From Cyanidioschyzon merolae (lineage: Eukaryota), in the NCBI GenBank assembly GCA_000091205.1, contig AP006501.2: a stretch of 64,000 nt of DNA; one strand, given 5' to 3'. Positions 1 through 64,000 of this stretch are shown piece after piece. Both the position numbers and the translations under genes were made by a program. How positions within the stretch are numbered: position 1 is the stretch's first letter; each line of letters begins with the position of its first letter. The notes under the pieces were generated by a model. That model worked only from the letters and a program-made list of their open reading frames with translations. It was not told the origin of the DNA and searched no databases.

Positions 1-356
1 AGCAAAGCTGGTCTGTCTTCGTGCTGCGTGCGTACAGGCGCTACTCGTGCACCATTGCGGATGCTCACGACAGGTTCCGCAAGCGATGGATCGTACCAAA
101 TGACCAGTACGTCAGAGGGAAAGTGCAGTTGGCGGAACATGGAGAAGGAGACACGACCGTTCCTTTTCCGATCGTTGATATATCAAAAGCAGAATCGAGG
201 ATCCCTGGTCTGTGTAAACGCTCTGTCAAGCAAAAGAAAAATGACGTCGCTGCTGCACCATCCGTGTCGCGCGCACACGCAGATACATGCCTGCGACGCG
301 CGTTTTCGCAGCACTGGTGGTACCGTTTTTGCCTCTTGCAAGACGTCACGCTGGGT

Positions 357-482
357 AGCGCGTTTTGCAGTATCGGATCCATAGACAATGCACGAGGCAG
401 ATTGGTACTCATCATGCTCGACGTCTCGGTAGCGCGTTTTGCAGTATCCGATCCATAGACAATGCACGAGGCAGATTGGTAC
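357..482. repeat. Tandem duplication of a ~54-bp unit (357-410 and 429-482) separated by 18 bp
   Basis: Direct reading: 'gtagcgcgttttgcagtatc[g/c]gatccatagacaatgcacgaggcagattggtac' occurs twice in tandem with one mismatch. Confidence 0.8.
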
Positions 483-508
483 CGCCAGTTCACAGGTTAT
501 CTTTTCTT

Positions 509-1396
509 TCACAGCGCAGGATCGGGTTGCCGCATATACTCTGAGAAGCTTTTTGCCTCTATTTCTTGCCAGAATACGTTCGCATCGCTGGTTCGCATCT
601 CTTCATGGAGAGCGCTCATCGCCCATACATGGCGCAACATCCGTTCGAGCGCGCTTCCCAGACCGGTCTGGTTGCGCTCACATGCCACAACCAAAGCATT
701 CAGTTCATCCGCGATGTCCTTACGTCGTTCAGTTGCCATGAGTTTTCCGAGAGGACTCTTTTCGGGATTCGTAAACGCCAGTAAGACGAGGTGATCCTCG
801 AGAAGCTCAATCCAGGATCCAGCGTCGGGCTCCGTCTCCGTCGGTAGCAGTTGCTCCCACAGAGCAACGCGCAGGTAATGTCGTGCATATGATATCGCCT
901 GGGCTGCCTTTCCGTCTCGCAGGTATTCAACGTACTGCTGAAGGCATGCTCGGAAAGCAAACCATGGATGCAGAGATTTAATTGCGACAAACGGCTCCCA
1001 AACAGCAGGAAAAGTCACGGGAAAGCCCATCTGTTCACCAGAGAAGCACACAGCGTGACTGGTGTGCTCAGCGAGCCACATACCAGCCTCCAGTACCGTT
1101 TTATGAATGTCTCCGTCCTCCAGAATACTTGCTGTCCAGCGTCTGCGGTCCGCGAGGCTCTTATAACCAACGTTTTTCACCAAATCTACCTTTGGTGCGT
1201 CGCAGCATCGAACAGAGCTGCAGAGAGCCCGCGCCGAGCGTTCATAACCTCTTTCAATGAGGTACGAAAGAACCAGTGCGCCACGGACCGACTCGTTCGG
1301 AAGCGCCGGTCCAAGGTTCTCAGCTGCAGCCGCTTCGTTTGGCTGTTGGTCGCTATGCTGAGCTCCGAATGCTTCCGAGTTCTTGGTACGTTCCAT
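509..1396 (-). CDS. LisH/CTLH/CRA-domain protein, GID8/TWA1-like (CTLH E3 complex subunit)
   Basis: 295-aa ORF with an ATG start at 1396. Shows a LisH-like motif (VRGALVLSYLIERGYERSARAL) followed by CTLH/CRA-like helical regions. Length and domain order match GID8/TWA1-family proteins. Confidence 0.55.
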   Translation of the reverse strand: MERTKNSEAFGAQHSDQQPNEAAAAENLGPALPNESVRGALVLSYLIERGYERSARALCSSVRCCDAPKVDLVKNVGYKSLADRRRWTASILEDGDIHKTVLEAGMWLAEHTSHAVCFSGEQMGFPVTFPAVWEPFVAIKSLHPWFAFRACLQQYVEYLRDGKAAQAISYARHYLRVALWEQLLPTETEPDAGSWIELLEDHLVLLAFTNPEKSPLGKLMATERRKDIADELNALVVACERNQTGLGSALERMLRHVWAMSALHEEMRTSDANVFWQEIEAKSFSEYMRQPDPAL

Positions 1397-3148
1397 GCTT
1401 TGGGCACGGCGTTGCTGCTTTTCGCTGACAAACTTAGACTCCGCTTGGAGAGGAAGGAATGCAGTGTGCAGCGTGCATTCGAGAACGAGTTCTCTAGTTG
1501 CACAGAAGCCGCTCTGTCGTTCCAGCGCTCAGGACGCACCGCCAGCCAGCAAGCGTAAGCCAGATACTCTCAGACGAGTAGCGAGCGACCGCTTTCAGTT
1601 GCGAAGCATCTGGTGCAAGGGCAGGGCGTCTGCAGCGCCTGCAGCCATGGCGCGCGCCCGAGATGCCGACTGCCGGCTACGATACGTCACTGCGGTACGC
1701 TTTCGCTGCGACGCCTCTGTGCAGAAAAGCTCTCCGTGATCGGGGTTTTGGGCACTTTCAAAAGAGTTGTTTCGACCAAGCTTCACGCAAGTGGCGGTTT
1801 GCGGACAGTGGTCTGTGAGAGCTCTTGAAACACAGCGAAACTTGACGAGAACTTCAAAGCGTCGCCGCCTAGGTGACCGCAGAGCTCGTTGCAGCTGGTA
1901 GTGGCGTTGCTGCTGTGGTCCGGTAGCTGCACGGTTATGCGCTGCCGTATGATTCTCGAACGACATTTGGGGGCAGGATTGGCGTCCATAAGGGCCTTAG
2001 ATAGATGCGGAGTTTGTAAATGCAAGCGAATTGTCTGGGAATGGGAAACTTAGGAGCGTCTACCGAGGCGCTTTATTACATGCTCTGGATATGCACTAGA
2101 TCCGCTGCCTCGGAAGAACTTTTCGGACGCATCGCCCAAGTGCCGCGAAGAATTATTCGGTGTGCTTGGAGTATCCGTCGCAGCGTCCCATGAGACAAGT
2201 ACCAGTCTGCTTTATGGCTGTATGCTGAACGAGCGTCTCTCAAGCGGAGCGACATGCAAAAACGTTGCCCCGAGCGCATTCCGCTCAGGACATGGTTTGG
2301 CTTTATGGTTCTATAAATTGCTGCACCCATCGTGGTTTGCATAAGCATCGGCGGATATGCACGGAAAAGCAACCTGTCGCGCCTCTAGCTTAGCTTATTG
2401 CGGTGAATTGTTGGAAGCAACTGTTGGCGCAGAGGCATGGTATTCTCCACCCATTCATTCACGCATGAGGTCGGTGCCAATGCTACTTAGAGTTGCCTTT
2501 CATTGCCGCTGCGATCAGCACAAACAAACCGCAAACAGATCTTACGGGATCATGCGAGGTCGGCCTCCATACTGCAAATTCTTAACGCACGTCCGCACTT
2601 TCTCCGCCTCCACGGGAACGGGATTCCGCGCGATTGTCCATCGCCCGGTGCCAGAGCTGCAGAACCTGTCGTTGCGAGCGAGAACGTACTTGGCGCCTGC
2701 GCGCGCCTGCGCCCAGCCACGGAACCTTGACTCCGGTCGCCGCGCTCCGGTTTAAAGTCCAGACCTAAACACTACCTGCTACAGAGAACCTACAAGTTTC
2801 ACCGGCACGTTTCCCGGAGCCAACCTGATATGCTACTCAGCAGCGCTTCATGCGCCTCCTCCAGTACTGCGATCCGGAGACAGCAGAGCCGAGCGCTTGG
2901 AACTTGCAGCCCCATTACGTAACGATACATGCTTCCCCATATGCTGATATCCATCGAACACCGAGAGATTCTCGATACGATGCAAAGATGCTACATCATT
3001 GAAGAAGTGCAGCGCCCTGCGGTTGCTGGTACTCGGCGCGCCGCAGACGGCGGCATTGCACGGCGTTTCCGGATTCGGCTGCCCCATCGCGGAAGCCGCT
3101 GACGCAATTGCGTTGTTGTCGCATAGAGTTTGGCGTTCACTCTGGCAA

Positions 3149-4054
3149 ATGACACTGTTTTTTGTAACTTGTGTCGGTAGTGCATCCATCTCTGGTCTCC
3201 AGAGATCGTCTACAGCACGTAGCGGTTTGCGAGCTGTTCCGAGGTCTAAAGGAACTGCGTTTCGCATGCGTAAGGGTCGTGCGAAGAACGGGCTCCTCAT
3301 GAGTAACGGGCCTGGTGACGCTGGATCGGGTCCAGTTGGCCCTGAGGGTGGCGCAGACGGCTCGAGCGGCTATGCAGCCGACCAGGACTATCCTTCGGAC
3401 TCGTATCGCAGGACACCAGCGGAGGCGATGCGCTCTGCTGTGTTTGATAAGGCGAAAATCGCCCAAACGAAACTCAAGTTGCTACAGCTCGCTGCGTCGA
3501 CGGGACGAGGCGATCTTGCGAGTACCGCTCAGCGTAACCTCGTAGAAGATCTGGTCACGCAGCTGGAGTCCATGTCACCGACTGTGTCTCCATTAGAGTC
3601 GGCGGATATTAATGGAAAGTGGCAGTTGGTGTACTGCTCGAAACCGTTGTACAAGATCAATCCGTTCTACTTGCCAGCAGCGACACCACTCGGTAACTTG
3701 GGCGTGATCACCCAAACCATCAACATGGACCTTGGAGAGCTCGTCAACGAGGCAGAGGTGCACTCTTTTCCGGCGGTGAACGGCGTCGTTGTTTCAGTCT
3801 CTCGCGTCCTGCCGGTGAGCGAGACACGGATGGAGCTGCTGGTGGAGCGGGTGACGCTGCGCGCTAAGGACGTCGCGGGGCGTTTCGACCTGGGCGGCCT
3901 CAAGCTCGATATCCCCGTAGAGGGATTCTACGACAGGCTCCAGGGTGGACAGCCAGGACGGCCTTTCTTGGATATTATCTTCATGGACGAAGACCTACGT
4001 GTGTGCCGAGGCAAGCAGCGTACGATTTACGCTTTCACAAAGCTGTCCAGATAG
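3149..4054 (+). CDS. Plastid-lipid-associated protein / fibrillin (PAP_fibrillin family)
   Basis: The track ORF 2999..4054 begins with TTG; the first ATG is at 3149. The N-terminus is S/R/G-rich and transit-peptide-like. The core 'INGKWQLVYCS...' and C-terminal 'LDIIFMDEDLRVCRGKQRTIYAFTKL' match the conserved fibrillin motifs ('L.GKW.L.YTS', 'YLDEDLRISRG...FVL'). Confidence 0.7.
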   Translation: MTLFFVTCVGSASISGLQRSSTARSGLRAVPRSKGTAFRMRKGRAKNGLLMSNGPGDAGSGPVGPEGGADGSSGYAADQDYPSDSYRRTPAEAMRSAVFDKAKIAQTKLKLLQLAASTGRGDLASTAQRNLVEDLVTQLESMSPTVSPLESADINGKWQLVYCSKPLYKINPFYLPAATPLGNLGVITQTINMDLGELVNEAEVHSFPAVNGVVVSVSRVLPVSETRMELLVERVTLRAKDVAGRFDLGGLKLDIPVEGFYDRLQGGQPGRPFLDIIFMDEDLRVCRGKQRTIYAFTKLSR

Positions 4055-5302
4055 TGGCATAGATCGAGGTGTGTAAACCGAACATGGGACGACCTGGAAG
4101 ATCTCATGCGTGAACTTTGTATACTGGCTCGCACGCAACCCTTGTGCGTCTTTCGGAACTTGCATAGATGCTGATAAGCATTGCGCGTCCCAGGATGCGG
4201 ATTAGGCTCAGGGCACTGGCACCAGCGAACACCATGCCGCTGCTGGCAACGATGCTGCATATAGAGCACCGTCGATCGGTGCCAGCACCAGTAAATGAGG
4301 GCGTCGCAGCCTCAGGCTCAGCGTAAACCTCGGCGTTTGACGATGCGAGCAACGCCCTGTGCAGATACAAGTGCAGCGCCCGCGCACACTGCATAATAAG
4401 TAAACGAGCCATCTTGCGGGCGATACAACGATGTGGCTCGAGTCGCAAAGGCGTTCTATTGTTTCAGCGGGACAGCAGATATCGTCGCGATGCATGAAAG
4501 GCTAGAGGATTGCAGCCAAGACTCTATGGCGATGACGATGACGATGAGAGATACCGGCGGTTCGGCTGCATCTGCATCGTCCCCCGCCGTGTACAACGCG
4601 AGGCATGCACGCAAAAGCTGCCCATTCAGCATCATCGAAGACTTGGTAAGGACACCTGGAGAACTTTTCTGGCGTTGGCAGGTTTCACCTTGAGTAGGAA
4701 AGGACGCGGCATTTGTCATGGCCTGCATGAGAAGAGTGCTGCTGCCTAGCGCGGCACCTGGTGCGCTCGATCCGTTGCGTTCAGGTACGTAAACATTCAA
4801 GCATGCAAAAACGAAACGTTGGAGTCCTTCGATGCAATCATCGGGCCCGTGAGGTTGTTCACCAAGCGTTCGCGGATGCTCTCTCGGTGTCCGAGATAAA
4901 CTTCAGGTGAGATATGTCCACGCATCATGCCGAACGTTCCTGCTGGTGCAGTCTCTTAAAAAAACGACGACCGGCAGCGCGTGCCTCGTAAACATGTGCC
5001 ACGATCTGGGCGATACTCAGGGTCGGCAGGCTTGATACCGACCGGAGGCCATGGCTATCGTCCTCTCCGACCGGCGCTGACGTTCTCCGTGGGTTGCGAA
5101 TACGCCTTTCGCATTCAAGCGAAAGAGATATACCAATCCCGATAGCTGAACTCTTGCTTGAGCCATCGTTCAACCAGAATAGCTGTACAGGTCATGGCTG
5201 ACATGCCCGCACCTTCAGGGTGCACCTTGAAACGCCTCCGCAATCCCGTGGCATAGGCGCGTTTCAGGATAAAGGTCTGGTGCACCCGGTTGGATGCGCC
5301 CA

Positions 5303-6319
5303 CTAGGGAACGTCCGGCTGCGCAGCATACGTACGAACAGGCGATATCCACAGCTTCTTCATCCACTCATACACGAAGAAGGCGACCCCCGAAGCAGGTG
5401 CCGCTTTAAGCAGACTAGGCACCGCGCCCCGAAACAGGCCGCGTACGCCTTCTGCTCGTGTAATGCGCCACAAGCAGTCCACAGTGTTTCTGTAAACCCG
5501 TGGACCATCGGTGATACTCTGAACCTGCATTCTTTTGCGTGCATTATCCAGCGGTAGCGTGCACCATTTTGCTGTCGTGCCTGTGAGCGCCCCGATCAGG
5601 AAACTTTCCGAGCTCCTGACTGCCTCGTGCTCCGATAGGGCACCTGATCCGGATGAACGCTGCGCTAGATTCTTACGCGCCTGGTAATGTCGCAGATGCT
5701 CATAAATGTAAAACTGGAGCGCAACATATGGCACAATTTCAATGACCGTTGGCCCCAATCCAGCATAGAAGCCGCGCAAGCCCTCCTTCCGCCAAATGGT
5801 CCGAACCGCGTCCACCAGGCCGGTGTAAAGACGCGGCTCACTCTGTACAGCCATTCGCGTTCGCAACAGGTCCAATGGGTATACCGTCACACTCGCAACC
5901 AGCCCGGAAAGCGCTCCGAAGATGACAGAGGGTGTAGCCCCCATGTATCGCTGCAAGCTGCGATTATCGCCTTCGCTGAGCTGGTTCCACCACTGCCGCA
6001 GCTGGTAGAACGTGCCAAACTGAACGGCTGCATAGGGCGCGACCATTGCTAGGGCGGGGACGTTCCCCTTGTAGAGTGCTGTCCAGCCTTCCTCCTTGAT
6101 AATGCGGCCAAAAGCTTGCGAAACACTTGTGTAGCGAGCGTGCACCGCGGGGGCATCCCCGAGACCCCAAGCCTGCAGCACCCGCTGCTCATGCTGGAGC
6201 TGGAAACGTATTTTCAGCACGTCTAAGGGCGCAACAGCAAACCTCGATGCACAGCCTGCGACTGCTCCTGCGAGCAGATCTTTCCACGGCTCGAGTCTCT
6301 CGGCAGGTGCAGACGACAT
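5303..6319 (-). CDS. Mitochondrial carrier family protein (SLC25), thiamine pyrophosphate carrier-like
   Basis: 338 aa with an ATG at 6319. Three Mito_carr signature repeats are present: PLDVLKIRFQLQ, PLDLLRTRMAVQ, LPLDNARKRMQVQ. The 'IRFQLQ' first signature is typical of the TPC/SLC25A19 subfamily. Confidence 0.85.
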   Translation of the reverse strand: MSSAPAERLEPWKDLLAGAVAGCASRFAVAPLDVLKIRFQLQHEQRVLQAWGLGDAPAVHARYTSVSQAFGRIIKEEGWTALYKGNVPALAMVAPYAAVQFGTFYQLRQWWNQLSEGDNRSLQRYMGATPSVIFGALSGLVASVTVYPLDLLRTRMAVQSEPRLYTGLVDAVRTIWRKEGLRGFYAGLGPTVIEIVPYVALQFYIYEHLRHYQARKNLAQRSSGSGALSEHEAVRSSESFLIGALTGTTAKWCTLPLDNARKRMQVQSITDGPRVYRNTVDCLWRITRAEGVRGLFRGAVPSLLKAAPASGVAFFVYEWMKKLWISPVRTYAAQPDVP

Positions 6320-6404
6320 GCATCAAGACCGGCGGCGATCAGGGGAGAGCACGGAGTTTGGCGGCGTTCACAGCAGAAACAGGCCTGATTCGATATAGGA
6401 TTCA

Positions 6405-6660
6405 GTAGATAGGCTACCGTTCCTGATGACTGAAGAGAGCTTTCTTCGATCCAGGAGAAGGAGCTATTGCGGGGCCCTTGGCTTCGCTGTATAGCGCAGG
6501 ATGCGGACACACGTTCCACACGAGACGCCGTTGGAAAGCTACCGTTCCTGGAGACTGGTGAAAAGTGTCTTCGATCACTGAGCAGAACCTATTGCCTCCT
6601 CCTCGGTTTCGCTGACGAGTGCAGGTTCAGAAACCACAAGACTCCAAGCGGTGGCTCTTC
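6405..6660. repeat. Two tandem ~125-bp imperfect repeats directly upstream of the carrier gene
   Basis: 'gctaccgttcctg[a/g]...cttcgatc...attgc...ggtttcgctg...' is repeated head-to-tail at ~75-80% identity. Confidence 0.6.
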
Positions 6661-7211
6661 GAGAACTCGCAGTCGCCGCCCAGAGACGCAACCTACAAGT
6701 TGTAAAGTTCTCTAATGGCGTTTAACGAGGCGAAGCGTTTTTTCATCGATGGACCGTTTGCACTGATGATACGAAATCCCAGAAACCCGATAGGTATCGT
6801 AAAAGGTGAGCGCGTTCATGATGTCGCAGCAGACCTTGAAATTCCAGGTGCTACCTATCATATTTTCTCTGATGGTAGCTGTGAAGCGTCCAGCGTCGAA
6901 GCAAGCGCCGGCAGTAGGTGTGCTCGTTGCTCCGAGAGACATGCGATCGCTCTATCGTCTATTTGTGGGGGAAGTACTGCTCTGAGGGTTGTGATACGCC
7001 GAAGCATACATTGAGGGTCAAGGGTCACCTAGCGGACCTCCATGGATATCTCAACGCATCTACGAGAGACCTGATGCAATCCATCAATCACACTCTATCA
7101 ACGACTTGAGCTTCGCAGTGCTTGCCTGTGGCAGGGCTACGTGTACGGAAGGTTCAGCATCTTGACCGGGCTCCGAGTTCCCAAGGAAGAACTGGTCAAG
7201 GCTCGGTGGAG

Positions 7212-8784
7212 CGTGTCTCTAATCGATGAGCAGCGGTGATCGCAGTCTCGTATGTAGTCAGCGCAGTGGATTCTGGAACAACTGTTCGAGGACGCGCTTT
7301 TGTTTCGATTGCTTTTCTCGCAGGTGTTCAACCAAGCAATTGTGTACTTTAGGTTCGGGGGAAAGTCGCGAAACGTTTTGAGCTTTTTATGGCTTGCTTG
7401 CGCAAACCGCCGTCATTCTTAACTGAAGGCAACGCAATCCGATAAAGTGCATGAATCAGCTGTCTCGTAGTGCCTGTTCCTAGAACTGCGCTCCAAAACG
7501 AGAACGTACCAGACGCCACCTACAAGCCTTGCTCGTTTTCAATCCGTTCCACTCCACAGTTCCGTTCAGAAAAAGCAGAGAAAAAACCACACGATATGAA
7601 GATTCTGTACCGTCGATACCGACGGTAATGAAGAGGCACGGGTGGACGACGCAAAAGCACGTTGCTCCGTGAGACCGTCGTACGTTGAACGAGACGCGCA
7701 CACTCTCATACGCACACCCGCGATCGATTACATCATGAAAAGCGAGCGGTTACTACGGGACGGACGAGTGCTCGTCGCTCTCAATGAGACTTCATTCAGA
7801 GAAGCGTGCAGACCTGGACACGGGCGCCCTAACAGGGATCATCGATGTTCGCACACCAGGAACACGCGAGTATTCCGAAAGGATCAGCAGTAGCAGCAGC
7901 ATGGAAATCGTGTGGTCGCCTACTTTTCGCCAAACGGGCGGGATTGCCCAACAGCTCATTCGCGGTCGAGGCAGTCCCCAGGATGCAGAGCTGAAGTGGA
8001 TGCCCTGCACGCTTGCTCCGGGGTGCGCCTTAGCGACCATGCGGCACATGCGGACGATCTTGGGGCAGGGGCACAGCGAACCGCGCTGGGGCCGCCAACG
8101 GTTTCGGTTGTATAGGCCGAACTGGCGTGCAATCGCCTACGTGGTCAGTCAGTTGGACAAAGCATCGACAGACGTGTCGCATCGTTTGGTGGAGGACGAA
8201 GGCGCTCGACGTATTGCTGCGCGCAAAGCACGTACCCGTGTTCGTTGCGCGAGAGCGCACACCGAGTGCAGGAATCGATGCGGTACGTGCTCCCGTTGAT
8301 GAGTTCAAAACGACGTATACGCATCACAAGAATGTGTGCACGCTGAAACGGGTAGAGAAGATGAATGTGAAACGGAACCTGATGCACGACGTGGTGTGCG
8401 GGAAGCGGAGCATCGTCAGGTAGCGACGAGGGTGCAGGTGAGCGGCTGGCAACGGCGTGATTCCCCGAGCAGCCACGCGTGCAAGCACATTCTGCGCGGA
8501 GACTTGGGCGTCTCAACGAGCACCCGGAAACGTCTCGTGCTTCCGGAGCGTCCATCGGTTTTGCATGAAGCGAGCGCTCGAGGTAGTAATCGGTTCGACC
8601 TTCGCGGCGCCATGGTACTGGAACGCAGAAGGCTTGCGATGAAAAGAATCAGTGGCGGCGAGAGAGGGCTCTGGATTCCCGACTGGAGCTATGCACTGGT
8701 ACGATATGGATCAGCAATCGAGTGAGACTCGTGTACTCTCATATATGCGCTGTGATTTGGATTCCCTGGCAGTTGGAGAAAGAT
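7212..8784 (+). mobile_element. Copy A of a repeated non-autonomous element (Fanzor-tail family); internal-deletion derivative
   Basis: The ~1.5-kb core (7264-8784) is ~98% identical to 39461-41010 and, inverted, to 56635-58190. The left-end motif 'gagcgtgtctctaa' (~7212) matches the left ends of copies B and C. About 580 bp of the Fanzor-derived segment present in B and C is missing here. Confidence 0.7.
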
Positions 8785-9333
8785 CGTGCTGATCCATACT
8801 TCAGAGTTCATAAGTCTGCTGAATCGCATCGCTCAGCTTCGAGCAAATCCTCCTCGATTCGGAGTCCTTTCGGCTGGCGCAGCGTCGCAACTGCACGAAA
8901 CCTCTTCGGCCATCTGTCGTGTTGCGTTGCGCTGCGAGCGCTTCAACGGACGTGGACGAACGAACTCTAGGCCTACAGGTATACGCACCCTATAAGATAG
9001 AATAGGCGAGCACACTGCTAGTCTCTGAGAAAACGCTGCGGGCGTCAGGTTCTCAAAAACTTTTGCCAGGCGCGCAGTCTGTTTTTGCGCGATTTGCTAG
9101 AGGCAACCCACTTGGCGTTGGTATCTGCTACGTTCGACCTTAAACAGTTGGCGCGACAGCTCTCGAACAAGCACTGCAACGCGGAGGCCCTTCACCGAGC
9201 CAAGGTGCTTCCGAACCTGCTGGAGGCGCCAGGAACGGACTGGCGCTCACTGCAGCACTAGGGCGATAGGGAACGTAGCGCGCCTGGCCAAAAGCCCAAA
9301 CGACGGAGACGTTTTAGATCATTTCCAGAGTCT

Positions 9334-10884
9334 ATGAACAGAGCATCCACGAATCTGACGTCTGGTGGCAACTGGTTTCAACCGGGAACCAGTGGCGCTT
9401 CCTCTGCAACTGTCCAAGCGGGACTCGCGGCACAGAACCCCGTTTGGGCGCCACCGCGCACTACTCCATGGTCCACTGGTGGAGCGACTCCGGTTACTCC
9501 CGTTGGGTCAACTGCACTGAATGCTGGCTCGTTCCCTGGAAATGTCGGACAGTCTTCCTGGGATACACAGACGAACAAGTACGCGGATGGCGCTGCCGGA
9601 TTCCCGACATCGCTCTTTAGCTCCGCCAATGGAAGTGGAACTTTGGGAGCTACTCCAAACGCGACTTCTGGGACAGCGTCCGGCGCCTGGCCGTCAACTG
9701 CGGCGTCATCGGCATCGACGTCGACCCTGAAGCCAGCGACCGAGCTCGGCAACACGTCAACGTTCATGTCTTGGCCGAACAGTGCCACGACCGGGACGCA
9801 GTTCATCTCCACGGGTCAGGGGATGAATCTTAACCAGAATCCATTGAACGCTGGTACCGGAGGTGCGTTCCAGTCTGCATTCCGTACCACTGGCGGCGCT
9901 TCTGGTGCTACGACCGCGGCACCAGCACCTACGGAGCAGCGCGTTCCCGACTGGGTGAATTTTGAGGATCTGTCGCCGTTTATGCGTCAGCAGCTGCAAC
10001 AGATGGAACAGCTTTGTCTGGAAATGCAACGTTTTGCAGATCATGGTGTTTCCGAGGAAAACCCACGTGCCACTACTGCGCTGCGCAAGCAACTGGCCGA
10101 TGTAAACGGACAGGCAATGTCGCTACGAACTGCTCTGGCGCTTTCTAGTACACTAGTCGCTGAACTCAAAAGAGCGAAAGATGGAGCGATCCATTTTATG
10201 CAATATGTATGCGACCTGCACGAAGCTTTGCATGCAGCCCTATTCGATAACGGAACCAGAGAAAGTGGCGTCTATGGGAGCCAGCAGCTCGCTCCAGGGA
10301 GCGCAGCGCTTCCGTCGTCATCTTCTTGGTCGTCGTCGATGCCGTTGACTACGGCACGAGCCTGGTATGTTGAAAGGGACACAGCAGTGGCTCCGAGTCG
10401 AACGATCCACCTTCCGTCAAGTTTTATGGAAGCAGTTACGACGGCCTTGGAGCAGCGCGCAGCGCTCTGTGAAGAGAAGCTCACTCAAGTCACACAGCTG
10501 CTGGCAGCGATGGTGGGTTCGTCTTCGCAACCCGGGATACTGCACGCCTTGGGGATCGATGTCTCGGACGCTGCAGCTGCAAACTCGCAGCCAGAGTCTG
10601 GTTCTGGATCGGGGAGCCTGACCACCACCACCACCACCACCAACACCAACACCATTCAACGATTGCATAACACGCTCCGCAATGAGCACCTTTTGCTCAT
10701 GCAACTAGCGGGCGCGGTGGCCATGCTCCACGAGCGCGTTCAAGCGCTCCGGGAATGGTTCACGCTGGTCTACCAGCAGCGTCGTCCCCGGGCACCGGAT
10801 CCGCTACAGAACCCGTCGACGACGATGACGACGACGCAAGCGTCGGGGTTGGGGCAATGGCCCTTCGCCCCGATCCAGCGATGA
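9334..10884 (+). CDS. Hypothetical low-complexity protein (S/T/G/A/N-rich N-terminal half, helical/coiled C-terminal half)
   Basis: 516-aa ORF with an ATG start in a GC-rich context. Contains (ACC)n and (GAC)n codon repeats. I recognise no conserved domain. Confidence 0.4.
   Translation: MNRASTNLTSGGNWFQPGTSGASSATVQAGLAAQNPVWAPPRTTPWSTGGATPVTPVGSTALNAGSFPGNVGQSSWDTQTNKYADGAAGFPTSLFSSANGSGTLGATPNATSGTASGAWPSTAASSASTSTLKPATELGNTSTFMSWPNSATTGTQFISTGQGMNLNQNPLNAGTGGAFQSAFRTTGGASGATTAAPAPTEQRVPDWVNFEDLSPFMRQQLQQMEQLCLEMQRFADHGVSEENPRATTALRKQLADVNGQAMSLRTALALSSTLVAELKRAKDGAIHFMQYVCDLHEALHAALFDNGTRESGVYGSQQLAPGSAALPSSSSWSSSMPLTTARAWYVERDTAVAPSRTIHLPSSFMEAVTTALEQRAALCEEKLTQVTQLLAAMVGSSSQPGILHALGIDVSDAAAANSQPESGSGSGSLTTTTTTTNTNTIQRLHNTLRNEHLLLMQLAGAVAMLHERVQALREWFTLVYQQRRPRAPDPLQNPSTTMTTTQASGLGQWPFAPIQR
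10621..10653. repeat. (ACC)n / Thr-codon microsatellite inside the CDS
   Basis: accaccaccaccaccaccaacaccaacacc. Confidence 0.8.
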
Positions 10885-11177
10885 TATCATGGCTTGTGAC
10901 CGGGAGCCGTTGTGGCTGGTGCGCGTTCAGGAATTGCATGTTGCTTCCAAAGGGAGCACCCACCTGCCAGAGGCGCATGGCCCTCGAAGCTCGCTTCTTG
11001 CCTTGCATCCATTGGATGTCCAGCGCATCGGATGTTGCGTGCTTCTCTTATGCCTTGACCATGGTTGCAGAAGAAAAGCCAGCAAGCGGCATACATCTCA
11101 TACCGACGCGCGTGTAAGTGTGCACAATATGAGAGACGAGCGGAGAGCCTTCGCGGCGTCTACAGCAACATGAACCG

Positions 11178-11195
11178 CACCACTACCACCACCAC

Positions 11196-11234
<39 letters not shown>

Positions 11235-11250
11235 AAGTAGTAGTAGTGTC
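11178..11250. repeat. Compound trinucleotide microsatellite (ACC)n(AGC)n(AGT)n
   Basis: Direct reading of 'accaccaccaccagcagcagcagcagcagcagcagcagcagtagaagtagtagtagt'. Confidence 0.85.
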
Positions 11251-11335
11251 TAGACTGTGAATGCTTCCGGATACCTGTAACAGGTTGACAGCGCTGCGGT
11301 ATCCACGACGGATCCCATTCGCTTTCGAATACCAC

Positions 11336-13744
11336 TTATAAACGTATTTGCGCACCGGCAACCGTGTCAACATCGCGAGCACCAAGCCCTAGCGATTCCA
11401 GTATTTCTTGACGAACGGTAGCGTCCCCGCAGGCGTCCAGGATGCCTCGGAGGCAGTGCCTATCCCGCGCACGTCTGACCGGGTCGAAGCCACTGAGGGA
11501 CTGGACCATAGACCAGGCCTCCTGCCAGTTTCCGTCTTTCACCAGAGCGTTCGCCAGATATACAACAGCAGCTGCACGGGTTCCTAATCCAACACGGCGG
11601 CGTTCGAGATGTGCATAAAGCTGTCGCGCACGAGCCACATCCGCCTGTGCCGCGGCCATCTCCAGGATCGCCAACACCGTCGATTCGTGGAGTGATCGCT
11701 CGGTCTCTGCATATTCGCCACCATCATCAGTACGATCGCATATCCTGTACTCCTGGACGAAATCCCAGACGATGCCTGCCTGGCGGAGCGCACATCGCGC
11801 CTGGATCACGTACTCCACCGGCGGCAAGGCGTCGGGCGATATCGGAATTTCAGGGACCGGCCCGGACGCAGCGGTTCTTTCTGCCTCGCGCCCGTGCACG
11901 CTTCCCCCAGGATGCTCCTCATTCCGAGTCACGTACGCCTGCTGTAATGAATCCACGACAGCAGACCATTCTTGCATCACTGTGTTGGCCTCGCGGCAGC
12001 TGCCTGCTGAGGCAGCCGTCACATCCGCTGCGCGCTGCCGGTGAACACGCAGCGCCGCCTGTCGGATCGCCTGCAGCGCGTACATCGCCAGCTGCGTGCA
12101 CCAGTGCTCGCGTGTCGGCTTCATCGAAGCGTTTCCCGCGTCCTGCGGATCCGTGCGCGATGCACACGTGTCCGCGGGATCCGTGTGTGCTGTCTGCTGC
12201 CATGCGTGCAGCATCTGCAGCAGGGGCGCGATCTGACCTGCGCTGGATAACGCGGCCGCCACCACACGTTGAACGGATAGCGGTGCGAGCCCGACCTGGG
12301 CGTCATGCATCGCAGACTGCTCTGGTGGCGCTCGTTGACGCATGTATGTCGTCGCTTGGGTATACATCGTCCAGGCAGCGTGTACGTCCCGCCGTCGCAG
12401 GCACGCTTCGATTGCGGAGCGCCAGGTGATCCAGTCTGGCTCGCAGCGTGGTGCAGCGCTCGCGGTGGCAATGCGCGTTGCCGGCGCGCGCATCATCGTG
12501 GTGATGAGCTCGAGCACGCGCTCCACTTGACCTAGGCGCGCCATCGCTTGGGCTGCAATATTGTACACAATGATGTCCAACGTCTCTCCTTTGCGTCTGG
12601 TGAGTAAATCGAAAACTACAAGGACTGCCTGATCGCAGCCGGCTCGCAGCAAGCTCGACATGATGATGGTGTATGCACCGAGGCTGTTCAGGTCGGGTCG
12701 GATGAGGCTCTCAGCTTGCTGAACGCTTGGTTTCCGTAAGAATGCCACGTGGGATGCCCAGGAGTCCTCTTTCCAGATCACTGATGCGCTGTAATCATCT
12801 ACGCTTCGAGGAGCACTGAAACTGCGCAAGATGGCTATAGAGACTGCTCGGCGCAGGGTTCGTGCGTCCATCGAGTCCGATACCGCAGCCTGCGCGTACG
12901 GCTCTGTATCAATTCGTAAACTATTCGCGTTTCCTGGACTGTTTTTTCCTGGAAACTGCCCGTTGGTCAAGTGCGTGGTGTTCGCGGTGCCGCTGGAGAC
13001 CACTCGATCTCCAGGATCCAAGTGTTTTCGGGCAGCGCTCGAAGCACATGTCTGAGGGAGCATCGAAACGACACTTCCCATGCCGAGTTCATGCAAGAAA
13101 GCTTCCACACGTCGCCCGTTGTTCACATCGTTGTTCAGGACACGCTGCACGCGCAAAAGGCATCGACCCAGGTGGAGCGCTTTGTTCAACGAAGGCCCTG
13201 CGGCACGCTGCTGCGCCGACGCAATGAAGAGGCGCAGTGCCTCGCGGGCTTCTTCAAGCCTTGATTCCACTGCAGATACATCCAGCAGGGTCGCTGTACA
13301 CTGTTCAGGTCGTTTGTTCACTGCGTCCGCTGTCGAAGCGTTGCCTGTCGGTTCACGCGCCGAGTCAGACGCCTCCGAAGCCGTCGCCGTCATTAGATGC
13401 GTCCTAGCTTCACCTGGGTTGCGACAAGTCCATAGTCGGTAATATAGGGAAGCGTAGCTTTGCAGAGGTGGCAAATTAGGCTCTCTGATTGTACTAGGGC
13501 CGTTCTCAGTTCCGAAACTCGCGAGATACCGGGGCAGCTTCTTTTCGCGTGCGGCCGCTGCAGCGGCGGCTCTTTGTTTGGGGAACCAGTAACGCTCCAA
13601 CCAGTGCTGGCGCTTTTTATCTCGTTCCTTTCGTCGAAGCTTAGAGTTCGATAGGCGCCCGCGGAACCGAACACCGCCGAGACGAGCGAAGAGCGTCGAA
13701 CACAACCCCTCTTGTGAGTGGAAGGTTTGTAGAAGCCTCTGCAT
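11336..13744 (-). CDS. Helical-repeat protein (PPR/TPR-like), probably organellar RNA-binding
   Basis: The track ORF begins with TTG at 13759; the first ATG is at 13744. Roughly 35-aa helical-hairpin-like repeats recur, e.g. 'AYTIIMSSLLRAGCDQAVLVVFDLL..., VYNIAAQAMARLGQVERVLELITTM, ITWRSAIEACLRRRDVHAAWTMY'. Confidence 0.4.
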   Translation of the reverse strand: MQRLLQTFHSQEGLCSTLFARLGGVRFRGRLSNSKLRRKERDKKRQHWLERYWFPKQRAAAAAAAREKKLPRYLASFGTENGPSTIREPNLPPLQSYASLYYRLWTCRNPGEARTHLMTATASEASDSAREPTGNASTADAVNKRPEQCTATLLDVSAVESRLEEAREALRLFIASAQQRAAGPSLNKALHLGRCLLRVQRVLNNDVNNGRRVEAFLHELGMGSVVSMLPQTCASSAARKHLDPGDRVVSSGTANTTHLTNGQFPGKNSPGNANSLRIDTEPYAQAAVSDSMDARTLRRAVSIAILRSFSAPRSVDDYSASVIWKEDSWASHVAFLRKPSVQQAESLIRPDLNSLGAYTIIMSSLLRAGCDQAVLVVFDLLTRRKGETLDIIVYNIAAQAMARLGQVERVLELITTMMRAPATRIATASAAPRCEPDWITWRSAIEACLRRRDVHAAWTMYTQATTYMRQRAPPEQSAMHDAQVGLAPLSVQRVVAAALSSAGQIAPLLQMLHAWQQTAHTDPADTCASRTDPQDAGNASMKPTREHWCTQLAMYALQAIRQAALRVHRQRAADVTAASAGSCREANTVMQEWSAVVDSLQQAYVTRNEEHPGGSVHGREAERTAASGPVPEIPISPDALPPVEYVIQARCALRQAGIVWDFVQEYRICDRTDDGGEYAETERSLHESTVLAILEMAAAQADVARARQLYAHLERRRVGLGTRAAAVVYLANALVKDGNWQEAWSMVQSLSGFDPVRRARDRHCLRGILDACGDATVRQEILESLGLGARDVDTVAGAQIRL

Positions 13745-15943
13745 CCGAGCGTTCTCCAAGGGCGCTCATGCGACTTGAATCGCTGGAAGCTCGCTGCTCT
13801 GATCCACGAACTTGCACCACAAGTCCTCAGATAGCTTTTAACTTTGCTGAAAACGAAGCAAACGTCTCCAGCACGTAGACGACCGGGAGGTGATATCGAC
13901 CGCTTCGAGCTGTGCGACAGCGCCCTGCAATCTCTAAGCGCCGCAACGGGTTCTGCACAGCTGCAACCTGGCAAGTCGATGTGTTTTGATGTGCAGACAC
14001 GTAAAGCCTCGAGGTTTTGGCCATATTTTACGGATTCAGGAGTGATTTTCATTGTTGAACCAAGTCCTCGTACGAACAAGTCGGCAGCAGTAAGTAAATG
14101 CGCACAACAAGCTAGAGGCACCCAGGGCACCCCTTGCCGGGAAAGAACACGTATTGTGCACCGTCTAGGTCGTCTGCCCTGCCGCAGACCGTGTTGCGCT
14201 GGCTTTTCATGCTGTAACGAGGGATGCGTAGGACTAACCTTCGACTGATATCCGGGAGCCAAGTCGAAAAAGTAGGAATCGAAGCAGCGTGAACCAGCGA
14301 GTTGTTCTGGGGTTCCAGGGTCCTGCAACGAGTCGCTGCTCATCATACTGCCCCGCGTTCCCGTAATTAGCGGTCTCCATCCAGGTTCCTCAAGGCCTGA
14401 AACTCGCTGATATTTTCCGAACTCAGATCCCGGATACTTGAGGTTGAACGGTGGCGTCGGTCAGCAGATAGCTTGCGTTGAACATCATAGACGCAACCCG
14501 CGGCACAAGCGTTTGCCAGTGCGGCAGGCAGCACGTAGAGCTCCCCGTGTGCACAGTGTTCCTGGTGTCCGTACTCCTCTACATGGTGTCTGCGAGTCGC
14601 ATGCGTAAGCACGCCGTCCTGAAAAGTCATGGGATGTATCGCATATCGGATGATATCTCCGTCCGGCGTGTGTGCACAGAGGGATCTTCTACGAGCACCT
14701 AACACGTGCAGTTGCAGAGAACGTTGCGTGCACCTTGGAGCGACGTATTGAAGCACGTGTATCGCTCTAGAACGTGCACTTTCTAGAGGAAGCGTGGGCT
14801 GTTTTGGAACCATGAAGCTCTAATTATGATGGTGCTGATCGACTCTGTCGAGCGACTCAGAGGTAGGCCTCGATTTCGTGCTGGAAACCTGAAACGGATG
14901 ACATCCGCACGGCATCGTAATGATCCAGCTGGTCCGTGGAAGGGTACGGCAAAGCCTTTGTTGTGTCTCCGCACGACACTCGTAGCGGCGTGTTTTGTAG
15001 CCAAACCAGCACCCGCGGTGTGCTCGGCTTTCGAAGAGTCACTGGCTCTACCAGGTCTCTATCCCCAGCGTGGAGACTGGTCTAGAACTAGTGTGAATCG
15101 AAACTATCGGTGAAGGAGCTGAGTTTGCTTTCCCGGTTGCCGGCGTTCAGTACTGGAGCATCCAGGAGGACCTGCTTCGATCCAGCGATGTCACACCATT
15201 ACAAACCGTTTCCTGAATATCAGCTTCGAAGCTATGTGCACCTGCCGCGAACGACTTGCGCTGGAGACCATGGTGTGCGTGATCCGCGTCCAGTTCAGCA
15301 CGGAGCACCGACAAAAGCTGCCGCCACTAGCGTATGCGTTCCAGCGTCAATCATCGTCGATGACGTTCTTTTCGGAAGCATTGCAACGATAAAATAGGCT
15401 TGGCGTCGTCTGATTCGGCGCTTCCTGCAAAAGCTCATCGTCGCTTGAGGCGACCAGCATCCCGTGATGCACTGGAATCCTTGTATGCGTCACTGCAAGC
15501 ACTGGACACTTCATAGGAATCCGCTTGAACAGGGTCAGCCGATTCCGCGTTCCACTGAGCTCCTGAGCAAGGTTGCGAGTCGGTTTACAGATCTCTAAAA
15601 GACGAAGCATACCAAGCCGTGGTCACAAGAGCTCTACAATACAGCAAGAATCTCCGTGGCTCCTGTCCTTCTATGCAATGATACCAAACGAAACATCGAA
15701 AAGGCCGTTGCCACGGAGCGAACGCAAAGCTGCGGCGGGCGCTCGCCACGCAAGATCCGCTCAGGTGCCTTGACTCGTTTGGAGGCGCCCTCTGACGCCT
15801 GTTCCAACTAACGGCGCTGTCCAGCCAGCATCGTTCCATCTCCATTTTTGGGTCGATCACAACTGCACGCGAGATCAGCCAGGCCTGAAGGCATGACAAC
15901 CGCGTGTCCACAATAATCGTGCCCGTGTAGCCCATGGGCACGT

Positions 15944-16894
15944 TCAAAGGATTGCCGATTTGCAGACCGGGCACCGCGCTTTTTGCCGAAGCCAGGGATC
16001 AATGCACTGCTGATGATACTGATGAAGGCACGGTAATACTCGAATCCGTTCCTCAGGTAGAAAGAAATCTAAACAAACAACACAAACTGATGTGGTATCA
16101 TCTGGTTCGGTTCGCTCCTCCTCGGACTGCAGTTTGCAACTCGATGAAGCTGGCTTGTTCGCGTCCGAGTCCGCGGTCTCGGCGGGCTTCAGGAGCGATG
16201 CCGTGTCGGTTTGTGTGGCGGCGGGTTCAGCGTGAGCCCCTGCCGTCGTCGGCTCCGTCGGTGACGCCGCTTCCGTCCGTGTTGTCAGGTTCTCATGATT
16301 GTCCATTAGTTTGGAGCGCTTGCTCTCGGATGTGGCACTTCCCCGTTGCATCCATTCCTTATACGTAAAACAAGGAAGTAGGTCTATGGCATCTTGGGGC
16401 GCCCCGTGCAAAAACTCTTGCATAGCCGCTGCACCGGAGTCCAGTTCTAGGAGCAATTCGTAGTCTTGTGGAGTGAAATCACGGTCTACGAGTGACAGGC
16501 GCTGCATGATCTGGATGTACCTTAACTCCTGGGGAGACAAGAGGTGACGCGGCGGCGTCTCCAGGGCGACACGCCAACGCCAGCCGTTCGCTTGTCGCCG
16601 TGCTGTGCGCGCTCGTCGTCGCACCGCGCTGCTGGTGCCCCAACGCCCGCTCCCAGGGCCCCTGTAGCTCGCGTAAAAACGCACAAGCGCGCCGGCCAGA
16701 AAAATGACGAGTCCCAAGAGCGCCGTCAGCTGCACGTCACGGTCTAAGAATATCGGTATAAACGAGAGCGCTGCCAGCACCAGGAAAATACCCGACACCA
16801 GCAAGCGAGCCTTTCTCACCTGATCCACGAGGAGGCTGTACTCATCTACCACGGTGCCGTGTAACGCCAGCAACGTGCAGTGGCTCTGACTCAC
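15944..16894 (-). CDS. Membrane-associated RING-H2 finger E3 ubiquitin ligase
   Basis: The C-terminal 'CVVCLDFFLPEERIRVLPCLHQYHQQCIDPWLRQKARCPVCKSAIL' is a canonical C3H2C3 RING-H2. The N-terminal half has hydrophobic TM-like segments. The track start is GTG, so the true start is uncertain. Confidence 0.75.
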   Translation of the reverse strand: MSQSHCTLLALHGTVVDEYSLLVDQVRKARLLVSGIFLVLAALSFIPIFLDRDVQLTALLGLVIFLAGALVRFYASYRGPGSGRWGTSSAVRRRARTARRQANGWRWRVALETPPRHLLSPQELRYIQIMQRLSLVDRDFTPQDYELLLELDSGAAAMQEFLHGAPQDAIDLLPCFTYKEWMQRGSATSESKRSKLMDNHENLTTRTEAASPTEPTTAGAHAEPAATQTDTASLLKPAETADSDANKPASSSCKLQSEEERTEPDDTTSVCVVCLDFFLPEERIRVLPCLHQYHQQCIDPWLRQKARCPVCKSAIL

Positions 16895-17499
16895 GCCTCG
16901 CCGTCAGCTGGTGTGCGTAGCCGTTGCCGCTTAGGCCCCAACGGTTCGCCCGTGCGTTGTCCACAAAAGGTCCCCAGTCACCGCCGTTTCCAAGCTGGCC
17001 GTTCTGCCAACGATTTCGCTCTGTGCCGACATCATCCATCTTTGACGAAGGTGAAGCGATACTCCACGCTGCGCAATACAACTGCTCGCCCCGTCAGCCG
17101 CAACCTTCGGGAGACACGCACGCACACCCCCCCAACTGACGCCTACACACGCACGCTCGAACGGAATCGAGATCATCATGCGTGCCGGTGTGCGCAGCAG
17201 CAGCCGGCGCGCGATGCCTTGTCCGAATCACCCAGGCGTCAGCGACGCTTCCGCCTTCGCCGCCTGCTGATCAGCGCAAATGGCGCTTGGCAATGTGGCG
17301 AGGGGGCGGCAGCGGCGCTGTTTTTGCGCCCCTGTGCAGTAGCGCGCTCCTGCCTGGGCGCAACCGCTCAACGGATCGCGGTGTACGCCAGCGCGTGCAC
17401 GATGATACGGAGCGCGCTTCTCGCCTTTCAACTCAATGACGTTCCACATCAAGGTACGTGTCGTCAAATGCTTTTCGCAGTTTGCAGCAGGTGTGTTCG

Positions 17500-17950
17500 A
17501 AGTATGTTCAACTAAAGCAATAAAAATTCAAGTGGGGGTTATGGGCATGGTAGTTAGGGGTTTCGGAGAGCTCTCCATGCCACGTCCGATGAAAACAAAT
17601 CAAAAAAATTTTCTTCTTGCTGATCATCGGGCGAACGAAAGCAAGTGATGAAGAAGCAGAAGACGAGGAGATATGGGCGAGAAAAGGAGTTTGCCCGACG
17701 AGACAATGCCGAGGTTGTATTGATACAGAGGGCGTGAGTAAGAGGAATGCTTGCATTGTTGACTTCCGCCAGCGGCAATGTACGCGAGGAGCTTATGAAA
17801 CGAGAGTTCAATGCTGGTATCAGTATAAGATGAATTGTGTTGCTGGAGACGGAACCCGAGGCGCTGACGCGAGCCGCCTTTGTAAGGTAACCTCTCAGCG
17901 TCGAAGTGTGCCTGGATAAACTGTAGCGGATACCAGGCAGTCGGTCAAAA
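17500..17950 (+). pseudogene. Degenerate Fanzor (TnpB-like) 3'-terminal fragment
   Basis: Across frames it reads 'FARRDNAEVV...LLALLTSASGNVREELMKREFNAGISIRRIVLL...FVRQPLSVEV'. This is homologous to the RuvC-III / C-terminal region of the other copies ('EFVNRDVNAAI...VRQPLRLEVY'). The upstream ~120 bp aligns at nucleotide level with 38960-39080. Confidence 0.6.
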
Positions 17951-18696
17951 AAGGCTGGGAGGCGTCGAAAAGTGGGTGAATAGATATACCCCCATGGTCG
18001 TGACACATTGTTCGTTGTGCTCACCACGTATGTAGATGCTGGTGCGAGCACCGTATGCTATGGCAACAGGGTAATGCTTTCCTATGAGAACGGGCCCTGG
18101 GTCCTTTGGCTCCGATGCCGTCTCGTGCATGCCCGTATGCATCGCATCACGCTCGGCAGCGTGATCGACGAGCCCGTTTGGAGCATGTCACACGTGTGTC
18201 TCGGTGCGGTATAATTTCGGAACTCTCGAATCACCGGTAGAGTCTTTATTGTACTAGAGCTCGCTTTAGCGGCACGACAGACTCGAATGCGTGACGCGTT
18301 GGCGGCCGTCAGAGCGCCACTAAGGGCTGTGGTGGCTCGGCTATCTTGCCCCGGCACATGGACATATTATTCCGTTTCCCCATCATAATCACCAGAGCCG
18401 CATGTTCCATGTCCATCCATACTGCCTGCTCAGATTGCTGCTCAACCGACTACGCTTGTATGGCATACGCATTAGGCCATCGAAGCCAATAGGCGCTTGA
18501 GACTAGAACGCAACAGCTGCAGCCATGCATAGTTGCCTCCTCGTGCGGCTGGCGCCCGCTAATGTTTGCGTTTGCGCAGTCTCATACAAGCGCGGCCTTC
18601 GTCACGTCAACAAAATGAGTCTTATTCGGCACCAGGTGGCGTAGTCGAGCGGTCTCCATCTGAGCATGCGATCGCCACGCACACCTGCAACGACCG

Positions 18697-18912
18697 CCGC
18701 TGTATCGATGGCGAGCTTAGTTTTCCTGGTTCAATGCATCCATCCGACACCATCTAAAACAACCAGCACCGCTGTATCGATAGCGAGCTTAGTTTTCCTG
18801 GCTCAATGCATCTATCCTACACCATCTAAAGCGATCAACACCGCTGGATCGATGGCGACTTTGGATTTCCTGGCTCAATGCATCTATCCGACACCATATA
18901 TGGCGAGCAACG
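18697..18912. repeat. Minisatellite, 3 tandem copies of a ~72-bp unit
   Basis: 'caccgc(cg)ctgtatcgatggcgagcttagttttcctggytcaatgcatcyatccgacaccatctaaa...' appears three times in tandem. Confidence 0.85.
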
Positions 18913-19210
18913 CCTCTGCATACCTGGAGTCTCTAGCAGTGTACACGCTTCCCTGAAGCAGGCTCATCGCGTGAGCCGGCCCCGACCAGCACCCAGTCCA
19001 GACAACGCGATCGTCGAAACGGATGATAGCTGCAGCTGTAGCAGTGGCAGTAGCAGCTGTGCGTTCGCGTAACCAGCTGCCCTATCCCGGAGCGGCCGCT
19101 CGTAGACGCGAACACACGCGCTGCCGTCGATGCCCGGCGGCGGGGCTGCGCTGGGCAGCGCGTATCGACAACGACGGACGCTTTTGTCGAGCGTCTTTAG
19201 CTATAGTGCG

Positions 19211-19256
19211 ACTACTACTACTGTTGCTGCTGCTGCTGCCGCTGGTGGTGGTGGTG
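19211..19256. repeat. Compound trinucleotide microsatellite (CTA)n(CTG)n(GTG)n
   Basis: ctactactactgttgctgctgctgctgccgctggtggtggtggtg. Confidence 0.8.
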
Positions 19257-19320
19257 CTATCATACACAGGTTGTTGAGCTACTGGTTGAGCTTGTTGCTA
19301 CGCAACGAACAGCGTTTATC

Positions 19321-20787
19321 ATGAGAGACGCATTGTACCTCGCTTTCGTAGCGCCTTTTCTACAAAAACAGTCGACGCGTAGGTTTACCGGCTTGAAGGT
19401 CAACGGTGCGTCGTCCGCGAATCAAATGTGGACCTGGAGCCGAACCACGGGACTAGAAGGACCTTCCTGCAGAGGCCAGCAAGCCTTGCCGTTTCAAATG
19501 ACAACCGCGCCTGAGACGTCCAAGGTTTCCACGCGCAGTGTTCCGGGTTGGACTGTGAGCGGGTCTACAGACGACGTCATCGAGTTACTCGTTCCTGAGG
19601 CAATGCGCCCTGAACTCGAGGCCGAAGCACGAACGTTGCCGCGCGTTGTGCTGACCGAGGAGACCGACCTGCAGTGGCTTCACGTACTGAGCGAGGGCTG
19701 GGCATCGCCCCTGCGCGGCTATATGCGCGAAGAGGAGTATCTGCAGTGCCTTCATTTCAATTGCTTGCGTTCTACGAGCGGAACTCTATACAACCAGTCT
19801 GTGGCAATTGTGCTCACGGTAGACGATGCCCAGCGACAGGCCATTGAAGCCAGCGGGCGGAACGCTATTTGCATTACATGGCACGAACGGCCTGAGGAGC
19901 CCCTTGCTATTCTCCGGAACCCAGAGTTCTACGTTCACAACAAGGAGGAGCGCTGCGCGCGACAACTCGGGACGACGCACCCCAAACATCCCTATGCAGA
20001 AGTCATCTATCGTTCAGGAAACTGGCTCGTAGGCGGTGACTTGCAAGTCCTCAAGCGCATCAAGTACAACGATGGTCTGGATGCATACCGCTTGACTCCG
20101 AAAGAACTTCGTCGTGAGTTCCACAAACGCGGTGCCGACGCTGTTTTTGTGTTTCAGCTGCGGAACCCGATCCATAATGGACACGCGCTGCTCATGACGA
20201 GCTGCCGTGAAGACCTCCTGCGTCGTGGCTACCGCAACCCGATTCTACTGGTGCACCAGATTGGTGGTCGCGTCAAGGCCGACGACGTACCGCTTCGAGA
20301 ACGCATCCTACAGAACCAGGAAGTGATCGCCGAGGGCATTCTTGATCCAGAATCCACCATGCTCGGGATTTTCCCTAGTCCTATGATGTACGCAGGCCCA
20401 ACCGAGGTGCAATGGCACGCCAAAGCTCGCATGAATGCAGGTTGCCAGTTTTACATCGTTGGTCGGGACCCAGCTGGGGTCAAGCACCCTGATGGCGATC
20501 GCGACCTCTACGATCCATGGCACGGGAAGAAAGTGCTCCTGAGCGCGCTCGGGCTCGAACGACTCGAGATCCTCCCGTTTCGAGTGGCGGCCTACGACAA
20601 AAAGATCGGGAAAATGGCGTTTTTCGATCCATCGAGAGCAGACGACTTTCTGTTCATCTCGGGTACTAAAATGCGGGCGTTTGCCGCACGCGGGGAATCA
20701 CCACCTGACGGATTCATGGGTGTGCGTGCGTGGAAGGTGCTCGAAAACTATTACGCACAAAAACGAGAAGCGCAGGGGTCCTCTTGA
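19321..20787 (+). CDS. ATP sulfurylase (sulfate adenylyltransferase), with an N-terminal extension of ~100 aa
   Basis: 'FQLRNPIHNGHALLM' matches the QTRNPxHxxH active-site motif. 'GRDPAG' and the C-terminal PUA-like region are also present. ATG at 19321; the N-terminal extension could be a targeting peptide. Confidence 0.85.
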   Translation: MRDALYLAFVAPFLQKQSTRRFTGLKVNGASSANQMWTWSRTTGLEGPSCRGQQALPFQMTTAPETSKVSTRSVPGWTVSGSTDDVIELLVPEAMRPELEAEARTLPRVVLTEETDLQWLHVLSEGWASPLRGYMREEEYLQCLHFNCLRSTSGTLYNQSVAIVLTVDDAQRQAIEASGRNAICITWHERPEEPLAILRNPEFYVHNKEERCARQLGTTHPKHPYAEVIYRSGNWLVGGDLQVLKRIKYNDGLDAYRLTPKELRREFHKRGADAVFVFQLRNPIHNGHALLMTSCREDLLRRGYRNPILLVHQIGGRVKADDVPLRERILQNQEVIAEGILDPESTMLGIFPSPMMYAGPTEVQWHAKARMNAGCQFYIVGRDPAGVKHPDGDRDLYDPWHGKKVLLSALGLERLEILPFRVAAYDKKIGKMAFFDPSRADDFLFISGTKMRAFAARGESPPDGFMGVRAWKVLENYYAQKREAQGSS

Positions 20788-20886
20788 CAAATCAAAAGCC
20801 CTTAGAGACCTCTTGTTAGGCACTTGGCAACGCCTTTTCGAACCAACAGTTAGTATCCGCAGCTCGGGGAACGTTCATGCACGCTG

Positions 20887-20960
20887 TGGGTCGGATATGA
20901 GCAACGAAATAGCGCTGCTTCTGCTGCGGGTGCTTCTGCTGCGGGTGCTTCTGCTGCGGG
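20887..20960. repeat. 18-bp tandem repeat (ctgctgcgggtgcttctg) x ~3.5
   Basis: Direct reading; it begins ~100 bp after the ATP sulfurylase stop. Confidence 0.85.
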
Positions 20961-23325
20961 TGCTTCTGCTGCTCCATCGTAGCCTTGCTAAGCGTCTGTG
21001 CATATGCACTCAGGGGAAAAAATTCGGCTGGCAACGTGCTCCCTCAAACGTGAATCTGCCGTCCAGAGCTTTGCTGGTCGCCTAACAGCATTAGGCAAGA
21101 ATGTTGCTTTATTTGAGAGCATATCGATGGTGAGAACCCTCGACTCGACGATAGGCTCTTCAAGATGAGGTCGTCCAGCGCAACATAGCGCCATAGCGCG
21201 CACGCCAGCGTTCGTACCCGATCAGGAGTACCTCGAAAGGCCCTGGCGCTCCCCGAAAAGAATGACCGAATAACGCGTACTAGCGCTGGTTGGCCGTATC
21301 GATCGCACGGGAGTGAACCGTTTGCGTCGTAAGCCCCTGGTGCATCGCAGTCGCGAGCCTGACGGGCACAAGTCCCTTGCGAACACCGGTGGCAGATAGT
21401 CGAGGCACCAGCTCCGTCGACGAAGGCGCTAGCAGCGAAGCAGGACCAGGGGTTTCCTGGTTAAGTTCATCGGTTCTGGACCATGAAAAAGCAAAGCAGC
21501 AGGGTAAACTGGCTATCGCGGAATCCCGCCATACTTTACTCAGTGACGGCTAGGCTACCCAACGCAACATCTTTCGCCAAGACGCGGTCTCACAACGCGG
21601 TGCGCTCTGCAAGCACATCCTGCAGGTCTCGCTCCGAGTCCGTGCTTAGACTGTTATTGCACCCAAACTTTTCAGTGACTCTATCCTTAGGTGCTGAATT
21701 TACGGCAAGCATCCCCGTGACGCAGTGCGTTGCCCCCGACCGCGACACAGGCGCGGTGGCTGGCCAGTGAACAGTCAGCTAGTACCAAAACTTCGCTGAG
21801 TACTCGACATCACCCGCGTTAGAACGAAATGGTTCGGGTCGACTCGGCGAACTCACGTGTAAACAGTAGAATGTGCATTCCTTCCTACTGTCATCAACAC
21901 CAGGCCTTGCGTACGTTTTCTCGTATTGCTTTCTTTTCCTCTCTCTTTCATTCCCGTCTTTAGATACGCCCGTTGGCCCGTCTCTCAAGCTCTGTTGTCA
22001 GGAGTCATAGGATGTTCGTGACAGCTTCCAACTGCCATTTTCATAGCTTGTGGCTGTTGTCGATGCATTGCATGCCATGCTGTACATAGCCATCTATGCT
22101 TCACTTGCAATTTTTACCTTATTGCGGACAGTGTCGGTGCTTCCCTCGATGCGGTTACACTCGACAGCTTTCAGATGCACCGATATATCCACAAAATCAT
22201 CTGTTCTGATTACCGCCCTGTGCCGCATAAGCGTTTGCTTCAGCGCTCTCTTCATAGCCTTGATGGCTGCAGAAGTTTTTTTCAATACCCTCCTCCGTTC
22301 CCGCGCCCAATACCGTAGCGTTATATCACGAAAGCGTTCCGGGCGATCACTCGTCGAGTGTTCTGTTCGCTCTGCAGGCACACGTGCGTTGTTCCATTTG
22401 AGGAAGGATTTGTGGAACGCGATGTTGATCATGATGAAATAAGTACTGTATTGGAAATCCAGAGTGGAGATCAAGGTGAGTAACTTCGATCCGTCTATGC
22501 TCGCTTCTTGTAGAGTGCTGACGAACGCTTCACAGGAGGCAATCGCTCGGATGACTTGAGTCCGAACCCAAGACCATTCGCCATGCAAACATAAAAGACG
22601 TGTGCCTCCAGAGCATATCCGGTAGAAATTATCACGCTTCTGTCAAATAATGCTTCCACAATGGTCACAAGGAGAGGAGGATTTGTGTTTAGACCGGACT
22701 CGATAATTTGATGCGAAAGATTCAGTGCTCTTCCTGTATGACATTAAGAAGAAATCTTCAAGGAACGAGGAGCAGTCTTTTTCGCATCAATCCAGCGGCG
22801 CGAATTCCAGCGCCACGAATTGCCTCAGAAACATCGAGAACATGGCTAGAGTGTGATTTGAGCAAACTCCTCGTAATGAATGATGAAGCTTGGAGGCTTG
22901 TTCGTATCAGTTGGACGATCAAATCGGTTACACTACGAATCCTTGTTCAAATACATCGCGAGTTATTTGGATCCAGGTGGCGTAATGATGTCAACGGCAA
23001 AGAGTCAAAGAAGCGACGCCCAAAAGGTGACCCAGAATCCCCAAGCTACATATAAGTGCTATAGTCCGCATTGCAGCAAGTTGAATCTCGAGACTCTACA
23101 CCTAAAAAGAGTTCGGCAAATGTCGAAATGCAAGAGCAGATCGAGTACTTCAGTGTTCCATTTCGACCCGACACGGGTGTGGAATCCATCACGCACAGCG
23201 AATGCCGCAAACCTACTCCACGCTGCACATGTAGACCGCTACCACCAACCTCAGTACGAGGCCTACGTGCGCCCTCTTTCAACGGCATATCCATAATCCG
23301 CTCAGGACGGTTTCATCCGCGCTTT

Positions 23326-24912
23326 CTACACGGCCTGCTCGTTTATCTCACCAAGATGATCGATGCAACTGATTCGCAGCGTCGACGTTGGTTTCTGGAT
23401 GCGGCAACGTCGGCGTATGTCGTCCAGAGCGATCTGAAAATATTCCACCGGACGAGCGGAATCTAGAAACTCATCGTGATCGGCTACATCTCCGTCAACA
23501 TAGTACCCGATATGACCAATGCCATTTGGTGCAAATATGTGCACGAATCCATTGGCGTCTAGTGTTATGCGCGGTGAACGGCCCACTGCATGTAGTGGAT
23601 GACTCGGGCGTTCACTGGCGGAGGCGCCGTTAGTAACAGGTAGCATACGAGTGACCGAAGCGTGTGGTGCATTCGCAACCTGATAAGGAACACGCGCATC
23701 ATGCTCTAGTCGCTCGGGTGATGGTAGTGGTGATGCGGCTGGTTGCGCAGTGAACGAGGCCCAGTCCGGCTCTATCTGCTCTACAACAGCAAGTGCACCA
23801 ACAAAGTGCCGATGGAAATGCAAGCGGCAAGCAGCACTCCTATCCCAGTGCGGTTCGTGTGCCTCCCGCTCTGGATCTGGGTCTTGCACCGTGAAAAGAC
23901 GGTAGAAATAGTCAAAGCCGCGGGCCATGATACCACCACCGCGGCACGGATGCGGAAGCGACAGACAGTGACCCAGTTCATGCAGCATCGCGCCAATTGT
24001 TGTGGAGGCCAAGGCCCAGCGTTCACCGCGACCGGCGCTATCATCGAAGAAGTTAATTGAGTCTACGCGTCTCCGATCACTAAAGCGCTTTGGCACTTCT
24101 GAGAGCGTCTGTGGCCATGCGTACATACCACTGGAGCCAAAGAGCGCTAACGTGCCTCCACCAAGTGCTGTGTGTCCATACACACGGCCTGTGCTCGCAT
24201 CTTTTGACGTGAAAGACATGACAGCCACGTCGATACACTGCTGGCGGTTAGATATGTTCGAGAGCTCCTCAGCAATCATACCCCAGAGCGCGTCACCCGA
24301 AAGTGCATGCAGCTCGGCTCGTGTCCGCGACAGACGCCTTACATGAACAGGTACATCATAGGCGCAGTGAATCTCTTCGATATTCCCTGGCAACGGAGTC
24401 GCACACGCAGCGCTCATACGTTCAATGCAAAAGCTCAAATGACCGAGGCCTTGCTCATGAAGCAACTCTGCGGCAGCTGTTTGCATGAGTCGTAACGCTA
24501 ACGCGAAACGGCGCACGGCGCTCGCAAGCATACAGTCTTCGTCGGGCGGAGCTTGGAAACGCACCTCCACGGCGTCTCGCGGCACGACGTAGACTGCTCG
24601 GACTACATAGTCCCAGGGGACGTCCAGATAGTGAACGCGAAACTGCAGTTTCGCTGGCCCGCTCAGCGGACCCGCAGCGACAAGGTTTACCCCTGGTTGC
24701 AGCCAGACTAACGCTCGAAACCTACCATCGCAGTTGCGCACAGGCCAAGGCGTTCGTTGCTGTTCAGCAACCAAACTACCTGGTTGAGCATTTGCCAAGT
24801 AAACGACGACGCACGTGAGGTGCTCATTGAGCGGCACCTGACCGCATATCAGAAGCAACGGAAACGTTACAGCTTCGTCTGGTCGGAGGTTCTCAACCCG
24901 CCATCGCACCAT
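23326..24912 (-). CDS. Putative zinc metalloprotease (metzincin-like HExxHxxxxxH motif)
   Basis: 528-aa ORF with an ATG at 24912. 'AMLHELGHCLSLPHP' has the metzincin spacing HExxH-5-H, with Ser in place of the Gly. I cannot assign a closer family. Confidence 0.45.
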   Translation of the reverse strand: MVRWRVENLRPDEAVTFPLLLICGQVPLNEHLTCVVVYLANAQPGSLVAEQQRTPWPVRNCDGRFRALVWLQPGVNLVAAGPLSGPAKLQFRVHYLDVPWDYVVRAVYVVPRDAVEVRFQAPPDEDCMLASAVRRFALALRLMQTAAAELLHEQGLGHLSFCIERMSAACATPLPGNIEEIHCAYDVPVHVRRLSRTRAELHALSGDALWGMIAEELSNISNRQQCIDVAVMSFTSKDASTGRVYGHTALGGGTLALFGSSGMYAWPQTLSEVPKRFSDRRRVDSINFFDDSAGRGERWALASTTIGAMLHELGHCLSLPHPCRGGGIMARGFDYFYRLFTVQDPDPEREAHEPHWDRSAACRLHFHRHFVGALAVVEQIEPDWASFTAQPAASPLPSPERLEHDARVPYQVANAPHASVTRMLPVTNGASASERPSHPLHAVGRSPRITLDANGFVHIFAPNGIGHIGYYVDGDVADHDEFLDSARPVEYFQIALDDIRRRCRIQKPTSTLRISCIDHLGEINEQAV

Positions 24913-24971
24913 TCACGCCGTTCGAAAGTCGAACGACGCGAACGGTGTACAGTAGTGGCGGCAACCGCGCC

Positions 24972-27377
24972 CTAGACGAAACGTATACAACTGACGTTCA
25001 GACGCCTTCCAGCCTTTTTGGACCGGCCACCCACTACTGCTTCCAACTTTTTCGCATATAGTTCGACTTTGAGGGGTTGCCTAACAACATTCTCTCGTGT
25101 CAACTCCGGAGGTCTCTTCTCCAGCACCGCGCATTTCCTTAGATTGATGGCGGCATTAAAATCTCGATTCACGAATTCCATCCGTTTCTTGCCATCACTG
25201 GCTGTATTCACTAATGCGAGTAATCCTCGCACTTTTGCCCTCCTTTCCATTTGCTCCCCCGTCAGCGGCCCATACTTTTTTATATCCTCAGGGCACCTCT
25301 GGCACTTTTCCATCTCGACCCTCTGAAGTGTACACCCCAGTTCAGGGTGTATATAGGACGTCCGGAACTCATCTATAGGTATCGTAACGAAACGCCGTGC
25401 ACACTCCTTGTATATTCTTGTCGTTGGAGCAGGCGTAGTTCCTTTTTGGGTCTTCCAACACCCTGCCCCATACGCTACGAAGAGCCTCTGACCTTCATCC
25501 TCCTTCAAGGCGCTCAACTGATTGGAAAAAATTCGCGAACGCCCGCTGCCTCCCACCGTATACATTCATACGCACTCGAATCCACCGAGGCTTGGTATAC
25601 TCCTCCCACAGCGCATCCCAATGAGCAACACGAACTTCCATCAATTTCAGAAAAGCCTGAAAGTCCGCATTCCGGCTCGTCACCTCACTCATAGCTTCCA
25701 GGCGATCCTTCATTCCTTCGTTCCATGTCTCAATTTTCTTCCTTGCATTCATTATACCGGATTCCCGATAATATCTTGCTCTCGAGAACCCCAAAGTTCG
25801 CATGTCTTTCTGACGTAAGCTACCGTCAATGACATCTTCCGCACGCTTGGGTGCTGCGATGGTAATGATATTCGTATTCCCAGGGTCCGCGCCAACGACA
25901 AAGTCGTTATCCTCTACCTGCTGCGTCGCTGGATCCTCCTTCTCCTTTTCTCCATGCTTCGTCACGGGCTCAGCCGAAGGCAGGACTGGACGATCTGTCT
26001 TGAACCGCCCATAGTGTACACACATGGCTACTCTATCGGATTCCATCATCCTCTTGAATACCTTTTGTTTACTCATTTTGAGACGTTTGAAATCTAAGAT
26101 ATCCTTCCAGTACGTCTCCCGGTTTTCGCCGGTGAAGTCCTCCCTGCTAGCATCAAACTCGGGATTGATATCCCTCATGATGCCGTTATGGACGCCGAAG
26201 TCGATACTCACAAAATGTGACTTGATGTTGCACAACGGAACGCCGTTGAAGCGCTTTCCCGTTAGGAAAGCCTTCCGTCTCTCCCACTCTTCATTTTTTT
26301 CCCCACTCAGCTTCATCTCTGCCTTGCGTTCGAGCTCTCGGTCCAGAAACACAAAATAGCGCAGGATGAGGCCATGATATCTTTCCTTACCGTTTTTCAA
26401 CTCTGATATCTTTTCTGCTAGATTCGCCAGCCCCAAGTCTGCGCGGCGCTCTTGAATAGCCGCACGGATTACAGAAGCTTCATTCGTGCTCTCGTTTGAC
26501 GCCTTCTTGTCGACGAATTCGATCTCATCTTCACGCTTGCGATCTTTCGTGATGCCGTCGATAATCGCCCATTTTCCATTGCGAGACAGACCCGGGTAGA
26601 GTGCAGCCACGCGCGTATCATGAAACGTTCGAGGTTCATGTTCAAATGGTTCTTCAGATTCGTGAGGTACTTCATAGCCCCATAGTCGTAAATATCCCGG
26701 TCACCCTTGTATCGAGTACCCTCGAAGCAGAATTTCGCGAAGTTTTCGTGGAGGACGTGCACCCGCTCATTTTCCCTCCATGTTTCCTCTGTACCAAGCA
26801 TCAGCTGACGAACAAAGGTCTTATCGAAAAACTCGTCCGGAATCTCGACCATTTCCACGTGCGTCACGTCGCGATACATCTCCCTCACCAAATGCATCAG
26901 TCCTGATGACGCCTTGACAATACTCTTGGAGTACGAATCGACACGGTTCCTAATGGCCTCTCGCAACTTTTGTTTGTGAGGATCCTTGTTATGTTTAAGA
27001 AGACAGGTTTTCACCACCATCTCGTCGTACTGTCTTCTTTCTCGCAGCCTTGGACGTGCGGCCTCCTGCCTTTGCTTCTTCTGCCCTTCCTGTTCTTCTT
27101 CGCCCCGCCATGTTTTTCGTGTTTCTCCACCAACCGGCGACACAGGGCCCCAGGATCCTCCGCTTCCACTTCCATAACTTTCCATTTTTAATTTTTTATA
27201 ACGCTCTCTGAACGCTTCTGCTCCAAACAGCGAAAAATCACTTGAATACACTTGCTTGAGTGTTGAAACACAATTGAACTGAATAATATACGTTGCTACG
27301 ACTTTAATGAAAATAAAATTTGCCGGGTAGAACAACACGCTACAGATTAGGATTCCATTCCTCTTCAACGGCGACAT
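24972..27377 (-). CDS. Fanzor-like (eukaryotic TnpB/OMEGA family) RNA-guided nuclease gene, near-intact. It is split over three overlapping ORF segments (26469..27377, 25495..26610, 24972..25565)
   Basis: The N-terminal segment has a K/R/E-rich NLS-like region. The middle segment carries RuvC-I ('[17 protein letters not shown]'). The third segment carries RuvC-II ('[16 protein letters not shown]'), a zinc finger ('[14 protein letters not shown]') and RuvC-III ('[15 protein letters not shown]'). The order RuvC-I, RuvC-II, ZnF, RuvC-III and the 'RDxNAAxN' motif are characteristic of TnpB/Fanzor. The frame changes between segments are consistent with either tiny introns or inactivating frameshifts. 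Confidence 0.8.
25518..25563 (-). other. Candidate 46-nt GT-AG intron joining Fanzor ORF segments 2 and 3
   Basis: On the minus strand the sequence 'gtatacggtgggaggcagcgggcgttcgcgaattttttccaatcag' begins with GT and ends with AG. Removing it joins '...RVRMN' in frame to '[19 protein letters not shown]...'. A length of 46 is not a multiple of 3, which explains the frame switch. Confidence 0.35.
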
Positions 27378-27794
27378 GCGCGTCGTGTCTCGTGACCACC
27401 TGATCCGGAGGTGCGCGTACCGACCGCGCTATACAAACGAAGAGCAAAAATGAATCATTAAATAGCGACGAGGTAACAATGTCTTTCTTCCTCTACGAGA
27501 AACGTAAAAAGGATGAAAGTTTTTCGTATTGTGGAAAAGTTTACCTTACAGGCGGAGGGTCCTGCGAGCTGGACGATTCTGCTAGGCTGGTGCTCGGTGT
27601 GCCTCTAAAGTGGCGGATGCTGTAGCGAGACCTGCGCAGCTCGTCCGCAACGCAGTTTTTTGGGACTAGGGGCAACAAAGCCGCGTCTGGGCGTCGCCCT
27701 GTTGCGGTGGTCTCCTAGTATATCGTTTCGCGCTGCCGCAGAAAGTACGTCCGTCAGCGCAGCTTGCAGACTCTCAGAACTATTATGTACTCCG

Positions 27795-28010
27795 AGACGA
27801 TGCCAGGTGCACCACGCCTCGAGCCGACGCCCTCAGTAGTATGGCAAAGCCGTTCTGTCTCCGTGCAGCATCCGCACCAGCGGTAGGCGCTACATCTGGT
27901 GCTGACGCCAGGCACTTGCTGCACGATAGAATGTACGAGACAACCTGTATATCCTCGAGGAAGTATAAGAAATGAAGCTTGAAGGTAAGTGCATCATAGT
28001 GGACGCTTTC
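27795..28010 (+). repeat. ~200-bp interspersed repeat, copy 1 (family also at 34738-34860 and, inverted, at 46005-46235)
   Basis: Nucleotide alignment by eye: 'cctcgagccgacgccctcagtagtatggcaaagccgttctgtctccgtgcagc...' matches the reverse complement of 46005-46235 and the forward strand of 34745-34860. Confidence 0.7.
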
Positions 28011-28335
28011 CCGAAAGCAAATATCCATCCCGCAATCTGGGATCCATGGTCAATATAAACGTCTTGTCATCGAAATATGCCTCCCGACTGGGGGACGCGT
28101 CAGCGTCGCAGCGCATCGCTGCTGGCGACCCGACGGCTGGACACGTTTCCTCTGCGTATCTGTGCCGCACGGCGCTGCAGTGCCTGGAGACTCCAAGAAG
28201 TGGGGTGTGCGTTTTGTTTGACGGATCGGTAGTGGTTGGGTGTGCTACAGTTCCACGAAGCAAACCGTTCTGCTTAGTTGTGTTCTCTCTAGAGTTCTTT
28301 CCGCGGAGGCCTGAGACTTAGCGAATTTATTTGTT

Positions 28336-28773
28336 ATGAGCAAGAAAGGCGGAGACGTCCCCGAGTACGTGTACGAGCCATACCAAGGTGACGGGTACGC
28401 ACCTCCTCCTCCGGCAGCGAACTCTAGTAGCGTGTATAGGTACCAGACAGGTACGAATGCTGTGCCGCCGCCGCCGCCTCCGACGCAGAACGGCGTCGCT
28501 TATGCTTACAGTCCTGCGGGGGCGCCGCCGCCACCGCCACCCCCAAACTTTTCTTATGCCTACAGCGAGGCCCTGCCGGACGGCACCTCCCGACACTATT
28601 ATTACGCCCAGCGGACCTACTCGAACGCGCATGGGCGGTATCAGAACACGAACTTTGACCAGAACGACCAGCTTGCGCGGGGGTGTCTCTACGCCTGCTG
28701 CGAAGGTATGGCGGCTGGTCTGTGTGCGGCGCTGACCTTCGAGTGTTGCCTCGGTTTGTGCGGTTTCTGGTAA
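28336..28773 (+). CDS. Pro-rich protein with a C-terminal cysteine-rich transmembrane (CYSTM) module
   Basis: ATG at 28336. PPPPP/Y-rich N-terminal region. The C-terminal 'GCLYACCEGMAAGLCAALTFECCLGLCGFW' is typical of the CYSTM tail-anchor. Confidence 0.6.
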   Translation: MSKKGGDVPEYVYEPYQGDGYAPPPPAANSSSVYRYQTGTNAVPPPPPPTQNGVAYAYSPAGAPPPPPPPNFSYAYSEALPDGTSRHYYYAQRTYSNAHGRYQNTNFDQNDQLARGCLYACCEGMAAGLCAALTFECCLGLCGFW

Positions 28774-30307
28774 GCAATTGGTCAGGGGTGTGCCATGCGT
28801 CTCGTGGCTCGATCAATAGACAGCTCACACCATCATGGACGATGTGGCCGAACTTGGAGTATCATATGGTTTGCGCCCCGTAGCGGGCAGCTCTGTGCTG
28901 CGTAGACAGGTCTCTCCGAACCGTTGCATATGTCATCCAGGATTTTGCATGTTATATATGAAGAACCCCTCCTGCAGATCGAGGAAAATCACCGTCTTCG
29001 GAACGCGAGTAGTAACCGGTCTGTTCCAGCTGTATGCGGATTGTCAGCCCGAGGTTTACTGGCAATAAATCTGGTGCTTTTCGGAAAATAGATTGAGCAT
29101 CTCGAAGGGTACATCGTAAATGCTGTATTTTCTGCATAAAGTTACATCAAAAACATGCCAAGTATCAGAGGCATAGCTCACGCCCCGGACCGTCTCAGTC
29201 TTAGCGGGATCTGCACCGGACCCTATCAGAAAGTTACTACGCACACTGGTGTATGCGTTGTCCGAAATTCGCCAACTCTACTTCCATAGTGCCGTACGGT
29301 GTAGAGGCGCGAAGCGTCCAATGAACCTGTGTGCGACAAGTCCAGCTCGGCCAATTTTCTGTGGCGCTGGGTACGTATCCACGCTTGTCGTACGTCGAAG
29401 GGCGGCTTTGCGATGCTTTCATTGATGTCGGCCCGAGGGATCGAGCACTCTGCCCCGTGCGACGTCATACTGAAGAGGGATCGTGTGGCTGGACGCATAG
29501 CGTTTCCGTCTTTGACATCATCACTCGTGTGACAGTTTTCAATAAACTCGAGACAGCTGATCTTCAGCATGCCTGGTTACTAGGACGCACCAAGCAACAC
29601 GTATGCCGTACCATTAAGAGACTGCCTTACAAAGCAGCAAGAAGCAGAAGCAAAACGCAGCCATACAGAAGGGTGGCGCTAGCGCTGGCAGTCCACAACA
29701 AACTTGGATGCTTCCAGCGAACTCAAACGGGTTACGCCTCCATTCTTCTCCGCGCACACAAGCAGCTAGCAGGGACAGTACGAAAGCTCCCGTTCCACGC
29801 GCGAAATAGACTACAAAAGGTTCTGCTTTATGATTATGATACTTGTTCTTGCCTTTATATGGAGCCGGCCGCTGCCGAATAAAAACTATCTACCGACAAG
29901 AGAACAGACTCTGCCAAGCTAATTCCAACTTCGGATGCACGTACTTGCCAACTGCGTTCAAGGGTTTTTCTGAAGACTGCACGTTGCGACTGCGGAGCCC
30001 GGCACCGCATCAGTACGCCAACTAGCGTTTTCATGGTGCAGAATCGATGAATATAGCTAGGCCAATGTCAAACTTCAATGCAACTGGTCCACGTACCGAC
30101 TTTGGGCGAAGAATCTAAAGCCTCGGCCTCATCCAATGTCATCAACGCCAGCATTTACGTATTTTTGCTGCGACTGGTCCCATTTTCTCCTTTTTTCTGG
30201 ATTACGATACGCTGGTCCCTCCTTTTGCTCAAGTTCCATTGTCAGTAGCCGAAAGACCTAGATGACGGCATTATATTTCCTTTTTCACCATTTTTGGAAG
30301 TTGCCCA

Positions 30308-31422
30308 TACAATTCATGCACAGGCGGCGGTTGCGACATGCGCGTCGTTTGCGATAAGGGAATCGTCTTGGCATACGGTCGCGCTGTACCCGCTGCAGGG
30401 GTGACACTTGAGACTGGTCAGGCGTTCCCTCAGATGCACACGAGCTCCCCGTCATCCTCCTCTTCCTCCAAGGGCCGCCCCACGGTACCTGAACGCTCCC
30501 CTCACCACCCGGTACATGCCCATGACGGGTGCAGAGTGCCCCCATGGGTGCCCGACTCCGTTGCGCGCTGTGCGCTACGTTTGCGTGCTTGTTCTGGGCG
30601 ATCCCCTAGGAGCGGACGTCGTACGCTCGACGTGCAAGCGCACCATGTTCCATTCGACAGAGCCTGTATGGAATGCAACGTTGTCCGTGGTGTAACGAGT
30701 GGCCGACGGAAAACCCAGGCTGGAGATTTGTTCGAGAAATTTGGATTTATGTTCACTCATTTCGTGCTAAGCTGCGACGCGTCCTCTACAGGAAGCGATC
30801 GCTACGATCGCTCAAGTTCGAGTCCATAACCGTATTCCGTGCAAAGAGAACAGACAGGAGCCTCTAAGGCATATTCCGTGGGACTTGTGATGCTTCATTC
30901 GAATGGAGCTTCCCTGATGTCCACAATAGGGGACGATTTGTCTTCGGAACGGAACCGATCATCGGACCTGAATCGGGCGGTGGTCTTTCAGCATGAGCTT
31001 GTGGGCACGTCGCCAAGGGACGACGCGGGCTACTACGTGCTCTCGTCGATCCATCGGCGCAAGTCGCTGTGCCCAACGAGCATCCTTGCAACAAAATAAG
31101 CGAAACCCCGGGAAGTCGGTGATTTGAGCACACTCCTGGCTGTCCAATTTGACAAGTAGAGGCTTGAACGTAAGCGTTGGATAATGGCATGTATTGATTT
31201 ACGAAAACTTGCTCTAAAGCGTCCTGAAAATGGCGATTTCGGTAACGTAACAAATTCCGGCGGCAGAGCGTCGTGTTTGCAAGTCCCAGAGGAAAACAAC
31301 GCAACCTTAAGCTACGGTGTAATCCTTACGCCCTCACTGCTTGAATTCGAGTGTGCAGGCTGTACACCTGGGAAGGGTTCGCAAAAAATCGCTAGCCAGG
31401 TACAGGGCGGGCGTTCAGTCTT
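30308..31422 (+). repeat. Inverted repeat arm 1 (~1.1 kb), partner at 33616-34727
   Basis: Identical ORF translations occur on opposite strands (30338..30829(+) = 34207..34746(-); 30864..31304(-) = 33753..34172(+)). Both boundaries were read by nucleotide comparison. The arms are near-identical apart from a few indels and SNPs. Confidence 0.9.
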
Positions 31423-32227
31423 GTACTTTAATCTGATACAGGCGCAGCATCGCAGCCGGGCGTGCTGTCGCCCTGATATGAACGCTCCTATACAGCCATC
31501 TGCTCGCGCTAGTTGCAGATTCCTCATCGTCGGGGAAGGTGCTCTTCTTCCAGGGAGCGGTCGATGCCTGCTGCAAATTCACTACGCCACACAGTTCCTC
31601 AAACGAAGACCAGCCATCCCTTACGCCCTCAATAATCGGGTTACTGACCCTACTCGCCAATGTGACCCTGAGCGGGCGCCATTCTGAGCGAGACCCGAGC
31701 GCTGCGTCTTCCGATCATGCGTGGGACAAACTCTCCCCACAGTTGTCCGTCGAGTGCCTGCCTGGGGCGCCACGATAACAATCGCTCGTGATGGCCCCAC
31801 CTCGGGATCGATGCTGCGCGTCATGGCACGCGTTTTACGTAGTGGCTGCCCCGGCGGCATCCCTGGGCTCACAGGATGACGCATGCACCCGCATGCACAA
31901 AGTCAGGCTCTGCACTAGAGGCTGAGATATCCGTATCCTCGCGTGGCCGGTTCAAAATACACGTATGTGCGCAGCGGTTACATGCGAGTGCCGCTTCGTG
32001 CATGAAGCAGCACCATCGCAAGCCTCCGGTGAGCCGCATTTCAGGACGTTTAAGAATCCGCTCTCGATGATTCCGGCAACCGGCTGGTGTACGAATCCTG
32101 GAGTTATTGCTGGAGAGGTTGCGGATGCTGTGGGCAAAGATGCCATGAACAGCGAAACTGCTGCCAAATTCGCGTACCGCGCATCGATGCTCTAGCGCTT
32201 CCTTAAACGACCACTGTTTTCTGCCGA

Positions 32228-33370
32228 TCAAGCCCGGCAGGAAGCGCGAATCTGTTCCGCGCTTTTGCGGCCGTAGTGGCGGATCCACGGATGCATCGCA
32301 GAGAGAACCACCAAAAGCGCCTCTTCGGTTCGGATGGTGCGACTCCCCTGATGCGGGCAAGCATTTACGTAGGCGTCGAACAACTTTGCGACGTCCGGAC
32401 TGCCATAGCTTGCTTCGAGTCCGTGGATTCCACCAAATGCAACGAGAAGCTTGCGGAAACCCCCTGGAGGAATGAATGACGCCCTCCGAGCACTCGCCCC
32501 ATCGATTTCAGTTTCAGCCGCCGTGCTGTCCGTAGCTCGTTCGGCAGAGCTACCCCAGAGGGTAGCGAAGAGGTCGGTGCCCCGCTCGCTGGTACCTATT
32601 TTCACATCAGCGCCGCTCGTGGACAGAGCCTGTACTAAGTTAGCAGCCAGTCGCACTTTGTAGCCCCAGTAAAGCCCAAGCCTTTCGCGGGGCTCATCGC
32701 GAGCGACCATCACGGCCCGAGTCCAAGTCCAGCAGCCTTGCATATGTAAAGACGGATGCGAATCCCGTTTACGCTTACGGTTCGAGCCTTGTTCCGCAAC
32801 ATAGTGTCCACTCCTCTCTAGTTTCTCGAATCGCACTGTAACGCGCTGTCCGACGGGCAACGGCATGTCAGTGTCGACAGCTACAGGAGCGTCCCAGCCG
32901 ACGTGAACGTATCGACTTCGGTCTGACGTTGCGCCAGTGTCTGGAGCGGGTACCACGACCCCCTCGCGGTACGGAGTTCCCTCGTGCCGCCGCGGATGGT
33001 GCGGTGTATCCAGCGGGTTTAACAGTCCAACGTACTGTAGTTCAGGCGTATGCGGAAAAAGCGCCTGTCGCAGGTACTGAGGGCACTCGGCATACTGCAA
33101 AAGTCTCGCTAGATGGGTATCAAAAGCCGTCGACGACGGCGATGAAACGGTGCCCGCGATAGTTGCACGGACACGCTCAGCGAAGATAATGACCTCATCT
33201 ACCTCAAAGATTGCAAGTGCTCTCGCGATCTGCCCCGCAAGGTACGTCTGTAACGCCGGGGTCTGCGCGTTAGCCAGAACGGATCCAGGCAGCGCTACTG
33301 CAAGTGTCCACGAGCGCCCTTTCTGCTCGCTCTTGGTGCAGTTGGAAGCAAGGGCAGTTTCCTGGTGCAT
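32228..33370 (-). CDS. SPOUT-domain putative RNA methyltransferase, SPOUT1/C9orf114 (DUF171) family
   Basis: The track ORF begins with GTG at 33385; the first ATG is at 33370. 'TLAVALPGSVLANAQTPALQTYLAGQIARALAIFEVDEVIIF' closely matches the conserved N-terminus of C9orf114/SPOUT1. The C-terminal 'LLVAFGGIHGLE...' trefoil-knot region is present. Confidence 0.75.
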   Translation of the reverse strand: MHQETALASNCTKSEQKGRSWTLAVALPGSVLANAQTPALQTYLAGQIARALAIFEVDEVIIFAERVRATIAGTVSSPSSTAFDTHLARLLQYAECPQYLRQALFPHTPELQYVGLLNPLDTPHHPRRHEGTPYREGVVVPAPDTGATSDRSRYVHVGWDAPVAVDTDMPLPVGQRVTVRFEKLERSGHYVAEQGSNRKRKRDSHPSLHMQGCWTWTRAVMVARDEPRERLGLYWGYKVRLAANLVQALSTSGADVKIGTSERGTDLFATLWGSSAERATDSTAAETEIDGASARRASFIPPGGFRKLLVAFGGIHGLEASYGSPDVAKLFDAYVNACPHQGSRTIRTEEALLVVLSAMHPWIRHYGRKSAEQIRASCRA

Positions 33371-33615
33371 GCGTAGAAGGTGCACAGCGCCCTTTGTTTC
33401 GGTTCAGTTATGGGCCAATTAGAAACCGTCTGAGCGCCCTCTGCTCCAGTCGATCTGAGCAACGCTGGGTCAGACAAAAATGTTTCTAAGCGTTGCAAAT
33501 GGCGTCGATGATCCAGTGCGCTGCGCGTCAGCGCGTGCTGAAGTGCTCGTTATTTGAGGACGAAAGCCATTCTGTGACTAGAGACATCTAAAGCCGTGGA
33601 ATAATAGAATAAAAG

Positions 33616-34727
33616 ACTGAACGCCCGCCCTGTACCTGGCTAGCGATTTTTTGCGAACCCTTCCCAGGTGTACAGCCTGCACACTCGAATTCAAGCAGTG
33701 AGGGCGTAAGGATTACACCGTAGCTTAAGGTTGCGTTGTTTTCCTCTGGGACTTGCAAACACGACGCTCTGCCGCCGGAATTTGTTACGTTACCGAAATC
33801 GCCATTTTTCAGGACGCTTTAGAGCAAGTTTTCGTAAATCAATACATGCCATTATCCAACGCTTACGTTCAAGCCTCTACTTGTCAAATTGGACAGCCAG
33901 GAGTGTGCTCAAATCACCGACTTCCCGGGGTTTCGCTTATTTTGTTGCAAGGATGCTCGTTGGGCACAGCGACTTGCGCCGATGGATCGACGAGAACACG
34001 TAGTAGCCCGCGTCGTCCCTTGGCGACGTGCCCACAAGCTCATGCTGAAAGACCACCGCCCGATTCAGGTCCGATGATCGGTTCCGTTCCGAAGACAAAT
34101 CGTCCCCTATTGTGGACATCAGGGAAGCTCCATTCGAATGAAGCATCACAAGTCCCACGGAATATGCCTTAGAGGCTCCTGTCTGTTCTCTTTGCACGGA
34201 ATACGGTTATGGACTCGAACTTGAGCGATCGTAGCGATCGCTTCCTGTAGAGGACGCGTCGCAGCTTAGCACGAAATGAGTGAACATAAATCCAAATTTC
34301 TCGAACAAATCTCCAGCCTGGGTTTTCCGTCGGCCACTCGTTACACCACGGACAACGTTGCATTCCATACAGGCTCTGTCGAATGGAACATGGTGCGCTT
34401 GCACGTCGAGCGTACGACGTCCGCTCCTAGGGGATCGCCCAGAACAAGCTCGCAAACGTAGCGCACAGCGCGCAACGGAGTCGGGCACCCATGGGGGCAC
34501 TCTGCACCCGTCATGGGCATGTACCGGGTGGTGAGGGGAGCGTTCAGGTACCGTGGGGCGGCCCTTGGAGGAAGAGGAGGATGACGAGGAGCTCGTGTGC
34601 ATCTGAGGGAACGCCTGACCAGTCTCAAGTGTCACCCCTGCAGCGGGTACAGCGCGACCGTATGCCAAGACGATTCCCTTATCGCAAACGACGCGCATGT
34701 CGCAACCGCCGCCTGTGCATGAATTGT
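33616..34727 (-). repeat. Inverted repeat arm 2
   Basis: Reverse complement of 30308-31422 (see arm 1). Confidence 0.9.
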
Positions 34728-34737
34728 GTGGACAGCA

Positions 34738-34860
34738 GCCGAACACCTCAAGCTGACGCCCTCAGTGATATGGCAAAGCCGTTCTGTGTCTGTCCTGCGA
34801 TCGCACCGGCGCTTTAGGAGCCATCGCTGACGCTCAAGGCGGGCTCGGCGCACGAAAGAA
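34738..34860 (+). repeat. ~200-bp interspersed repeat, copy 2 (partial), abutting the outer end of IR arm 2
   Basis: 'gacgccctcagtgatatggcaaagccgttctgtgtctgtcctgcgatcgcaccggcgct...' aligns with 27820-27930. Confidence 0.6.
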
Positions 34861-35417
34861 CTGGAAAACTGCACGGTGTCTTCGAAGGAAGCCCCGATGA
34901 GTGCAACTTGGAAGGAGGCGTAGCGATTGATGCTCCATCGTATGCTGGTATCAAGCGCACAATCGGGGATTCCCGGTCTGGGCAAACCCTCGATCAGAAA
35001 ACAGCTGGAGGCGGCGATATCGAGGACTGCAACGCTACGATCAATATCATTCAACTGCGTACAACCGCGTTGGACAGACAGGAGAGACCGGTATATGTAA
35101 AGCTGAAGATATGAAAGAGAAAAATGATCAGTAACAAGAAACTTGCAAAGGATGGTGTTGATGATATTGGAATAGGCCTAAACTTAAGAGTCTTTGCCCA
35201 AGTTCAGTGAGTGAATCCGTAATACTCTCATGTGACATGGGTGCGAAGAAGATCGGCCAACGTGCATCAACTGCCCGATGCGCGCCAAAATACGCGCGCG
35301 GACGCTGCTCGAACGCGCCTCGGTCGGCAATTTCCCGCGGCAAGCTTCTTCCCGCCTGGTACTCTCTGCCCTGCGTTGGCGTGTACCCAATATTCACAGA
35401 AGAGCCTTTGTGAAAAC

Positions 35418-36206
35418 ATGTTCGAGGCCCGCTTTCCGGAAGCGCTGCTTTTAAAGAAAATACTGGAGGCTATCAAGGACCTAGTCCAGGATGCCAACTT
35501 CGAGTGCACTGAGAGTGGCATCACCCTCCAGGCTATGGACAACGCTCACGTATCGCTCGTCACACTGCTTCTGCGTGGCGAGGGTTTCGACCTCTACCGA
35601 GTCGACAAACCTGAATCGCTTGGTATTAACTTGAACTCTATGTCGAAGATCATGCGTTGTGCGGCGAACAATGACACTGTCACTGTGGACAAACTCGAAG
35701 GTGCTGACACGGTGCGCTTTCTCTTCGAATCGCCGAACGCAGATCGCATGAGCGAGTTCCATCTCAAGTTGATGGATATTGACTCGGAAACGCTTGAGAT
35801 CCCCGAATCCATGTATCACGCTGAGATAGAGTTGCCCAGCGCGGAACTGCGTCGGATCGTGAGTGATCTCTCCACAATGGGCGACTCCGTGCGCATTTCT
35901 GTAAGCAAGGAGGGCGTCCGCTTTACGGTTCGTGGTGACGAAGGGAGTGGAAGCGTGATTCTGCGCCAAAGTACCGGTGTGGATAAGCCGGAGGAGGCGA
36001 TTCATATTGTAATGAACGAACCGGTGGAGCAGAGCTTTGCACTAAAGTACTTGAACTTGTTCTGCAAGGCGGCGCCTTTGAGTGCGCGCGCACAGATCAA
36101 ACTGAGTAAGGATGCTCCACTCTTGGTCAACTTCTCCATGAACAATATCGGATATTTGGCTTACTATTTGGCCCCGAAGATAGGAGATGAAGATATTGAA
36201 GAGTGA
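35418..36206 (+). CDS. PCNA: Proliferating cell nuclear antigen (PCNA)
   Basis: 262 aa from the ATG at 35418 (the track ORF starts upstream at a GTG). 'MFEARFPEALLLKKILEAIKDLVQDANFECTESGITLQAMDNAHVSLVTLLLRGEGFDLYR...LAPKIGDEDIEE' is collinear with eukaryotic PCNA end to end. Confidence 0.95.
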   Translation: MFEARFPEALLLKKILEAIKDLVQDANFECTESGITLQAMDNAHVSLVTLLLRGEGFDLYRVDKPESLGINLNSMSKIMRCAANNDTVTVDKLEGADTVRFLFESPNADRMSEFHLKLMDIDSETLEIPESMYHAEIELPSAELRRIVSDLSTMGDSVRISVSKEGVRFTVRGDEGSGSVILRQSTGVDKPEEAIHIVMNEPVEQSFALKYLNLFCKAAPLSARAQIKLSKDAPLLVNFSMNNIGYLAYYLAPKIGDEDIEE

Positions 36207-36830
36207 AACCACAGTCTTTGCTAAGTCCGGAGTCGGAAGAGTTAGGTGGACTTGTTTACTATCTGCAGAACGGATCCTCTGCGATTCTCCCCGGTGGCTT
36301 GCAACTACCTGTGGTTAAAGACTGGACCGCAGGCATCCAATGCGCATGACGCAGGTTACTGCCGATGAGCGTAGGCGCGCTGCGTTTTTAAACTCGAAAT
36401 GAAAACTCGTGCACAGGTTGCCTGATCGAATCTGTCGGCACTCAATACCGCACTCGCAAGCTTTTCTTCTATGTCCAAGTTCAGAACGCCTACTGAAGCT
36501 TGTGAAGCAGCCTCAGGAAGCTGGCAGAAACAACAGCAGTGTCCACATCATCTATTGCAGCTGCAGCGCGCGCGCTGCAACGATCCAGACACATCACCGG
36601 AATGCGCCTGATCCGCAATACTTGAGGCAATGCGTCTCTACCGAAATCCTGGACTCGGAGCATACCATTCATGGATGCGCTCATCGAATTCGAAAGCATA
36701 TACAGGTTTCGCTTCCATGGCATACAATCGGCGACCATGTAGCTGTTGATTTCTCGAACGCTACGTGACTTCCTGGGGCGAAATGAATGGAAGCGTTCTC
36801 CCCGCCGCTAGCGCCATGGCCCAATGCGAT

Positions 36831-38501
36831 TTACTCGACGCGACGCGCCTCTCGTTGACCGGATCGCGAGCTGCCACCCATCGGCGCTGCACCGGTACCG
36901 CTGCCGCTGCCGCCATGTCCACGGCCTGTGCGTCCGTGGCCCCGAAGGCGTCCTGTACCACCCGATGGATGCGTATCTCGGTCAAGAGCGTACCCCAGCG
37001 AGCTTGTTCGGTACGTCAGGGAGCGTGTCGTATCTATGACGTACTCGTAGATGCCAAGTGGTTGGTAACTCATGAGCACCTGATTGCGGCGATCGTCAAT
37101 TTTTGCATCCAGGCGGGCGCTGCGTACGAGACTTGCTACCCAGCGCTCTGCTCGAGCACGATCCATATTCAGTCGATCCGCGAATCCGTGCAAGTCGATG
37201 CAATCATGCGTACGACAATACATCTCAAAGATCAGCTGCAGACCGCTCTCCTGAAAGGCATCAACCGAGTCTCGCAAAAAGTAATCTTGACGCAGTGCGC
37301 TCTCACACTCTCGAAGCATATCTTCTGCTGTGCCCAGATCAAGGTTCCCCCAGAGACTTTCAACAAAACCTACAACAGGGTCTTTGGACAACTTTGCTCC
37401 GTCAAGGTCGATAGAACGCACCACTTCAGCGAACAGGTTCCGTTTCTGCCGTTTGTTGCAGATGGCGAGTGCAGCGACGACGTAGCGATAGAGATGTGCT
37501 GCGTTGGTTTCAATGGCCGTAAAGTAACGTTCGCTGGCGATGTTACCGATCGAGCCGGAAACATTGCGGTCAGTGCCCGCGCCAGACGACGAATGTAGTG
37601 AGAATACCAGGTCGATGAAATAATTCAGTGTGGTTGTGTTTTGGAAAAACACAAAGAGGCCCCAATGCAGCAACCAGGTCCGTTGTTGAAGCTGTTGCAG
37701 TGGGTTCAGCACGGGCGAACTCGATCCTGACAAGGAGGTGATAAATGCACGCAGGTTTTCAATTTCTTGCAACGCTGGTTCCCAACGATTTTCGAGGATC
37801 TCAGAGGCCAGCATTCCCCAGTGCAGCCCCAGGTCACGTTCCCAGTCTAAATCAGGCACGAGCGCGCGATATAGACGCAGCAACTCGCGTGACTCTGCAT
37901 AGTTTCCACAGTCGAACTGAAAGCGAGCATATTCATAAAGGGCATCAAAGAGGTCTTCGGAAAATACGTCCCGTATTTGGCGTACTTTGTCCAAAACGGA
38001 AGCATCCAGTTGTGGCAGTTCCTCTAAGTTGCTCGCCTCAGTTTCACCGTCTATCTTCGCGGTATCGCTTGTCGATGTTGGCGATAAATCCAGGCTCACT
38101 CTCGGCGGTGCTTTATCGTCCACGATGCCAGCCTCATCGGACTTGCTGATTTGCGCCTCTTTTGCCACTTTGCTTACTGCCTGGAGCAGCGGACGCACCT
38201 CAATATGGAGCGTCTTCAGTGCCAAAACTATTGATTCTCGCCTTTCCGCCAGCGCAGCACGCCCTTCCAGACCTCTCTGCTCGTCCTCAGAAAGTGGCTG
38301 GTCCTGCTCAATTTCCTGCCATACTTCCAGTGCATAGTCGATCATGCTTGTGCGCACCAGCGTGTGCAGCAACGCGAGTTGCGCATCCCGTTTTTCCGCG
38401 CGAGTTGGCGCGGTTTCCTCCTGAAACCTAAGCAAGGGTATTATCAAGTGGCGATCGAGGCACGACGTTAATGTCGGGAGTAGATCTTGTGACCACGACA
38501 T
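36831..38501 (-). CDS. EIF3E: Eukaryotic translation initiation factor 3 subunit E (eIF3e/INT6), PCI domain
   Basis: ATG at 38501. Motifs 'LDRHLIIPLLRF', 'QQRTWLLHWGLFVFFQ', 'LRECESAL', 'RLNMDRARAERWVASLVRSARLDAKID' match eIF3e along its length. The G/R-rich C-terminal tail is unusual. Confidence 0.9.
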   Translation of the reverse strand: MSWSQDLLPTLTSCLDRHLIIPLLRFQEETAPTRAEKRDAQLALLHTLVRTSMIDYALEVWQEIEQDQPLSEDEQRGLEGRAALAERRESIVLALKTLHIEVRPLLQAVSKVAKEAQISKSDEAGIVDDKAPPRVSLDLSPTSTSDTAKIDGETEASNLEELPQLDASVLDKVRQIRDVFSEDLFDALYEYARFQFDCGNYAESRELLRLYRALVPDLDWERDLGLHWGMLASEILENRWEPALQEIENLRAFITSLSGSSSPVLNPLQQLQQRTWLLHWGLFVFFQNTTTLNYFIDLVFSLHSSSGAGTDRNVSGSIGNIASERYFTAIETNAAHLYRYVVAALAICNKRQKRNLFAEVVRSIDLDGAKLSKDPVVGFVESLWGNLDLGTAEDMLRECESALRQDYFLRDSVDAFQESGLQLIFEMYCRTHDCIDLHGFADRLNMDRARAERWVASLVRSARLDAKIDDRRNQVLMSYQPLGIYEYVIDTTRSLTYRTSSLGYALDRDTHPSGGTGRLRGHGRTGRGHGGSGSGTGAAPMGGSSRSGQREARRVE

Positions 38502-38826
38502 TGAATCTAGGGTTTAAACTAGCCGCTTTCGTGTTCCTAGGAAAGAGTTTGTAGAAGAGTCCAACCAGCTTGCTCCGATCGTTGCAAGCAACCCGTTGGA
38601 AGCGATCTAGCTGGCGGGTCCAGGCGATTTGGCTTAGCCTGCAGCCTGCCTTTAACAACGATTAAAGGATTTGAGCACAATAAAACCTCAAGTAAAGCAC
38701 GCAAGCCTTTTCACGAAGCCGCTCACGTGGAATAGGAGTTCTGTAACAGTCTTTGCGACGATATGCACTTGCTCGAAGCGGCCGTCGCCGATCGATGGCA
38801 GGCGAGGCCGTCAACCACCCAAACCC

Positions 38827-41010
38827 GAGCGTCTCTAACATAGTCTGCTACCTCTATTATGTTCCACCGCAGGTGCGAGTCCTTTACGGCCTCTTCGCGG
38901 TTTACCGCAGATTCATTCGAAGCGCGTTCATCTTGAAGAAATACAGTATTCAAGGGGAAGGTATGCACGTAAAAGCCGAGGATCCTGGAGGACCGTCATC
39001 CCTGGCTGCCCGAAGAAAACGCAAAAAATCCTCTCATCGCCGATCATCGAGCGAAGACAAGCAAGTTACGAGGAAAAAAACAGAATAGGGGACACAGACG
39101 ATAAAAGGTGTTTGCTAGACGTGACAATGACGAGACTGTTGTGGCGCAGGGGGCGCGAGTACTTGGAATTCTTGCAATGTTGAGCTCCACCAGCGTCAAT
39201 GCACGCAAGGAGTTCGTGAATCGAGACGTGAACGCCGCCATCTATACCAAACGATGTGCGGTGCTGAAGAGGATACCCGAGGCGCTGGCGCGAGCCCGTC
39301 TTGTGAGGCAGCCTCTCAGGCTCGAGGTATACATGCAGAATCTGGAACTGATAGCAGGCGGCCGGTCAGACGAGAGAGTGAGGCGTCTGCGAGTGGGTGT
39401 CTATGTACCTATCATGGTCGTGAACCGCTGCTCGTTGTACCGACTATAAACTTAGAGCAGTGGATTCTGGAACAACTTTTCGAGGGCGCGCTTTTGTTTC
39501 GATTGCTTTTCTCGCAGGTGTTCAACCAAGCAATTGTGTACTTTAGGTTCGGGGGAAAGTCGCGAAACGTTTTGAGCTTTTTATGGCTTGCGTGCGCAAA
39601 CCGCCGTCATTCTGAACTGAAGGCAACGCAATCCGATAAAGTGCATGAATCAGCTGTCTCGTAGTGCCTGTTCCTAGAACTGCGCTCCAAAACGAGAACG
39701 TACCAGACGCCACCTACAAGCCTTGCTCGTTTTCAATCCGTTCCACTCCACAGTTCCGTTCAGAAAAAGCAGAGAAAAAACCACACGATATGAAGATTCT
39801 GTACCGTCGATACCGACGGTAATGAAGAGGCACGGGTGGACGACGCAAAAGCACGTTGCTCCGTGAGACCGTCGTACGTTGAACGAGACGCGCACACTCT
39901 CATACGCACACCCGCGATCGATTACATCATGAAAAGCGAGCGGTTACTACGGGACGGACGAGTGCTCGTCGCTCTCAATGAGACTTCATTCAGAGAAGCG
40001 TGCAGACCTGGACACGGGCGCCCTAACAGGGATCATCGATGTTCGCACACCAGGAACACGCGAGTATTCCGAAAAGATCAGCAGTAGCAGCAGCATGGAA
40101 ATCGTGTGGTCGCCTACTTTTCGCCAAACGGGCGGGATTGCCCAACAGCTCATTCGCGGTCGAGGCAGTCCCCAGGATGCAGAGCTGAAGTGGATGCCCT
40201 GCACGCTTGCTCCGGGGTGCGCCTTAGCGACCATGCGGCACATGCGGACGATATTGGGGCAGGGGCACAGCGAACCGCGCTGGGGCCGCCAACGGTTTCG
40301 GTTGTATAGGCCGAACTGGCGTGCAATCGCCTACGTGGTCAGTCAGTTGGACAAAGCATCGACAGACGTGTCGCATCGTTTGGTGGAGGACGAAGGCGCT
40401 CGACGTATTGCTGCGCGCAAAGCACGTACCCGTGTTCGTTGCGCGAGAGCGCACACCGAGTGCAGGAATCGATGCGGTACGTGCTCCCGTTGATGAGTTC
40501 AAAACGACGTATACGCATCACAAGCATGTGTGCACGCCGAAACGGGTAGAGAAGACGAATGTGAAACGGAACCTGATGCACGACGTGGTGTGCGGGAAGC
40601 GGGGCATCGTCAGGTAGCGACGAGGGTGCAGGTGAGCGGCTGGCAACGGCGTGATTCCCCGAGCAGCCACGCGTGCAAGCACATTCTGCGCGGAGACTTG
40701 GGCGTCTCAACGAGCACCCGGAAGCGTCTCGTGCTTCCGGAGCGTCCATCGGTTTTGCATGAAGCGAGCGCTCGAGGTAGTAATCGGTTCGACCTTCGCG
40801 GCGCCATGGTACTGGAACGCAGAAGGCTTGCGATGAAAAGAATCAGTGGCGGCGAGAGAGGGCTCTGGATTCCCGACTGGAGCTATGCACTGGTACGATA
40901 TGGATCAGCAATCGAGTGAGACTCGTGTACTCTCATATATACGCTGTGATTTGGATTCCCTGGCAGTTGGAGAAAGATCGTGCTGATATACTATCCGATT
41001 TTACTGCGGA
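38827..41010 (+). mobile_element. Copy B of the ~2.2-kb repeated non-autonomous element: a Fanzor 3' fragment (38835-39460) plus the 1.5-kb core (39461-41010)
   Basis: Near-identical to 56635-58824 inverted; the core is identical to 7264-8784. The ends were read from where the three copies diverge: left 'ccgagcgtctctaaca', right '...gatcgtgctgatatactatccgattttactgcggatat'. No target-site duplication is seen. Confidence 0.8.
39108..39449 (+). pseudogene. Fanzor/TnpB C-terminal fragment (RuvC-III) inside copy B
   Basis: 'ARVLGILAMLSSTSVNARKEFVNRDVNAAIYTKRCAVLKR...VRQPLRLEVYMQNLELIAGGRS' aligns with the intact copy's '[41 protein letters not shown]...[22 protein letters not shown]'. Confidence 0.75.
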
Positions 41011-41354
41011 TATGAAGCGAGATGCAACACAGTGTTTTGATATAAATCCGCGCATTCAAACCTATAGACTTTCAGATGAACTTTGACACTCGCAACACAA
41101 ATCTCGCTCGTTGGAGCTGCTCGACTCGCGGCGTCTAGCCTTCTCGAAACTGGAATGCGACTGCCGGACAGTCACAGTTGCAAAACGTTCGCTGCGAAAT
41201 CGGTCATTGGGACAGTATTTCCAACCATCCACGGCTATTTCATGTGCAAAAGCTCTCCAAGCCGTAGAATTTGCAGTGTTTTCTTTTTTATAGGCATGCA
41301 CATGAGCTTTCTTATTTTGACGCTCCAAAGAACTAGTGTCTGATTCGGCGATCG

Positions 41355-42458
41355 TTGCGAGCACCGGAACACGCACGGTGCGTCTGTCGAGCTCAGAACG
41401 CAGCAGGGAGCGGAAGCAGCTGCCACAGGCGAAGACGGCTTGTTTCTCGCCGAGCGAGCGACTTAGAGGACGACCATTTGGCTATCTCGCGTGAAAGTCG
41501 TAGTTGTCGCTTGTTGGGAGCAGTATTCAGGCACAACTACTGCTGTTTGCGTACAAGACTCAATTTTCTGTGCGAGCTCCCGTGGAGCAACGGGGAACGC
41601 TACTACGGACCTACTAGTGTTGCTCTCGAAAGCCGACCGGGACGGCTATCCTGCTCGTCCAGGTCTATGAATGACGACTCACGACGCTATCCCAACTTTA
41701 GTGCGTACTTTCGACCAGTGCAAGACGGCGAACCGCTACCGTCTGCACCGGAGAGTTTGGCGCTGTGGGGTCAGCGCACTGTATGGGGCCTTCTCGGTGG
41801 AGCAGCACTGGGCTTTGGCCAGGGACTTCAACGCGCACGTATGCGAAAAGCGTACCCAATGCCTGCGGGTCTCGTGAACTCGCCATCGAGGCGCCTCGCC
41901 TACTTCGTGACGAGTGGCGTGGTGAGCACCAGTGCTCACCTCGGCCTCTTCGTGGCCCTCTATAGCGCTGTCGACCTCGGTGTTCGGGAATGGTTGCGCT
42001 CGGCGCCTGCTGAGCCTTTAGCAGACGGCTGTATACTCTGTAACTGGACCCGATCGGCGGGCGTTGAACAGTCCAGCGGTCTTGCTGCTGGCTCCATAAC
42101 AGGCTTTCTCTTCCGACTTCCTACCGGTTCTGCCTCGCTAGCTCTTTCTGGAGCTGCATACGGCGCTGGCCTTGGTTTCATAGCAGGCTCCATTGAACGA
42201 TGGCTGCGCAAACTCGAGCACGCTGCTCGTTCAAAGTGGACAGCGCAGCAAGCAGCTGACGAGGTCGACCATAAAGAAGTCGAGCAGGCTGGCACAGCTA
42301 CAGCATCCTCGCCGAAGTCAGGCGCTGTTGATGCCTATATTCTAGCGCTCCAGCAACGGGTTCAGCCAAATACGCATCAGGGATTAGAAGAATGGAGAGC
42401 AAATGGCGAGGTCTCTTCTGAGGAGTCGGAGAAGAATACATCACCCGGTAGCCCTTGA
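41355..42458 (+). CDS. Possible Tim17/Tim22/Tim23/OEP16-family preprotein-translocase-like membrane protein
   Basis: Gly/Ala-rich amphipathic TM segments with the family-like pattern '...NW.RSAG...GLAAGSITG...G...L.GAAYGAGLGFIAG...'. This is a weak, pattern-level call only. Confidence 0.3.
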   Translation: MRAPEHARCVCRAQNAAGSGSSCHRRRRLVSRRASDLEDDHLAISRESRSCRLLGAVFRHNYCCLRTRLNFLCELPWSNGERYYGPTSVALESRPGRLSCSSRSMNDDSRRYPNFSAYFRPVQDGEPLPSAPESLALWGQRTVWGLLGGAALGFGQGLQRARMRKAYPMPAGLVNSPSRRLAYFVTSGVVSTSAHLGLFVALYSAVDLGVREWLRSAPAEPLADGCILCNWTRSAGVEQSSGLAAGSITGFLFRLPTGSASLALSGAAYGAGLGFIAGSIERWLRKLEHAARSKWTAQQAADEVDHKEVEQAGTATASSPKSGAVDAYILALQQRVQPNTHQGLEEWRANGEVSSEESEKNTSPGSP

Positions 42459-44399
42459 AATCTTCGGAAAACTGCGAAGAGCGTACGGAGACTCGCTGGA
42501 TATTGGAGACGCCAGCGCTGTGGCGCGCCGTCTTCGCGCATAGTGGCGCCGTTTCGCGCTGTTGATGACTTTCACATTCGAGCAATGTAGTGCATTACTG
42601 TCTCACACGAGACTGTGCGAGAAAGTTTTCACACAAGCTGCTGATTCGAGAGCTCCCATCACGGATGCGATAGAAGACCGGCTGCATCCTAATGAATCAG
42701 ATCTATGACGAATCTCTTGTTCCTGCTCGTCATTTGAGGAAAACTTCCTCAAGCAGATGTGGTATATACCGGTTTCCGATGGCGCAAGATGAGAATTCTA
42801 TTTTTTCGGTGAAATATTTTCTCGGAGGCAGATGCGGCCTGCCTTCCCAAAAGCACGCAAAACGTTCAAACTAGGAGGAGGATGTACCAAAGCGACATCG
42901 TGTGCGGAGTTTATTGGAGCGTAGCTGTGTCCTCAGCTGCGTCTGCGAGCAGTCCATCTCTCATTGCTGATGGGAAACAGGGCCCTATCCAAAGGTCAAA
43001 AAAGCGTCCTACGAGGTTTCATAGCGCTCTCCCCAATCAATGCAAACCTCTCCGCTTGAAGACGCGACATGGGAAGCTCGCGTTTTGATTGTTATCTGTT
43101 GAGGAAACGTGGAAATTCTTCAGCATTTATTGCTACTCGGGCATTGCTATCTGCAGGGCTAGTAAGCGGAATGTAGTGCATCCCTATCATTCAAGTCGCT
43201 CAACACGGGCGCACAGGCGAAACCGCGGCACCGTGGTTCGCGATCGCCGAAGGCTGCATTTTAGATTTCTTGTCGGTTTACGATCGATGAAACGAGCTTA
43301 TTTACTTTGTATGCGCCGCTGCTGTCTACAGGGAAGGCAGAAGCCACTGCTCGTCAACTGCATTTTTGATTGGAGGAGCCTTGCAATCGGCGTCGGTTTT
43401 TGTAATGACACGGAGGCGTTGCGATGGAGTCCACGGGCGGGCACCAAGCCAAGCAATGTAGGTTCATGTCGGAGACACATGCGGGGTACCAGCGCCCTGG
43501 TCCACGGATTCGGTTGCCGCAGGAAGTTTCGTACGCGACTGTCTTGCGTCGCCCCAAATTTGGTAGCAGTAGAAGCCAACGCCGAGCCAGAGCGTCAAAA
43601 GCGCCAAAAAAGCTGCTGTCTTCGCGCTTTGCTGAGATGAACTGTAGACTAACGCAAGGACCAGTATAGGGCAGACTCCGTTGAAGGCTATGACGCTCCA
43701 GAATAACCCCCAGGGCGACCTTTTGGGTTTCTCCACGGGGTTTCGCTCTGACGCACCCACGCAGAGCGTACAGCCTCCCGCAGAGGTATGCTTCGGCGCC
43801 TTCGACGAAATCGGCTCCACTCCCGCTGTTCCGTACATGTTGGACAGCTTCTCCCAGTCGTGCCAAGTGACTGGAGCTCTTGCCTGCGGTGCTTGCTGTT
43901 TTCCTGGCACCAGCGATGTCTCGGTCGACAGCTGTGGCGTTTCGGGTCGCAACTACGTTATGAGCTGCAACGGAGGGCACGATCTCTGCTCTTCAGCAAT
44001 TGGCGCCCTAGTTTCCAGTTCCTATTTCTGCCAGAGTAACCTGCTCGTATGGGAAAGCTGGCCTCGTGAACGCGACTCGCAGGCCGGTACGCAAGATTGC
44101 TCGAGGTTGCAGGTTTTGCAGCGTGGCACTCGCGTAGGGTGCCAAATTTTTAGCTGCGTTTCGAAGGTTCCAAAGCCGACGACTAAGCGAAGCTCTCCGA
44201 CGCTCTGGCAGTTTCCAAGTACGTCAAAAAACAGCCAGCGGTCGTTCCCGTCAACAAGCATAGCAACTCGAGCACTGCGCGAGCGTTTTCATGAGCGTTT
44301 ACTAGAGCAGTAGAGCACGCTTCCAAGACTCACAGCCAGTTTTACGTAACATCGTGCTATTCAGTTGCCCGCCGCTGTGCTCGAGCCCGGACTCCACAA

Positions 44400-45908
44400 A
44401 ATTATCGCTCTTTACAGATTCCTTGGTTGAAGCAACCAGTCAATAAATAAAAATATATCGTCATTGGAACAAAAAATGTTTGTCGAACAGTGAGAGTAAA
44501 CATATAAACTCAAGCGCAGACGACTTCCAGCCATTTTTGACCGGGCACCTGCTATCGGTTTCAGCTTCTCCTTATACACTTCAAGCCTGAAAGGCAGCTT
44601 CACGAAGTTCTCTGGCGTCAGCTATGCGATTCTCGTCTTCAGCACCGCACATCGTCTGATGTTGATATCGGTTTCGAAGTCTCGGCTCACGATCTCCTTG
44701 CATACATTGCTGCTAGTTAACGTTATTTATGCAAGGGTTCCTTGAACTCGTGCCCTTTGTGCCCCTACAGTCTCGTCATCCTACTGTCGGGCAGACACCT
44801 TGCATCGCACATCTCTCATCGTCATCTTTTCCGTGGTCACTTGCTCCTCATCGCTCGATGGTCGCCAAGGAGAGAATTTTTCGCTTGTTCGTCGAACCCG
44901 CAGGCAAGGGGCCTCCAGGACCCTCCACTTCCATGTCCATAAGTTTCCTTTATACAGTATGGTCTTGAAAATGAATGCACCTCTTTATGAACTCAGGTGA
45001 GAAAATTCCTCAAGCGTGAAGCTCTTGCGTAGGAGAGACGAAATGTGCCCCAGTGTGTCGTCGTGTGCTGAAAGCTTCAGCGATTCGGCCAGCGGAGGGA
45101 TCATTACGTTTCACGATCCAAAACGGTCATTCGAAGACGTTGAATCACGGCAATTACGGAGGGATGAAAAGCTACTGTACCCAGGCAGGATCCGCAAATG
45201 CTCGAAACCAAGTCGAATTGTTAAATACCATGTTGATCAATGGAAGGACGTCGCCAGACGTCAGGAGTAAAGTCTTTAATGATTCCACAAACTTGGTGGC
45301 GCTGTTGTATGAGCCTTCTTCACTTGCGAAACTGAGGCCATCAAATGAATCCATTCCAGCTTGAACTGATGAAGATATCATCGTTCTCTTCGAGTACCTT
45401 CATGCATGCATCGGGCCCCCAGTCAGCGAATACCCATCCATGCCCCGATCGTTTTTCCGAAGAAGGTTTCATCGATTTGAAAAACATACCAATGTCTCTG
45501 TGCTTCATATCGATCGCAGCGTTCCGAGAATTCTGTCGTTGCGATTTCGGTGGAAGCTGACGTTCATTGAACTTTGACTTTCTTGTAAGCGTATCCTAGT
45601 GTTTTCAAGACTACACGAACAAACTGCTGAGTAACCGAGACGCCCGTGGAGACTTTCATCGTCCTTTTTGCTTTCCGTAAGGCGATTAACGGGACGTTTT
45701 CTACCACCGACAGCAGGCAATCTCCGAGAATATTGGTTTTTTGCCTGTAGTGTACATGCTTCTCTCCTTCCAGTGTTCCTGAACCATCTGAAACTGTGGT
45801 ATGACTGACCTGCAGAAGGAATGCAGTATTCCGTGTATTGCTCAGTAAAGAACATATACTGGGCATTTCGTCTACATTCTGTGGGGTATCTTGCCGGGCC
45901 ACTTCGAT
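44400..45908 (-). pseudogene. Degenerate Fanzor-like pseudogene (X1), interrupted at its 5' side by a retrotransposon insertion. Inverted paralogue at 58830-60200
   Basis: The 3' end translates (with frameshifts) to '...RLEVYKEKLKPIAGARSK'. Its nucleotide sequence aligns with 38960-39440 and with 59830-60200. The body, 44990-45910, matches 58900-59820 inverted. The section reading '...VTQQFVRVVLKTLG' recalls '...[10 protein letters not shown]' of the intact copy. Confidence 0.55.
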
Positions 45909-48900
45909 TTTTCTTTAATCACTGACGAAATGTTTACCTAAGCCAGCGTTCTCCGATTATGCGCATTTTTCGTTTCTTAATTTTTTTGTGTTTTTTGTCA
46001 GTGTGAGGTGGGATATCCATCAACCCCCTACCTCCATGTTACATTACCTATACTTCGTCTCGGATATTCTGGTCGTTTCATGCGTCCTATCGGGTGCCGA
46101 GCCTGCCGAAAGCGACAGCAATAGCGCCTATAGCGCCGGTGCAGTCGCTGCACGGAGACAGAACGGCGTTGCCGTACCACAAAGAGCGTCTGCTCGAGGT
46201 GTGCTTCACCCGACGTAGAATCGGGTCTCGTCGTCAGTTTGTGCTCGGATAGTCTGCAAATGCAGGCTTGCCTTCGCTGCAATACACGCTGTAGAAACTT
46301 GGCTGTTAGGATATATCCTGAGAGCCGCCTCTCTCCTTCGTGATCATGCATGGAATGCGTTGTTGTCGGTTGGCAATGCGGGTTTGTGCTTGACACCCAT
46401 CACAGTGGGTAGGCACAAAGAGCACTAAACCCGTGTGCTCATCCGATTCGTTGGACCTGCTGCCTAGAAGGTAGAGTTTGAGTTTATTGGCCACTCATGA
46501 GCGCTGAGGCTCCGTTAGCGCACCATCAGTTGCCAGTGCTACACTCAGAGTGAGTGTCCGGCCTTCGACAATCACGGTGATGTCCAGCTGCTGCTGTCCT
46601 CCAAGGAACTCGCTGCGCTCCTGCTTCGAGCGCGGGCACTGTAAGCTTAAATATGTCAGCGTCTCGGGGATTTCGTCTCGATAGCAGGTACAGTGTGACT
46701 CCCAGTGCGGTTCCAGTGTTCCCGTACGGAGTAGAGCCGGTGCTGGTAGCCAGAAGCCACCAACGCGGATTTTGGCGAGCCACTGGGTACCGCGAGCAAG
46801 TCCCGGGAATTCCAGCGCCTCCCACCAGTACTTGCTTGTGTATGCTAGGTTGTAGTTCCGGTATAGAGTCAAGCCGGCGTTACTGGCGCGACTGGTACCG
46901 TGTCTACCTTCCCATATTGGCGTTCGGACCGTTCGCTAGAGGCGGCGGGAGCCTTGTACATTTCTGGGGAACGATTGGAGCGCATTTTCGCGTAAGAGGC
47001 GCTTTAGCCAAATCTGCGCTGATTTCATCCAAGTTTTCTTGCGGTGCGTTGGGGTCTGCATGAAAATCCGACTCAAAGGGGTGCGCATAGTGGGCCCTTT
47101 GGCCCGTATACATGCCCAGCAGCCTGCTGCTATCGCTTCTATCGAGGCTATTTGGAGTTCAAGTCCGAGTGCCAGCGGGTTGGTTGCTCTGCGCTGCATT
47201 GAGCATCCAACAACAACAACGAGTCGCATTGCCCTGTTGGCAGCTGTCTGCAGACGCGAGGCATTTGTGTGCTTCATGCCGCACCATTCAGCACCCCAGG
47301 TCGAAGGCTGGATGATACACATCCTTAGTGCCCTCGTACGGATTGCTAAGGGGATAGAGGGGTCGGATGGGAATGGGCGTGCGATCGCTGTACGTCTATG
47401 CATCTTGGCGATCATCTCGTCGACGTGAGCCTTTTCGTCGAGCGTCGGCGTGAGACAGACCCCCAGGTAGCGATATTTTTCCACGATCGGAATTTCCTGA
47501 TTCTGCAACCGCCATGAGCGATTGCGAATGCTCTGTGAGTCTCCATGGATGACCATGGCGCCGCACTTCAATGCTCCTATGTTCATAACCCAGCGATCGG
47601 CCCAGGCGCTGACTTGTTGCATGCTAGCCGCAAGCGTTTCCGGGGCGGGTGCCAACAGCACGACGTCGTCGGCAAGTAGAAGGCCTGCGAGGCGGTTTCT
47701 ATGTGAGGGCTCCTCATCGGGCATCTCCACAGTCTATCCACGGCACCTCAAGTCCGTATTGTCTGCGGTTGTTCAGCAGATCGTTGATGAAGATGTTGAA
47801 AAGGCGCGGGGATGCGCGGTCGCCCTGTCGCAGTCCACGGCGGATTCTTATCGAAGGGGTTCTTGAGCAGTCGCCCAGTCGGGTGCACATCCACGAGTCT
47901 GCATAGAGCGCACGGAAGAACGCTAAGCACTTTCCGGAGACTCCGGCACGTTCCATCTTCAGAAATGGAGCCTCGTGCGGGACCGTTTCAAAGGCCTTTT
48001 GAAAGTCGATGAAGCATACGTAAGTTGGTTGTTGGCAGCTAATGGAGCGACGTTGCACCACTTCAATGAAGGTCAGGTCATGGCTCATGTACTCCTCGCG
48101 GCTCCGGAATCCAGCCTGTTCTGGGGCGAGGAATTTGCGTTCCTCGAGGCCCCTCTGAGTCCGGTTCGTGAGGTTGGCGCAAAGTAGCTTCATGATTTAC
48201 GGGATGAGGCGCATAGTCCGGTAGATATTCATGTCTGTGGGGTTCGGAGTCCTTTTTGAGGATCGGTACGACCTCGGCAGTCCTCCATACATCTGGGATG
48301 TACGCTTCTTCGAACATGCGTTGGATGAGCTCCAGAAGGCGCTTGCCTAAGATTGTGTCAGGTTCATCTGGTATCGATAGTGTCCCTGTTGTCTCGTCTT
48401 TTGGGGTCGCCAGTTTCATCCACTCCGTAGGGATACCGTCAAAGCCAGGTGTTTTGCGGTTGCATGACCTTAAGAGGGTCCGGACAGATTCAGGCCAGAA
48501 GATTGGGTCGTTCCATACCGGTACCGGGTCGAGGCGCGGTAGTTCTGCAGCATATTGGTGCCAATAGATTGGGTCTTGGCAGTGCCCAGTTGCGTCTTCA
48601 TGCAGCTCTGTCCCGTGGTCTATCCAGGCCTCATTCACTGAGGCACTCTCCGTCCTCAGCGCTTCCTTATAAACAATTGGTGTGAGCCCCAGGCACTTTC
48701 TTGGTGGGTCCAGTCTCGATCGAATGGAGCGCCATGTCTCATCTTCGTTGGTGCTCTCCAGCATAGATTTCGCCAGGGAGGCGATTCTGCGATTTCGATC
48801 CTCCTGTTTGTCTTCTCTGGAAAGTTTCTTCTTTCTTTTGATAGCTTCCTCATGTTGTGCCTGTAGCGCCGTTAGGACTGCCTTCGCTTCCTTGTCTCCG

Positions 48901-50981
48901 GCGTTGGCGCGTATGGCGGTGCGGTTGACGATCTTGTTGAGTCGGTGGCATCCATCAATCTGTGCTTTTTTACGTCGTTTCAGGTACTGAGGTTTGCAAC
49001 TGTTGCGTTCTGGTGCAAGCAGTCCCAGTTCTCTGGCAATCTTCTGATTCCCATCTACATACTCGCGTGCCAATTGGTCAAAAGATTTGTATGCACGGCT
49101 TTTCGGATCTTCAACGCTGTGAGCAGGTGCCTGGGTTTGGCGACGGCTTTCTTGAGTTCCAGCTGGGGTGCCCTCTCGGGGGATACCTTGTGATGAGCTC
49201 ATTTGGGAGTTCTTTTTTCTATTCTTCTGTTTTTTTCTTGCTGGTCTTTTTCTTCTTCGGGCTCTTTCCTGAGCTGCTTTCTCTGGTTATTCTTCTGGTA
49301 CGTGGATCATGATGCCAGCGTGTCTATCCTTCCGTATCGCCTTGAGTCTCTTTTCCTATTGTAGATCACTCTATTGTTGTCTCTTCTTCGTTAATGTACT
49401 GATAATTCGTTATCTTTTCTCGGAAGGCTGCAAGTGACTTGTTGGTTAGTATCCGGGCTTGGTATGTTGAGGGTGCAATTGCTGGTAACCCTCGCTGTGC
49501 GCTCTGAGTCGTGTCGGCTACTGGTTCAGCATTTTGGTTCCTCGGGCGCGGGTACCATCTGCAGTGGATGGGCCAGTGATCTGAGGCATCCCAAATTCGG
49601 TCAACGGCGGTATGTTGGAGTGCCGGGTCGCATCGGTCGCTTAAGATGTGGTCTATCGATGAGCGAAGCAAACGTTGGTCGGTAATGCGGTGCCACGTCA
49701 GGGGTGAACCTCTACACGGATTCACCGACAGCAATCCGCATCTCATTCGTTGTAGGTGTTGCCTAAGGTGGCCCGCCGACATGTTAAAATCTCCCATAAT
49801 TATCATCGGTTCCTCATTCCGTGTGCGGCGTTTCAATCGCTGGATGTTGGAGGCCAACTCTTTGAGTGCCTGTCGGCGCATCTCACAGGCGTGTGGTATA
49901 TAAATGGAGCCCACAAGCCAAGGTGCAGGCTGACCTGGAATTGTAACACTCACAAAGACCATCCATGGAGACGGGTTGCCGACCGCATAGCAAGTGAGGC
50001 GTCGATCGACAGTGAGCGCAACACCACGTGTGCGTAACGAAGTTGGCTTGTCCGTAGGGTCTACGTACGTTGGTTCAACCGTGTTGTAGCCTGGGATATG
50101 CAGACGATAATACGTCTTTGTGTTCTCTGAGTGTAGTGTCTCCTGCAATGCCAGGATATGGACGTCTCAGCGTTCCAGGAAGTACCTTACGTCGTCTAGA
50201 ATCGAGGCTACCCCCAAAAATTTTCCATGATGCGAAACCTATCGAGTCGTAGCGCGTAAGGGAATAGGAATAGCGCTGCGGTACTCGAGAGATACGTTGT
50301 CGATTGAGATGCACCCTCCACGGCGTGTGAGAACGCACATGCCACCATTGCCTCCTGCATTCCAGTCGTTCAGTGAGTGTCTGCCGCAGCGCTAGCGTAG
50401 AATCAGATGTACATTAGTCAAAGTCGATTCGAATGCGACCTTTATCTTGCCGGACGCGTGAAGCTCCCCTCAATCACTGGGGATACGCTATGAACCACCC
50501 TGTCAGCGGCTTCGTATCCGCTCCCCAAATACATAGGCGGGCAAGTCGCTTATTCCAGCTTCGATCGCGAACATACTGCCAGCCGTCTTCCAAAGTATCC
50601 GCCGAAATTGTTCCCAAAGTTGAGGTAGGTACCCAATGTAGGAGGTAAACCGGAGCCCGAGTTTAAGGATCGATCCAAGATTTGCGCCCGAACCTGCAGC
50701 GTTGATTCGGGAGGGGCGGATAACTGCTCAGAATTTTCGTCAGCTTTTTCTGCTGCTGCTGCCTCCGCCCCTCCGTTCGTTGCGGTCAAGGTCCCTGGCG
50801 TGGGCTTCCTTCGCCGTCGCCCAAGCACCCCGTGTTTACCCACTTTCAGAGCTTCTCCGGAAAAACTAGACCTCTTAAGCAGGCATGGTGTGTGGGTCTT
50901 TAAGATAGTTGTTCTTTAATAAATAGTTTGCGACTAGTTTGTTTTGTTGTTTTTTATGTACGTTACGATTTTTTTTTCATT
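45909..50981 (-). mobile_element. Non-LTR retrotransposon (LINE) with APE-type endonuclease and reverse transcriptase; frameshifted and probably inactive. Flanked by a 15-bp target-site duplication
   Basis: APE/EEP domain 49366..50148(-) with 'MQETLHSEN', 'IIMGDFN', 'SDHWPI'. RT 46936..49202(-) with 'KTPGFDGIPTEWMKL', 'IPDVWRTAEVVPILKK', 'QAGFRS', 'FIDFQKAFETVPH', 'GLRQGDRASPRLFNIFINDL', 'LLADDVVL'. The ORF segments overlap out of frame. The direct repeat 'ccgggccacttcgat' occurs at 45894-45908 and at 50982-50996. Confidence 0.85.
46005..46235 (-). repeat. ~200-bp interspersed repeat, copy 3, embedded near the 3' side of the LINE
   Basis: Its reverse complement aligns with 27795-28010. Confidence 0.65.
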
Positions 50982-51189
50982 CCGGGCCACTTCGATCTCA
51001 AGCTATTCACCGCATCGAGGTTGAAACAAAATTCAGCTGGAAAAATATAATGCTGTAGGTGTTGCAGCCTTTTTGGCGTCCCGTCTTACGCAGCAGACTC
51101 TAGGTTGTCATAGGCTTTCGGAGGCACTCGCAGAACGAGCGTCATCTCGGTAGACAAATCAGTCTCAACTCCTCAATTTCTAGACGTGC

Positions 51190-52041
51190 ATGCTTCTGAC
51201 AAACAGCAGACAGCTGGGCTTCGTGGGGCCCGTCCACGGAAGGGGCTCACCAACGCGCTCGCTTGTCGGGCGTTTCCGGAGAGTAGGACGAACGCGCACT
51301 CCCCTTGAACGACTTGTTGCGACTCGAGAATGGGAGCGAGTGACAAATAGTCGCCAGCACCTTGTAGCTGTAGTTGCATTGGTGGCGCTTTTGTCAGGTT
51401 TTCCCGAGTGGACTGGGGGTGCAGCGTTCACGTCCACTTCGACACTTGCTAGTCAGGAGCGCGTAGAGGGCGGAGTCGTGTCGCCCGAGCGCTGGGAACT
51501 CCTTCCTGCACTAGAAGGCAAAGACTATGGGAAACCCCGTATGCGATACTCGGACTTTGTAACGTTACCTGATGGAGTACAGTATCGAGACGTGCGTATT
51601 GGCGACACGGAGATCACACCCCGCCCAGGTGACCGGGTGGTCCTCAACTGGAGTGGGTACACAATTGGTTACTATGGGCGAATTTTCGAGGCTAAAAATC
51701 GAGTACAGGGTGGCGCTTTTGGTGACGACCGCGAATATTCTCGCTACGTCCTTGGCCGAGGGGAACTCGTACCTGCTCTCGAAGAGACTCTGCTGACAAT
51801 GCATCCGGGAGGTGTTAGACAGGTGATCGTTCCGCCCGAGCGCGGGTATCCTCTAGACGGCTCGGACTGGAACCACGATCGTGTCGGACCAAAACCACGG
51901 ACCTTCAGCGGCATGCGTGCTCTCAATTTTGTGCTTGAGAACAAGGGCCTCGTAGACAAGACGCTACTGTTTAACATAGAGTTGATCCGAATTGATCGAC
52001 CTGGCGAAAACGGCTTCGAAACTGTTGGACGACGGCAATGA
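51190..52041 (+). CDS. FKBP-type peptidyl-prolyl cis-trans isomerase, probably organelle/lumen-targeted
   Basis: ATG at 51190. The FKBP fold motifs are 'GVQYRDVRIGDTEITPRPGDRVVLNWSGYTIGYYGRIFEA...RYVLGRGELVPALEETLLTMHPGGVRQVIVPPERGYP'. A long N-terminal presequence is present. Confidence 0.75.
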   Translation: MLLTNSRQLGFVGPVHGRGSPTRSLVGRFRRVGRTRTPLERLVATREWERVTNSRQHLVAVVALVALLSGFPEWTGGAAFTSTSTLASQERVEGGVVSPERWELLPALEGKDYGKPRMRYSDFVTLPDGVQYRDVRIGDTEITPRPGDRVVLNWSGYTIGYYGRIFEAKNRVQGGAFGDDREYSRYVLGRGELVPALEETLLTMHPGGVRQVIVPPERGYPLDGSDWNHDRVGPKPRTFSGMRALNFVLENKGLVDKTLLFNIELIRIDRPGENGFETVGRRQ

Positions 52042-52908
52042 ATGACGCACTCCACATTGAGAAAGAGACAGCTCATTGTATTCGCCTTCCATGTTCGCCG
52101 CGCCCCTCAGTTGGAAGCGATGAAGCACGGAAGCCTTCAGTGGCATCTACTTTATGGCGATTGTCAGTGAAATTGCTCAGCAGAGTTCGCCCTCGCTGTG
52201 CTGCTGTTCGTACTGGAGGCGTATACACTACCCACGAACCATATCCATGATAGCATCACTGTTTGCGTTGATCGATCATTTAGCGCATTGCAGGACTGGC
52301 ATCTCGTACTGACTAACATGCTACTGGTCCGTCTCGCACAGCGCAGCGTGAGAAAAATTCATGTCATAATGCGGGCACCTTCGGCGCCATTATGCCGCCG
52401 CCTTGTGCATTTTTGAGTACGCGCTGCATAGAATGTGAAGCGGTGCGAGCGACAGCTGGTTGAGGAAATATGCAGGGCTTTGTTCCGATCACTTTAAAGG
52501 CGACTGCAACAAAACAGAGCTCTGCATTATGGCCAAAAAAAGCGATGATCCCCCCGCAAGAAATGTTACATTCGTGAAAATTGTTCACGTTCAGGCAGGA
52601 TTCTGCTGATGGAGCTCATACGCTTTGGCGTTTGAACGAATCGGCCAAAGTGTGAGCAATGCTTGTGGAGGTGGCGCTCTAATGCGACTAAGACTTCCTA
52701 CGATGCACCGGAGGCCAGCTCTTTAACATTCAAAAACATAATCACTCTCACATCTTGACGGTTCTCCGAGAGCGTTGTGCTTTGCGCATGAGGTTTCCTG
52801 CAAGTCGCGATTATTACTACGGAATGGGTGAATCCACGAAACGAACGCTAGAGAAGTTGTGCTGGCAACACCACGAATACACAGTTTCGAAAAATGTTAA
52901 CACCAGTC

Positions 52909-54456
52909 TCACTGGTGTTTCCGAACGTCATCTATGGGCTTCCTTTCGAGCCCAAGCGTACGTAGGATAACCAATAAAATTAGCTCCTTTGCCATGGCGA
53001 ACATGATATACGGCCGGAAGAGTTGGCTCTTAGGCCGCTGGCCAGTCATGATGCGCGCCCATTCCGCCAAGAATTCATCACCTTGCTTCTCAATGCACAG
53101 CGTCGCCGCATCCAGCAGAATTGGGAAGCGATACAGAATTTGGGCGAGCCGCATGCTCGCTTTGAAGTCATAGCCAAAAGCCCGCATCCAGCGACGTTGA
53201 TAGTTGGACAGGAAACGGGCGGACAAGTCCGAATGTTTGAATGCTTCTTTGAGCACCTCTGCAGCCATCACTCCGGAATCCATTGCATGATGGATGCCCT
53301 CGCCAGTCAGGGGATCGATGAAGCCAGCAGCATCACCAACGATCAGCAAATTATCCGCATAGGATCGTGGCACACCACCCAGTCGCAAAGAGCCAGCCTT
53401 CATGGGCTCTAACTCTGCCCTGGGGCCGAGCGCTCGCGATAAATAGAAGTCCTCTTTCACGAACCCGTGATGCAGGCGGCTCAAATCATCGTTACGCACC
53501 CGCGGATTACCAGGGATGATGTAACAGCAATAGTTCAGCTCGTCGTTCACTTCCCGGAAAATAGCCATGTAGCCCGGTAACAGGTTCAGATTGTAGATCA
53601 CCGTTCCATCCGCAGCATAATTGTGTGAGCCGGCCTTCACATACGCGCGAGAGCACGTACCCTGAGGCGCCTCTTTCACAATACCAAGCTGCATTGCCAA
53701 CCTTGATGGCGCTCCATCGGCACAAACCAACACCCGAGCCTGGTAAGAGGCCTCCTCAGGAGCGCTTCCAGTTCGCTCACCGCTAATGCTCCATAAAGCC
53801 TTTCCTGTGTCGAAACGCGCGCTCTCTACACTTACCTCTTCGAGGAGATTCGCGCCAGCGTAAGCGGCTGATCTTGCCAACTTCTCGTCCAGTACGATGC
53901 GCTTTATCGCAATGACTGCAGATCGAGCCAATTTACCGGAATCACCCTCACCGACCGAGTTACCGATATAAGAATAGCCAGCGGGCGAGACGAGTCCCCC
54001 GTTCGATGCCGGGTGGCCCTTGCCTTCGCGTAGAATCTCGTCCAGTACGCTGCCTTTACCGGTCGCACTCTCCATTCTCTCCATTATATCTTGTGCCAGC
54101 GTGCACACGGCATCACCGCAGATTTTCTGGCGGGGAAACTTTTTCTTCTCTAGGAGAAGAACACGTAAGCCCGCCCGCGCACAAAAGTACGCAGTCACTG
54201 AACCGGCCGGTCCAGCGCCTACTATGCAAACATCGTAAGCATCTTTTGGCAAAGGCGGGTACGACTTGGGACTCGGCTTTACAAGAGTTGTTTCCTTTCT
54301 CCAGGTACGCAGCACCCAGAATATAGAGAGCAACGCGACAAGCACACAGCTCAGCGCTAGCAATGGTATAGGTTTTGTTGCCAGTGCCTCTAAAACTGGC
54401 TCTCGTAGTTTTGCGAAACGAGCGCCAACGCCCTGACTGAGCGCAACGAAGTACAT
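52909..54456 (-). CDS. Geranylgeranyl-reductase-family FAD-dependent oxidoreductase with an N-terminal TM/presequence
   Basis: ATG at 54456. Rossmann motif 'YDVCIVGAGPAGSVTAYFCARAGLRVLLLEKKKF...ICGDAV'. C-terminal FAD motif 'GDAAGFIDPLTGEGIHHAMDSG', typical of the GGR/ChlP family. Confidence 0.75.
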   Translation of the reverse strand: MYFVALSQGVGARFAKLREPVLEALATKPIPLLALSCVLVALLSIFWVLRTWRKETTLVKPSPKSYPPLPKDAYDVCIVGAGPAGSVTAYFCARAGLRVLLLEKKKFPRQKICGDAVCTLAQDIMERMESATGKGSVLDEILREGKGHPASNGGLVSPAGYSYIGNSVGEGDSGKLARSAVIAIKRIVLDEKLARSAAYAGANLLEEVSVESARFDTGKALWSISGERTGSAPEEASYQARVLVCADGAPSRLAMQLGIVKEAPQGTCSRAYVKAGSHNYAADGTVIYNLNLLPGYMAIFREVNDELNYCCYIIPGNPRVRNDDLSRLHHGFVKEDFYLSRALGPRAELEPMKAGSLRLGGVPRSYADNLLIVGDAAGFIDPLTGEGIHHAMDSGVMAAEVLKEAFKHSDLSARFLSNYQRRWMRAFGYDFKASMRLAQILYRFPILLDAATLCIEKQGDEFLAEWARIMTGQRPKSQLFRPYIMFAMAKELILLVILRTLGLERKPIDDVRKHQ

Positions 54457-56634
54457 TTATATTCGGTTGTTGTACGAGATCAAAGCTGGGCTCTGTGCGT
54501 TCAGTTAGAGCTGACTGAATAAGTGCCTCTGCTGAGCGAAATATGCCACTGCCGTTGCAGACTCCGCGTGCAGTTCGTCCATTCGCAAATGCGTGTGAGT
54601 GTGCGTACAATGCGTACGTGCGTGTGTGCATCGCCCACAGCGACGAGCGCCAGCCGTACGAGCGCTTTGGGCCTGCGCGCCATTGCTGCGCCATTCGGTG
54701 GCTGGCTCATGATCGCCGCCGTGCGTGCAGACCTTGAGCGCACCCGCGTCGGAATAAATTGGAGAGAGGCCACGCTCCCAACTCTGGCGTAAAGAATAGA
54801 GAGTGAATCTCTTTATCAAAAAGAAGCGCATTTTCAAGCTTTTTTATGAATTCTTGATTTTTTCTCTTTTCTGTCTTGGAAAACACCGGGCTCTTTTTCC
54901 CATCTAGCTCTGTTGTCAGCAGTCGAGGGGTGTTGATGACAGCGTTCGAGTCCCAATTTTAAGGCTTTCTGATGTTGTCGACGCCGTACATTCGCAGACG
55001 GCTGTTGCGATCTAAGAGAGATCGCCATTTCGATTTCTTCGTATACGGCCTCAATGCGCCATCTGCAGCTGTGATTCTTGGTTATTTTGTGGTGTTCACG
55101 TACGTCAACTACACCTTATCTTCCTCGGGCCGCTCTGCGGCGAGATAACGTTTGCGATGTCATTCAGTGTGTGCCCCCGAGGGTAACGGCGGTTCGCCTC
55201 GATGACCTCCTCCGTATCCGCACCCGACGCCGACCTCCAGCATCACAGTCATCTTCCGGGAAATCCCACGATGGCTAAGCTGTCCGCTGGACACGCAAGC
55301 ACGCGCACCTCCATTCTTTGGAGGATTTGTGGAAAACGATTTTCTCTATGATGAAAAGAGAATCGAAAGGGAAACCCGGGTTGAGAAGCAGTCAGGATTT
55401 TTTGACAAAAGTATGCTGCATTCGTGCAAAGCGGTGATGCAATCACCGCTCGAAGCGGTCGATGCGATGAATCAAGTCCGAGCCCAAGACTCTTTCCCCG
55501 ACACACTTTAGAGATGGGAGCAAATGCGAGCATATCCCGTAAGAGGTATGACGCTCCAATGGAATGCAGTTAGGTCGATATCCATAAAATAGTAGGATTT
55601 AGGGTTCGAAAAGAAGCTTTTATTCTTCTCCTGAGATGTTCAGTGAGGTTTCGGCACGAGCATGTGATGATGTCGTCAAGCTTTCCCCTCATCTATCCAG
55701 GGTGCGACTTGTTCCGCGTACGAGCCTTCTTAAAAAAGACAGATCGAAAACATGAAGAATGCGTGATTTGCGCACGCAGAACGCAAGGGATGGTAATGAG
55801 CGGAGACTTGTTCGAATGAATTGGATAAGAATTTCAGTCATTTTACGAACCCTGCTTCGAAGGCGTCGAGAATCATCTTGATTTTCGGTAAGGTTATGAA
55901 TTCCAGCCGAAAAAGGCAAAGAAGCGACGAAGGAATGAGAAGCGAGAATCCTTAAGTTACGCATGAATGAATAGCCCTTCTTGCTGCACTTCGAATATCG
56001 ACACCGTATATCTGAGGAAAAGTTCCAAAGAGAAGTCAAGAGGGAGCAGTTCTGTTCTCCGTTTTGGTCTGATACAATTGTAAGAGCGGTGCTTGGCGAT
56101 TTCTTCGACACGACGTCGCCGAGTCCCGAGCAAGTGCCCGCTCCGCCAGAGGCACTGGTGGTTGTGTGCGCCAAACTCGACTCTTCTCGACGGACAATTC
56201 ACTGATTCTTTGGGCGTTTGCTTCCTTCAATACGCTTTTGAGGAGGCAGTATCAAACGCCCACTCCACCAGATGCATTCTGAGTTGATTGAAGAAACCTC
56301 GACTCGTCTCCAACAGTACTTTTCGGACTGCCGGGCTATCGACACATTTTCCAGAGGCATCCACTCATACTGGCATGACGCCCCAGCCGCATGCTGGCGA
56401 AGGAAATGAATGGATTTTTTCTCTGCATCTTAATCCACTAGCGCCTGTTCCCTGGGGGACCAAGACTGTAGCAGAAGGCGAAAAATTGGCCAGTGTAAAG
56501 ACTCTATTAGGTTTCCGGACAATGATCATGCAGTTAAAAAATTGCCTCGCCTTCCAGAGCACGTCTGTTGTGTACAAATTTTGTAAGCAGTTTTGGAAAC
56601 GGCTAGGGCTCACGGAAACGTTTCAGCTCAACCG

Positions 56635-58824
56635 CTCGTATATCCGCAGCAAAATCGGATAGTATATCAGCACGATCTTTCTCCAACTGCCAGGGAATCC
56701 AAATCACAGCGTATATATGAGGGTGCAAAAGTCTCACTCGATTGCTGATCCATATCGTACCAGTGCATAGCTCCAGTCGGGAATCCAGAGCCCTCTCTCG
56801 CCGCCACTGATTCTTTTCATCGCAAGCCTTCTGCGTTCCAGTACCATGGCGCCGCGAAGGTCGAACCGATTACTACCTCGAGCGCTCGCTTCATGCAAAA
56901 CCGATGGACGCTCCGGAAGCACGAGACGTTTCCGGGTGCTCGTTGAGACGCCCAAGTCTCCGCGCAGAATGTGCTTGCACGCGTGGCTGCTCGGGGAATC
57001 ACGCCGTTGCCAGCCGCTCACCTGCACCCTCGTCGCTACCTGACGATGCCCCGCTTCCCGCACACCACGTCGTGCATCAGGTTCCGTTTCACATTCATCT
57101 TCTCTACCCGTTTCAGCGTGCACACATTCTTGTGATGCGTATACGTCGTTTTGAACTCATCAACGGGAGCACGTACTGCATCGATTCCTGCACTCGGTGT
57201 GCGCTCTCGCGCAACGAACACGGGTACGTGCTTTGCGCGCAGCAATACGTCGAGCGCCTTCGTCCTCCACCAAACGATGCGACACGTCTGTCGATGCTTT
57301 GTCCAACTGACTGACCACGTAGGCGATTGCACGCCAGTTCGACCTATACAACCGAAACCGTTGGCGGCCCCAGCGCGGTTCGCTGTGCCCCTGCCCCAAG
57401 ATCGTCCGCATGTGCCGCATGGTCGCTAAGGCGCACCCCGGAGCAAGCGTGCAGGGCATCCACTTCAGCTCTGCATCCTGGGGACTGCCTCGACCGCGAA
57501 TGAGCTGTTGGGCAATCCCGCCCGTTTGGCGAAAAGTAGGCGACCACACGATTTCCATGCTGCTGCTACTGCTGATCCTTTCGGAATACTCGCGTGTTCC
57601 TGGTGTGCGAACATCGATGATCCCTGTTAGGGCGCCCGTGTCCAGGTCTGCACGCTTCTCTGAATGAAGTCTCATTGAGAGCGACGAGCACTCGTCCGTC
57701 CCGTAGTAACCGCTCGCTTTTCATGATGTAATCGATCGCGGGTGTGCGTATGAGAGTGTGCGCGTCTCGTTCAACGTACGACGGTCTCACGGAGCAACGT
57801 GCTTTTGCGTCGTCCACCCGTGCCTCTTCATTACCGTCGGTATCGACGGTACAGAATCTTCATATCGTGTGGTTTTTTCTCTGCTTTTTCTGAACGGAAC
57901 TGTGGAGTGGAACGGATTGAAAACGAGCAAGGCTTGTAGGTGGCGTCTGGTACGTTCTCGTTTTGGAGCGCAGTTCTAGGAACAGGCACTACGAGACAGC
58001 TGATTCATGCACTTTATCGGATTGCGTTGCCTTCAGTTAAGAATGACGGCGGTTTGCGCAAGCAAGCCATAAAAAGCTCAAAACGTTTCGCGACTTTCCC
58101 CCGAATCTATAGTACACAATTGCTTGGTTGAACACCTGCGAGAAAAGCAATCGAAACAAAAGCGCGCCCTCGAACAGTTGTTCCAGAATCCACTGCTCTA
58201 AGTTTATAGTCGGTACAACGAGCAGCGGTTCACGACCATGATAGGTACATAGACACCCACTCGCAGACGCCTCACTCTCTCGTCTGACCGGCCGCCTGCT
58301 ATCAGTTCCAGATTCTGCATGTATACCTCGAGCCTGAGAGGCTGCCTCACAAGACGGGCTCGCGCCAGCGCCTCGGGTATCCTCTTCAGCACCGCACATC
58401 GTTTGGTATAGATGGCGGCGTTCACGTCTCGATTCACGAACTCCTTGCGTGCATTGACGCTGGTGGAGCTCAACATTGCAAGAATTCCAAGTACTCGCGC
58501 CCCCTGCGCCACAACAGTCTCGTCATTGTCACGTCTAGCAAACACCTTTTATCGTCTGTGTCCCCTATTCTTCTTTTTTTCCTCGTAACTTGCTTGTCTT
58601 CGCTCGATGATCGGCGATGAGAGGATTTTTTGCGTTTTCTTCGGGCAGCCAGGGATGACGGTCCTCCAGGATCCTCGGCTTTTACGTGCATACCTTCCCC
58701 TTGAATACTGTATTTCTTCAAGATGAACGCGCTTCGAATGAATCTGCGGTAAACCGCGAAGAGGCCGTAAAGGACTCGCACCTGCGGTGGAACATAATAG
58801 AGGTAGCAGACTGTTAGAGACACT
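56635..58824 (-). mobile_element. Copy C (inverted) of the ~2.2-kb repeated non-autonomous Fanzor-tail element
   Basis: Reverse complement of 38827-41010 at ~98% identity. The same set of ORF translations appears on opposite strands. Confidence 0.8.
58204..58545 (-). pseudogene. Fanzor/TnpB C-terminal fragment (RuvC-III) inside copy C
   Basis: The translation is identical to 39108..39449. Confidence 0.75.
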
Positions 58825-58829
58825 CGGGA

Positions 58830-60200
58830 CTGTGCCAGATCATATGCTTTCAATCCAATTTCGTTTCAGCCTCTGCTGCAGCGTATAGCAAGATATCGAA
58901 ATCACTATTGAATGAGCCCTGTAGATCGTAGTCGAATTGCCTGTAGGATATATTCTTTACTGAGCAATACACGGAATACTGCATTCCTTCTGCAGGTCAG
59001 TCATACCACAGTTTCAGATGGTTCAGGAACACTGGAAGGAGAGAAGCATGTACACTACAGGCAAAAACCAATATTCTCGGAGATTGCCTGCTGTCGGTGG
59101 TAGAAAACGTCCCGTTAATCGCCTTACGGAAAGCAAAAAGGACGATGAAAGTCTCCACGGGCGTCTCGGTTACTCAGCAGTTTGTTCGTGTAGTCTTGAA
59201 AACACTGGGATACGCTTACAAGAAAGTCAAAGTTCAATGAACGTCAGCTTCCACCGAAATCGCAACGACAGAATTCTCGGAACGCTGCGATCGATATGAA
59301 GCACAGAGACATTGGTATGTTTTTCAAATCGATGAAACCTTCTTCGGAAAAACGATCGGGGCATGGATGGGTATTCGCTGACTGGGGGCCCGATGCATGC
59401 ATGAAGGTACTCGAAGAGAACGATGATATCTTCATCAGTTCAAGCTGGAATGGATTCATTTGATGGCCTCAGTTTCGCAAGTGAAGAAGGCTCATACAAC
59501 AGCGCCACCAAGTTTGTGGAATCATTAAAGACTTTACTCCTGACGTCTGGCGACGTCCTTCCATTGATCAACATGGTATTTAACAATTCGACTTGGTTTC
59601 GAGCATTTGCGGATCCTGCCTGGGTACAGTAGCTTTTCATCCCTCCGTAATTGCCGTGATTCAACGTCTTCGAATGACCGTTTTGGATCGTGAAACGTAA
59701 TGATCCCTCCGCTGGCCGAATCGCTGAAGCTTTCAGCACACGACGACACACTGGGGCACATTTCGTCTCTCCTACGCAAGAGCTTCACGCTTGAGGAATT
59801 TTCTCACCTGAGTTCATAAAGAATTGTGCTCATTTGAAAATATGTAAAACCCAGGAGACGAGCTGGGGGTGTACAGTTTTGAGGTGGAAATGGAAAAAGA
59901 GCCAGCGGAGCGTTTTAGCGATAGCGAAGCATGGGGAGCTGACGGAGCACCGAATGTCACGTAGGGCACGAGTTCGAGGACTACTTTCTCTGGTGATTTC
60001 CTCCAGCGGCAATTTACGCACTGAGTTCGTGAGCCGAAACTTCAACGTCGCTATCAATATCAGGAGATATGCGGTGCTGAAGACGAGCCCCCAAGACCTG
60101 ACGAAATCTACCTTGGTATTGTAGCCTCTCAGGCTCGAAGTCTACATGGAAAAAGTGACACCATTATCAGGAAGCCGATCACGTTAAGGCGGAGAGGTGT
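58830..60200 (+). pseudogene. Degenerate Fanzor-like pseudogene (X2), uninterrupted paralogue of X1. It ends ~250 bp upstream of ORC1
   Basis: 'RGLLSLVISSSGNLRTEFVSRNFNVAINIRRYAVLKTSP', then after a frameshift 'PLRLEVYMEKV...'. The body 58900-59820 is the reverse complement of 44990-45910. It sits head-to-head with the Fanzor fragment of copy C. Confidence 0.55.
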
Positions 60201-60456
60201 TTGTGCATAGGCATTAATTTAACGTAAACGGCGGGAATTTTTTTGTTCCATTGAACGTGTATGCGTGTGCGTTTTTTCAGGATCTGGCTGTGTTTCTTTA
60301 ACCAGCTCAGCATTCAGCGTCTCGGTTAGTATTGGGTGCCTTGTCTTGTTAGCGGTAGCGCACAGGGCTTAAAGTGGACAGAAACAGCCACAAGGCGGAC
60401 TAAGGAATAGAACAACCAGAGAGCGTTCTTGCACAGCTTGTGCTAGGGAGGACTCG

Positions 60457-62820
60457 ATGCGAAACGGAGCGAGTTGTAAAAGAAAAAAACGTGAAGAGGA
60501 TTTGCAGGGTGGTCTCATGCCTAGGCGAACGCAACTGAAGCGTCGTACCGTGCGAAAGACGGGCGCAAGCTCTCGACCAAGTCTCCCTACAGAGGCCGAA
60601 CAACGGCGTTTCAACTGCGGAGACTATGTGCTTCTGAGGGCTCCGAAAAAGGAATCACAAGATACTGCAGCGGGGGGTAGTCTGTCGCGGACAATAGCCG
60701 CCACAACTCCGAGGGGCCGCAGACGGAGCCAAGGACCTGAGGATGTCGCAGAGATCGATCTGACGACGTGTTGGATCGCTCAGATTCTCAAGATATCGAG
60801 AGAGAGTACAGGGAACGACGAGCGTATCCTGGTAAAATGGTTTTATCGTATGAAAGACCTCTATCACTGGCATACCACGGTAGGCCACGAGGAGGTCTTT
60901 GAGAGCGAGCATCTCGACGAAAATGAGTCCGATTGCGTCGTCGGTCGGTGCCACATCGTTTGCGAAATGGAATGGCGAATGCTTCTAGAAAAGCGCACCC
61001 GAAGCAGTTCTGTGTCAAAGCAAGAGGAGCTTCGGGTCTTCTTATGCCGGGAACGTTATGACTTTATCACGGGGAGCTTTGCACCGTCCACAATGACGAT
61101 CCAGTGGATTCAGGAGCACCAACCAGACTCTAATTTCGTTGCCTCGAGCATTCAGAGAGACAGTTTTAGTCATCGATCATTGCTCGCTCTGCTTCGTTAC
61201 ATGGTTGAAAACAGCTTTCCCGTCGATAATGATGGCGACTGCGCCGAGCAGGTCGATCTTCATGATACCGGCGATGAAGACGCCTGGGATCCTGCAGAAG
61301 AGCGAGCCCTTCAGCTGCGTCTCCGCTCGAGGCAACGTGCAGCGGCCGGCAGATCGCGCGGCAACAACTGTAGCCAGGAGTCAGATATGACGCCGCGTCC
61401 AAGAGCTGGAGGTCAGCTATTACTCTGGCCGTCCGATGTGGGTGCCCACGAGCACCGCCAATCGAGGATTTCAAAGAACGCCGTTGAGTTCGCGGAGGTA
61501 TCTGAGCCAACGGGGTCCGTCCCCCGTCTACTCCAAGTTTCCCGCTTCGGGGCCCCCCGCGTCCAGTTAGTGTGCCGTGACGTCGAGACTGAGCGTGTCT
61601 TGAAGTTCCTAACCGACTGTTTGCGCGGCTCTTCAGAGCGTTGTCTTTATATTTCCGGAGTACCTGGCACCGGCAAGACGGCTGTAGTCCGTTGTGCTGT
61701 ACAACAACTCGAGCAGCGACGTCAGCAGGGTCAGGTACCGCACTTTCAGTACATCGAGATCAACGGCATGACTATCCCTGATCCAACAAGAGCATATAAC
61801 ATTCTCTTACAACGACTGGGGCACCGCAGCACAGGTGCCGCCGGTGGACGACGGCCACCGGCGCCTGCAGAGGCGGCACGTCTGCTCGATCAGCGTTTCC
61901 GTCAGCGCAGAGGCGTCCATAACAGAAAGCATCATTCATCTATCCTAGTGCTTTTAGATGAAATGGATGCACTCGTTCTGAACCATTCCGCAGCGGCGCA
62001 GAGGGTGCTGTATGACTTCCTTGACTGGGCCAGCCGGCCTGCATCAGAACTAGTCATCATTGGTATTGCGAACACCCTCGATCTACCGGAGCGTCTGTTA
62101 CCTCGGCTTGCGTCCAGGCTCGGAATGAACCGTCAGGTGTTCAAACCCTATTCTGTGACCCAGTTGCAGCAGATTCTTCGCCACAAATTGGGGCCCCAGC
62201 TTTTGCAACATTTCGATGAAGACGCATTAGAGCTCTGCACGCGCAGAGTTGCGGCAGTATCTGGAGATATTCGACGAGCACTGGCCATCTGTTTGCATGC
62301 GTATGCTCGCTCGCATAGCGAGGATTGTTCTTTGAGGGCTTCAGAAAACGAGCATGATCGCCTGGTATCTGCTGTGGATATCGATGAGGCAATTAGAGAG
62401 CTGACTCCGAGCTCTGTCCAGAGTGCTGTGAAACAGCTAAGCCAGATCGAGCAGCAGGTCCTCATGAGTGCAGCACTTTGTGGTAGACAGGCAGTGCAGC
62501 AGGGCTCCGAAACTTTCCGTTTCCAACAGATATGGCATAGATTTCGGCAGTTTCACGCCTCCACAGAAGGTCATCCTGCATACCCGTTGCCCTTGCAGGA
62601 CCAGATCGAAGAGGTCTGGCATATCCTCATGGGTCTTTGTGCCTGCAACCTGCTTAGTTGTTCAGTGCCGTCTTCTTCTTGTGCTTACGCTGGATTTGCG
62701 AGTACTCGACTCCCAAATCTGCACGAAAGCCAATTCGTGTTGAACCCGCTTTTTGACGATATTGCATTTGCATTTCGCGAGAACCGTTCATTTGCGCAAG
62801 CTGCTGGGGAACTTGTATGA
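60457..62820 (+). CDS. ORC1: Origin recognition complex subunit 1 (ORC1; BAH domain plus AAA+ ATPase)
   Basis: ATG at 60457. The N-terminal BAH-like region reads '...CWIAQILKI...ILVKWFYRMKDL...CHIVCEMEW'. Walker A 'ISGVPGTGKTAVV', Walker B 'ILVLLDEMDALV', a sensor/arginine finger and a C-terminal winged-helix region follow. The architecture is ORC1 rather than CDC6 because of the BAH domain. Confidence 0.8.
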   Translation: MRNGASCKRKKREEDLQGGLMPRRTQLKRRTVRKTGASSRPSLPTEAEQRRFNCGDYVLLRAPKKESQDTAAGGSLSRTIAATTPRGRRRSQGPEDVAEIDLTTCWIAQILKISRESTGNDERILVKWFYRMKDLYHWHTTVGHEEVFESEHLDENESDCVVGRCHIVCEMEWRMLLEKRTRSSSVSKQEELRVFLCRERYDFITGSFAPSTMTIQWIQEHQPDSNFVASSIQRDSFSHRSLLALLRYMVENSFPVDNDGDCAEQVDLHDTGDEDAWDPAEERALQLRLRSRQRAAAGRSRGNNCSQESDMTPRPRAGGQLLLWPSDVGAHEHRQSRISKNAVEFAEVSEPTGSVPRLLQVSRFGAPRVQLVCRDVETERVLKFLTDCLRGSSERCLYISGVPGTGKTAVVRCAVQQLEQRRQQGQVPHFQYIEINGMTIPDPTRAYNILLQRLGHRSTGAAGGRRPPAPAEAARLLDQRFRQRRGVHNRKHHSSILVLLDEMDALVLNHSAAAQRVLYDFLDWASRPASELVIIGIANTLDLPERLLPRLASRLGMNRQVFKPYSVTQLQQILRHKLGPQLLQHFDEDALELCTRRVAAVSGDIRRALAICLHAYARSHSEDCSLRASENEHDRLVSAVDIDEAIRELTPSSVQSAVKQLSQIEQQVLMSAALCGRQAVQQGSETFRFQQIWHRFRQFHASTEGHPAYPLPLQDQIEEVWHILMGLCACNLLSCSVPSSSCAYAGFASTRLPNLHESQFVLNPLFDDIAFAFRENRSFAQAAGELV

Positions 62821-63179
62821 AATTTTGAATAGTTTGTTCCATACGGCGAAATTTGAATGCTCGCGAGGAATGAGTCGATAGACTCGTGTTGCTGATTTCA
62901 TTGCTATCCTGAATAGACAAAGCATGCTAATCGGAGCACCATCCCCTGGTCCTCCATCGCCTAGAGCTCAGTCTGTCGATGATGCAACGAAAAATGCATC
63001 GTCATTTCCATGTGTCAATGTGCTTATCAGGCTTATTAGAAATAGATGCCCACGAACGAGGACATATGCTATTGAAGCTTAGTAGGAGCAGTTCCCATCG
63101 CCCGTGGCAGTGTCCTTGTTAGCCTTGATAAGAGCATATGCTCAAGGCCGGTGCTAGCAGTTCAACGCTGACTCGTTCT

Positions 63180-63836
63180 TCAGCGCAGGAATTTCGAAGC
63201 GAGAGCACCTGCCATGAGCAAGCCGAGCAATGGCTGCACAACTGGTTGCCAAAGTATGTACCAAACATCCAACAACGCGCTGTATCCGCTGGTCAACTGA
63301 AGAATAACTCCAACAACAAGCCACGCCATGAAAAAGAACACTAAAAAAGCGTCTGCAATCAACAGGTTTGTGAGCCAGCTACGAAGCCTACCAGCGACAG
63401 GTTTTGACTCTCCAACCTGTATTTTTTCCGCGTTGCCAGGACTCTGGCGTCGGAAACGTTCGATATCCGACAGGAGGTCCTTATTGGGGCCGAGCTTTCG
63501 ATCTCCGGGTCGCCTAGAGGTCCCCGGCCCGTTGCCGTTAAGGGCGAAAACTTCACGAGTTGCTGTTCGAGGCCCTCGACCTGCTCTGTGGGCCGCGCTT
63601 CTAAAAAACGCCAACGCGGCGTTCCTTTCGACGTTGTGTATTCCTGACGTAAGAAAATCTTGCCAGTCAAAGCCGCATCGCCGAGTGGTCTGCCCCTTCA
63701 GGGCCGACACTGCGATGAACATGGCCTCCGAGAGAGCGAACCGATGCGCTTGTCCAGTTCCTGAACGAAACGCAAGACTTGTGAGACCCGTGACACCATC
63801 TACCAAAATACATTTATAAGGGATTATAACTGTCAA
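63180..63836 (-). CDS. Hypothetical protein with a C-terminal hydrophobic (TM-like) region
   Basis: 218-aa ORF with no recognisable motif; it may not be a real gene. Confidence 0.2.
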   Translation of the reverse strand: MTVIIPYKCILVDGVTGLTSLAFRSGTGQAHRFALSEAMFIAVSALKGQTTRRCGFDWQDFLTSGIHNVERNAALAFFRSAAHRAGRGPRTATREVFALNGNGPGTSRRPGDRKLGPNKDLLSDIERFRRQSPGNAEKIQVGESKPVAGRLRSWLTNLLIADAFLVFFFMAWLVVGVILQLTSGYSALLDVWYILWQPVVQPLLGLLMAGALASKFLR

Positions 63837-64000
63837 TTTACGAACTTATTTGTACACTCAGTTTTCGCATAAGCACGCACGCTGGGCAACACAGAATTCA
63901 GAATGAAATGGAAAGGGTCGACTTTATTAACTCGGTCGTCTACGCCAAAGTTTAGGCTTTAGCCCTCTCGTATGAGCGCCAGCCTTCACAGGATACGTCT

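Follow-up and report, generated by a model that had tools for sequence, protein, structure and literature searches.

A structured right-end module of a decayed Fanzor1 transposon in Cyanidioschyzon merolae as a candidate omegaRNA scaffold

The window analysed here, a 64,000-nucleotide stretch of the Cyanidioschyzon merolae contig AP006501.2 (assembly GCA_000091205.1), carries on its minus strand a decayed Fanzor1 transposon of about 3.2 kb, which runs from about 28079 to 24906 and splits a metalloprotease gene. The left end (28030-28080, minus strand) is marked by a T-rich tract and then ATG/ACAAGACGTTTATATTGACC, with the boundary at about 28079/28080, give or take 1-2 nt; motif and tract are common to copies at different loci. 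No terminal inverted repeat was found between 24906-24950 and 28030-28080, no consistent stable or strand-biased hairpin emerged at the left ends of 15 loci (about 10 distinct insertions), and about nine independent left-end flanks held no common TAM-like motif, a comparison in which the boundary is uncertain by 1-2 nt. Among the ORFs listed for the element, and in its translation in six frames, the nuclease is the only long reading frame, and neither a transposase nor an HUH protein was seen.

That frame is a Fanzor1-type nuclease pseudogene (24972-27185, minus strand), delimited from ORFs and a family alignment and retaining its RuvC motifs (GADPG, DEFRTS and a third motif of 10 residues). 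The initial annotation had taken the gene to be intact; it is frameshifted at about 26611 (-1), at about 25525 (+1) and possibly at 27150 (-1), and is read in three frames. The 1-nt deletion at about 26611 and the 1-nt insertion at about 25525 are private to this copy in a comparison with 41 family copies, and the same sequence as that of the focal copy occurs, free of indels, in three metagenome assemblies (L004-L006). Across the family, an ORF of at least 650 aa is kept in only about 4 of 82 loci. Profile and structure prediction were needed to place the protein: single-sequence PDB and Pfam searches with the nuclease gave no match, Cas12f1-like_TNB matched three of ten family members, and the family profile aligned its RuvC D and E motifs with GtFz1 of Guillardia theta, the only PDB sequence match of that profile (9cer, E = 0.056, across the RuvC-I motif). 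An AlphaFold model of the family protein matched the SpuFz1, PpFz1 and GtFz1 structures at E = 7e-14 to 6e-11, the best match being SpuFz1 of Spizellomyces punctatus (PDB 8GKH; E = 7e-14, TM 0.52/0.63), and reached an E of only about 0.1 against Fanzor2 or TnpB. By this modelling the family protein has the Fanzor1 fold.

At the other end of the element, of 79 non-identical loci 49 lose family homology at 24905-24917 and a further 28 lose it earlier, at 24918-24988; mean pairwise identity among copies falls there from 0.63 to 0.37, and the sequence that follows is unrelated among copies, as at any transposon end. Because homology stops 0-1 nt past a long terminal hairpin, the hairpin marks the right end of the transposon, and sequence comparison places the boundary at 24906/24907. 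The adjoining metalloprotease ORF (23326-24912, minus strand; PF12044, E = 5e-68, from the ORF list and a domain search) has its present ATG, which the transposon end provides, at 24912-24910, within the 3' arm of the hairpin. The GWRVENL conserved in orthologues begins at the W codon 24903-24901, so that host sequence extends from 24903 at the latest. The presumed original start, an ATG plus 12 codons at 28080-28116 (minus strand), would have been displaced by the insertion: joining 28116-28080 to 24905 onward yields an in-frame MRCDADASPSREGWRVENL, the orthologues having MFEQRGWRVENL and MIEHNGWRIENL, and the reconstructed empty site requires no target-site duplication. A right end about 14 nt past the GGTG, proposed from similarity to one copy (L076), was ruled out because WRVENL, from 24903 on, belongs to the host, as the orthologues show.

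Within these limits lies a 94-nt module (24906-24999, minus strand), described by the covariance model R1 and by folding and proposed as a minimal omegaRNA scaffold. In a cmsearch of the window R1 scores 103 bits at this position, with no other real match. The module begins 25 nt upstream of the stop codon (TAG, 24974-24972), on the Fanzor sense strand. Its folding energy is -42.4 kcal/mol, and z is -4.8 for the minus strand as against -2.2 for the plus strand. The initial annotation had predicted a guide-RNA region at the 3' end of the Fanzor and the right end of the transposon, overlapping the start of the metalloprotease gene. Both placements hold, a conserved, strand-specific structured module being present there on the sense strand, and the metalloprotease ORF beginning inside it; the proposed extent of 24700-25060 has to be revised, in that the only element-derived conserved part of the interval is about 24906-24999, and 24700-24905 is host-derived metalloprotease coding sequence. 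The suggested comparison with further Fanzor copies in the window (17950, plus; 39449, plus; 58204, minus) is uninformative, because these pieces lack the module, with no model match even with filters off; they share only about 80-110 C-terminal residues, and their 3' sequences differ.

Two short stems that flank the stop codon are followed in the module by a near-invariant linker and then by the terminal hairpin. Helix 1 of R1 (24974-24986, minus strand; consensus AGACG-UUU-CGUCU, with one mismatch in the focal copy) extends to the first base of the TAG; 80.6% of its cells are paired, and all five pairs show a two-sided change somewhere. Helix 2 (24957-24971, minus strand; R1 and RNAalifold) is a short GC stem-loop, GGCG...CGCC, of 4 bp in the focal copy and up to 6 bp elsewhere in the family, with variants such as GGCGCG/CGCGCC in L025 versus the majority GGCGGG/CUCGCC. 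The linker CCACUACUGUA (24948-24958, minus strand), which joins the second stem to the terminal hairpin, is non-coding, and its column identity is mostly 0.8-0.99 over 65 unique 3' ends, despite its position past the stop codon. It may pair with GCAGUAGUGG at about 25040-25031, and the scaffold possibly extends upstream of 24999 into the ORF. For the helix GCAGUAGUGG:CCACUACUGU together with the whole 25040-24950 domain, however, 78.8% of cells are paired versus 77.9% in shuffles, and two-sided changes do not exceed those of slid controls, so that support for a long-range helix from the linker into the ORF is weak at best. Third-codon positions at the 3' end of the ORF show no excess conservation (0.68-0.82 throughout), a comparison in which the family displays little purifying selection overall. 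The 3' regions of distant relatives (L083-L085) differ and are not alignable with the module. An Rfam search gave no match to the module at gathering thresholds; the lone match to the hairpin, miRNA-like and at 18.5 bits versus a threshold of 60, is a sub-threshold chance hit.

The hairpin first came to attention as a perfect 7-bp stem with a 3-nt loop, assigned to 24918-24934. Stem and loop are as described, and the position is one base off: the window contains a single CGTTCGAAAGTCGAACG, at 24919-24935 (plus strand). As so described it is not beyond chance, since the window holds 11 perfect hairpins of this type against 4.1 +/- 2.0 expected from first-order Markov resamples of its dinucleotide frequencies; perfect 7-bp hairpins with loops of 3-8 nt number 52, against 24.7 in such resamples. 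The 7-bp hairpin is, however, the apex of a 41-nt hairpin of 19 bp (24907-24947, read from 24947 to 24907 on the minus strand), which includes three G.U pairs and a 3-nt loop, CACCGUUCGCGUCGUUCGA-CUU-UCGAACGGCGUGAAUGGUG, and which, from folding and copy comparison, is a candidate guide-adjacent stem-loop at the right end of the element. It folds at -31.9 kcal/mol (z = -6.9) on the minus strand versus -20.8 kcal/mol on the plus strand, and remains stable with DNA parameters (-18.2 kcal/mol). The sole competitor in the window among stems of at least 15 bp is a GT-rich tract at 11178-11230, and no such stem appeared in 10 resamples of the window.

A metagenome scan confirmed at least 527 relatives of the family among 600 stretches, and comparison of copies demonstrates that the terminal hairpin persists at the same position, with its sequence replaced, across 46 independent insertions. 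Its arms read CACCGC/GCGGUG in L056, CACGCC/GGUGUG in L035 and CGCCGC/GUGGCG in L021, with a further ACGUUUUUC...GAAAGGCGU class and an unrelated 15-bp palindrome in L042. The mean energy of the hairpin is -18.9 kcal/mol in the sense orientation, -13.3 in the antisense and -12.9 in shuffles; the sense strand is favoured in 41 of the 46 independent copies (Wilcoxon 9e-8), each hairpin having on average about 2.9 G.U pairs (about 3 in 16), and the next 50 nt of flank, as a control, fold at -9.9 on average (p = 3e-8). Covariation was tested with 500 shuffles on a model-fitted alignment of 61 distinct copies, a kind of alignment that biases the counts toward the structure: 81.4% of cells are paired versus 75.8% in shuffles, 25 of 30 pairs change on both sides, and the covariation score is 0.197 versus 0.126 (slid controls, 0.04-0.07), none of the 500 shuffles reaching any of the three values. 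In an unfitted MAFFT alignment of 14 close "canonical" copies no covariation exceeded the shuffles; the signal is thus carried by divergent subfamilies that the model has aligned. RNAalifold, applied to plain MAFFT alignments of 46 and 56 copies, recovered one helix, the 4-bp GGCG/CGCC stem, and misses the terminal hairpin because the length-variable arms are misaligned.

Fanzor and TnpB guide RNAs arise from the 3' end of the nuclease ORF and the transposon right end (PMC10432273, PMC10530073), and known Fz1 omegaRNAs are 75-90 nt long, with stem-loops and the guide directly after them, at the right end (PMC10432273, PMC11423790). The right-end module at 24906-24999 (minus strand) is most likely, with a probability of roughly 0.6, the scaffold of this family's omegaRNA, and is probably an expected feature of known Fanzor1 systems rather than a new kind. 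This reading builds on the position, strand and boundary of the module, on a structure kept under changing sequence and on the Fanzor1 fold of the family protein; by analogy, the module would be transcribed and processed into an RNA that the nuclease binds. Transcription on the Fanzor sense strand would pass the end of the ORF and cross the right end, and the 3' part of the transcript would fold first into the two short stem-loops flanking the stop codon, then present the single-stranded, sequence-conserved linker, and last form the long terminal hairpin closed by CAC/GUG. The following 15-20 nt or so, from whatever DNA flanks the insertion, would act as guide.

Because the guide of Fanzor and TnpB is the sequence just past the right end (PMC10432273), the predicted guide segment of the focal copy comprises the first ~20 nt of flank (24886-24905, minus strand), GAUGGCGGGUUGAGAACCUC, which comes from the metalloprotease gene, as codons 3-9 of its present ORF; at most the first 15-20 nt of 24700-24905 could act in this way. 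The loss of similarity past the hairpin is common to any transposon end and does not by itself show a guide. Since the focal nuclease is frameshifted, the module here would be a relic, usable only with protein from other copies.

Among characterised systems, SpuFz1 is the closest in structure, although protein identity is only about 14%. Its scaffold of about 75 nt folds into stem-loops that precede a 14-15-nt guide from the flank (PMC10432273, PMC11423790), and the same order of parts, known here from sequence, is seen in the module of about 94 nt. The SpuFz1 scaffold, however, extends across a terminal inverted repeat of 30 nt that recurs at the left end, whereas the focal element has none and ends in a self-complementary 19-bp hairpin; here, too, the stop codon lies inside the module, and the seven-base-pair first stem-loop (SL1) common to solved Fz1 omegaRNAs (PMC11423790) was not recognised, only 5-bp and 4-6-bp stems preceding the terminal hairpin. 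GtFz1 is algal, as is the focal family, and the final 17 codons of its ORF are shared with its omegaRNA (PMC10432273); with four stem-loops (PMC11423790), that RNA is longer than the focal module, and no sequence or structural alignment between the two was possible. Fanzor1 also occurs in Tc1/mariner-type elements (Bao and Jurka 2013, PMC3627910), and a 33%-identical relative, P0041 (locus L085), lies directly downstream of a DDE_3 transposase ORF; the focal family, by contrast, has no second ORF and no inverted repeats. The ISDra2 TnpB of the IS200/IS605 group draws its guide RNA from the nuclease 3' end and the right end, with the flank as guide, but the focal host is eukaryotic and its family protein has the predicted Fanzor1 fold, the TnpB structure 8h1j being matched at an E of only about 0.1. 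IS200/IS605 elements have no terminal inverted repeats, produce no target-site duplication and carry strand-specific end hairpins. The focal element shares the first two traits and has a strand-specific hairpin at its right end; unlike them, it has no TnpA in its ORFs, no left-end hairpin to complete a subterminal pair, and no conserved target or TAM motif in the roughly nine left-end flanks of its family.

These likenesses to IS200/IS605 bear on an alternative in which the hairpin is solely a DNA-level transposon-end signal, read on single-stranded DNA by a trans-acting transposase, with no guide-RNA role. Models for such a signal are the subterminal hairpins of IS200/IS605 and the 3' hairpin of Helitrons. 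It would suit an element that has no inverted repeats, no target-site duplication at its reconstructed insertion and no transposase gene of its own, and that ends in a strand-specific hairpin with G.T pairs, stable under DNA parameters. We nevertheless regard it as unlikely: the left end has no comparable stable or strand-specific hairpin and no adjoining conserved target motif, an HUH transposase is absent from the element's ORFs, and the G.U/G.T pairs, about 3 of 16 per hairpin, are better tolerated in RNA. The hairpin, moreover, closes 0-1 nt from the boundary, unlike those of Helitrons, which lie about 10-12 nt before CTRR, or of IS608, which has a linker plus a cleavage site, and the invariant linker and two small stems are left unexplained. 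The right-end hairpins of IS200/IS605 overlap TnpB omegaRNAs, and DNA-signal and guide-RNA roles can therefore coexist. A terminal hairpin that is both the guide-adjacent stem of an omegaRNA and the mobilisation signal of a Fanzor1 element lacking inverted repeats and transposase is, for this family, a speculative and rather improbable proposal; if true, it would mean that a eukaryotic Fanzor1 lineage has kept or reinvented hairpin-end transposition of the IS200/IS605 type, and that it has multiplied into hundreds of copies within the otherwise streamlined genome of a thermoacidophilic red alga.

Two further explanations give the module no guide role. The module might belong to the 3' UTR of the Fanzor mRNA and influence its stability, the formation of its 3' end or the control of its translation, as would be consistent with a structured, sense-strand sequence that directly follows the stop codon and whose conservation stops at the element end like that of any mobile gene's UTR. 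Yet no U-tract follows the hairpin, and the structure coincides exactly with the transposon boundary, which would leave only the variable flank for a poly(A) site; in characterised Fanzor1 loci, the same region is used for the omegaRNA (PMC10432273, PMC10530073), and a UTR role appears very unlikely. That the hairpin is a functionless chance palindrome, as the abundance of 7-bp/3-nt-loop hairpins in the window and the absence of covariation among close copies might suggest, deserves almost no credence, given a stem of 19 bp that is strand-asymmetric and recurs at one position in 46 independent insertions with differing sequences; for the family as a whole, this explanation is already refuted.

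The omegaRNA reading would provide a compact candidate scaffold of about 94 nt, with natural sequence variants, for a Fanzor1 family of a hot-spring alga. Cyanidiophyceae live at 40-56 C and low pH, and an active family member could therefore be a heat-tolerant eukaryotic RNA-guided nuclease. For annotation, the nuclease is to be recorded as a pseudogene, the transposon boundary at 24906/24907, as sequence comparison places it, and the metalloprotease start codon as transposon-derived. Ends that lack inverted repeats bear on how Fanzor1 elements move, and the size of the family, with its at least 527 confirmed relatives, is very large for a small, supposedly repeat-poor algal genome, published surveys having reported at most 122 Fanzor copies per genome (PMC10530073).

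The 94-nt right-end module of the focal Fanzor-like element (24999 to 24906, minus strand) can be read, with a probability of roughly 0.6, as the omegaRNA scaffold of this Fanzor1 family, because it resembles characterised Fanzor1 omegaRNAs in location, strand, length and the way its parts follow one another, and because its hairpin, rich in wobble pairs, is under selection for sense-strand structure. The omegaRNA of a characterised Fanzor1 system is made from the interval between the end of the ORF and the right end, and consists of stem-loops followed directly by a guide of 14-21 nt past the end; the SpuFz1 scaffold measures 75 nt, and the GtFz1 RNA overlaps 17 codons (PMC10432273, PMC10530073, PMC11423790). 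The first part of the module on the minus strand is a short stem-loop at 24986-24974, which takes in the initial base of the stop codon as its last. After it come the GC stem GGCG...CGCC at 24971-24957, the almost invariant non-coding linker CCACUACUGUA at 24958-24948 and, one base short of the module end, the hairpin of 19 bp at 24947-24907. The initial annotation had extended the omegaRNA region over 24700-25060; within that interval the module, 24906-24999, is the probable scaffold, and 24700-24885 is plain metalloprotease gene. By analogy, the predicted guide is GAUGGCGGGUUGAGAACCUC, 24905 to ~24886, with which what is left of the metalloprotease coding sequence begins. Its first 8 nt (GATGGCGG, 24898-24905, minus) recur on the plus strand at 25146-25153, within the stretch that encodes the element's own RuvC-III motif (NAAIN), probably by coincidence.

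The hairpin first noticed in this region, CGTTCGAAAGTCGAACG, does have a perfect 7-bp stem and 3-nt loop; its single occurrence lies at 24919-24935, one base to the right of its original placement. As first described it is not above chance, since such hairpins are common in the window (11 against 4.1 +/- 2.0 expected from first-order Markov resamples of dinucleotide frequencies). On the minus strand the stem reaches 19 bp, CACCGUUCGCGUCGUUCGA-CUU-UCGAACGGCGUGAAUGGUG, from 24947 to 24907 with three G.U pairs, and its folding energy as RNA is -31.9 kcal/mol (z = -6.9), compared with -20.8 kcal/mol for the plus strand. No stem of at least 15 bp arose in ten resamples, and the sole competitor in the real window is a GT-rich tract at 11178-11230, whose minus strand can fold back only with G.U pairs. 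The whole module folds at -42.4 kcal/mol (z = -4.8), as against -32.0 kcal/mol (z = -2.2) for the opposite strand. In the minimum-energy fold the linker pairs with GCAGUAGUGG in the ORF (~25040), and the 90 nt between also fold; this upstream domain, to ~25040, is barely above controls in an unfitted 46-copy alignment, and its synonymous sites show no special conservation.

When each independent copy was folded over the 65 nt that follow the invariant CAC, most subfamilies gave a long hairpin from CAC to GUG with both arms altered in sequence. Its closing arms are CACCGC/GCGGUG in one metagenome locus (L056) and CACGCC/GGUGUG in two others (L035, L051), while in L021 the arms are CGCCGC/GUGGCG, the CAC/GUG closing pairs having become CGC/GCG. 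One class of copies has the apex ACGUUUUUC-UUUY-GAAAGGCGU, and L042 and L014 carry unrelated GC-rich palindromes at the equivalent position. When 50 nt were folded for each of 46 independent insertions, mean energies were -18.9 kcal/mol for the sense strand, -13.3 for the antisense strand, -12.9 for shuffles and -9.9 for the next 50 nt of flank (sense versus flank, p = 3e-8); the sense strand was the more stable in 41 copies (Wilcoxon 9e-8), and a hairpin contains ~2.9 G.U pairs on average. A covariance model derived from 10 copies detects the module at every locus of the family and at only one site in the window. Its alignment of 61 distinct rows, which is fitted to the structure, gave 81.4% paired cells (75.8% when shuffled), changes on both sides at 25 of 30 pairs, and a covariation score of 0.197 (0.126 shuffled, 0.04-0.07 in slid controls), each reached in none of 500 shuffles. 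Among 14 close copies aligned without the model, covariation did not exceed that of shuffles. Because of this result and the model-fitted nature of the larger alignment, the structural support comes from the divergent subfamilies and the alignment-free folding statistics. Two further module matches share a downstream flank (L061:135-213 and L049:1-96); no Fanzor coding sequence lies upstream of the first, the locus start cuts into that of the second, and both may be truncated or "ghost" copies within another repeat.

The element has neither terminal inverted repeats nor, among its ORFs, a transposase, and the hairpin is stable with DNA parameters, all of which favour a purely DNA-level end signal; a hairpin end of this kind is of interest in itself. 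As the sole function of the hairpin this is nevertheless unlikely, for there is neither a left-end hairpin nor a target motif at the left-end flanks, and the invariant linker would be left without explanation. A DNA end signal and an omegaRNA are not mutually exclusive. It is considerably less probable that the module is an mRNA 3'-UTR element, which would not account for the exact coincidence of structure with the transposon boundary, and chance pairing is scarcely credible, being excluded for the family.

The omegaRNA reading is accompanied by a nuclease gene upstream of the module on the minus strand, TnpB/Fanzor-like with GADPG, DEFRTS and a third, 10-residue motif. It had been taken for an intact Fanzor and proves to be a pseudogene, spread over three frames (ORFs 26469-27377, 25495-26610 and 24972-25565); two 1-nt changes set it apart from 41 related copies, a missing base near 26611 and a surplus one near 25525, and it may carry a further 1-nt deletion near 27150. 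The same sequence recurs without indels in three metagenome assemblies (L004-L006), so the frameshifts are not read errors. The module of this copy is thus the relic of a dead gene and could act only with the protein of other copies. A protein search found 46 relatives, and the C-terminal 216 residues, searched against metagenomes, gave at least 600 stretches, at least 527 of them confirmed, from which 80 loci were fetched for comparison; so large a Fanzor1 family is of interest in a streamlined extremophile genome. An ORF of at least 650 aa is kept in only ~4 of 82 loci, codon positions 1, 2 and 3 are conserved almost equally, and most copies are, to judge from their sequences, decaying. Pfam and single-sequence PDB searches with the nuclease gave no match. 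A 10-member profile weakly matched Guillardia theta Fanzor1 (E = 0.056), with the D motif of RuvC-I and the E motif of RuvC-II in register, and three of the members matched Cas12f1-like_TNB (best E = 6.7e-5). An AlphaFold model of a family protein (pLDDT 67) matched SpuFz1, PpFz1 and GtFz1 at E = 7e-14 to 6e-11 (TM 0.45-0.65), but Fanzor2 and TnpB only at E ~0.1, which on structural modelling makes the family Fanzor1-type.

Overlap of the region with the start of a metalloprotease was borne out: the downstream ORF (24912 to 23326, minus) is a PF12044 metallopeptidase (E = 5e-68; nearest named match Cyanidiococcus yangmingshanensis, 67% identity), and its ATG, 24912-24910, lies inside the 3' arm of the hairpin. 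Of 79 non-identical loci, 49 lose DNA homology with the window copy at 24905-24917 and another 28 at 24918-24988, and column conservation drops off after ...CGAACGGCG(UUGAUGGUG). Since orthologous metalloproteases start MFEQRGWRVENL and MIEHNGWRIENL, compared with MVRWRVENL here, host sequence is judged to begin at the W codon 24903-24901 at the latest, with the right end at 24906/24907. The left end is placed near 28079/28080, because a T-rich tract and then ATG|ACAAAACGTTTACATTGACC recur from copy to copy. Fusing 28116-28080, an ATG and its next 12 codons, to the sequence from 24905 on yields an in-frame MRCDADASPSREGWRVENL and restores the orthologues' G-W, a predicted rejoining good to +/- 1 nt, and the reconstructed empty site requires no target duplication. 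The metalloprotease thus seems to have been interrupted by the element some 12 codons in; its former start (MRCDADASPSRE, 28080-28116, minus) would now lie beyond the left end of the element. The hairpin ATG now appears to serve as the in-frame start (MVRW...); a start codon supplied by a transposon is of interest. Eukaryotic genes account for other ORFs in the window, each without interruption (PPR, ATP sulfurylase, eIF3e, ORC1-like, mitochondrial carrier); together with the nearest metalloprotease match they make the host a Cyanidiophyceae red alga, one sampled in JGI metagenomes. A left-end-like motif, a T-rich tract then ACAGAGCGTTTACACAGACC, at ~207-226 (minus) suggests another related element running past the window's left edge. 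Near the focal left end, non-coding 27806-27987 is 73-81% similar to 34743-34811 and to 46029-46210, upstream of a Fanzor-like stretch at 44508-44759 (minus), a hint that a regulatory or end sequence on the 5' side is conserved between families.

The suggested comparison with the window's other Fanzor copies yields no counterpart, the focal right-end module being absent from those families. Fanzor-like C-terminal stretches lie at 17729-17974 (plus), within large near-identical (97-99%), mutually inverted repeats (39153-39395, plus, in 39074-41013; 58258-58500, minus, in 56640-58579), and at 59867-60193 (plus), adjoining 59063-59835, itself a near-identical (97-99%) inverted repeat of 44969-45741. 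A further near-identical copy (97-99%), 7251-8793, is direct with respect to 39074-41013 and inverted to 56640-58579, and a 72-nt unit is repeated three times in tandem at 18688-18903 (78-89% identity). Among distant relatives, whose 3' regions cannot be aligned with the module, the locus of P0041 (L085:588-1466) has a DDE_3 (Tc1/mariner-type) transposase ORF immediately before a Fanzor gene that encodes a protein with 33% identity to the focal one, a partnership of interest, whereas the focal family has no such partner. In the locus of P0039 (L083), GTGTTCCACA...AGTATAC occurs at the contig start and again just past the Fanzor 3' region, which points to copies in tandem or to a right end joined to a left end in this remote family.

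Follow-up and report, generated by a model that had tools for sequence, protein, structure and literature searches.

What supplies the 5' end of a host gene when a transposable element stops almost exactly at its start codon? The question arises in a 64,000-nucleotide stretch of DNA (the window) from Cyanidioschyzon merolae 10D, in which the first-pass annotation had placed the 3' end of a Fanzor gene 60 bp from the ATG of a 528-aa zinc metalloprotease gene. Both landmarks had been located correctly, as the last Fanzor reading frame on the minus strand closes with a TAG at 24974-24972, and the ORF of the metalloprotease opens with an ATG at 24912-24910. The gap between them (24913-24971) is 59 nt long, essentially the spacing that had been given. 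The two genes had also been described as divergently placed, which is wrong: both are minus-strand genes arranged head to tail in tandem, with the Fanzor gene upstream. The features of the locus are collected in Table 1.

Table 1. Features of the metalloprotease locus and of the adjoining Fanzor element (window positions).
Feature	Coordinates	Strand	Basis or remarks
Zinc metalloprotease gene, 528 aa	23326..24912	-	PF12044, HELGH motif, identity to BAM82735.1 / XP_005538771.1
Terminal tail of the element, TGAATGGTG	24907..24915	-	Holds TGA 24915-24913, ATG 24912-24910, and codon 2 GTG
59-nt spacer, the non-coding right end of CMe-1A	24913..24971	-	Conserved in about 36 independent copies
Fanzor1 pseudogene, family CMe-1A, about 736 aa after repair	24972..27185	-	RuvC D433/E605/D674 kept; frameshifts at about 26612 and about 25525
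Element 5' module, about 650 bp, corresponding to TE-N2_CMe	27430..28080	-	Contiguous, inverted, or detached in other copies
Whole CMe-1A element, about 3.17 kb, no TIRs	24907..28080	-	Each end within a few nt
Native intergenic remnant, about 255 bp	28081..28335	.	Between the left end of the element and the divergent neighbor
Divergent neighbor, 145-aa proline-rich protein	28336..28773	+	Adjoins the metalloprotease in relatives too

The downstream gene encodes the zinc metalloprotease that it had been taken for. An exact look-up of its protein sequence retrieved no record, and a 100% identical NCBI protein (BAM82735.1 / XP_005538771.1) was then found via a cluster listing. The product matches the PF12044 metallopeptidase family in Pfam with an E value of 5e-68 and 230 bits against a gathering cut-off of 27, with profile position 3 aligned to residue 5. 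Its zinc site (HExxH, here HELGH) is invariant in the orthologue alignment, and all columns that are invariant across seven orthologues are kept in C. merolae. The start call is sound, given that an in-frame TGA (24915-24913) stands just before the ATG and that the next in-frame Met comes only at about residue 128. The orthologues begin M-x5-W, i.e., with six residues before a conserved Trp that differ by species (MFEQRG, MIEHNG, MLDRPT), whereas the C. merolae protein begins MVR-W. DNA homology to the orthologues resumes exactly at the TGG at 24903.

The upstream gene is Fanzor-like, as had been proposed, and it is not a single intact ORF. Two 1-nt frameshifts, one near 26612 and one in a T6 run near 25525, break it into three pieces, each in its own frame (27185-26613, 26613-25504, and 25544-24972). 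A single-sequence search of the PDB with the Fanzor protein returned no match, and only the family profile succeeded, matching SpuFz1 (8gkh) with an E value of 1.2e-8 over 350 positions and GtFz1 (9cer) with an E value of 0.03; Pfam returned no match for the ORF pieces or for the repaired protein. Per a 12-sequence family alignment, RuvC-I reads GADPGNTN with D433 and P434 invariant, RuvC-II reads DEFRTS with E605 invariant, and a RuvC-III motif of the NRDxNAAxN type is present with D674 invariant. The D-P-G motif of RuvC-I is a criterion for the Fanzor/TnpB superfamily (Yoon et al. 2023, PMC10711439). The ligands of the zinc finger (CxxC..CxxC when intact) are degenerate (HH..C), a state that the window copy shares with every close CMe-1A copy, and a later Cys is lost throughout that clade (RGLLALV versus RGLLWC). 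All ten environmental contigs spanning the element carry both frameshifts, and neither site shows an indel among them. Judged by its reading frames, the window copy is a pseudogene whose nuclease ORF is not intact.

The element belongs to the published Fanzor1 family CMe-1A of C. merolae. As described (Bao & Jurka, Mob DNA 2013, PMC3627910), this family has about 150 copies of about 3 kb, about 80% identical to their consensus and without TIRs, the 5' 635 bp of which are equivalent to TE-N2_CMe, a module that is mobile on its own. Our element shares with CMe-1A/TE-N2_CMe the organism, the length of about 3 kb, the lack of TIRs, copies about 80% alike, the 5' module of about 635 bp, and the Fanzor1 ORF. 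The window copy is distinguished by its frameshifts, and the paper does not give the ends of the element, the hairpins and tail of its right end, or its relation to host genes. A metagenome scan yielded 221 relatives of the element; among the copies listed, DNA identity to the window copy is 77-85%, falling to 73-76% in a few segments, and the 28080-27430 module is detached or inverted at other loci. Fifteen independent copies put the left end near 28080, where the consensus passes from GATTTTTT to TTTCGATGACAAAACG. At the right end, homology with about 40 other copies stops at 24915-24905, at or a few bases from the metalloprotease ATG. No terminal inverted or direct repeats above chance were found within 24850-28150. 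The element is present in 10/10 full-length environmental contigs, and its junction with the metalloprotease gene is identical in the 14 of 14 contigs that carry it.

An insertion had been suggested, together with a search for an empty site in related strains. We compared C. merolae with three related cyanidiophytes, four lineages in all, at the syntenic loci L003/L004, L007 (Cyanidiococcus), and L098, the last being an outgroup at 47% identity. Gene order is the same in all three relatives, including the outgroup, and the element is absent, with no Fanzor match by tblastn; the metalloprotease and its divergent neighbor are 373, 688, and 1265 bp apart (0.37-1.3 kb). The insertion is thus corroborated. 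Its supposed recency is not borne out: identity to other copies is about 80%, two fixed frameshifts are present, the junctions are identical, and the element is fixed in environmental contigs; on these comparisons the insertion is real but old. Both the element family and the gene were known before, which makes the locus an ordinary instance of a fixed transposon at the 5' end of a gene.

The reading that we consider likely overall is an old CMe-1A insertion at the 5' end of the metalloprotease gene, the right end of which now runs into the coding sequence. An old, non-autonomous Fanzor1 element would have landed at the very start of the gene, within either what was then a short bidirectional promoter region or the opening codons of the metalloprotease. 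Being co-oriented with the gene, it would now continue directly from its structured right end into the coding sequence, with ATG-GTG(-CGA) from its tail most likely replacing the ancestral six-residue N-terminus. Since then, two fixed frameshifts have broken the Fanzor gene, and the metalloprotease ORF has remained intact.

The 59-nt spacer is made up of a first hairpin (GGCG..CGCC, 24971-24957), a linker (ACTACTGTACAC), and a terminal hairpin of 12-13 bp (24941-24913) whose foot touches the metalloprotease ATG. The terminal hairpin is found in 35 of 36 copies, as two unrelated sequence versions. Its free energy is -17 kcal/mol and that of the whole spacer -26, and the 208-nt 3' region of the element has a folding z of -3.7. 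RNAalifold, run on a MAFFT alignment of the 36 right ends, gave no consensus and missed the hairpins, as MAFFT mis-registers the two hairpin types, and Rfam gave no match over 24500-28500. We do not claim a predicted long-range stem (CAGTAGTGG/CCACTACTG), the mismatches of which, inspected by eye in 16 copies, are mostly uncompensated. If part of the 5' UTR, the GC-rich terminal hairpin of 12-13 bp, which ends 1 nt short of the AUG, would impede scanning.

Beyond the terminal hairpin, the place corresponding to the tail in Table 1 reads TTGATGGTG, TTGTTGGTG, TTTGGTG, or GTGGTG in other copies. The consensus of this terminal tail, TT(G)NTGGTG, covers the metalloprotease ATG, which we believe probably derives from the element. 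It would not be element-derived if a Cyanidioschyzon empty site already read ...ATGGTGCGATGG.

A less probable alternative, and a somewhat doubtful one, is that the element inserted just upstream of a native ATG and ends at the hairpin (about 24914-24917), with TGGTG as a favored target motif. In that case the start codon and MVR would belong to the gene, with the promoter displaced and no coding sequence contributed by the element. In keeping with this, BLAST alignments to many copies stop at 24915-24917, the tail beyond the hairpin differs among copies in both length and sequence, and the N-terminal residues vary by species. A search of the left flank (28081-28120) for the ancestral ATG and first codons found an in-frame ATG 12 codons upstream, with no convincing similarity to the orthologues and so no convincing remnant. 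The conserved GGTG could itself be the target motif, which would put the insertion 2-5 nt upstream of the ATG. However, GGTG lies at most 9 nt from the hairpin in 12 of 20 type-A copies by our count, which fits a conserved terminus such as that of IS200/IS605 right ends. Moreover, thirteen copies align through to 24905-24907, two copies (L029 and L076) carry TTGATGGTG with the same ATG, and all three relatives keep the six-residue leader, with homology resuming precisely after it at the TGG.

We regard it as unlikely that the insertion silenced the metalloprotease gene, which would then be dead, not yet decayed, and without any co-opted promoter. The gene is now 3.17 kb from its former 255-bp bidirectional promoter region, and a stable hairpin abuts its AUG. 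In the diverged contig L002, five of seven differences in the coding sequence are non-synonymous (our comparison with the protein alignment), and an undisrupted neutral ORF of 1.6 kb is not improbable, at about 0.24 by our own Poisson estimate, which derives from the two disruptions in 2.2 kb of Fanzor. Differences within the species are too few for dN/dS to inform, and recent purifying selection on the coding sequence is not demonstrated by the sequences compared. Against silencing, the ORF is intact in 14/14 contigs, and the ten full-length contigs have 1 variable site in 1587 bp of coding sequence versus 51 in 3174 bp of element. Every orthologue-invariant column is retained, and the arrangement is also tolerated by essential genes, among them MCM5, 95 nt from a right end. 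An ancestral arrangement, with loss of the element in the relatives, is very improbable, as, although only four lineages were compared, three of them, the outgroup included, lack any remnant of it by tblastn and share the longer N-terminus, which a loss would have had to regenerate while also being precise.

Under the favored reading of an old insertion running into the coding sequence, the remaining matter is the promoter. The first-pass annotation had placed the promoter and 5' UTR of the metalloprotease inside the Fanzor unit. The part of this that stands is that all of the upstream sequence is element; because it is, the start site and 5' UTR would fall within the Fanzor unit, provided that the gene is transcribed. 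If the metalloprotease is still expressed, transcription would start inside the element, and the geometry of the locus makes an element-borne promoter rather likely. The gene could also be weakly expressed, or silent. In characterized Fanzor and TnpB systems, the structured right end is the source of the omegaRNA scaffold, with transcription running outward into the flank. The likeliest source of a promoter would be such outward-reading activity of the 3' (omegaRNA) region, with read-through from the Fanzor promoter being a less likely one. Some environmental contigs are short (2.3-2.65 kb) and were considered as transcripts, with 5' ends 62-377 nt upstream. We rejected them, as these ends are assembly breaks rather than start sites: the contigs end at repeated k-mers, and two begin exactly at the conserved TAGGGCGCGG.

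The position of CMe-1A before a host gene is not limited to this locus. In 20 of 41 independent copies, a co-oriented ORF of at least 200 aa starts at most 250 nt from the right end, against a background of about 5% (binomial p of about 1e-13), where distances are taken to the first ATG of each ORF and can overstate proximity. Genes so placed include MCM5, a sigma factor, BRF1 (in whose ORF the Zn ribbon begins only at residue 232), phosphoglucomutase, a macro-domain protein, and a DEAD_2 helicase. Distances from the left end to neighboring genes could be taken in the 10 copies with enough flank. It is possible, and we put it forward tentatively, that CMe-1A placement is non-random, with omegaRNA-bearing right ends abutting the 5' ends of co-oriented host genes, essential ones included. 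On that view, the outward transcription of omegaRNA might also serve as host promoters, or have been recruited to that role, though we lean against this. Equally tentative is the corollary for the present locus, that the element may supply the initiation codon and that the would-be guide may consist of the gene's first codons.

CMe-1A has no inverted repeats, in contrast to SpuFz1 loci, where they measure 30 nt (Saito et al., Nature 2023, PMC10432273; PDB 8gkh). Its ends look more like those of IS200/IS605, with subterminal hairpins and conserved short motifs. As in bacterial IS200/IS605 TnpB-omegaRNA elements, in which the omegaRNA is transcribed outward across the right end, there are no TIRs and no evident target-site duplication, and a strong subterminal hairpin is followed by a short, conserved terminal motif. 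Unlike those elements, CMe-1A has no known TnpA-like transposase and resides in a eukaryotic nuclear context. The locus also recalls transposon-derived promoters, both the outward ones of bacterial IS elements and those of eukaryotic LTRs and other TEs, in that a fixed, decayed transposon supplies the upstream region of a host gene and probably its start codon. To our knowledge, a promoter or 5' end derived from a transposon has not been documented for Fanzor elements, and we know of no report on promoter activity of eukaryotic Fanzor/omegaRNA right ends or on how omegaRNAs are transcribed there.

Since the metalloprotease gene has no non-element sequence upstream, any expression of it would have to come from inside a Fanzor element. 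C. merolae is a genetically tractable alga with targeted homologous recombination, which makes the locus a clean test case. Together with the half of the sampled copies that stand before host genes, it offers a way to ask whether Fanzor/omegaRNA right ends drive outward transcription, and the same set bears on how omegaRNAs are transcribed in eukaryotes.

The 528-aa ORF downstream of the Fanzor gene is a PF12044 metallopeptidase (E 5e-68; profile position 3 falls on residue 5), and all of its 528 residues match BAM82735.1 of Cyanidioschyzon merolae 10D (100% identity), which identifies the window as nuclear DNA of C. merolae. An in-frame TGA (24915-24913) immediately precedes the ATG and makes the start call secure. 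The first-pass annotation had the Fanzor stop about 60 bp from this ATG, and its coordinates hold, with 59 nt (24913-24971) in between. It had also called the two genes divergent, but they lie in tandem on the minus strand, with the Fanzor upstream.

Coordinates of genes, junction features, and repeats in the window
Feature	Position	Strand	Remark
Metalloprotease ORF, 528 aa	23326..24912	-	ATG at 24912-24910
Last Fanzor-like reading frame, stop	24974-24972	-	TAG
1.1-kb inverted repeats	30302-31425; 33610-34734		99.4% identical
RNA methyltransferase gene	32228..33385		between the 1.1-kb repeats
Young repeat family, up to 2.2 kb	38824-41013; 56640-58828 (inverted); 7260-8800		about 99% identical
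Young repeat family, further pair	44969-45875 = 58928-59835 (inverted)
Second Fanzor-like family, C-terminal fragments	17729-17974	+
	39153-39395	+
	44508-44759	-
	58258-58500	-
	59867-60193	+
ORC1/CDC6-like gene	60457..62820		BAH+AAA

The Fanzor is broken into three pieces, each in a different frame, rather than forming a single ORF, and it must carry 1-nt frameshifts, one near 26612 and the other in a T6 run near 25525. Dozens of relatives share 54-85% identity with the repaired protein, a few others share 30-40%, and the family profile matches the solved Fanzor1 of Spizellomyces (8gkh, E 1.2e-8). In a 12-sequence alignment of the family, the RuvC residues DPG, DEFRT, and NRDxNAA are invariant. 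All close CMe-1A proteins in this alignment read RGLLALV where distant relatives read RGLLWC, so one presumed zinc-finger cysteine is gone from the entire C. merolae clade; some CMe-1A copies keep long intact ORFs despite its absence.

The element matches the description of CMe-1A by Bao & Jurka 2013 (PMC3627910), i.e., a family of about 150 copies that are about 3 kb in length, lack terminal inverted repeats, and each show about 80% identity to the consensus; its 5' 635 bp is a separate repeat, TE-N2_CMe. A search of the window element for inverted repeats found none. Our metagenome scan yielded 221 relatives, and the copies listed are mostly 77-85% identical to the window copy at the DNA level. 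The 28080-27430 module is contiguous, inverted, or detached in other loci. Among loci L024, L038, L077, L025, and L032, this TE-N2-like module runs opposite to the Fanzor ORF in some, lies about 2.4 kb downstream in others, and in one locus is present as two copies head to head.

The element's boundaries were set by alignment with about 40 independent copies. The left end lies near 28080 (consensus ..GATTTTTT/TTTCGATGACAAAACG, with the slash at the boundary), where a conserved YGAT and a T-run are found (28070-28090). At the right end, every copy has a stop codon, a small GGCG..CGCC hairpin, a linker (ACTACTGTACAC), a strong terminal hairpin, and a short tail, TT(G)NTGGTG, and the 59-nt "spacer" is thus wholly the element's right end. 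Two unrelated versions of the terminal hairpin, CGTCGTTCGA-CTT-TCGAACGGCG and AACGTTTTTC-TTTT-GAAAGGCGTT, occupy the identical position. In the window copy the tail reads TGAATGGTG, so that the 13-bp hairpin stops 1 nt before the ATG, and both this codon and the GTG lie inside the tail; two metagenomic copies (L029 and L076) carry TTGATGGTG there, with the same ATG. These ends look like those of IS200/IS605 elements, with no terminal inverted repeats, no evident target-site duplication, and a conserved tail placed after a strong subterminal hairpin (24907-24941 for both). The 208-nt 3' region (folding z = -3.7) is where, by analogy with SpuFz1, an omegaRNA scaffold would lie, and the first codons of the metalloprotease would then be the putative guide.

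Synteny of PCNA, the RNA methyltransferase, a small proline-rich gene, the metalloprotease, ATP sulfurylase, and a RING protein is kept in three relatives, namely two lineages at 67% protein identity (one being Cyanidiococcus yangmingshanensis) and an outgroup at 47%. In these, only 373-1265 bp separate the metalloprotease from its divergent neighbour, without Fanzor homology at the locus, which supports the proposed insertion into the gene's 5' region. The C. merolae intergenic region consists of 255 bp plus the 3.17-kb element. Orthologues have six residues before a conserved Trp position (MFEQRG-W, MIEHNG-W, MLDRPT-F), C. merolae begins MVR-W, and DNA homology picks up exactly at the TGG (24903). 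The simplest reading is that the element inserted at the gene's 5' end or a few codons in and that its tail gave a new in-frame ATG; the start codon was probably supplied by the element. A less likely alternative is that GGTG is a target motif and the metalloprotease ATG is native.

The insertion is not recent, since the window copy shows as much divergence as other CMe-1A copies, both frameshifts occur in 10/10 full-length environmental contigs, and the element/gene junction is identical in 14 contigs. In short, a Fanzor1 element of known type landed long ago at the extreme 5' end of a conserved gene and is now fixed there. Across the 10 full-length contigs (L088-L097), variable sites per bp are about 8 times as frequent in the element (24907-28080) as in the unique flanks and CDS (51 in 3174 vs. 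6 in 2933); gene conversion with paralogous copies, or mixing during assembly, could be responsible for this excess.

Upstream of the metalloprotease ATG there is no non-element DNA for 3.17 kb, so any transcription of the gene would have to begin within the element, and by geometry any promoter is probably element-borne. The first-pass interpretation was partly right: an insertion and an upstream region inside the element are supported, a recent date and a divergent arrangement are not. Continued function is favoured by an intact ORF in all contigs, by retention of every orthologue-invariant column, and by the single variable site in the 1587-bp ORF against 51 in the element's 3174 bp, although diversity is also low in the non-coding flanks and this contrast is partly excess variation in the repeat. 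As caveats, differences in the one diverged contig are few and mostly non-synonymous, and scanning is disfavoured by a stable hairpin right at the AUG. Short contigs were considered as possible transcripts and rejected, as their ends fall at repeated k-mers.

Other repeats also mark the window. The RNA methyltransferase gene, flanked by the 1.1-kb inverted repeats, runs the opposite way in each of the three relatives, suggesting that the segment between the repeats was inverted. The young repeat family bears fragments resembling the Fanzor C-terminus and a 171-aa ORF without a Pfam match. The second Fanzor-like family has about 48% aa identity to CMe-1A, and its last fragment lies co-oriented about 260 nt upstream of the ORC1/CDC6-like gene.

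We examined 41 independent CMe-1A insertions (loci L011-L087, C. merolae-like metagenome contigs; window counterpart 24907-24971). A co-oriented ORF of >=200 aa with its first ATG <=250 nt from the right-end hairpin was found in 20/41, while in 12/41 the right end runs toward a convergent gene's 3' end and 5/41 have no neighbour in range. Random non-ORF positions give a background of about 5% (binomial p about 1e-13), a contrast inflated by first-ATG calls, which overstate proximity, and by transposon DNA in the background. Orientation bias alone is weak (24 vs. 12, p = 0.065). For left ends, in a small sample, the distance to genes is usually much larger. Seven of 10 downstream ORFs scanned matched Pfam families, all of host-gene types (MCM5, sigma factor, BRF1, macro-domain protein, phosphoglucomutase, DEAD_2 helicase, and TACC-like protein). 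Essential genes can evidently live with a CMe-1A right end lying tens of nucleotides away from where they start, which makes it plausible that this end has outward promoter activity or is at least neutral. The locus adds a further case to a familiar phenomenon, within an element family already known, and the genome-wide placement of right ends before genes is the more interesting lead.

Follow-up and report, generated by a model that had tools for sequence, protein, structure and literature searches.

The closest described relative of the locus considered here is CMe-1A, a Fanzor1 element of Cyanidioschyzon merolae that is present in about 150 copies and has a 3169-bp consensus without terminal inverted repeats (TIRs) (Bao & Jurka 2013, Mob DNA 4:12, PMC3627910). 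Copies of CMe-1A are about 80% identical to the consensus, some of them being intact, and the 5' 635 bp of the element equal a separate repeat, TE-N2_CMe; its protein, CMe-1, was put in Fanzor1 by its discoverers (Bao & Jurka 2013, PMC3627910). The family has therefore been on published record since 2013, together with its genome of origin, copy number and assignment to Fanzor1, and the locus is not new. What can be asked is how one copy compares with its family and with the characterised Fanzor nucleases.

The CMe-1A match and its coding remnant

We suggest, with a probability of about 95%, that positions 24916-28072 (minus strand) of the window, by which we mean the whole stretch of 64,000 nucleotides that was analysed, constitute one full-length copy of CMe-1A, in which the sole gene encodes Fanzor1 and is now a pseudogene. 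Window 28072-24916 matches the consensus (Bao & Jurka 2013, Additional file 2) over its full span, from 1 to 3169, at 86.2% identity (3171 columns, 16 of them gap columns), and the translation of the window copy, once frame-repaired, shares 80.6% identity with the 734-aa CMe-1 protein as published. The host genome is that of the family, as four host ORFs of the window show by their exact identity to GenBank proteins of C. merolae 10D (BAM82734.1, BAM82735.1, BAM82739.1 and BAM82744.1). The element and its coding parts are laid out as follows.

24916-28072, minus strand: complete CMe-1A element, a Fanzor1-bearing non-autonomous DNA transposon; 3157 bp, against 3169 bp in the consensus
27440-28072, minus strand: 5' module resembling TE-N2_CMe (consensus 1-635), non-coding; 84.2% identity to the consensus
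27186-27439, minus strand: 5' non-coding leader (consensus 636-905); 85.2% identity to the consensus
24972-27185, minus strand: pseudogene remnant of the Fanzor1 (CMe-1) coding sequence, some 735 codons spread over three frames; CDS 87.5% identical in nucleotides, with no in-frame stops
26469-27377, minus strand: ORF of 302 aa, frame -3
25495-26610, minus strand: ORF of 371 aa, frame -2
24972-25565, minus strand: ORF of 197 aa, frame -3

The three minus-strand ORF segments described in the initial annotation are thus present, and they overlap one another. They are not chance ORFs, because the pieces are colinear by tblastn of the joined protein, which has 44 database homologs with E-values from 0 to 3e-59. 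The length of about 800 aa that had been given for their product is too great, the true figure being about 734-738 aa: the CDS of the consensus starts at consensus 906, which is window 27175, and the 302-aa ORF opens with some 64 codons upstream of this family start codon, where the consensus is non-coding. It is only by chance that this ORF spans most of the 5' leader (up to 27377). At the other end, 59 nt separate the stop codon from the end of the element.

In its genome, its TE-N2_CMe-like 5' 635 bp, its single ORF and its short 3' tail the window copy resembles CMe-1A, as it does in its 86% DNA and 81% protein identity and in a divergence from the consensus that is typical of the family. 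It also has the family's profile of a multicopy, roughly 80%-identical element without TIRs. At least 145 related stretches were found in metagenomes carrying the C. merolae genome, and 80 loci among them were retained; with one paralog, L001, the window copy shares 81-84% identity, and no terminal inverted repeat joins its two ends, the only inverted repeat being an asymmetric one of 10 nt. Other CMe-1A copies begin at consensus 1-3 or at about 648. The window copy departs from the consensus in three 1-bp indels, in a G385R replacement, in a Ser-to-Cys change that creates CQRC, in the loss of KKRK, and in having a 3'-terminal hairpin of the "type B" variant.

Housekeeping genes on both sides, together with the past purifying selection described below, could be taken to mean that the locus is a host-domesticated, single-copy Fanzor gene and not a transposon copy. 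We give this virtually no credence, in view of the metagenomic relatives and the roughly 150 copies reported in 10D, the broken ORF, and a homology with sharp ends that takes in about 900 bp of non-coding 5' sequence as well as the 3' tail; the end-to-end match to a multicopy consensus already refutes it.

Fanzor1 membership and the zinc-ribbon region

The initial annotation proposed a Fanzor/TnpB-type nuclease gene in a nuclear locus and quoted strings for three RuvC motifs. The proposal is borne out by the full-span match to the CMe-1A consensus and by significant profile and fold matches to Fanzor1 only, and all three strings are present:

25855-25899, minus strand: RuvC-I motif, including GADPGNTN, with the catalytic Asp in a Fanzor-type DPG (D434, invariant in alignment A1)
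25353-25385, minus strand: RuvC-II motif, including IDEFRTS, with a rearranged "alternative" Glu beside TS (E607, invariant)
25293-25334, minus strand: C-x10-C-x2-C cluster where TnpB has its zinc ribbon; the ribbon is degenerate here and does not amount to a conserved zinc finger
25131-25175, minus strand: RuvC-III motif (RD, in NRDFNAA; D676, invariant)

The D/E/D catalytic layout holds as well, D434, E607 and D676 being invariant across the family in alignment A1. Neither outcome by which the annotation would have been refuted, the lack of any match to RuvC or a failure of the D/E/D residues to align, has come about. The RuvC-I motif aligns with the DPG of the Parasitella and Guillardia Fanzor1 proteins (PpFz1 and GtFz1), DPG being a Fanzor signature (PMC10711439); the RuvC-II motif aligns with the IDEFRTS of PpFz1, in keeping with the concept of the alternative glutamate (PMC10530073); and RuvC-III aligns with NRD..A..N of PpFz1.

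Neither Pfam nor NCBIfam gave a significant match, whether the query was the three ORFs or the joined protein. In this comparison with profiles, of a kind that the initial annotation had proposed, the best match is to PF07282 at E=0.22, and RuvC-III is the sole part that touches this model. One clade member matches PF07282 at 6.7e-5, and Pfam's own label for the family is that of a domain of unknown function, PF26935 (DUF8286). The curated HMMs miss the CMe-1 clade, which comprises more than 2000 cluster representatives at E<=1e-10. A sceptic might read the Pfam score and the precomputed DUF label as a sign that the motifs are a chance resemblance and that the protein is some unrelated RNase H-fold or DUF8286 protein, neither TnpB nor Fanzor. 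Against this stand the discoverers' own assignment of CMe-1 to Fanzor1 and searches of the PDB by profile and by fold. The family profile built from alignment A1 matches only Fanzor1 chains in the PDB, PpFz1 (E=7.7e-10) and GtFz1, and the best PDB match by phmmer is SpuFz1. The comparison with Fanzor structures that the annotation had proposed gave the same answer: for an AlphaFold (AF2) model of paralog P0001, which is 74% identical to the repaired window protein in A1 and was modelled at pLDDT 66 and pTM 0.42, all seven significant Foldseek matches are to SpuFz, GtFz and PpFz (E=1e-12 to 9e-9, with TM up to 0.59), and Cas12 proteins rank after them at E>0.01. We regard a chance resemblance as having a negligible likelihood; Fanzor1 membership, judged from the sequences and from a predicted fold, holds independently of the consensus match.

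The solved Fanzor1 proteins, SpuFz1 (8gkh, 9ceu-9cez), PpFz1 (9cf0-3) and GtFz1 (9cer-t), would share with CMe-1 an overall fold, as far as the P0001 model represents it, and they have in common with it the TDG motif, the RuvC-I DPG, the alternative Glu in [DE]E[FY][RK]TS, the RD.NA of RuvC-III and a GLL.C motif. Sequence identity, however, is just 12-16%, the CMe-1 clade has other residues in place of the four zinc-ribbon Cys of the solved proteins (for example CPKC...C..C in PpFz1), and SpuFz1 resides in a TIR-flanked element, whereas CMe-1A is without TIRs. With TnpB (of IS200/IS605 elements, such as ISDra2) and Cas12f, CMe-1 shares the RuvC-based architecture of an RNA-guided nuclease, but it has DPG in place of D-hydrophobic-G, a rearranged Glu, no zinc ribbon, and a long extension at the N-terminus that includes an NLS-like segment, and it belongs to a eukaryotic nuclear element without TnpA; Cas12f, Cas12o and other Cas12 proteins are the weaker fold matches to the P0001 model. 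By analogy with these systems, the protein of active family members would be expected to act as an RNA-guided dsDNA endonuclease, cleaving through a single RuvC site made up of the DPG Asp, the rearranged DEFRTS Glu and the NRDFNAA Asp.

We would make a distinction between the cysteines of the window copy and a true zinc ribbon. The motif definition of 2013 includes a C4 zinc ribbon between RuvC-II and RuvC-III, and this is absent in the window copy; later work credits "many" Fanzors, not all, with a zinc finger. The CxnCxxC string that had been called a zinc finger does exist, but it is not a feature of the family: its third Cys is private to the window copy, the consensus having CQRS and two Cys, relatives P0039-P0044 are without these cysteines, and no CxxC occurs between RuvC-II and RuvC-III in 112 of the 121 clade members. 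The apparent zinc finger of the window copy is thus a copy-specific coincidence, in a clade that lacks the C4 ribbon of all solved Fanzor1 structures. The description of the N-terminus as K/R-rich and NLS-like fares similarly, for the region is still K/R-rich, but the classical NLS of the consensus, KKRK, is degraded to ETRKT.

The window was also said to hold two coexisting Fanzor lineages. It does contain diverged CMe-1-like fragments (45-52% amino acid identity) and a third, degenerate set of Fanzor fragments with about 29% identity to distant relatives, but all of them belong to the same Fanzor1 clade.

Inactivation and past selection

The gene had been described as near-intact, and it is indeed of full length and free of stop codons; it is nonetheless a pseudogene, with three 1-bp indels against the consensus in place of the intact ORF expected of a functional member:

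27147-27151, minus strand: frameshift 1, a 1-bp deletion (consensus 932) placed at about 27149 by pairwise alignment to the consensus
26609-26613, minus strand: frameshift 2, a 1-bp deletion (consensus 1471) at about 26611, where the 302-aa ORF gives way to the 371-aa ORF
25520-25530, minus strand: frameshift 3, one base inserted within a T/C run (consensus 2558) at about 25525, where the 371-aa ORF gives way to the 197-aa ORF

Frameshift 1 falls nine codons past the family start codon at 27175 and is masked because an alternative ATG at 27185 keeps the ORF open. In addition, G385 of the TDG motif, which is nearly invariant in the family, is Arg in the window copy. Given the three indels and the Gly-to-Arg replacement, the window copy cannot make Fanzor1 protein, and we therefore regard it as a pseudogene.

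It could be argued that the gene is functional, the frameshifts being assembly errors or being bypassed by programmed ribosomal frameshifting or small introns; there are zero in-frame stops, Ka/Ks is 0.38 and one of the shifts lies within a T-run. The same locus, however, is found in five independently assembled contigs, which over 8.5-12.9 kb show 99.7-99.9% identity and at most one gap (L019, L020 and L090 are gapless at the locus, and L018 and L088 have one gap each, whose position was not mapped), which speaks against assembly error and confirms the indels as real. The shifts are of mixed sign (-1, -1, +1) and have no common slippery motif, introns are impossible from 1-bp indels, the consensus and the intact paralog P0001 are each one continuous ORF with no shift, and a nearly invariant Gly has been lost as well. 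We consider a functional gene at this locus very improbable.

The inactivated copy nevertheless retains the marks of selection. The overall Ka/Ks is 0.38, with a lower value of 0.20 for the RuvC half; no in-frame stop is seen where about 11 would be expected, an outcome reached in none of 2000 simulations; and across 33 copies codon positions 1 and 2 are better conserved than position 3. These patterns show that, while the lineage of the window copy was diverging from the consensus, purifying selection acted on its protein most of the time. The absence of stops and the Ka/Ks of 0.38 therefore place inactivation only late in that divergence.

Element ends, movement and the adjacent gene

CMe-1A was left unclassified by the authors who defined Helitron2 (Bao & Jurka 2013, PMC3627910), and the ends of the window copy offer some indications of how such elements may move.

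28059-28068 of the window: 5' terminal arm GACAAAACGT of the asymmetric inverted repeat
24975-24984, minus strand: 3' subterminal partner of that arm, ACGTTTCGTC here and ACGTTTTGTC in the consensus
24916-24938, minus strand: 3'-terminal hairpin CGTCGTTCGA-CTT-TCGAACGGCG, whose last base is also that of the element

Consensus 5-14 is the exact reverse complement of 3098-3107, which is the only such match in the element, and an inverted match of 10 nt was reached by only 7 of 5000 shuffles. The 3' arm lies 62 nt from the end and is followed by two hairpins. Compensatory changes between the arms were sought in individual copies and the changes found were uncompensated, as are those in the window copy; the test is uninformative, because uncompensated changes are to be expected in decaying copies. 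The 3' hairpin of the window copy has a 10-bp stem (-13.4 kcal/mol, z=-4.2), and over 24 copies z averages -1.76 for the hairpin and +0.63 for control segments. At the 5' terminus the consensus is predicted to form only a weak stem of 5 bp, and no stem is predicted for the window copy. Insertion flanks show a T-rich preference only, with no consistent target site duplication (TSD). The orthologs of the adjacent metallopeptidase gene were searched for an empty pre-insertion site, but all contigs, at 99.7-99.9% identity to 10D, carry the insertion; the ends and any TSD are not definable from empty sites, because every recovered contig already has the insertion.

The Fanzor1 carriers of the Helitron2 type in Chlamydomonas (CRe-1/2/3; Bao & Jurka 2013) are alike in being non-autonomous, in carrying Fanzor1 only and in having no TIRs. 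They also share with CMe-1A a 3'-terminal hairpin, insertion after a T-run and then T, and an over-representation of 3' ends among fragments, and the 10-nt asymmetric inverted repeat that in CMe-1A pairs the 5' terminus with a 3' subterminal site may correspond to theirs. In Helitron2, in contrast, the 3' arm is 20-30 nt from the end, upstream of the hairpin, where the arm of CMe-1A is at 62 nt, and CMe-1A differs further in having no clear 5' hairpin.

In characterised Fanzors, and by extension perhaps here, the guide RNA (omega RNA; the fRNA of Jiang et al.) would be transcribed from the 3' end of the element into the flanking DNA. No guide RNA was identified for CMe-1A, the 3' tail and third-codon positions showing no excess conservation among 33 non-redundant copies, and Rfam and tRNA scans of the whole window gave no matches. 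It is conceivable, though on balance we think it unlikely, that CMe-1A and TE-N2_CMe are single-strand or rolling-circle elements with hairpins at their ends, akin to Helitron2 or IS200/605, with the 10-nt repeat and the 3' hairpin defining where they end, and that at the same time the ribbon-less Fanzor1 of CMe-1A would be guided by an RNA overlapping the 3' end of the Fanzor1 CDS and extending into the flank, here the first codons of the metallopeptidase.

This neighbour is a zinc-metallopeptidase, BAM82735.1, on the same strand; the element ends at 24916 and the ATG of the gene is at 24910-24912, 3 nt beyond. The ATG is a real start codon, because the Pfam Metallopep match begins at residue 5. 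Such proximity, in an arrangement that every environmental assembly of the locus shows unchanged, raises the question of whether the copy persists through co-option of its 3' end as promoter or 5'UTR of BAM82735.1. However, intergenic spacers in C. merolae are generally short and its TEs are often H3K27me3-silenced, and we find co-option distinctly doubtful. We note separately that co-option of this kind would be a side effect of the insertion and is compatible with the locus being a pseudogene copy of CMe-1A.

As a discovery the locus matters little, since the family was published in 2013 and the copy is dead. As a recently inactivated copy that still bears the imprint of purifying selection, it supports a CMe-1 Fanzor1 that was functional for a long time, and its 3' hairpin and asymmetric repeat are testable leads on the movement of elements that have so far been left unclassified. 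A ribbon-less Fanzor1 clade that Pfam labels only as DUF8286 is relevant, moreover, both to annotation and to the mining of compact Fanzor nucleases.

Identity of the locus

The initial annotation had proposed a near-intact gene of ~800 aa at 24972-27377, assembled from three minus-strand ORFs. An ORF listing recovered these exactly, each overlapping its neighbor, and every quoted peptide string was located in the translation.

26469-27377, minus: ORF of 302 aa, frame -3
25495-26610, minus: ORF of 371 aa, frame -2
24972-25565, minus: ORF of 197 aa, frame -3
25855-25899, minus: RuvC-I motif peptide
25353-25385, minus: RuvC-II motif peptide
25293-25334, minus: C-x10-C-x2-C cluster
25131-25175, minus: RuvC-III motif peptide

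GC skew is strongly negative over the region, which fits a minus-strand gene with a purine-rich coding strand. The protein itself is of ~735 aa; the 302-aa ORF opens with ~64 codons of non-coding leader.

A Fanzor1 element, CMe-1A, has been described from the C. merolae genome (Bao & Jurka 2013, PMC3627910), with ~150 copies, each ~80% identical to a 3169-bp consensus and some still intact. It lacks TIRs, its TSDs were left undetermined by its describers, and its 5' 635 bp are identical to a separate repeat, TE-N2_CMe (PMC3627910). Our reference sequences, the DNA consensus and CMe-1 itself (734 aa), come from the additional files of that paper. Window 28072-24916 (minus) matches consensus 1-3169 end to end, with 86.2% identity and 16 gap columns, and the frame-repaired window protein is 80.6% identical to published CMe-1. 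These two matches make the locus one complete copy of the known element, in the very genome that yielded its description. The copy is frameshifted, and since its transposon family has been published from C. merolae before, the object is already known rather than new.

Among the genes of the window are eukaryotic housekeeping and plastid-related ones (a PPR protein, an ORC1-like protein, eIF3e, ATP sulfurylase, PAP-fibrillin and a Tim17-like protein), and four of its ORFs are exact C. merolae 10D proteins (BAM82734.1, BAM82735.1, BAM82739.1 and BAM82744.1, on a 1,282,939-bp chromosome). One of these lies immediately downstream of the CMe-1A copy.

23326-24912, minus: zinc metallopeptidase BAM82735.1 (Pfam PF12044, E=5e-68)

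The last base of the element (24916) is 3 nt upstream of the BAM82735.1 ATG, on the same strand (window 24910-24916). Judging from this spacing, either the promoter and 5'UTR of the gene would have to lie inside the transposon, or transcription would have to read through it. For TEs of C. merolae, broad silencing by PRC2/H3K27me3 has been reported (bioRxiv 2022.10.24.513474).

Inactivation and past selection

The coding region of the window copy carries three single-base indels relative to the consensus.

~27149, minus: frameshift 1, a 1-bp deletion nine codons past the family start codon
~26611, minus: frameshift 2, a 1-bp deletion
~25525, minus: frameshift 3, a 1-bp insertion within a T/C run

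The family start codon corresponds to window 27175; an ORF is kept open by an ATG that lies out of frame at 27185. The indels are real, since the locus recurs in five contigs of independent assembly (L018, L019, L020, L088 and L090), which match the window at 99.7-99.9% identity over 8.5-12.9 kb, with no gaps in L019, L020 and L090 and one each, somewhere along the alignment, in L018 and L088. Being strain-level identical to 10D, these contigs add no evolutionary depth. They derive from JGI metagenomes Ga0080006, Ga0123519, JGI24721J44947, 3300050362 and 3300052694, and such identity to the reference in several metagenomes shows that a 10D-like strain is abundant in those environmental samples. 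The window copy has further lost the consensus NLS, KKRK, and the TDG-motif glycine, nearly invariant in the family, is replaced by arginine.

The bulk of the divergence nevertheless accrued under selection on the protein, and the window copy died late in that divergence. No in-frame stops are present, against ~11 expected with 274 neutral substitutions (zero was obtained in 0 of 2000 simulations); relative to the consensus, Ka/Ks comes to 0.38 overall, and to 0.20 when the RuvC half is taken alone; and in 33 non-redundant copies conservation is higher at codon positions 1+2 than at position 3 all along the gene (0.90 vs 0.77 in the RuvC region). This agrees with the remark of Bao & Jurka on the long-lasting coding capacity of the family (PMC3627910). 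Of the 80 metagenomic loci kept for analysis, only one (L001/L006) still has a near-complete ORF in which the three catalytic motifs are all present.

Termini, 5' modules and neighboring repeats

By analogy with characterised Fanzors (PMC10530073, PMC10711439), the N-terminal basic segment would carry an active CMe-1 into the nucleus; the protein would load a guide RNA whose template is the 3' end of its element and, with its single RuvC site, cut guide-matching dsDNA beside a TAM. A guide RNA was sought and not located: only 59 nt separate the stop codon from the element end, the 3' end shows no excess conservation among the 33 non-redundant copies, and an Rfam search found nothing.

The termini do have structure. 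Consensus 5-14 (GACAAAACGT) is the exact reverse complement of consensus 3098-3107, the sole such match within the element and of a length reached in 7 of 5000 shuffles. The last ~23 nt fold as a hairpin in most copies (mean z -1.76 in 24 copies vs +0.63 in controls; in the window copy, a 10-bp stem, -13.4 kcal/mol, z=-4.2), and both sequence variants of the terminus fold. Full-length insertions have a T-run before them and a T after. In these respects the element is reminiscent of Helitron2, whose hallmarks were set out in PMC3627910, but the 3' repeat arm of Helitron2 lies 20-30 nt from the end and that of CMe-1A 62 nt, and a 5' hairpin is not evident at the CMe-1A terminus. We think it unlikely that CMe-1A would prove to be a Helitron2-like element.

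The 5' ends of copies cluster at consensus 1-3 and ~648. Homology of the window copy with L001 begins at consensus ~648, and the 1.26 kb directly upstream of the Fanzor core in L001 (8407-9671) is not TE-N2_CMe; it is 85.5% identical to window 45919-47179. One Fanzor core is thus found attached to different 5' modules.

The initial annotation also posited two coexisting Fanzor lineages, which is correct in part. Diverged CMe-1-like 3'-end fragments do exist (67-75% DNA and 45-52% protein identity), and there is a third, heavily degraded set as well, ~29% identical to the distant relatives P0039 and P0040.

17728-17966: diverged CMe-1-like 3'-end fragment
39151-39390: diverged CMe-1-like 3'-end fragment
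44507-44697: diverged CMe-1-like 3'-end fragment
58263-58502: diverged CMe-1-like 3'-end fragment
59860-60102: diverged CMe-1-like 3'-end fragment
about 7958-8584, 40152-40820 and 56875-57501: heavily degraded Fanzor set

Several repeats also occur in the window. A 2.19-kb unit is found twice in inverted orientation (38824-41013, plus; 56640-58828, minus; 98.95% identity); a further copy is partial and measures 1.54 kb (7260-8800, plus; 99%). The unit, which is a young repeat or else a segmental duplication, holds an internally deleted CMe-1-like derivative (about 38894-39449) retaining the first ~40 and last ~110 codons, along with a Fanzor-like RuvC fragment (about 40152-40820) that is separate from it and frameshifted. 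A 0.9-kb inverted pair (44969-45875 and 58928-59835; 98.5%) adjoins the CMe-1-like 3'-end fragments at 44507-44980 and 59860-60102. A short direct repeat at 18688-18921 (162 bp, 84.6% identity, 72-bp offset) suggests a tandem array downstream of the CMe-1-like fragment at 17603-18018. The arms of a 1.1-kb inverted repeat (30302-31425 and 33610-34734; 99.4%) enclose ~2.2 kb carrying an RNA methyltransferase gene (PF02598, 32228-33385), and one arm has a short TE-N2_CMe-like piece (34746-34861).

Fanzor1 membership and the zinc ribbon

Curated HMM libraries recognized neither the ORFs nor the joined protein, a 738-aa query made by fusing the three ORF pieces at two obvious junctions; the best Pfam match, PF07282 (Cas12f1-like TNB domain), reached E=0.22 and covers the NRDFNAAIN motif. 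Searching with this query returned 44 homologs, many of them 60-85% identical fragments from JGI metagenomes, together with an intact 752-aa paralog (P0001) and six full-length relatives at 28-39% identity. In a phmmer search of PDB sequences Spizellomyces Fanzor1 ranked first, weakly (E=0.2). An eight-sequence family profile matched only two PDB sequences, Parasitella Fanzor1 (E=7.7e-10, in two stretches, the TDG/RuvC-I and RuvC-II/III regions) and Guillardia Fanzor1 (E=0.12). Asp434 (DPG), Glu607 (DEFRTS) and Asp676 (NRD) are invariant throughout the family alignment, and their motifs line up with their counterparts in Parasitella Fanzor1 (PpFz1). The RuvC-I DPG and a glutamate relocated beside TS set Fanzors apart from typical TnpBs (Jiang et al. 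2023, PMC10530073; Yoon et al. 2023, PMC10711439). A structure model was made of P0001 rather than of the window copy, from an alignment of 26 rows with the window pieces among them (pLDDT 66, pTM 0.42; RuvC half mostly 70-89). Its seven best Foldseek matches in the PDB are all Fanzor1 structures (SpuFz E=1e-12, target TM 0.59; GtFz 5e-10; PpFz 7e-10), and Cas12 proteins come next at E>0.01. With the D/E/D residues aligned and both profile and fold matching Fanzor1, the Fanzor interpretation therefore stands.

The CxnCxxC zinc finger of the initial annotation, by contrast, does not belong to the family as a whole: the consensus has CQRS there, and the distant relatives are without these cysteines. 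CxxC is wholly absent in 112 of the 121 best clade members carrying both flanking motifs, and the conserved element at the ribbon position is RGLLWC.ST. Whereas all solved Fanzor1 structures have a C4 ribbon, the CMe-1 clade, itself a Fanzor1 clade, is almost uniformly without it. The clade is large, comprising 4157 cluster representatives at E<=1e-3 (2007 at E<=1e-10); its only precomputed Pfam label is DUF8286 (PF26935). Full-length relatives at 25-35% identity occur on IMG/VR contigs (L082-L087), including the giant-virus MAGs GVMAG-S-1045060-49 and GVMAG-S-3300000576-28, which fits the viral spread already known for Fanzors.

Follow-up and report, generated by a model that had tools for sequence, protein, structure and literature searches.

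An Inverted Repeat Around the Reversed SPOUT1 Gene of Cyanidioschyzon merolae and Its Probable Origin by Conversion and Crossover Between Two Old Repeat Copies

The SPOUT1 gene of Cyanidioschyzon merolae lies at positions 32228–33370 (minus strand) of the 64,000-nt stretch of DNA that was analysed here and is called the window in the following. It is intact and encodes a SPOUT1/C9orf114-type RNA methyltransferase of 380 aa, which matches the Pfam family PF02598 (Methyltrn_RNA_3) from end to end (profile positions 1–301 of 302) with an E value of 2.8e-82. The protein is identical at 380 of 380 residues to XP_005538773.1 of C. merolae 10D, and source records call its orthologues 28S rRNA (uridine-N3)-methyltransferase. 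The conserved right-hand neighbour is the PCNA gene (35418–36206, plus strand), which was recognised by a Pfam match and whose product agrees with XP_005538774.1 of the same strain in all 262 residues. To the left, a proline- and cysteine-rich ORF of 145 aa (28336–28773, plus strand) is the conserved neighbour; tblastx links it to the loci L011 and L013, and the exact protein is present in 113 blocks of the collection searched. Exact protein matches were also obtained for a 385-aa gene call and for eIF3.

SPOUT1 is enclosed by two inverted arms, the left at 30305–31422 (plus strand, 1,118 nt) and the right at 33613–34731 (minus strand). A preliminary description of the locus had placed them at 30308–31422 and 33616–34727, within 4 nt of these borders, and its account of near-identical arms around a complete conserved gene is borne out. 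Gapped alignment of the arms gave four mismatches (30308/34728, 30449/34587, 30586/34450 and 31040/33996) and one indel in 1,118 nt, corresponding to 99.6% identity; the indel is a 1-nt difference in a homopolymer, AAAA at 31227 versus AAAAA at 33809. A match of 1.1 kb at this identity is beyond chance, and with their inverted orientation the arms are alike enough for recombination. They have no recognisable coding content, as had been stated before: their ORFs gave no Pfam match, and neither frame preference nor 3-base periodicity was seen. Rfam (E ≤ 1) and tRNA scans of the region gave no match either.

The spacer (31423–33612, 2,190 nt) holds, besides the 380-aa ORF, the segment S1 (31423–32227) on the 3' side of SPOUT1, adjoining the left arm, and the segment S2 (33371–33612), 242 nt that directly precede the start codon of SPOUT1 and adjoin the right arm. 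The first ~17 nt of S1 (TCTGATACA) retain a match to the 3' end of the repeat family described below. The unique DNA to the left of the left arm is designated X1 and the DNA to the right of the right arm X2.

The gene order in the window is RING, ATP sulfurylase, Metallopep, small ORF, SPOUT1, PCNA, eIF3 and Tim17. It is collinear with that at the loci L011/L012 and L013 as well as in Cyanidiococcus yangmingshanensis (L034) and Cyanidium caldarium (L035). In all of these relatives SPOUT1 and PCNA stand in tandem on one strand, whereas they are divergent in the window; SPOUT1 is the sole gene reversed, and all neighbouring genes are collinear. An inverted repeat flanking SPOUT1 is absent from the same four relatives. 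SPOUT1 has the 145-aa ORF and PCNA as its neighbours, which is its ancestral syntenic place, and was not captured. The earlier suggestion that the arms form a recombination substrate able to invert the gene is supported, within the reach of sequence tools, by the orientation of SPOUT1 relative to these four relatives without the repeat.

An inverted repeat around a gene whose orientation varies between species could also be taken for a programmed switch, in which site-specific inversion toggles SPOUT1 or a neighbouring gene. Yet no recombinase appears to be encoded in or beside the unit, as no such Pfam match was obtained among the ORFs of 29–36.5 kb or the neighbouring large ORFs, and arms consisting of 1.1 kb of decayed repeat are unlike short recombination sites. 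Read from the sequence, SPOUT1 has S2 and then the same arm sequence upstream of it in either orientation. At least 1.36 kb of upstream DNA would be identical both ways, so that inversion could not uncouple the promoter. We consider such a switch very improbable.

An assembly artefact had been raised as well, and a collapsed or mis-joined repeat has to be considered, given that inverted repeats are often mis-assembled and that short-read contigs place this spacer inconsistently. Against it, the arms differ at five positions of the window, which indicates that they were assembled separately, and the genes match C. merolae 10D exactly, the genome of which we take to be a finished reference. Furthermore, all four junctions (X1 to arm, arm to S1, S2 to arm and arm to X2) recur in dozens of independent metagenome assemblies from JGI, ENA and Logan, in an organism 99.6–99.8% identical to the window. 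The inverted repeat is real and the structure is present in wild populations; an artefact deserves next to no weight. A single metagenome scan, for which a 30-mer at the arm's outer end served as query and which is weak evidence on arm copy number, returned five contigs, all with the known flanks X1 or X2, and in the contigs searched the arm has only these two contexts.

When the arm was compared with the window by plain blastn, no further copy at high identity was detected. The resulting view of arms without other copies was dropped when nhmmer revealed a diverged family that blastn had missed. Each arm forms the interior of one member of an interspersed family, ~1.4 kb long and non-coding, that is represented at least five times in the window. 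With the family HMM in nhmmer, copies A (21728–23198, plus strand) and B (54665–56099, plus strand) were found at full length; the arm is homologous to 21880–23186 in copy A (E 2e-84) and to 54761–56099 in copy B (E 1e-70). Copy C (30052–31441, plus strand, HMM 74–1460) comprises ~250 nt of left flank, the left arm and the ~17 nt of the spacer mentioned above. The right arm is the inner part of copy D (HMM ~301–1427), the outer segment of which was located at 35000–35252 (minus strand, HMM 63–314). This segment scores E 4.8e-21 with the family HMM and E 1.8e-11 with nhmmer against copy C, and ~165 nt lie between its end and the start codon of PCNA downstream. Since its HMM range continues that of the inner part, D is one collinear copy split by an insertion. 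Of copy E only the 5' end (63882–64000, plus strand, family HMM E 4e-4) lies before the window end. Copies A, B and E are solitary and unpaired; C and D flank SPOUT1 in opposite orientation with their 3' ends toward the gene.

The family copies show no frame preference and no 3-base periodicity, in accordance with a non-coding nature. Their ends are common to the five copies in 64 kb and form degenerate terminal inverted repeats of ~22 nt; when reverse-complemented, the 3' end agrees with the consensus 5' end (CACCCGCGTCAGA..AAATGG), and in copy A the terminal repeats (21811–21832 and 23158–23179) are complementary at 17 of 22 positions. No consistent target-site duplication was seen among the copies, which are ~30% diverged. 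The intergenic gap that contains copy A measures 2.5 kb in the window versus 0.04–1.1 kb in the relatives, where it is 1.4–2.5 kb shorter. The family HMM found no match at E ≤ 1 in the loci L011, L012, L013, L034 and L035, and blastn and tblastx of the arm against the intergenic DNA of the relatives, with which the original arm was sought, yielded nothing significant. With these features the family is probably a non-autonomous transposon with terminal inverted repeats, and its mobility is likely.

The bracketing of a complete gene by long inverted arms that derive from a probable transposon family recalls the proposal that SPOUT1 was captured and carried here by a foldback or composite transposon whose long terminal inverted repeats are the arms. 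This is contradicted by the ancestral syntenic position of the gene, seen in five lineages. SPOUT1 is also the single C. merolae protein among the best 120 matches to PF02598, and a second homologue, which the preliminary description had suggested looking for, is thus not found among them. Around the whole unit no target-site duplication is present at 30052/35252 or 30305/34731, copies A, B and E of the window stand alone instead of in pairs, and in the contigs searched the arm's outer end was found beside X1 or X2 only. Gene capture by such an element can hardly be credited.

The distribution of identity between the copies is uneven. Within the outer segment, identity is 69–72% for each of the six pairs formed by A, B, C and D, with C and D at 72.2%. 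In the inner segment all pairs are again 69–71.5% identical except C and D, which reach 99.6%; the left arm, for comparison, shows 69–71% identity to A and B. The drop from 99.6% to 72.2% coincides with an insertion of ~260 nt (34741–35000, plus strand) that interrupts copy D. Between arm and insertion, 16 nt of old copy D sequence (34732–34747, minus strand) are unconverted: they match the family but not copy C (10/16 identical), which locates the switch 8–16 nt from the heterology. Within the insertion lies one copy of a ~150-bp interspersed repeat (34739–34889), and a possible target duplication of 8–9 nt (ACAGCAGC / ACAGCTGG) surrounds the insertion. The previous observation that the outer end abuts an interspersed repeat accordingly applies to the right arm and not to the left.

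These data bear on the age of the arms. Judged from the sequence, the repeats pre-date the inversion, as the arms lie inside full-length family copies that share no more than 72% identity in their outer parts. A recent palindromic segmental duplication, one of the explanations offered before, agrees with the near-identity of the arms; what it leaves aside is that this identity overlies two old family copies. Recent identity over old copies with outer parts at 72% points to homogenisation by conversion and not to a de novo duplication of unique DNA.

A related explanation is a single recent rearrangement of unique DNA, by staggered-break inversion or replication template switch, that duplicated 1.1 kb in inverted form at one breakpoint. 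Staggered-break duplication was favoured at first. The arrangement X1-a-(inverted spacer)-a'-X2 is the exact product of one staggered and one blunt break, the intergenic lengths that it restores on the upstream (~2.9 kb) and downstream (~1.5 kb) sides of SPOUT1 are similar to those in L011 and L034, and the arms are 99.6% identical. It lost ground with the discovery of copy D's outer segment: a duplicate would need to have landed in register, correctly oriented and no more than 270 nt from this pre-existing diverged stretch. With HMM 63–314 in the outer part of D and an arm start at ~301–317, a random breakpoint would not be expected to give such a coincidence. In addition, haplotypes common to both arm positions (see below) demand later exchange anyway, and we regard this rearrangement as unlikely.

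We therefore favour, as the probable though not certain explanation, gene conversion between copies that homogenised the arms together with a crossover that inverted the spacer. According to this proposal, two old copies, C and D, of a dispersed non-coding element flank SPOUT1 in opposite orientation. Homologous recombination of C with D would have made the internal 1,118 nt 99.6% identical by conversion, a process read here from the identity pattern. Outward, the converted tract would be limited by the ~260-nt insertion in copy D, where homology breaks, and inward by a point near the 3' ends of the elements. Reciprocal exchange inside the identical tract would then have inverted the 2.19-kb spacer and turned SPOUT1 away from PCNA. 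The flip should be neutral in cis, because the spacer adjoins the same arm sequence in both orientations and the upstream DNA of SPOUT1 stays the same. Conversion and crossover as mechanism, neutrality and continuing exchange are what we infer from these patterns. Since copies with 70% identity cannot recombine, either C and D have been kept alike since they were young or one homeologous repair event has to be assumed.

Metagenome contigs provided information on exchange between the arms. At the sites 30354/30358/30412/30415, the haplotype AGGT is found in the X1 arm of most contigs and in both arms of 10D. The haplotype TGCA occurs in the X2 arm of L024 and L026 and in the X1 arm of L019. Each of the two is thus found at either arm position across different samples; metagenome haplotypes may mix strains, although no linked site is more than 130 nt away from the flank. 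Recombinant haplotypes, TGGT and AACT, are present as well, and each of the four possible allele combinations is present for the sites 30354 and 30412, between which there are 58 nt. The haplotypes common to both arm positions in wild samples suggest that exchange between the arms continues.

The preferred combination of conversion and crossover has a variant that differs in tempo, with one recent repair event in place of long-term concerted evolution. A double-strand break or gap in copy D beside the ~260-nt insertion would have been mended with copy C, 70% identical, as template, so that 1.1 kb was overwritten and a crossover inverted the spacer. The tract boundary only 8–16 nt from the insertion is in line with this, as is the divergence of C from D in their outer segments, which is on a par with that of other family pairs. 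Each 10D arm carries about two private changes, a density as in the spacer, which implies that homogenisation is not very fast. Homeologous repair is, however, inefficient at 70% identity. Moreover, haplotypes have moved between the arm positions in both directions among strains less than 0.4% diverged, which indicates repeated exchange. A single repair event appears a little less plausible still than the rearrangement of unique DNA discussed above.

Both spacer orientations may coexist in natural and perhaps also in clonal populations of C. merolae as a live flip-flop, the arms being kept identical by frequent conversion while the sister copies decayed to 70%. We put this forward as a tentative extension that we consider rather doubtful. 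Among the assemblies resolving the arms, no un-inverted isomer of this species was found. Contigs crossing an arm enter the spacer at S2 in JGI assemblies, whichever the flank, or at S1 in MEGAHIT assemblies: L014, L015 and L023 join X1, arm and S2, L026 joins X2, arm and S2, and these samples show no difference between the arms over their inner ~1 kb. Reading the spacer orientation from such contigs was rejected, as the end of entry is the choice of the assembler and hence uninformative. The locus may serve as a warning that short-read contigs assign the spacers of inverted repeats arbitrarily. A flip-flop, if true, would parallel the isomerisation of plastid inverted repeats, but in the nucleus, with no recombinase and in a minimal eukaryotic genome; it would also provide a model alga with a natural reporter for mitotic homologous recombination.

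The inversion of SPOUT1 belongs to a known class of events and changes no general concept. Non-allelic homologous recombination between inverted low-copy repeats or transposon copies accounts, for example, for the human FLNA-EMD inversion with its 11-kb inverted repeats on either side, and for inversions mediated by Ty in yeast and by IS elements in bacteria. As in these systems, near-identical inverted repeats bracket unique DNA in a non-ancestral orientation, and the repeats stem from dispersed elements, with no dedicated recombinase at work. Unlike them, the C. merolae unit is very small, with 1.1-kb arms and a one-gene spacer of 2.2 kb, and one orientation is known within the species. The C. 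merolae genome is itself very compact at 16 Mb, and the locus offers a one-gene inversion at single-base resolution in this reference genome of a model red alga.

Gene conversion from arm to arm is familiar from the palindromes of the human Y chromosome and from plastid inverted repeats. The C. merolae arms resemble both in being 99.6% alike where their age, gauged from the unconverted parts, implies ~70%, in the sharp edge of identity at a heterology and in variants common to both arms. They differ from Y palindromes as non-coding transposon remnants instead of gene-bearing amplicons, with conversion being deduced from sequence; plastid inverted repeats flip-flop to equimolar isomers, whereas this locus is known in one isomer. 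It appears that decayed repeat copies can stay locally identical by recombination and that an unrelated insertion limits the converted tract. Drosophila inversions with inverted duplications at their breakpoints are explained by the staggered-break model, and here, too, the inverted segment is bounded by an inverted duplicate as from one breakpoint. In C. merolae, however, the arms run outward into an older, diverged part of the same family copy, which argues that the repeats existed before the rearrangement and are not its product. Foldback and composite transposons with passenger genes share the long inverted arms around a gene; unlike their passengers, SPOUT1 is still in its original place, and neither a further copy of the unit nor a target-site duplication came to light. 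C. merolae is valued for efficient homologous recombination, and the locus is a ready-made assay of inverted-repeat recombination in this alga with two PCR primer pairs or long reads.

For the putative Fanzor ORFs at 25495–27377, neither a Pfam match nor a PDB sequence match was obtained. The 16-mer GCGACATGCGCGTCGT, described before as shared between the arms and the 5' region of Fanzor, is indeed present at 27371 and in both arms. With ~0.03 such matches expected by chance between arm and window and no extension of the match beyond 16 nt, it is treated as a chance match, and the sharing is probably a coincidence.

The inverted repeat reported in the preliminary description was confirmed by gapped alignment, in which the arms at 30305–31422 and 33613–34731 differ by 4 mismatches and one homopolymer indel and are 99.6% identical over 1,118 nt. 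The two adjoining inverted pairs obtained by repeat finding represent one arm, split by a 1-nt indel. With a length of 2,190 nt the spacer contains an intact ORF of 380 aa (32228–33370, minus strand), which matches Pfam PF02598 (Methyltrn_RNA_3, SPOUT1/C9orf114 family) over the whole profile with E 2.8e-82. The protein is identical to XP_005538773.1 of C. merolae strain 10D (380/380) and the neighboring PCNA (35418–36206) to XP_005538774.1 (262/262), so the window matches the 10D nuclear genome. For PCNA, identity amounts to 98% with Cyanidiococcus yangmingshanensis and to 87% with Cyanidium caldarium. Pfam gave no match for the ORFs of the arms, in agreement with the reported lack of recognisable coding content, and neither an Rfam nor a tRNA match was found in the inverted-repeat region.

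In JGI, ENA and Logan data, dozens of contigs of an organism 99.6–99.8% identical to the window contain the spacer with both inner junctions. Further environmental contigs carry the junction of the left arm with the unique DNA to its left (X1) and that of the right arm with the DNA to its right (X2). Since the arms differ at five window positions, they were assembled separately. Together with the recurrence of the junctions, this rules out an assembly artefact. At 31227 the left arm of the window reads AAAA, compared with AAAAA in the right arm (33809) and, on both spacer sides, in every environmental contig; the shorter run is due either to a deletion private to 10D or to a reference error in the homopolymer.

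To place the gene, the loci of the closest SPOUT1 relatives (L011/L012 with 64% and L013 with 62% amino-acid identity) and the annotated genomes of C. yangmingshanensis (L034, GCA_013995675.1) and C. caldarium (L035, GCA_026184775.1) were compared. All share the order RING protein, ATP sulfurylase (+), Metallopep (−), small ORF (+) and SPOUT1 (+), continued on the right by PCNA (+), eIF3 (−) and a Tim17-like gene (+). According to tblastx, the window is collinear with these loci gene by gene, and SPOUT1 alone is reversed. An inverted repeat around SPOUT1 occurs in none of them. In the preliminary description, a foldback or long-TIR element that captured the gene had been considered, as well as a SPOUT1 homologue elsewhere in the genome. 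The syntenic position in the relatives contradicts capture and no second C. merolae SPOUT1 is found among the best 120 homologues, so capture by a mobile element is ruled out. Both the inversion and the inverted repeat are derived features of the C. merolae lineage. In C. caldarium (L035), a homologue of the Cys-rich C-terminus of the window's 145-aa ORF lies on the plus strand at 7680–7752, inside a gene of 259 aa (7718–8497) that is assigned to the minus strand; this record may be mis-annotated.

Plain blastn of the arm against the window gave no further copy. A weak similarity spanning the outer boundary of the left arm (repeat family D4) prompted an nhmmer search, in which the arm, together with ~250 nt of X1 and ~17 nt of the adjoining spacer (S1, on the 3' side of SPOUT1), was homologous to 21880–23186 (E 2e-84) and 54761–56099 (E 1e-70). 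Other copies of the arm, which the preliminary description had proposed to look for, therefore exist within the window as diverged homologues. A family HMM of 1,460 positions run over the window located the full-length copies A (21728–23198) and B (54665–56099), copy C with the left arm at 30062–31463 (HMM positions 74–1460; also delimited as 30052–31441), and the start of a fifth copy, E (63882–64000). On the right side, the arm (34747–33605, minus strand, HMM positions 301–1427) and an outer segment (35252–35000, minus strand, HMM positions 63–314, E 4.8e-21) are collinear and thus belong to one full-length copy, D.

This ~1.4-kb family is non-coding: tblastx scores are alike across frames, amino-acid identity is lower than nucleotide identity, and substitutions among the copies show no 3-base periodicity. 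In the relatives' loci the family HMM found no match at E≤1, and the intergenic gap with copy A measures 2.5 kb in the window compared to 0.04–1.1 kb there. The copies exhibit degenerate terminal inverted repeats of ~22 nt (17/22 complementary in copy A); target-site duplications were not recovered. The family most likely represents a non-autonomous transposon with terminal inverted repeats. Its density in the window is ~1 copy per 13 kb and, if typical, the family would make up a sizeable fraction of a genome usually called repeat-poor. Copies B and D each start 160–210 nt upstream of a divergent gene, namely an FAD monooxygenase (52909–54456) and PCNA.

Copy D is split at about HMM position 305–315 by an insertion of ~260 nt (about 34741–35000), flanked by a possible 8–9-nt target duplication. 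The insertion contains the previously noticed ~150-bp interspersed repeat (34739–34889), at which the right arm ends on its outer side. Including this one, the window holds 4–5 copies (also 1–120, 27810–27960, 46057–46206 on the minus strand and perhaps 14943–15034) that are 77–81% identical among themselves. Short weak matches also occur in L011 at 1345–1383 and 6721–6759.

Over the outer ~250 nt, identity is 69–72% in each of the six pairings of copies A to D (C–D 72.2%). In the inner ~1.1 kb the pairs show 69–71.5% identity, with C–D at 99.6% as the sole exception. Outside the 1,118-nt tract, the pair C–D therefore matches the other pairs of the family in age and divergence. The tract's outer end lies 8–16 nt from the insertion in D, its inner end ~17–35 nt from the 3' ends of the elements. 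Such a pattern is the signature of homology-dependent copying between the inverted copies, presumably gene conversion limited by heterology, and not that of unique DNA freshly duplicated into a second arm. If one arm were a de novo duplicate, it would need to have landed in register with, and next to, an older, diverged piece of a family copy. Of the earlier candidates, a recent palindromic duplication is only partly supported and improbable, as the recent near-identity lies over two old copies with diverged outer segments; a recombination substrate agrees with the reversal of SPOUT1. Polymorphism also affects the tract's inner edge, as seen at 31416/33619, 7–10 nt from the inner boundary: most environmental contigs have T in the arm adjoining S2 (the spacer part upstream of SPOUT1) and C in the S1-side arm, and both arms of 10D and of contig L001 have C.

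Signs of continuing exchange come from four variable sites (30354, 30358, 30412 and 30415) within 110 nt of the arm's outer end, which can be linked to the unique flank by single reads or k-mers. Most contigs have AGGT at the X1 arm, and 10D has it in both arms; TGCA occurs at the X2 arm of L024 and L026 but at the X1 arm of L019. Recombinant types occur at the X2 arm of L033 (TGGT) and L032 (AACT), and the start points of the MEGAHIT contigs L041 and L042 imply additional haplotype combinations. Between 30354 and 30412, only 58 nt apart, all four allele combinations are found in metagenome contigs. Although such contigs may mix strains, this distribution is most simply explained if haplotypes moved between the arms both ways, in strains that differ by less than 0.4%. 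Alternatively, one recent homeologous repair with a crossover may have occurred, to which the arm haplotypes correspond less well than to repeated exchange. The arms of 10D carry about two private changes each, the same density as in the spacer, and conversion is therefore too slow to erase strain-level differences.

Contigs L014, L015 and L023 show the order X1-arm-S2-SPOUT1, opposite to the window, and L026 the window-like order X2-arm-S2, each along an assembler-dependent path. Over their inner ~1 kb the arms do not differ in these samples, and all four contigs enter the spacer at S2; in MEGAHIT contigs the shared arm leads into S1 instead. It is thus the assembler that selects the path, and the arm-crossing short-read contigs, although compatible with coexistence of both spacer isomers, are uninformative on spacer orientation in the wild. 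Three ~1.5–2-kb copies of a 99% identical repeat lie at 7260–8793, 39074–41013 and 56640–58828. In L024 (ENA) and L031 (JGI), 16227→7260 is joined directly to 40987→34541 via a direct-repeat pair. This 39444-repeat-8794 junction is absent from the window, whose order L025 keeps; it reflects either misassembly across the repeat or structural variation, such as a tandem duplication or a circle of the ~31-kb segment bearing the SPOUT1 locus.

We propose that the element inserted twice, once upstream of SPOUT1 and once, in the opposite orientation, into the SPOUT1–PCNA interval, and that the two copies started exchanging sequence when they were still alike. Through the ~260-nt insertion, the outer segment of D would then have been excluded from exchange and have decayed like every other copy, while the inner 1.1 kb was kept homogenised; at least one reciprocal exchange would have inverted the spacer. 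Both spacer ends always abut the same arm sequence; whichever way the spacer lies, the DNA upstream of SPOUT1 therefore consists of S2 and the same 1.1 kb. From this arrangement, a flip should be neutral. No recombinase gene is encoded near the unit and, with the upstream DNA retained, nothing points towards a regulatory switch. Bacteria, yeast, flies and humans all provide well-documented cases of inversion through homologous recombination between inverted repeats derived from transposons. By the mechanism proposed, the SPOUT1 locus falls into the same class, with arm-to-arm gene conversion. Non-exhaustive literature searches gave no published description of it. As an example from a model alga it is small, clean and amenable to experiments, and it holds no conceptual surprise.

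The 16-mer said to be shared by the arm and the Fanzor 5' region is present (27371–27386). It does not extend further, is not kept in other family copies, and about 0.03 chance matches of this length are expected between arm and window; it is treated as coincidence. Compared with the relatives' syntenic loci, the ~3.4 kb at 24913–28335 are extra (tblastx). They contain two overlapping minus-strand ORFs in different frames (25495–26610 and 26469–27377, together ~670 aa), for which neither a Pfam nor a PDB sequence match was obtained. For C. merolae one Fanzor1 element family, CMe-1A of ~3 kb, has been reported (PMC3627910), which makes the earlier Fanzor label plausible; the segment may be a putative CMe-1A element, apparently frameshifted. 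At 18688–18903, a 72-nt unit occurs in three tandem copies that are 78–89% identical among themselves.

Follow-up and report, generated by a model that had tools for sequence, protein, structure and literature searches.

A repeated 2.19-kb unit in Cyanidioschyzon merolae is probably a locally copied composite of two dead Fanzor1 relics

What kind of element is a 2.2-kb repeat that carries the remnant of a Fanzor gene and continues for 1.5 kb beyond it? The question is raised by a stretch of 64,000 nucleotides from Cyanidioschyzon merolae (assembly GCA_000091205.1, contig AP006501.2), called the window below, which is eukaryotic DNA, intron-poor, with ordinary host genes. Its PCNA is the same protein as BAM82738.1 of C. 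merolae 10D, encoded on a chromosome of 1.28 Mb. A preliminary description, made from the sequence alone, had reported three copies of about 98% identity with common termini, and had taken them for a deletion derivative of a Fanzor transposon whose tail occupies the position of an omegaRNA and right end. Our analysis leads to a different reading, to which we assign a probability of about 0.6: two dead Fanzor1 relics make up the 2.19-kb unit, a composite recently copied locally as one block within 52 kb.

The copies and their parts are the following.

Copy 1, 7260-8793, plus strand: inner segment T alone, 1.53 kb.
Copy 2, 38824-41013, plus strand: full repeated unit of 2190 bp, between eIF3e and a Tim17-like gene, delimited by self-comparison.
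Copy 3, 56640-58828, minus strand: full unit, inverted; metagenome contigs L007 and L008 hold it with its own flanks.
Segment T, 39454-40987, plus strand: common to all three copies (3/3) at ~99% identity; resembles nothing else in the window.
Right-terminal segment, 40988-41013, plus strand: 26 nt, present in copies 2 and 3 only.

Self-comparison of the window gave 98.95% identity between copies 2 and 3 across 2191 bp, and 99.15% identity of copy 1 to both. Variants within T are star-like, with 3, 9 and 8 private changes in copies 1, 2 and 3. Both ends of copies 2 and 3 are sharp (left, CCCGAG[C/T]GTCTCTAACA; right, CTGCGGATAT), and the claim of common termini holds for these two. The first observation thus holds for two copies and fails in its details for copy 1, whose borders differ: 630 bp at the start of the unit and 26 bp at its end are missing, the left border of this copy is the equivalent of position 39454, and its divergence begins after ...GATCGTGCTGAT, 26 nt short of the unit's right terminus. 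The GAGCGTGTCTCTAA (~7209-7222) put forward as its left terminus scored no better than 16% of random genomic segments, which is chance level.

The flanks of copies 2 and 3 are unrelated (p 0.3-0.8 in anchored alignments against random genomic controls); the extended flanking homology that would have refuted the preliminary description was not seen at these two copies. That description had also stated that target-site duplications (TSDs) are lacking, and we found none at copies 2 and 3. Terminal inverted repeats (TIRs), and any significant inverted repeats near the unit ends, are absent as well. No motif is common to the left flanks ...CCCAAA and ...CACAGT, a comparison of two independent junctions, and there is no clear microhomology at the junctions of either copy.

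A single Fanzor1 family, CMe-1A, has been described in C. merolae. Its copies number about 150 and have ~80% identity to a consensus of 3169 bp; they show no TIR, and no TSD was determined. The same study lists TE-N2_CMe, whose 635 bp are those at the 5' end of CMe-1A (Bao & Jurka 2013, Mobile DNA 4:12; PMC3627910). We mapped the CMe-1A consensus, taken from supplementary file 2 of that paper, onto the window and obtained these features outside the unit.

Full-length CMe-1A, 24916-28072, minus strand: 86% identical to consensus 1-3169; a pseudogene (two frameshifts) that served us as the model of a complete element.
TE-N2_CMe fragments: 2-144, 34746-34861 and 46027-46225.

The gene of the full-length copy is identified as Fanzor by its 86% DNA identity to the CMe-1A consensus of Bao and Jurka. 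Its best PDB match, to SpuFz1 (8GKH), was weak (phmmer, E 0.2, with the DEFRTS region aligned); a PDB profile search returned nothing at E<0.01 and the local copy of Pfam gave no match.

Within the unit, homology to the CMe-1A consensus is confined to the left 630 bp. Blastn aligned consensus 843-969 and 2842-3084 at 67-71% identity and local alignment extended to 787, the start of the unit corresponding to consensus ~770-787. This part and its relatives in the window are listed here.

Mini-CMe-1, 38824-39453, plus strand: internally deleted Fanzor1 relic, made up of CMe-1A consensus ~787-969 plus ~2842-3084.
N-terminal Fanzor piece, 38963-39088, plus strand: ATG plus ~42 codons (MHVKAEDPGGP...), closed by a stop codon; the N-termini to set beside it are those of P0008, P0030 and the protein of the CMe-1 consensus.
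C-terminal Fanzor piece, 39108-39449, plus strand: last ~113 codons, with FVNRDVNAA (RuvC-III); tblastn E 1e-19, profile i-E 7e-16.
r17k, 17420-18040, plus strand: diverged mini-CMe-1 relic of the same deletion architecture.
r44k, 44500-44978, minus strand: diverged mini-CMe-1 relic, its 5' part replaced by repeat B.
r60k, 59860-60200: related relic with a breakpoint different from that of the other minis.

Besides 5'UTR, the mini contains two coding pieces, ~42 codons from the N-terminus and the final ~113 codons of the gene, which lie in different frames. Both tblastn and the profile bear out the RuvC-III remnant noticed before. Copy 2 is 70.8% identical to r17k over 418 nt (17603-18018), an alignment that spans the deletion junction, and 68.9% identical to r44k over 486 nt, with the deletion junction the same in all three; nhmmer found r17k at E 7e-95 with a profile that itself includes r17k. 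Consensus homology begins near ~787 in copy 2 and in the 17.4-kb copy alike, and among the mini copies homology fades out around the stop codon (about 39440-39456). Since the same architecture recurs at 17.6 kb and 44.5 kb, these comparisons point to mini-CMe-1 (~630 bp) as an old, diverged, MITE-like subfamily with an internal deletion, apparently undescribed. The earlier proposal of a non-autonomous Fanzor derivative in which the gene's 3' end is retained therefore fits the left 630 bp and not the 2.2-kb unit with its tail. Repeat B, which adjoins r44k, forms a pair of ~99% identity in the window (44969-45875 and 58928-59835); neither it nor the 5' region of the full-length element is related to T or to the unit's left end.

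Two further border assignments were tried and rejected. The 26 nt to the right of T could be taken for the true right end of the mini, and they have no counterpart downstream of r17k, r44k or r60k; the unit's left end could be a duplicate of the mini's 3' end, and the similarity is not significant.

The tail, assigned in the preliminary description to the omegaRNA and right end, turned out to hold a second, frameshifted Fanzor relic.

Second Fanzor relic, 39990-40820, plus strand: in three frames; the start at ~39990 was placed by eye, and firm homology begins at 40107-40245.

Its motifs are LDTG (RuvC-I-like), VDEFKTTYTHH (RuvC-II) and HILRGDLGVS (RuvC-III-like). Two Fanzor proteins recovered from metagenomes aligned to it in tblastn: residues 481-689 of P0040 to 40179-40778 (E 3.5e-17) and P0039 to 40179-40820 (E 8e-14). 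A tblastx comparison of the tail with the loci of these proteins, including contig L026, gave a summed E of ~1e-31 in three frames, and a Fanzor family profile matched 40245-40778 (i-E 6e-15). The tail relic is nearer to the P0039/P0040 lineage than to CMe-1, to which P0039 and P0040 are only 37-39% identical. The tail's open reading frames of 171, 98 and 129 aa are frames of this relic, in agreement with the earlier view that they are not real genes. The profile search found no Fanzor homology in 39454-40245, the piece 39454-~39990 gave no match, and the flanking non-coding parts of T have no homology to the P0039/P0040 loci. To judge by these alignments, the right 1.56 kb consists of a RuvC half with frameshifts, from a divergent lineage of Fanzor1, and a further ~190 bp. 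A TnpB-like protein with the RuvC D...E...D triad and zinc finger is not encoded by the unit, which holds relics only, and neither relic is able to encode a nuclease.

How widespread is the unit? Copy number was taken from metagenome contigs and exact-protein look-ups only, not from the complete 10D genome. In ~35 metagenome contigs, ~99-99.8% identical to the window, the repeat occurs only in the three known contexts, and the metagenome scan placed it at 2 loci; no further copies appeared in these sequences. All contigs covering the copy 1 locus (10/10) and the copy 2 locus carry the repeat. Two contigs (L001 and L012) link the left flank of copy 2 to the right flank of copy 1, and a third (L015) appears, by gene order only, to lead into the right flank of copy 3. 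Collapse of repeats in assembly explains these chimeric joins equally well as rearrangement. As a query, the 113-aa remnant retrieved itself only among 5.8 billion proteins, and the tail's Fanzor pseudo-protein retrieved only the tail's own ORFs from protein databases. The protein databases searched hold no intact parent of either relic, nor the autonomous master copy with the same ends that the preliminary description had suggested looking for.

Cyanidiococcus yangmingshanensis (contig L021) and a second relative (metagenome contigs L022-L025) are syntenic with the window. Their eIF3e-Tim17 spacers measure 1409-1643 bp, compared with 3166 bp in C. merolae. An exact empty site was not obtained, because the intergenic DNA of the relatives cannot be aligned, and the window contains no paralogous empty site. 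Elsewhere in the window another repeat pair of ~99% identity, I3 (30305-31425 and 33610-34731), lies on both sides of a gene whose orientation is opposite to that in the related species.

A recently copied composite of two dead relics would have arisen as follows. About 1% divergence ago, a block would have been copied whose 5' border was that of the mini itself and whose 3' border was arbitrary or a surrogate. The copying would probably have taken one of two routes: 1) mobilisation by whatever mechanism serves CMe-1 elements, which leave no TSD, with read-through beyond the mini's 3' end; or 2) ectopic recombinational repair. Copy 1 would have been copied in part only, or would have lost the mini afterwards. 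That the unit's left end falls where mini homology begins, and the left end of copy 1 where this homology stops, suggests that element ends played a part. A point against this reading is the absence of both unit termini from copy 1, for which simple transposition offers no explanation.

Comparison with known elements sets the composite apart from each of them. It shares with CMe-1A the host genome, the homologous left 630 bp and the lack of TIR and TSD; unlike CMe-1A, it is without consensus 1-786 and the 66-nt 3' tail, encodes no Fanzor protein and has an extra 1.56 kb that CMe-1A is missing. With TE-N2_CMe it has in common that both are short, non-autonomous and related to CMe-1A of the same genome, but TE-N2_CMe is the 5' part of CMe-1A and the unit contains none of that region. 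PATEs (non-autonomous IS200/IS605 derivatives) and the omegaRNA loci of TnpB and Fanzor likewise lack TSD and TIR and keep the 3' end of a TnpB-like gene, whereas the unit shows no subterminal hairpins, no structured-RNA signal and no TnpA, and its long tail is a second dead gene and not a right end. A block that extends from an element's 5' border past its 3' border into adjoining DNA resembles the read-through (3' transduction) of Helitrons and IS91-type elements, except that copy 1 lacks the initiating end and that the unit ends CCCGAG...GCGGATAT, without a 3' hairpin, in place of the Helitron 5'-TC...CTRR-3' with 3' hairpin. Assignment to Helitrons was accordingly rejected on the termini, to MITEs or other TIR transposons on the lack of TIR and TSD, and to IS200/IS605-like elements on the lack of subterminal hairpins and of a common flank motif at the two independent junctions.

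A purely recombinational origin is unlikely but stays a serious rival, because there are three copies only, copy 1 is without the termini, there is no TSD or TIR, and the window has other ~99% pairs (repeat B and I3). In such a segmental duplication, ectopic double-strand break repair or template switching would have copied 2.2 kb, and once 1.5 kb, into nearby intergenic sites without any transposition machinery. C. merolae is known for efficient homologous recombination, and the location of all three copies within 52 kb and the differing ends of copy 1 also speak for such an origin. Copies 2 and 3 have no flanking homology, yet the copies are three, local, and in copy 1 differently ended. What tells against this origin is where the borders fall: copies 2 and 3 have their left border at the start of mini-CMe-1 homology (consensus ~787, with r17k similar) and copy 1 has its own at the end of this homology, and two such coincidences make random breakpoints unlikely. 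The junctions of copies 2 and 3, with neither flanking homology nor clear microhomology, do not favor it either.

Far less probable is the reading of the preliminary description, in which the unit is a recently active non-autonomous Fanzor/IS605-like element with the omegaRNA and right end in its tail, mobilised in trans as a guide-RNA passenger. OmegaRNAs of TnpB and Fanzor start at the 3' end of the gene, and the left part of the unit is a genuine Fanzor deletion derivative that keeps this end; the sharp termini common to copies 2 and 3 without a TSD, and the ~99% identity of the copies, are also consistent with such a passenger. However, the tail is a decayed second Fanzor gene. The CMe-1A consensus has its stop codon 66 nt before its 3' end, the CMe-1A 3' hairpin tail is absent from the unit, and the unit's termini match neither CMe-1A terminus (CGATGACAAAACG... 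and ...CTTTTGAAAGGCG). No master copy was found, and the copies are only three, all within 52 kb, with copy 1 lacking both termini.

Nor did the RNA tests reveal the structured RNA that was to be looked for in the ~300 nt after the Fanzor stop. These nucleotides (39450-39750) fold less well than shuffled sequences (minimum free energy z +1.0), and the 3' part of the relic ORF (39250-39500) gave z -1.2. The RNAalifold covariation term, computed on five diverged CMe-1 3' ends only, was unfavorable (+2.9). A search of 38600-41200 against Rfam, which has no Fanzor omegaRNA model, gave nothing at E<=1, and a tRNA search found nothing. These tests lend no support to an omegaRNA in the tail, although intact CMe-1 elements may still have one. 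The tail would then be transposon debris and not a guide-RNA gene, and the unit is ordinary in the sense that nothing indicates that a guide RNA is carried.

A different role for Fanzor ends could be read into the flanks of copy 1. In anchored alignments they were marginally similar (p ~0.02 for either side) to what borders T in copies 2 and 3, a result reproduced neither by nhmmer nor by local, unanchored alignment. If this similarity is real, every copy has T directly behind the 3' border of a Fanzor relic of CMe-1 type. T would then be a nested element with site-specific insertion at Fanzor right ends, or DNA copied from locus to locus via Fanzor-guided cleavage at the junction of right end and flank, followed by homologous repair; we hold either to be quite improbable. 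The related proposal that T is a separate unit at one specific site in the 3' region of CMe-1-type minis (a nested insertion or cargo), with copies 2 and 3 representing one mini with T and copy 1 representing T in another, strongly decayed CMe-1 3' relic, is the least credible of all: T's left border is the 3' end of mini-family homology and the copy 1 flanks bear a marginal resemblance to the final 40-90 nt of the mini (p 0.017-0.035) and to the right-terminal 26 nt (p 0.019), but an nhmmer profile of mini 3' ends misses the copy 1 flank, the 26-nt segment has no counterpart after r17k, r44k or r60k, the unanchored copy 1 test gave p 0.21, tblastn found no Fanzor remnant upstream of 7260, and there are two independent contexts only.

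If the placement of T after Fanzor relics were true, it would be a footprint of RNA-guided homing in a eukaryote. Read as a composite of two dead relics, the unit adds one low-copy composite and the mini subfamily to the Fanzor1 family catalogued in C. merolae in 2013, and in itself matters little. It does carry a caution: what lies beyond a Fanzor remnant is not necessarily the RNA or the right end that belongs to it, and in this unit another dead Fanzor takes that place. The minis, on the other hand, always keep the last ~330 nt of the gene, which could help to delimit the cis-acting or omegaRNA region of CMe-1.

A full-length CMe-1A element, a member of the published Fanzor1 family of C. 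merolae, is found in the window together with several other repeats:

24916-28072, minus strand: full-length CMe-1A Fanzor1 element with two frameshifts, 86% identical to the published consensus
2-144, 34746-34861 and 46027-46225: fragments that match the CMe-1A consensus within its initial ~280 bp (the TE-N2_CMe part), 69-78% identity
44969-45875 (minus) and 58928-59835 (plus): repeat B, ~0.9 kb, 98.5-99% identical
30305-31425 and 33610-34731: 1.1-kb inverted repeat, 99.5% identical
46936-50148, minus strand: LINE-like non-LTR retrotransposon remnant with an Exo_endo_phos endonuclease ORF (E 5e-9)
18697-18897: 72-bp tandem repeat, 2.8 copies, 88% matches

The full-length element is absent from the corresponding position in related species, where the spacer measures ~1.3 kb as against 3.4 kb in the window. 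The ATG of a metallopeptidase-like gene (23326-24912) lies 3 nt downstream of its 3' end. In the LINE-like remnant, the RVT_1 match is weak (E 0.002) and falls below the Pfam cut-off. The 72-bp tandem repeat is situated between a mini-Fanzor relic (17.4-18.0 kb) and the ATP-sulfurylase gene.

Repeat B lies directly 5' of each of two different Fanzor relics, r44k and r60k. These relics are far more diverged (72-80%) than the repeat B copies beside them, and the junction falls at different Fanzor positions in the two. No similarity was found between repeat B and the 5' region of CMe-1A. Only 100 bp separate one of the repeat B copies from the 2.19-kb repeat unit's copy 3.

The Methyltrn_RNA_3 gene (32228-33385) is bracketed by the 1.1-kb inverted repeat, one outer border of which adjoins a TE-N2_CMe-like fragment (34746-34861). 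Its orientation with respect to PCNA is the reverse of that seen in Cyanidiococcus (L021) and in a second relative (L022-L024).

Independent metagenome assemblies connect flanks of different copies via the repeat unit. In contigs L001 and L012, the left flank of copy 2 is joined to the right flank of copy 1; in L015, gene order past copy 2 resembles the right flank of copy 3, a likeness of gene order only. Assembly collapse could account for these mixed-flank contigs; alternatively, recombination between copies could have generated genuine alleles that carry a duplication or an inversion.

Among the proteins from JGI metagenomes (P0001-P0038), many CMe-1-type Fanzor proteins carry a variable number of a ~20-aa acidic repeat (…KDEEKKEA.PATQEV.DND.VV…) immediately ahead of the RuvC-I DPGNTN motif. 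Some CMe-1-type proteins look intact, with lengths of up to 752 aa, so natural populations may still contain coding members of the family.
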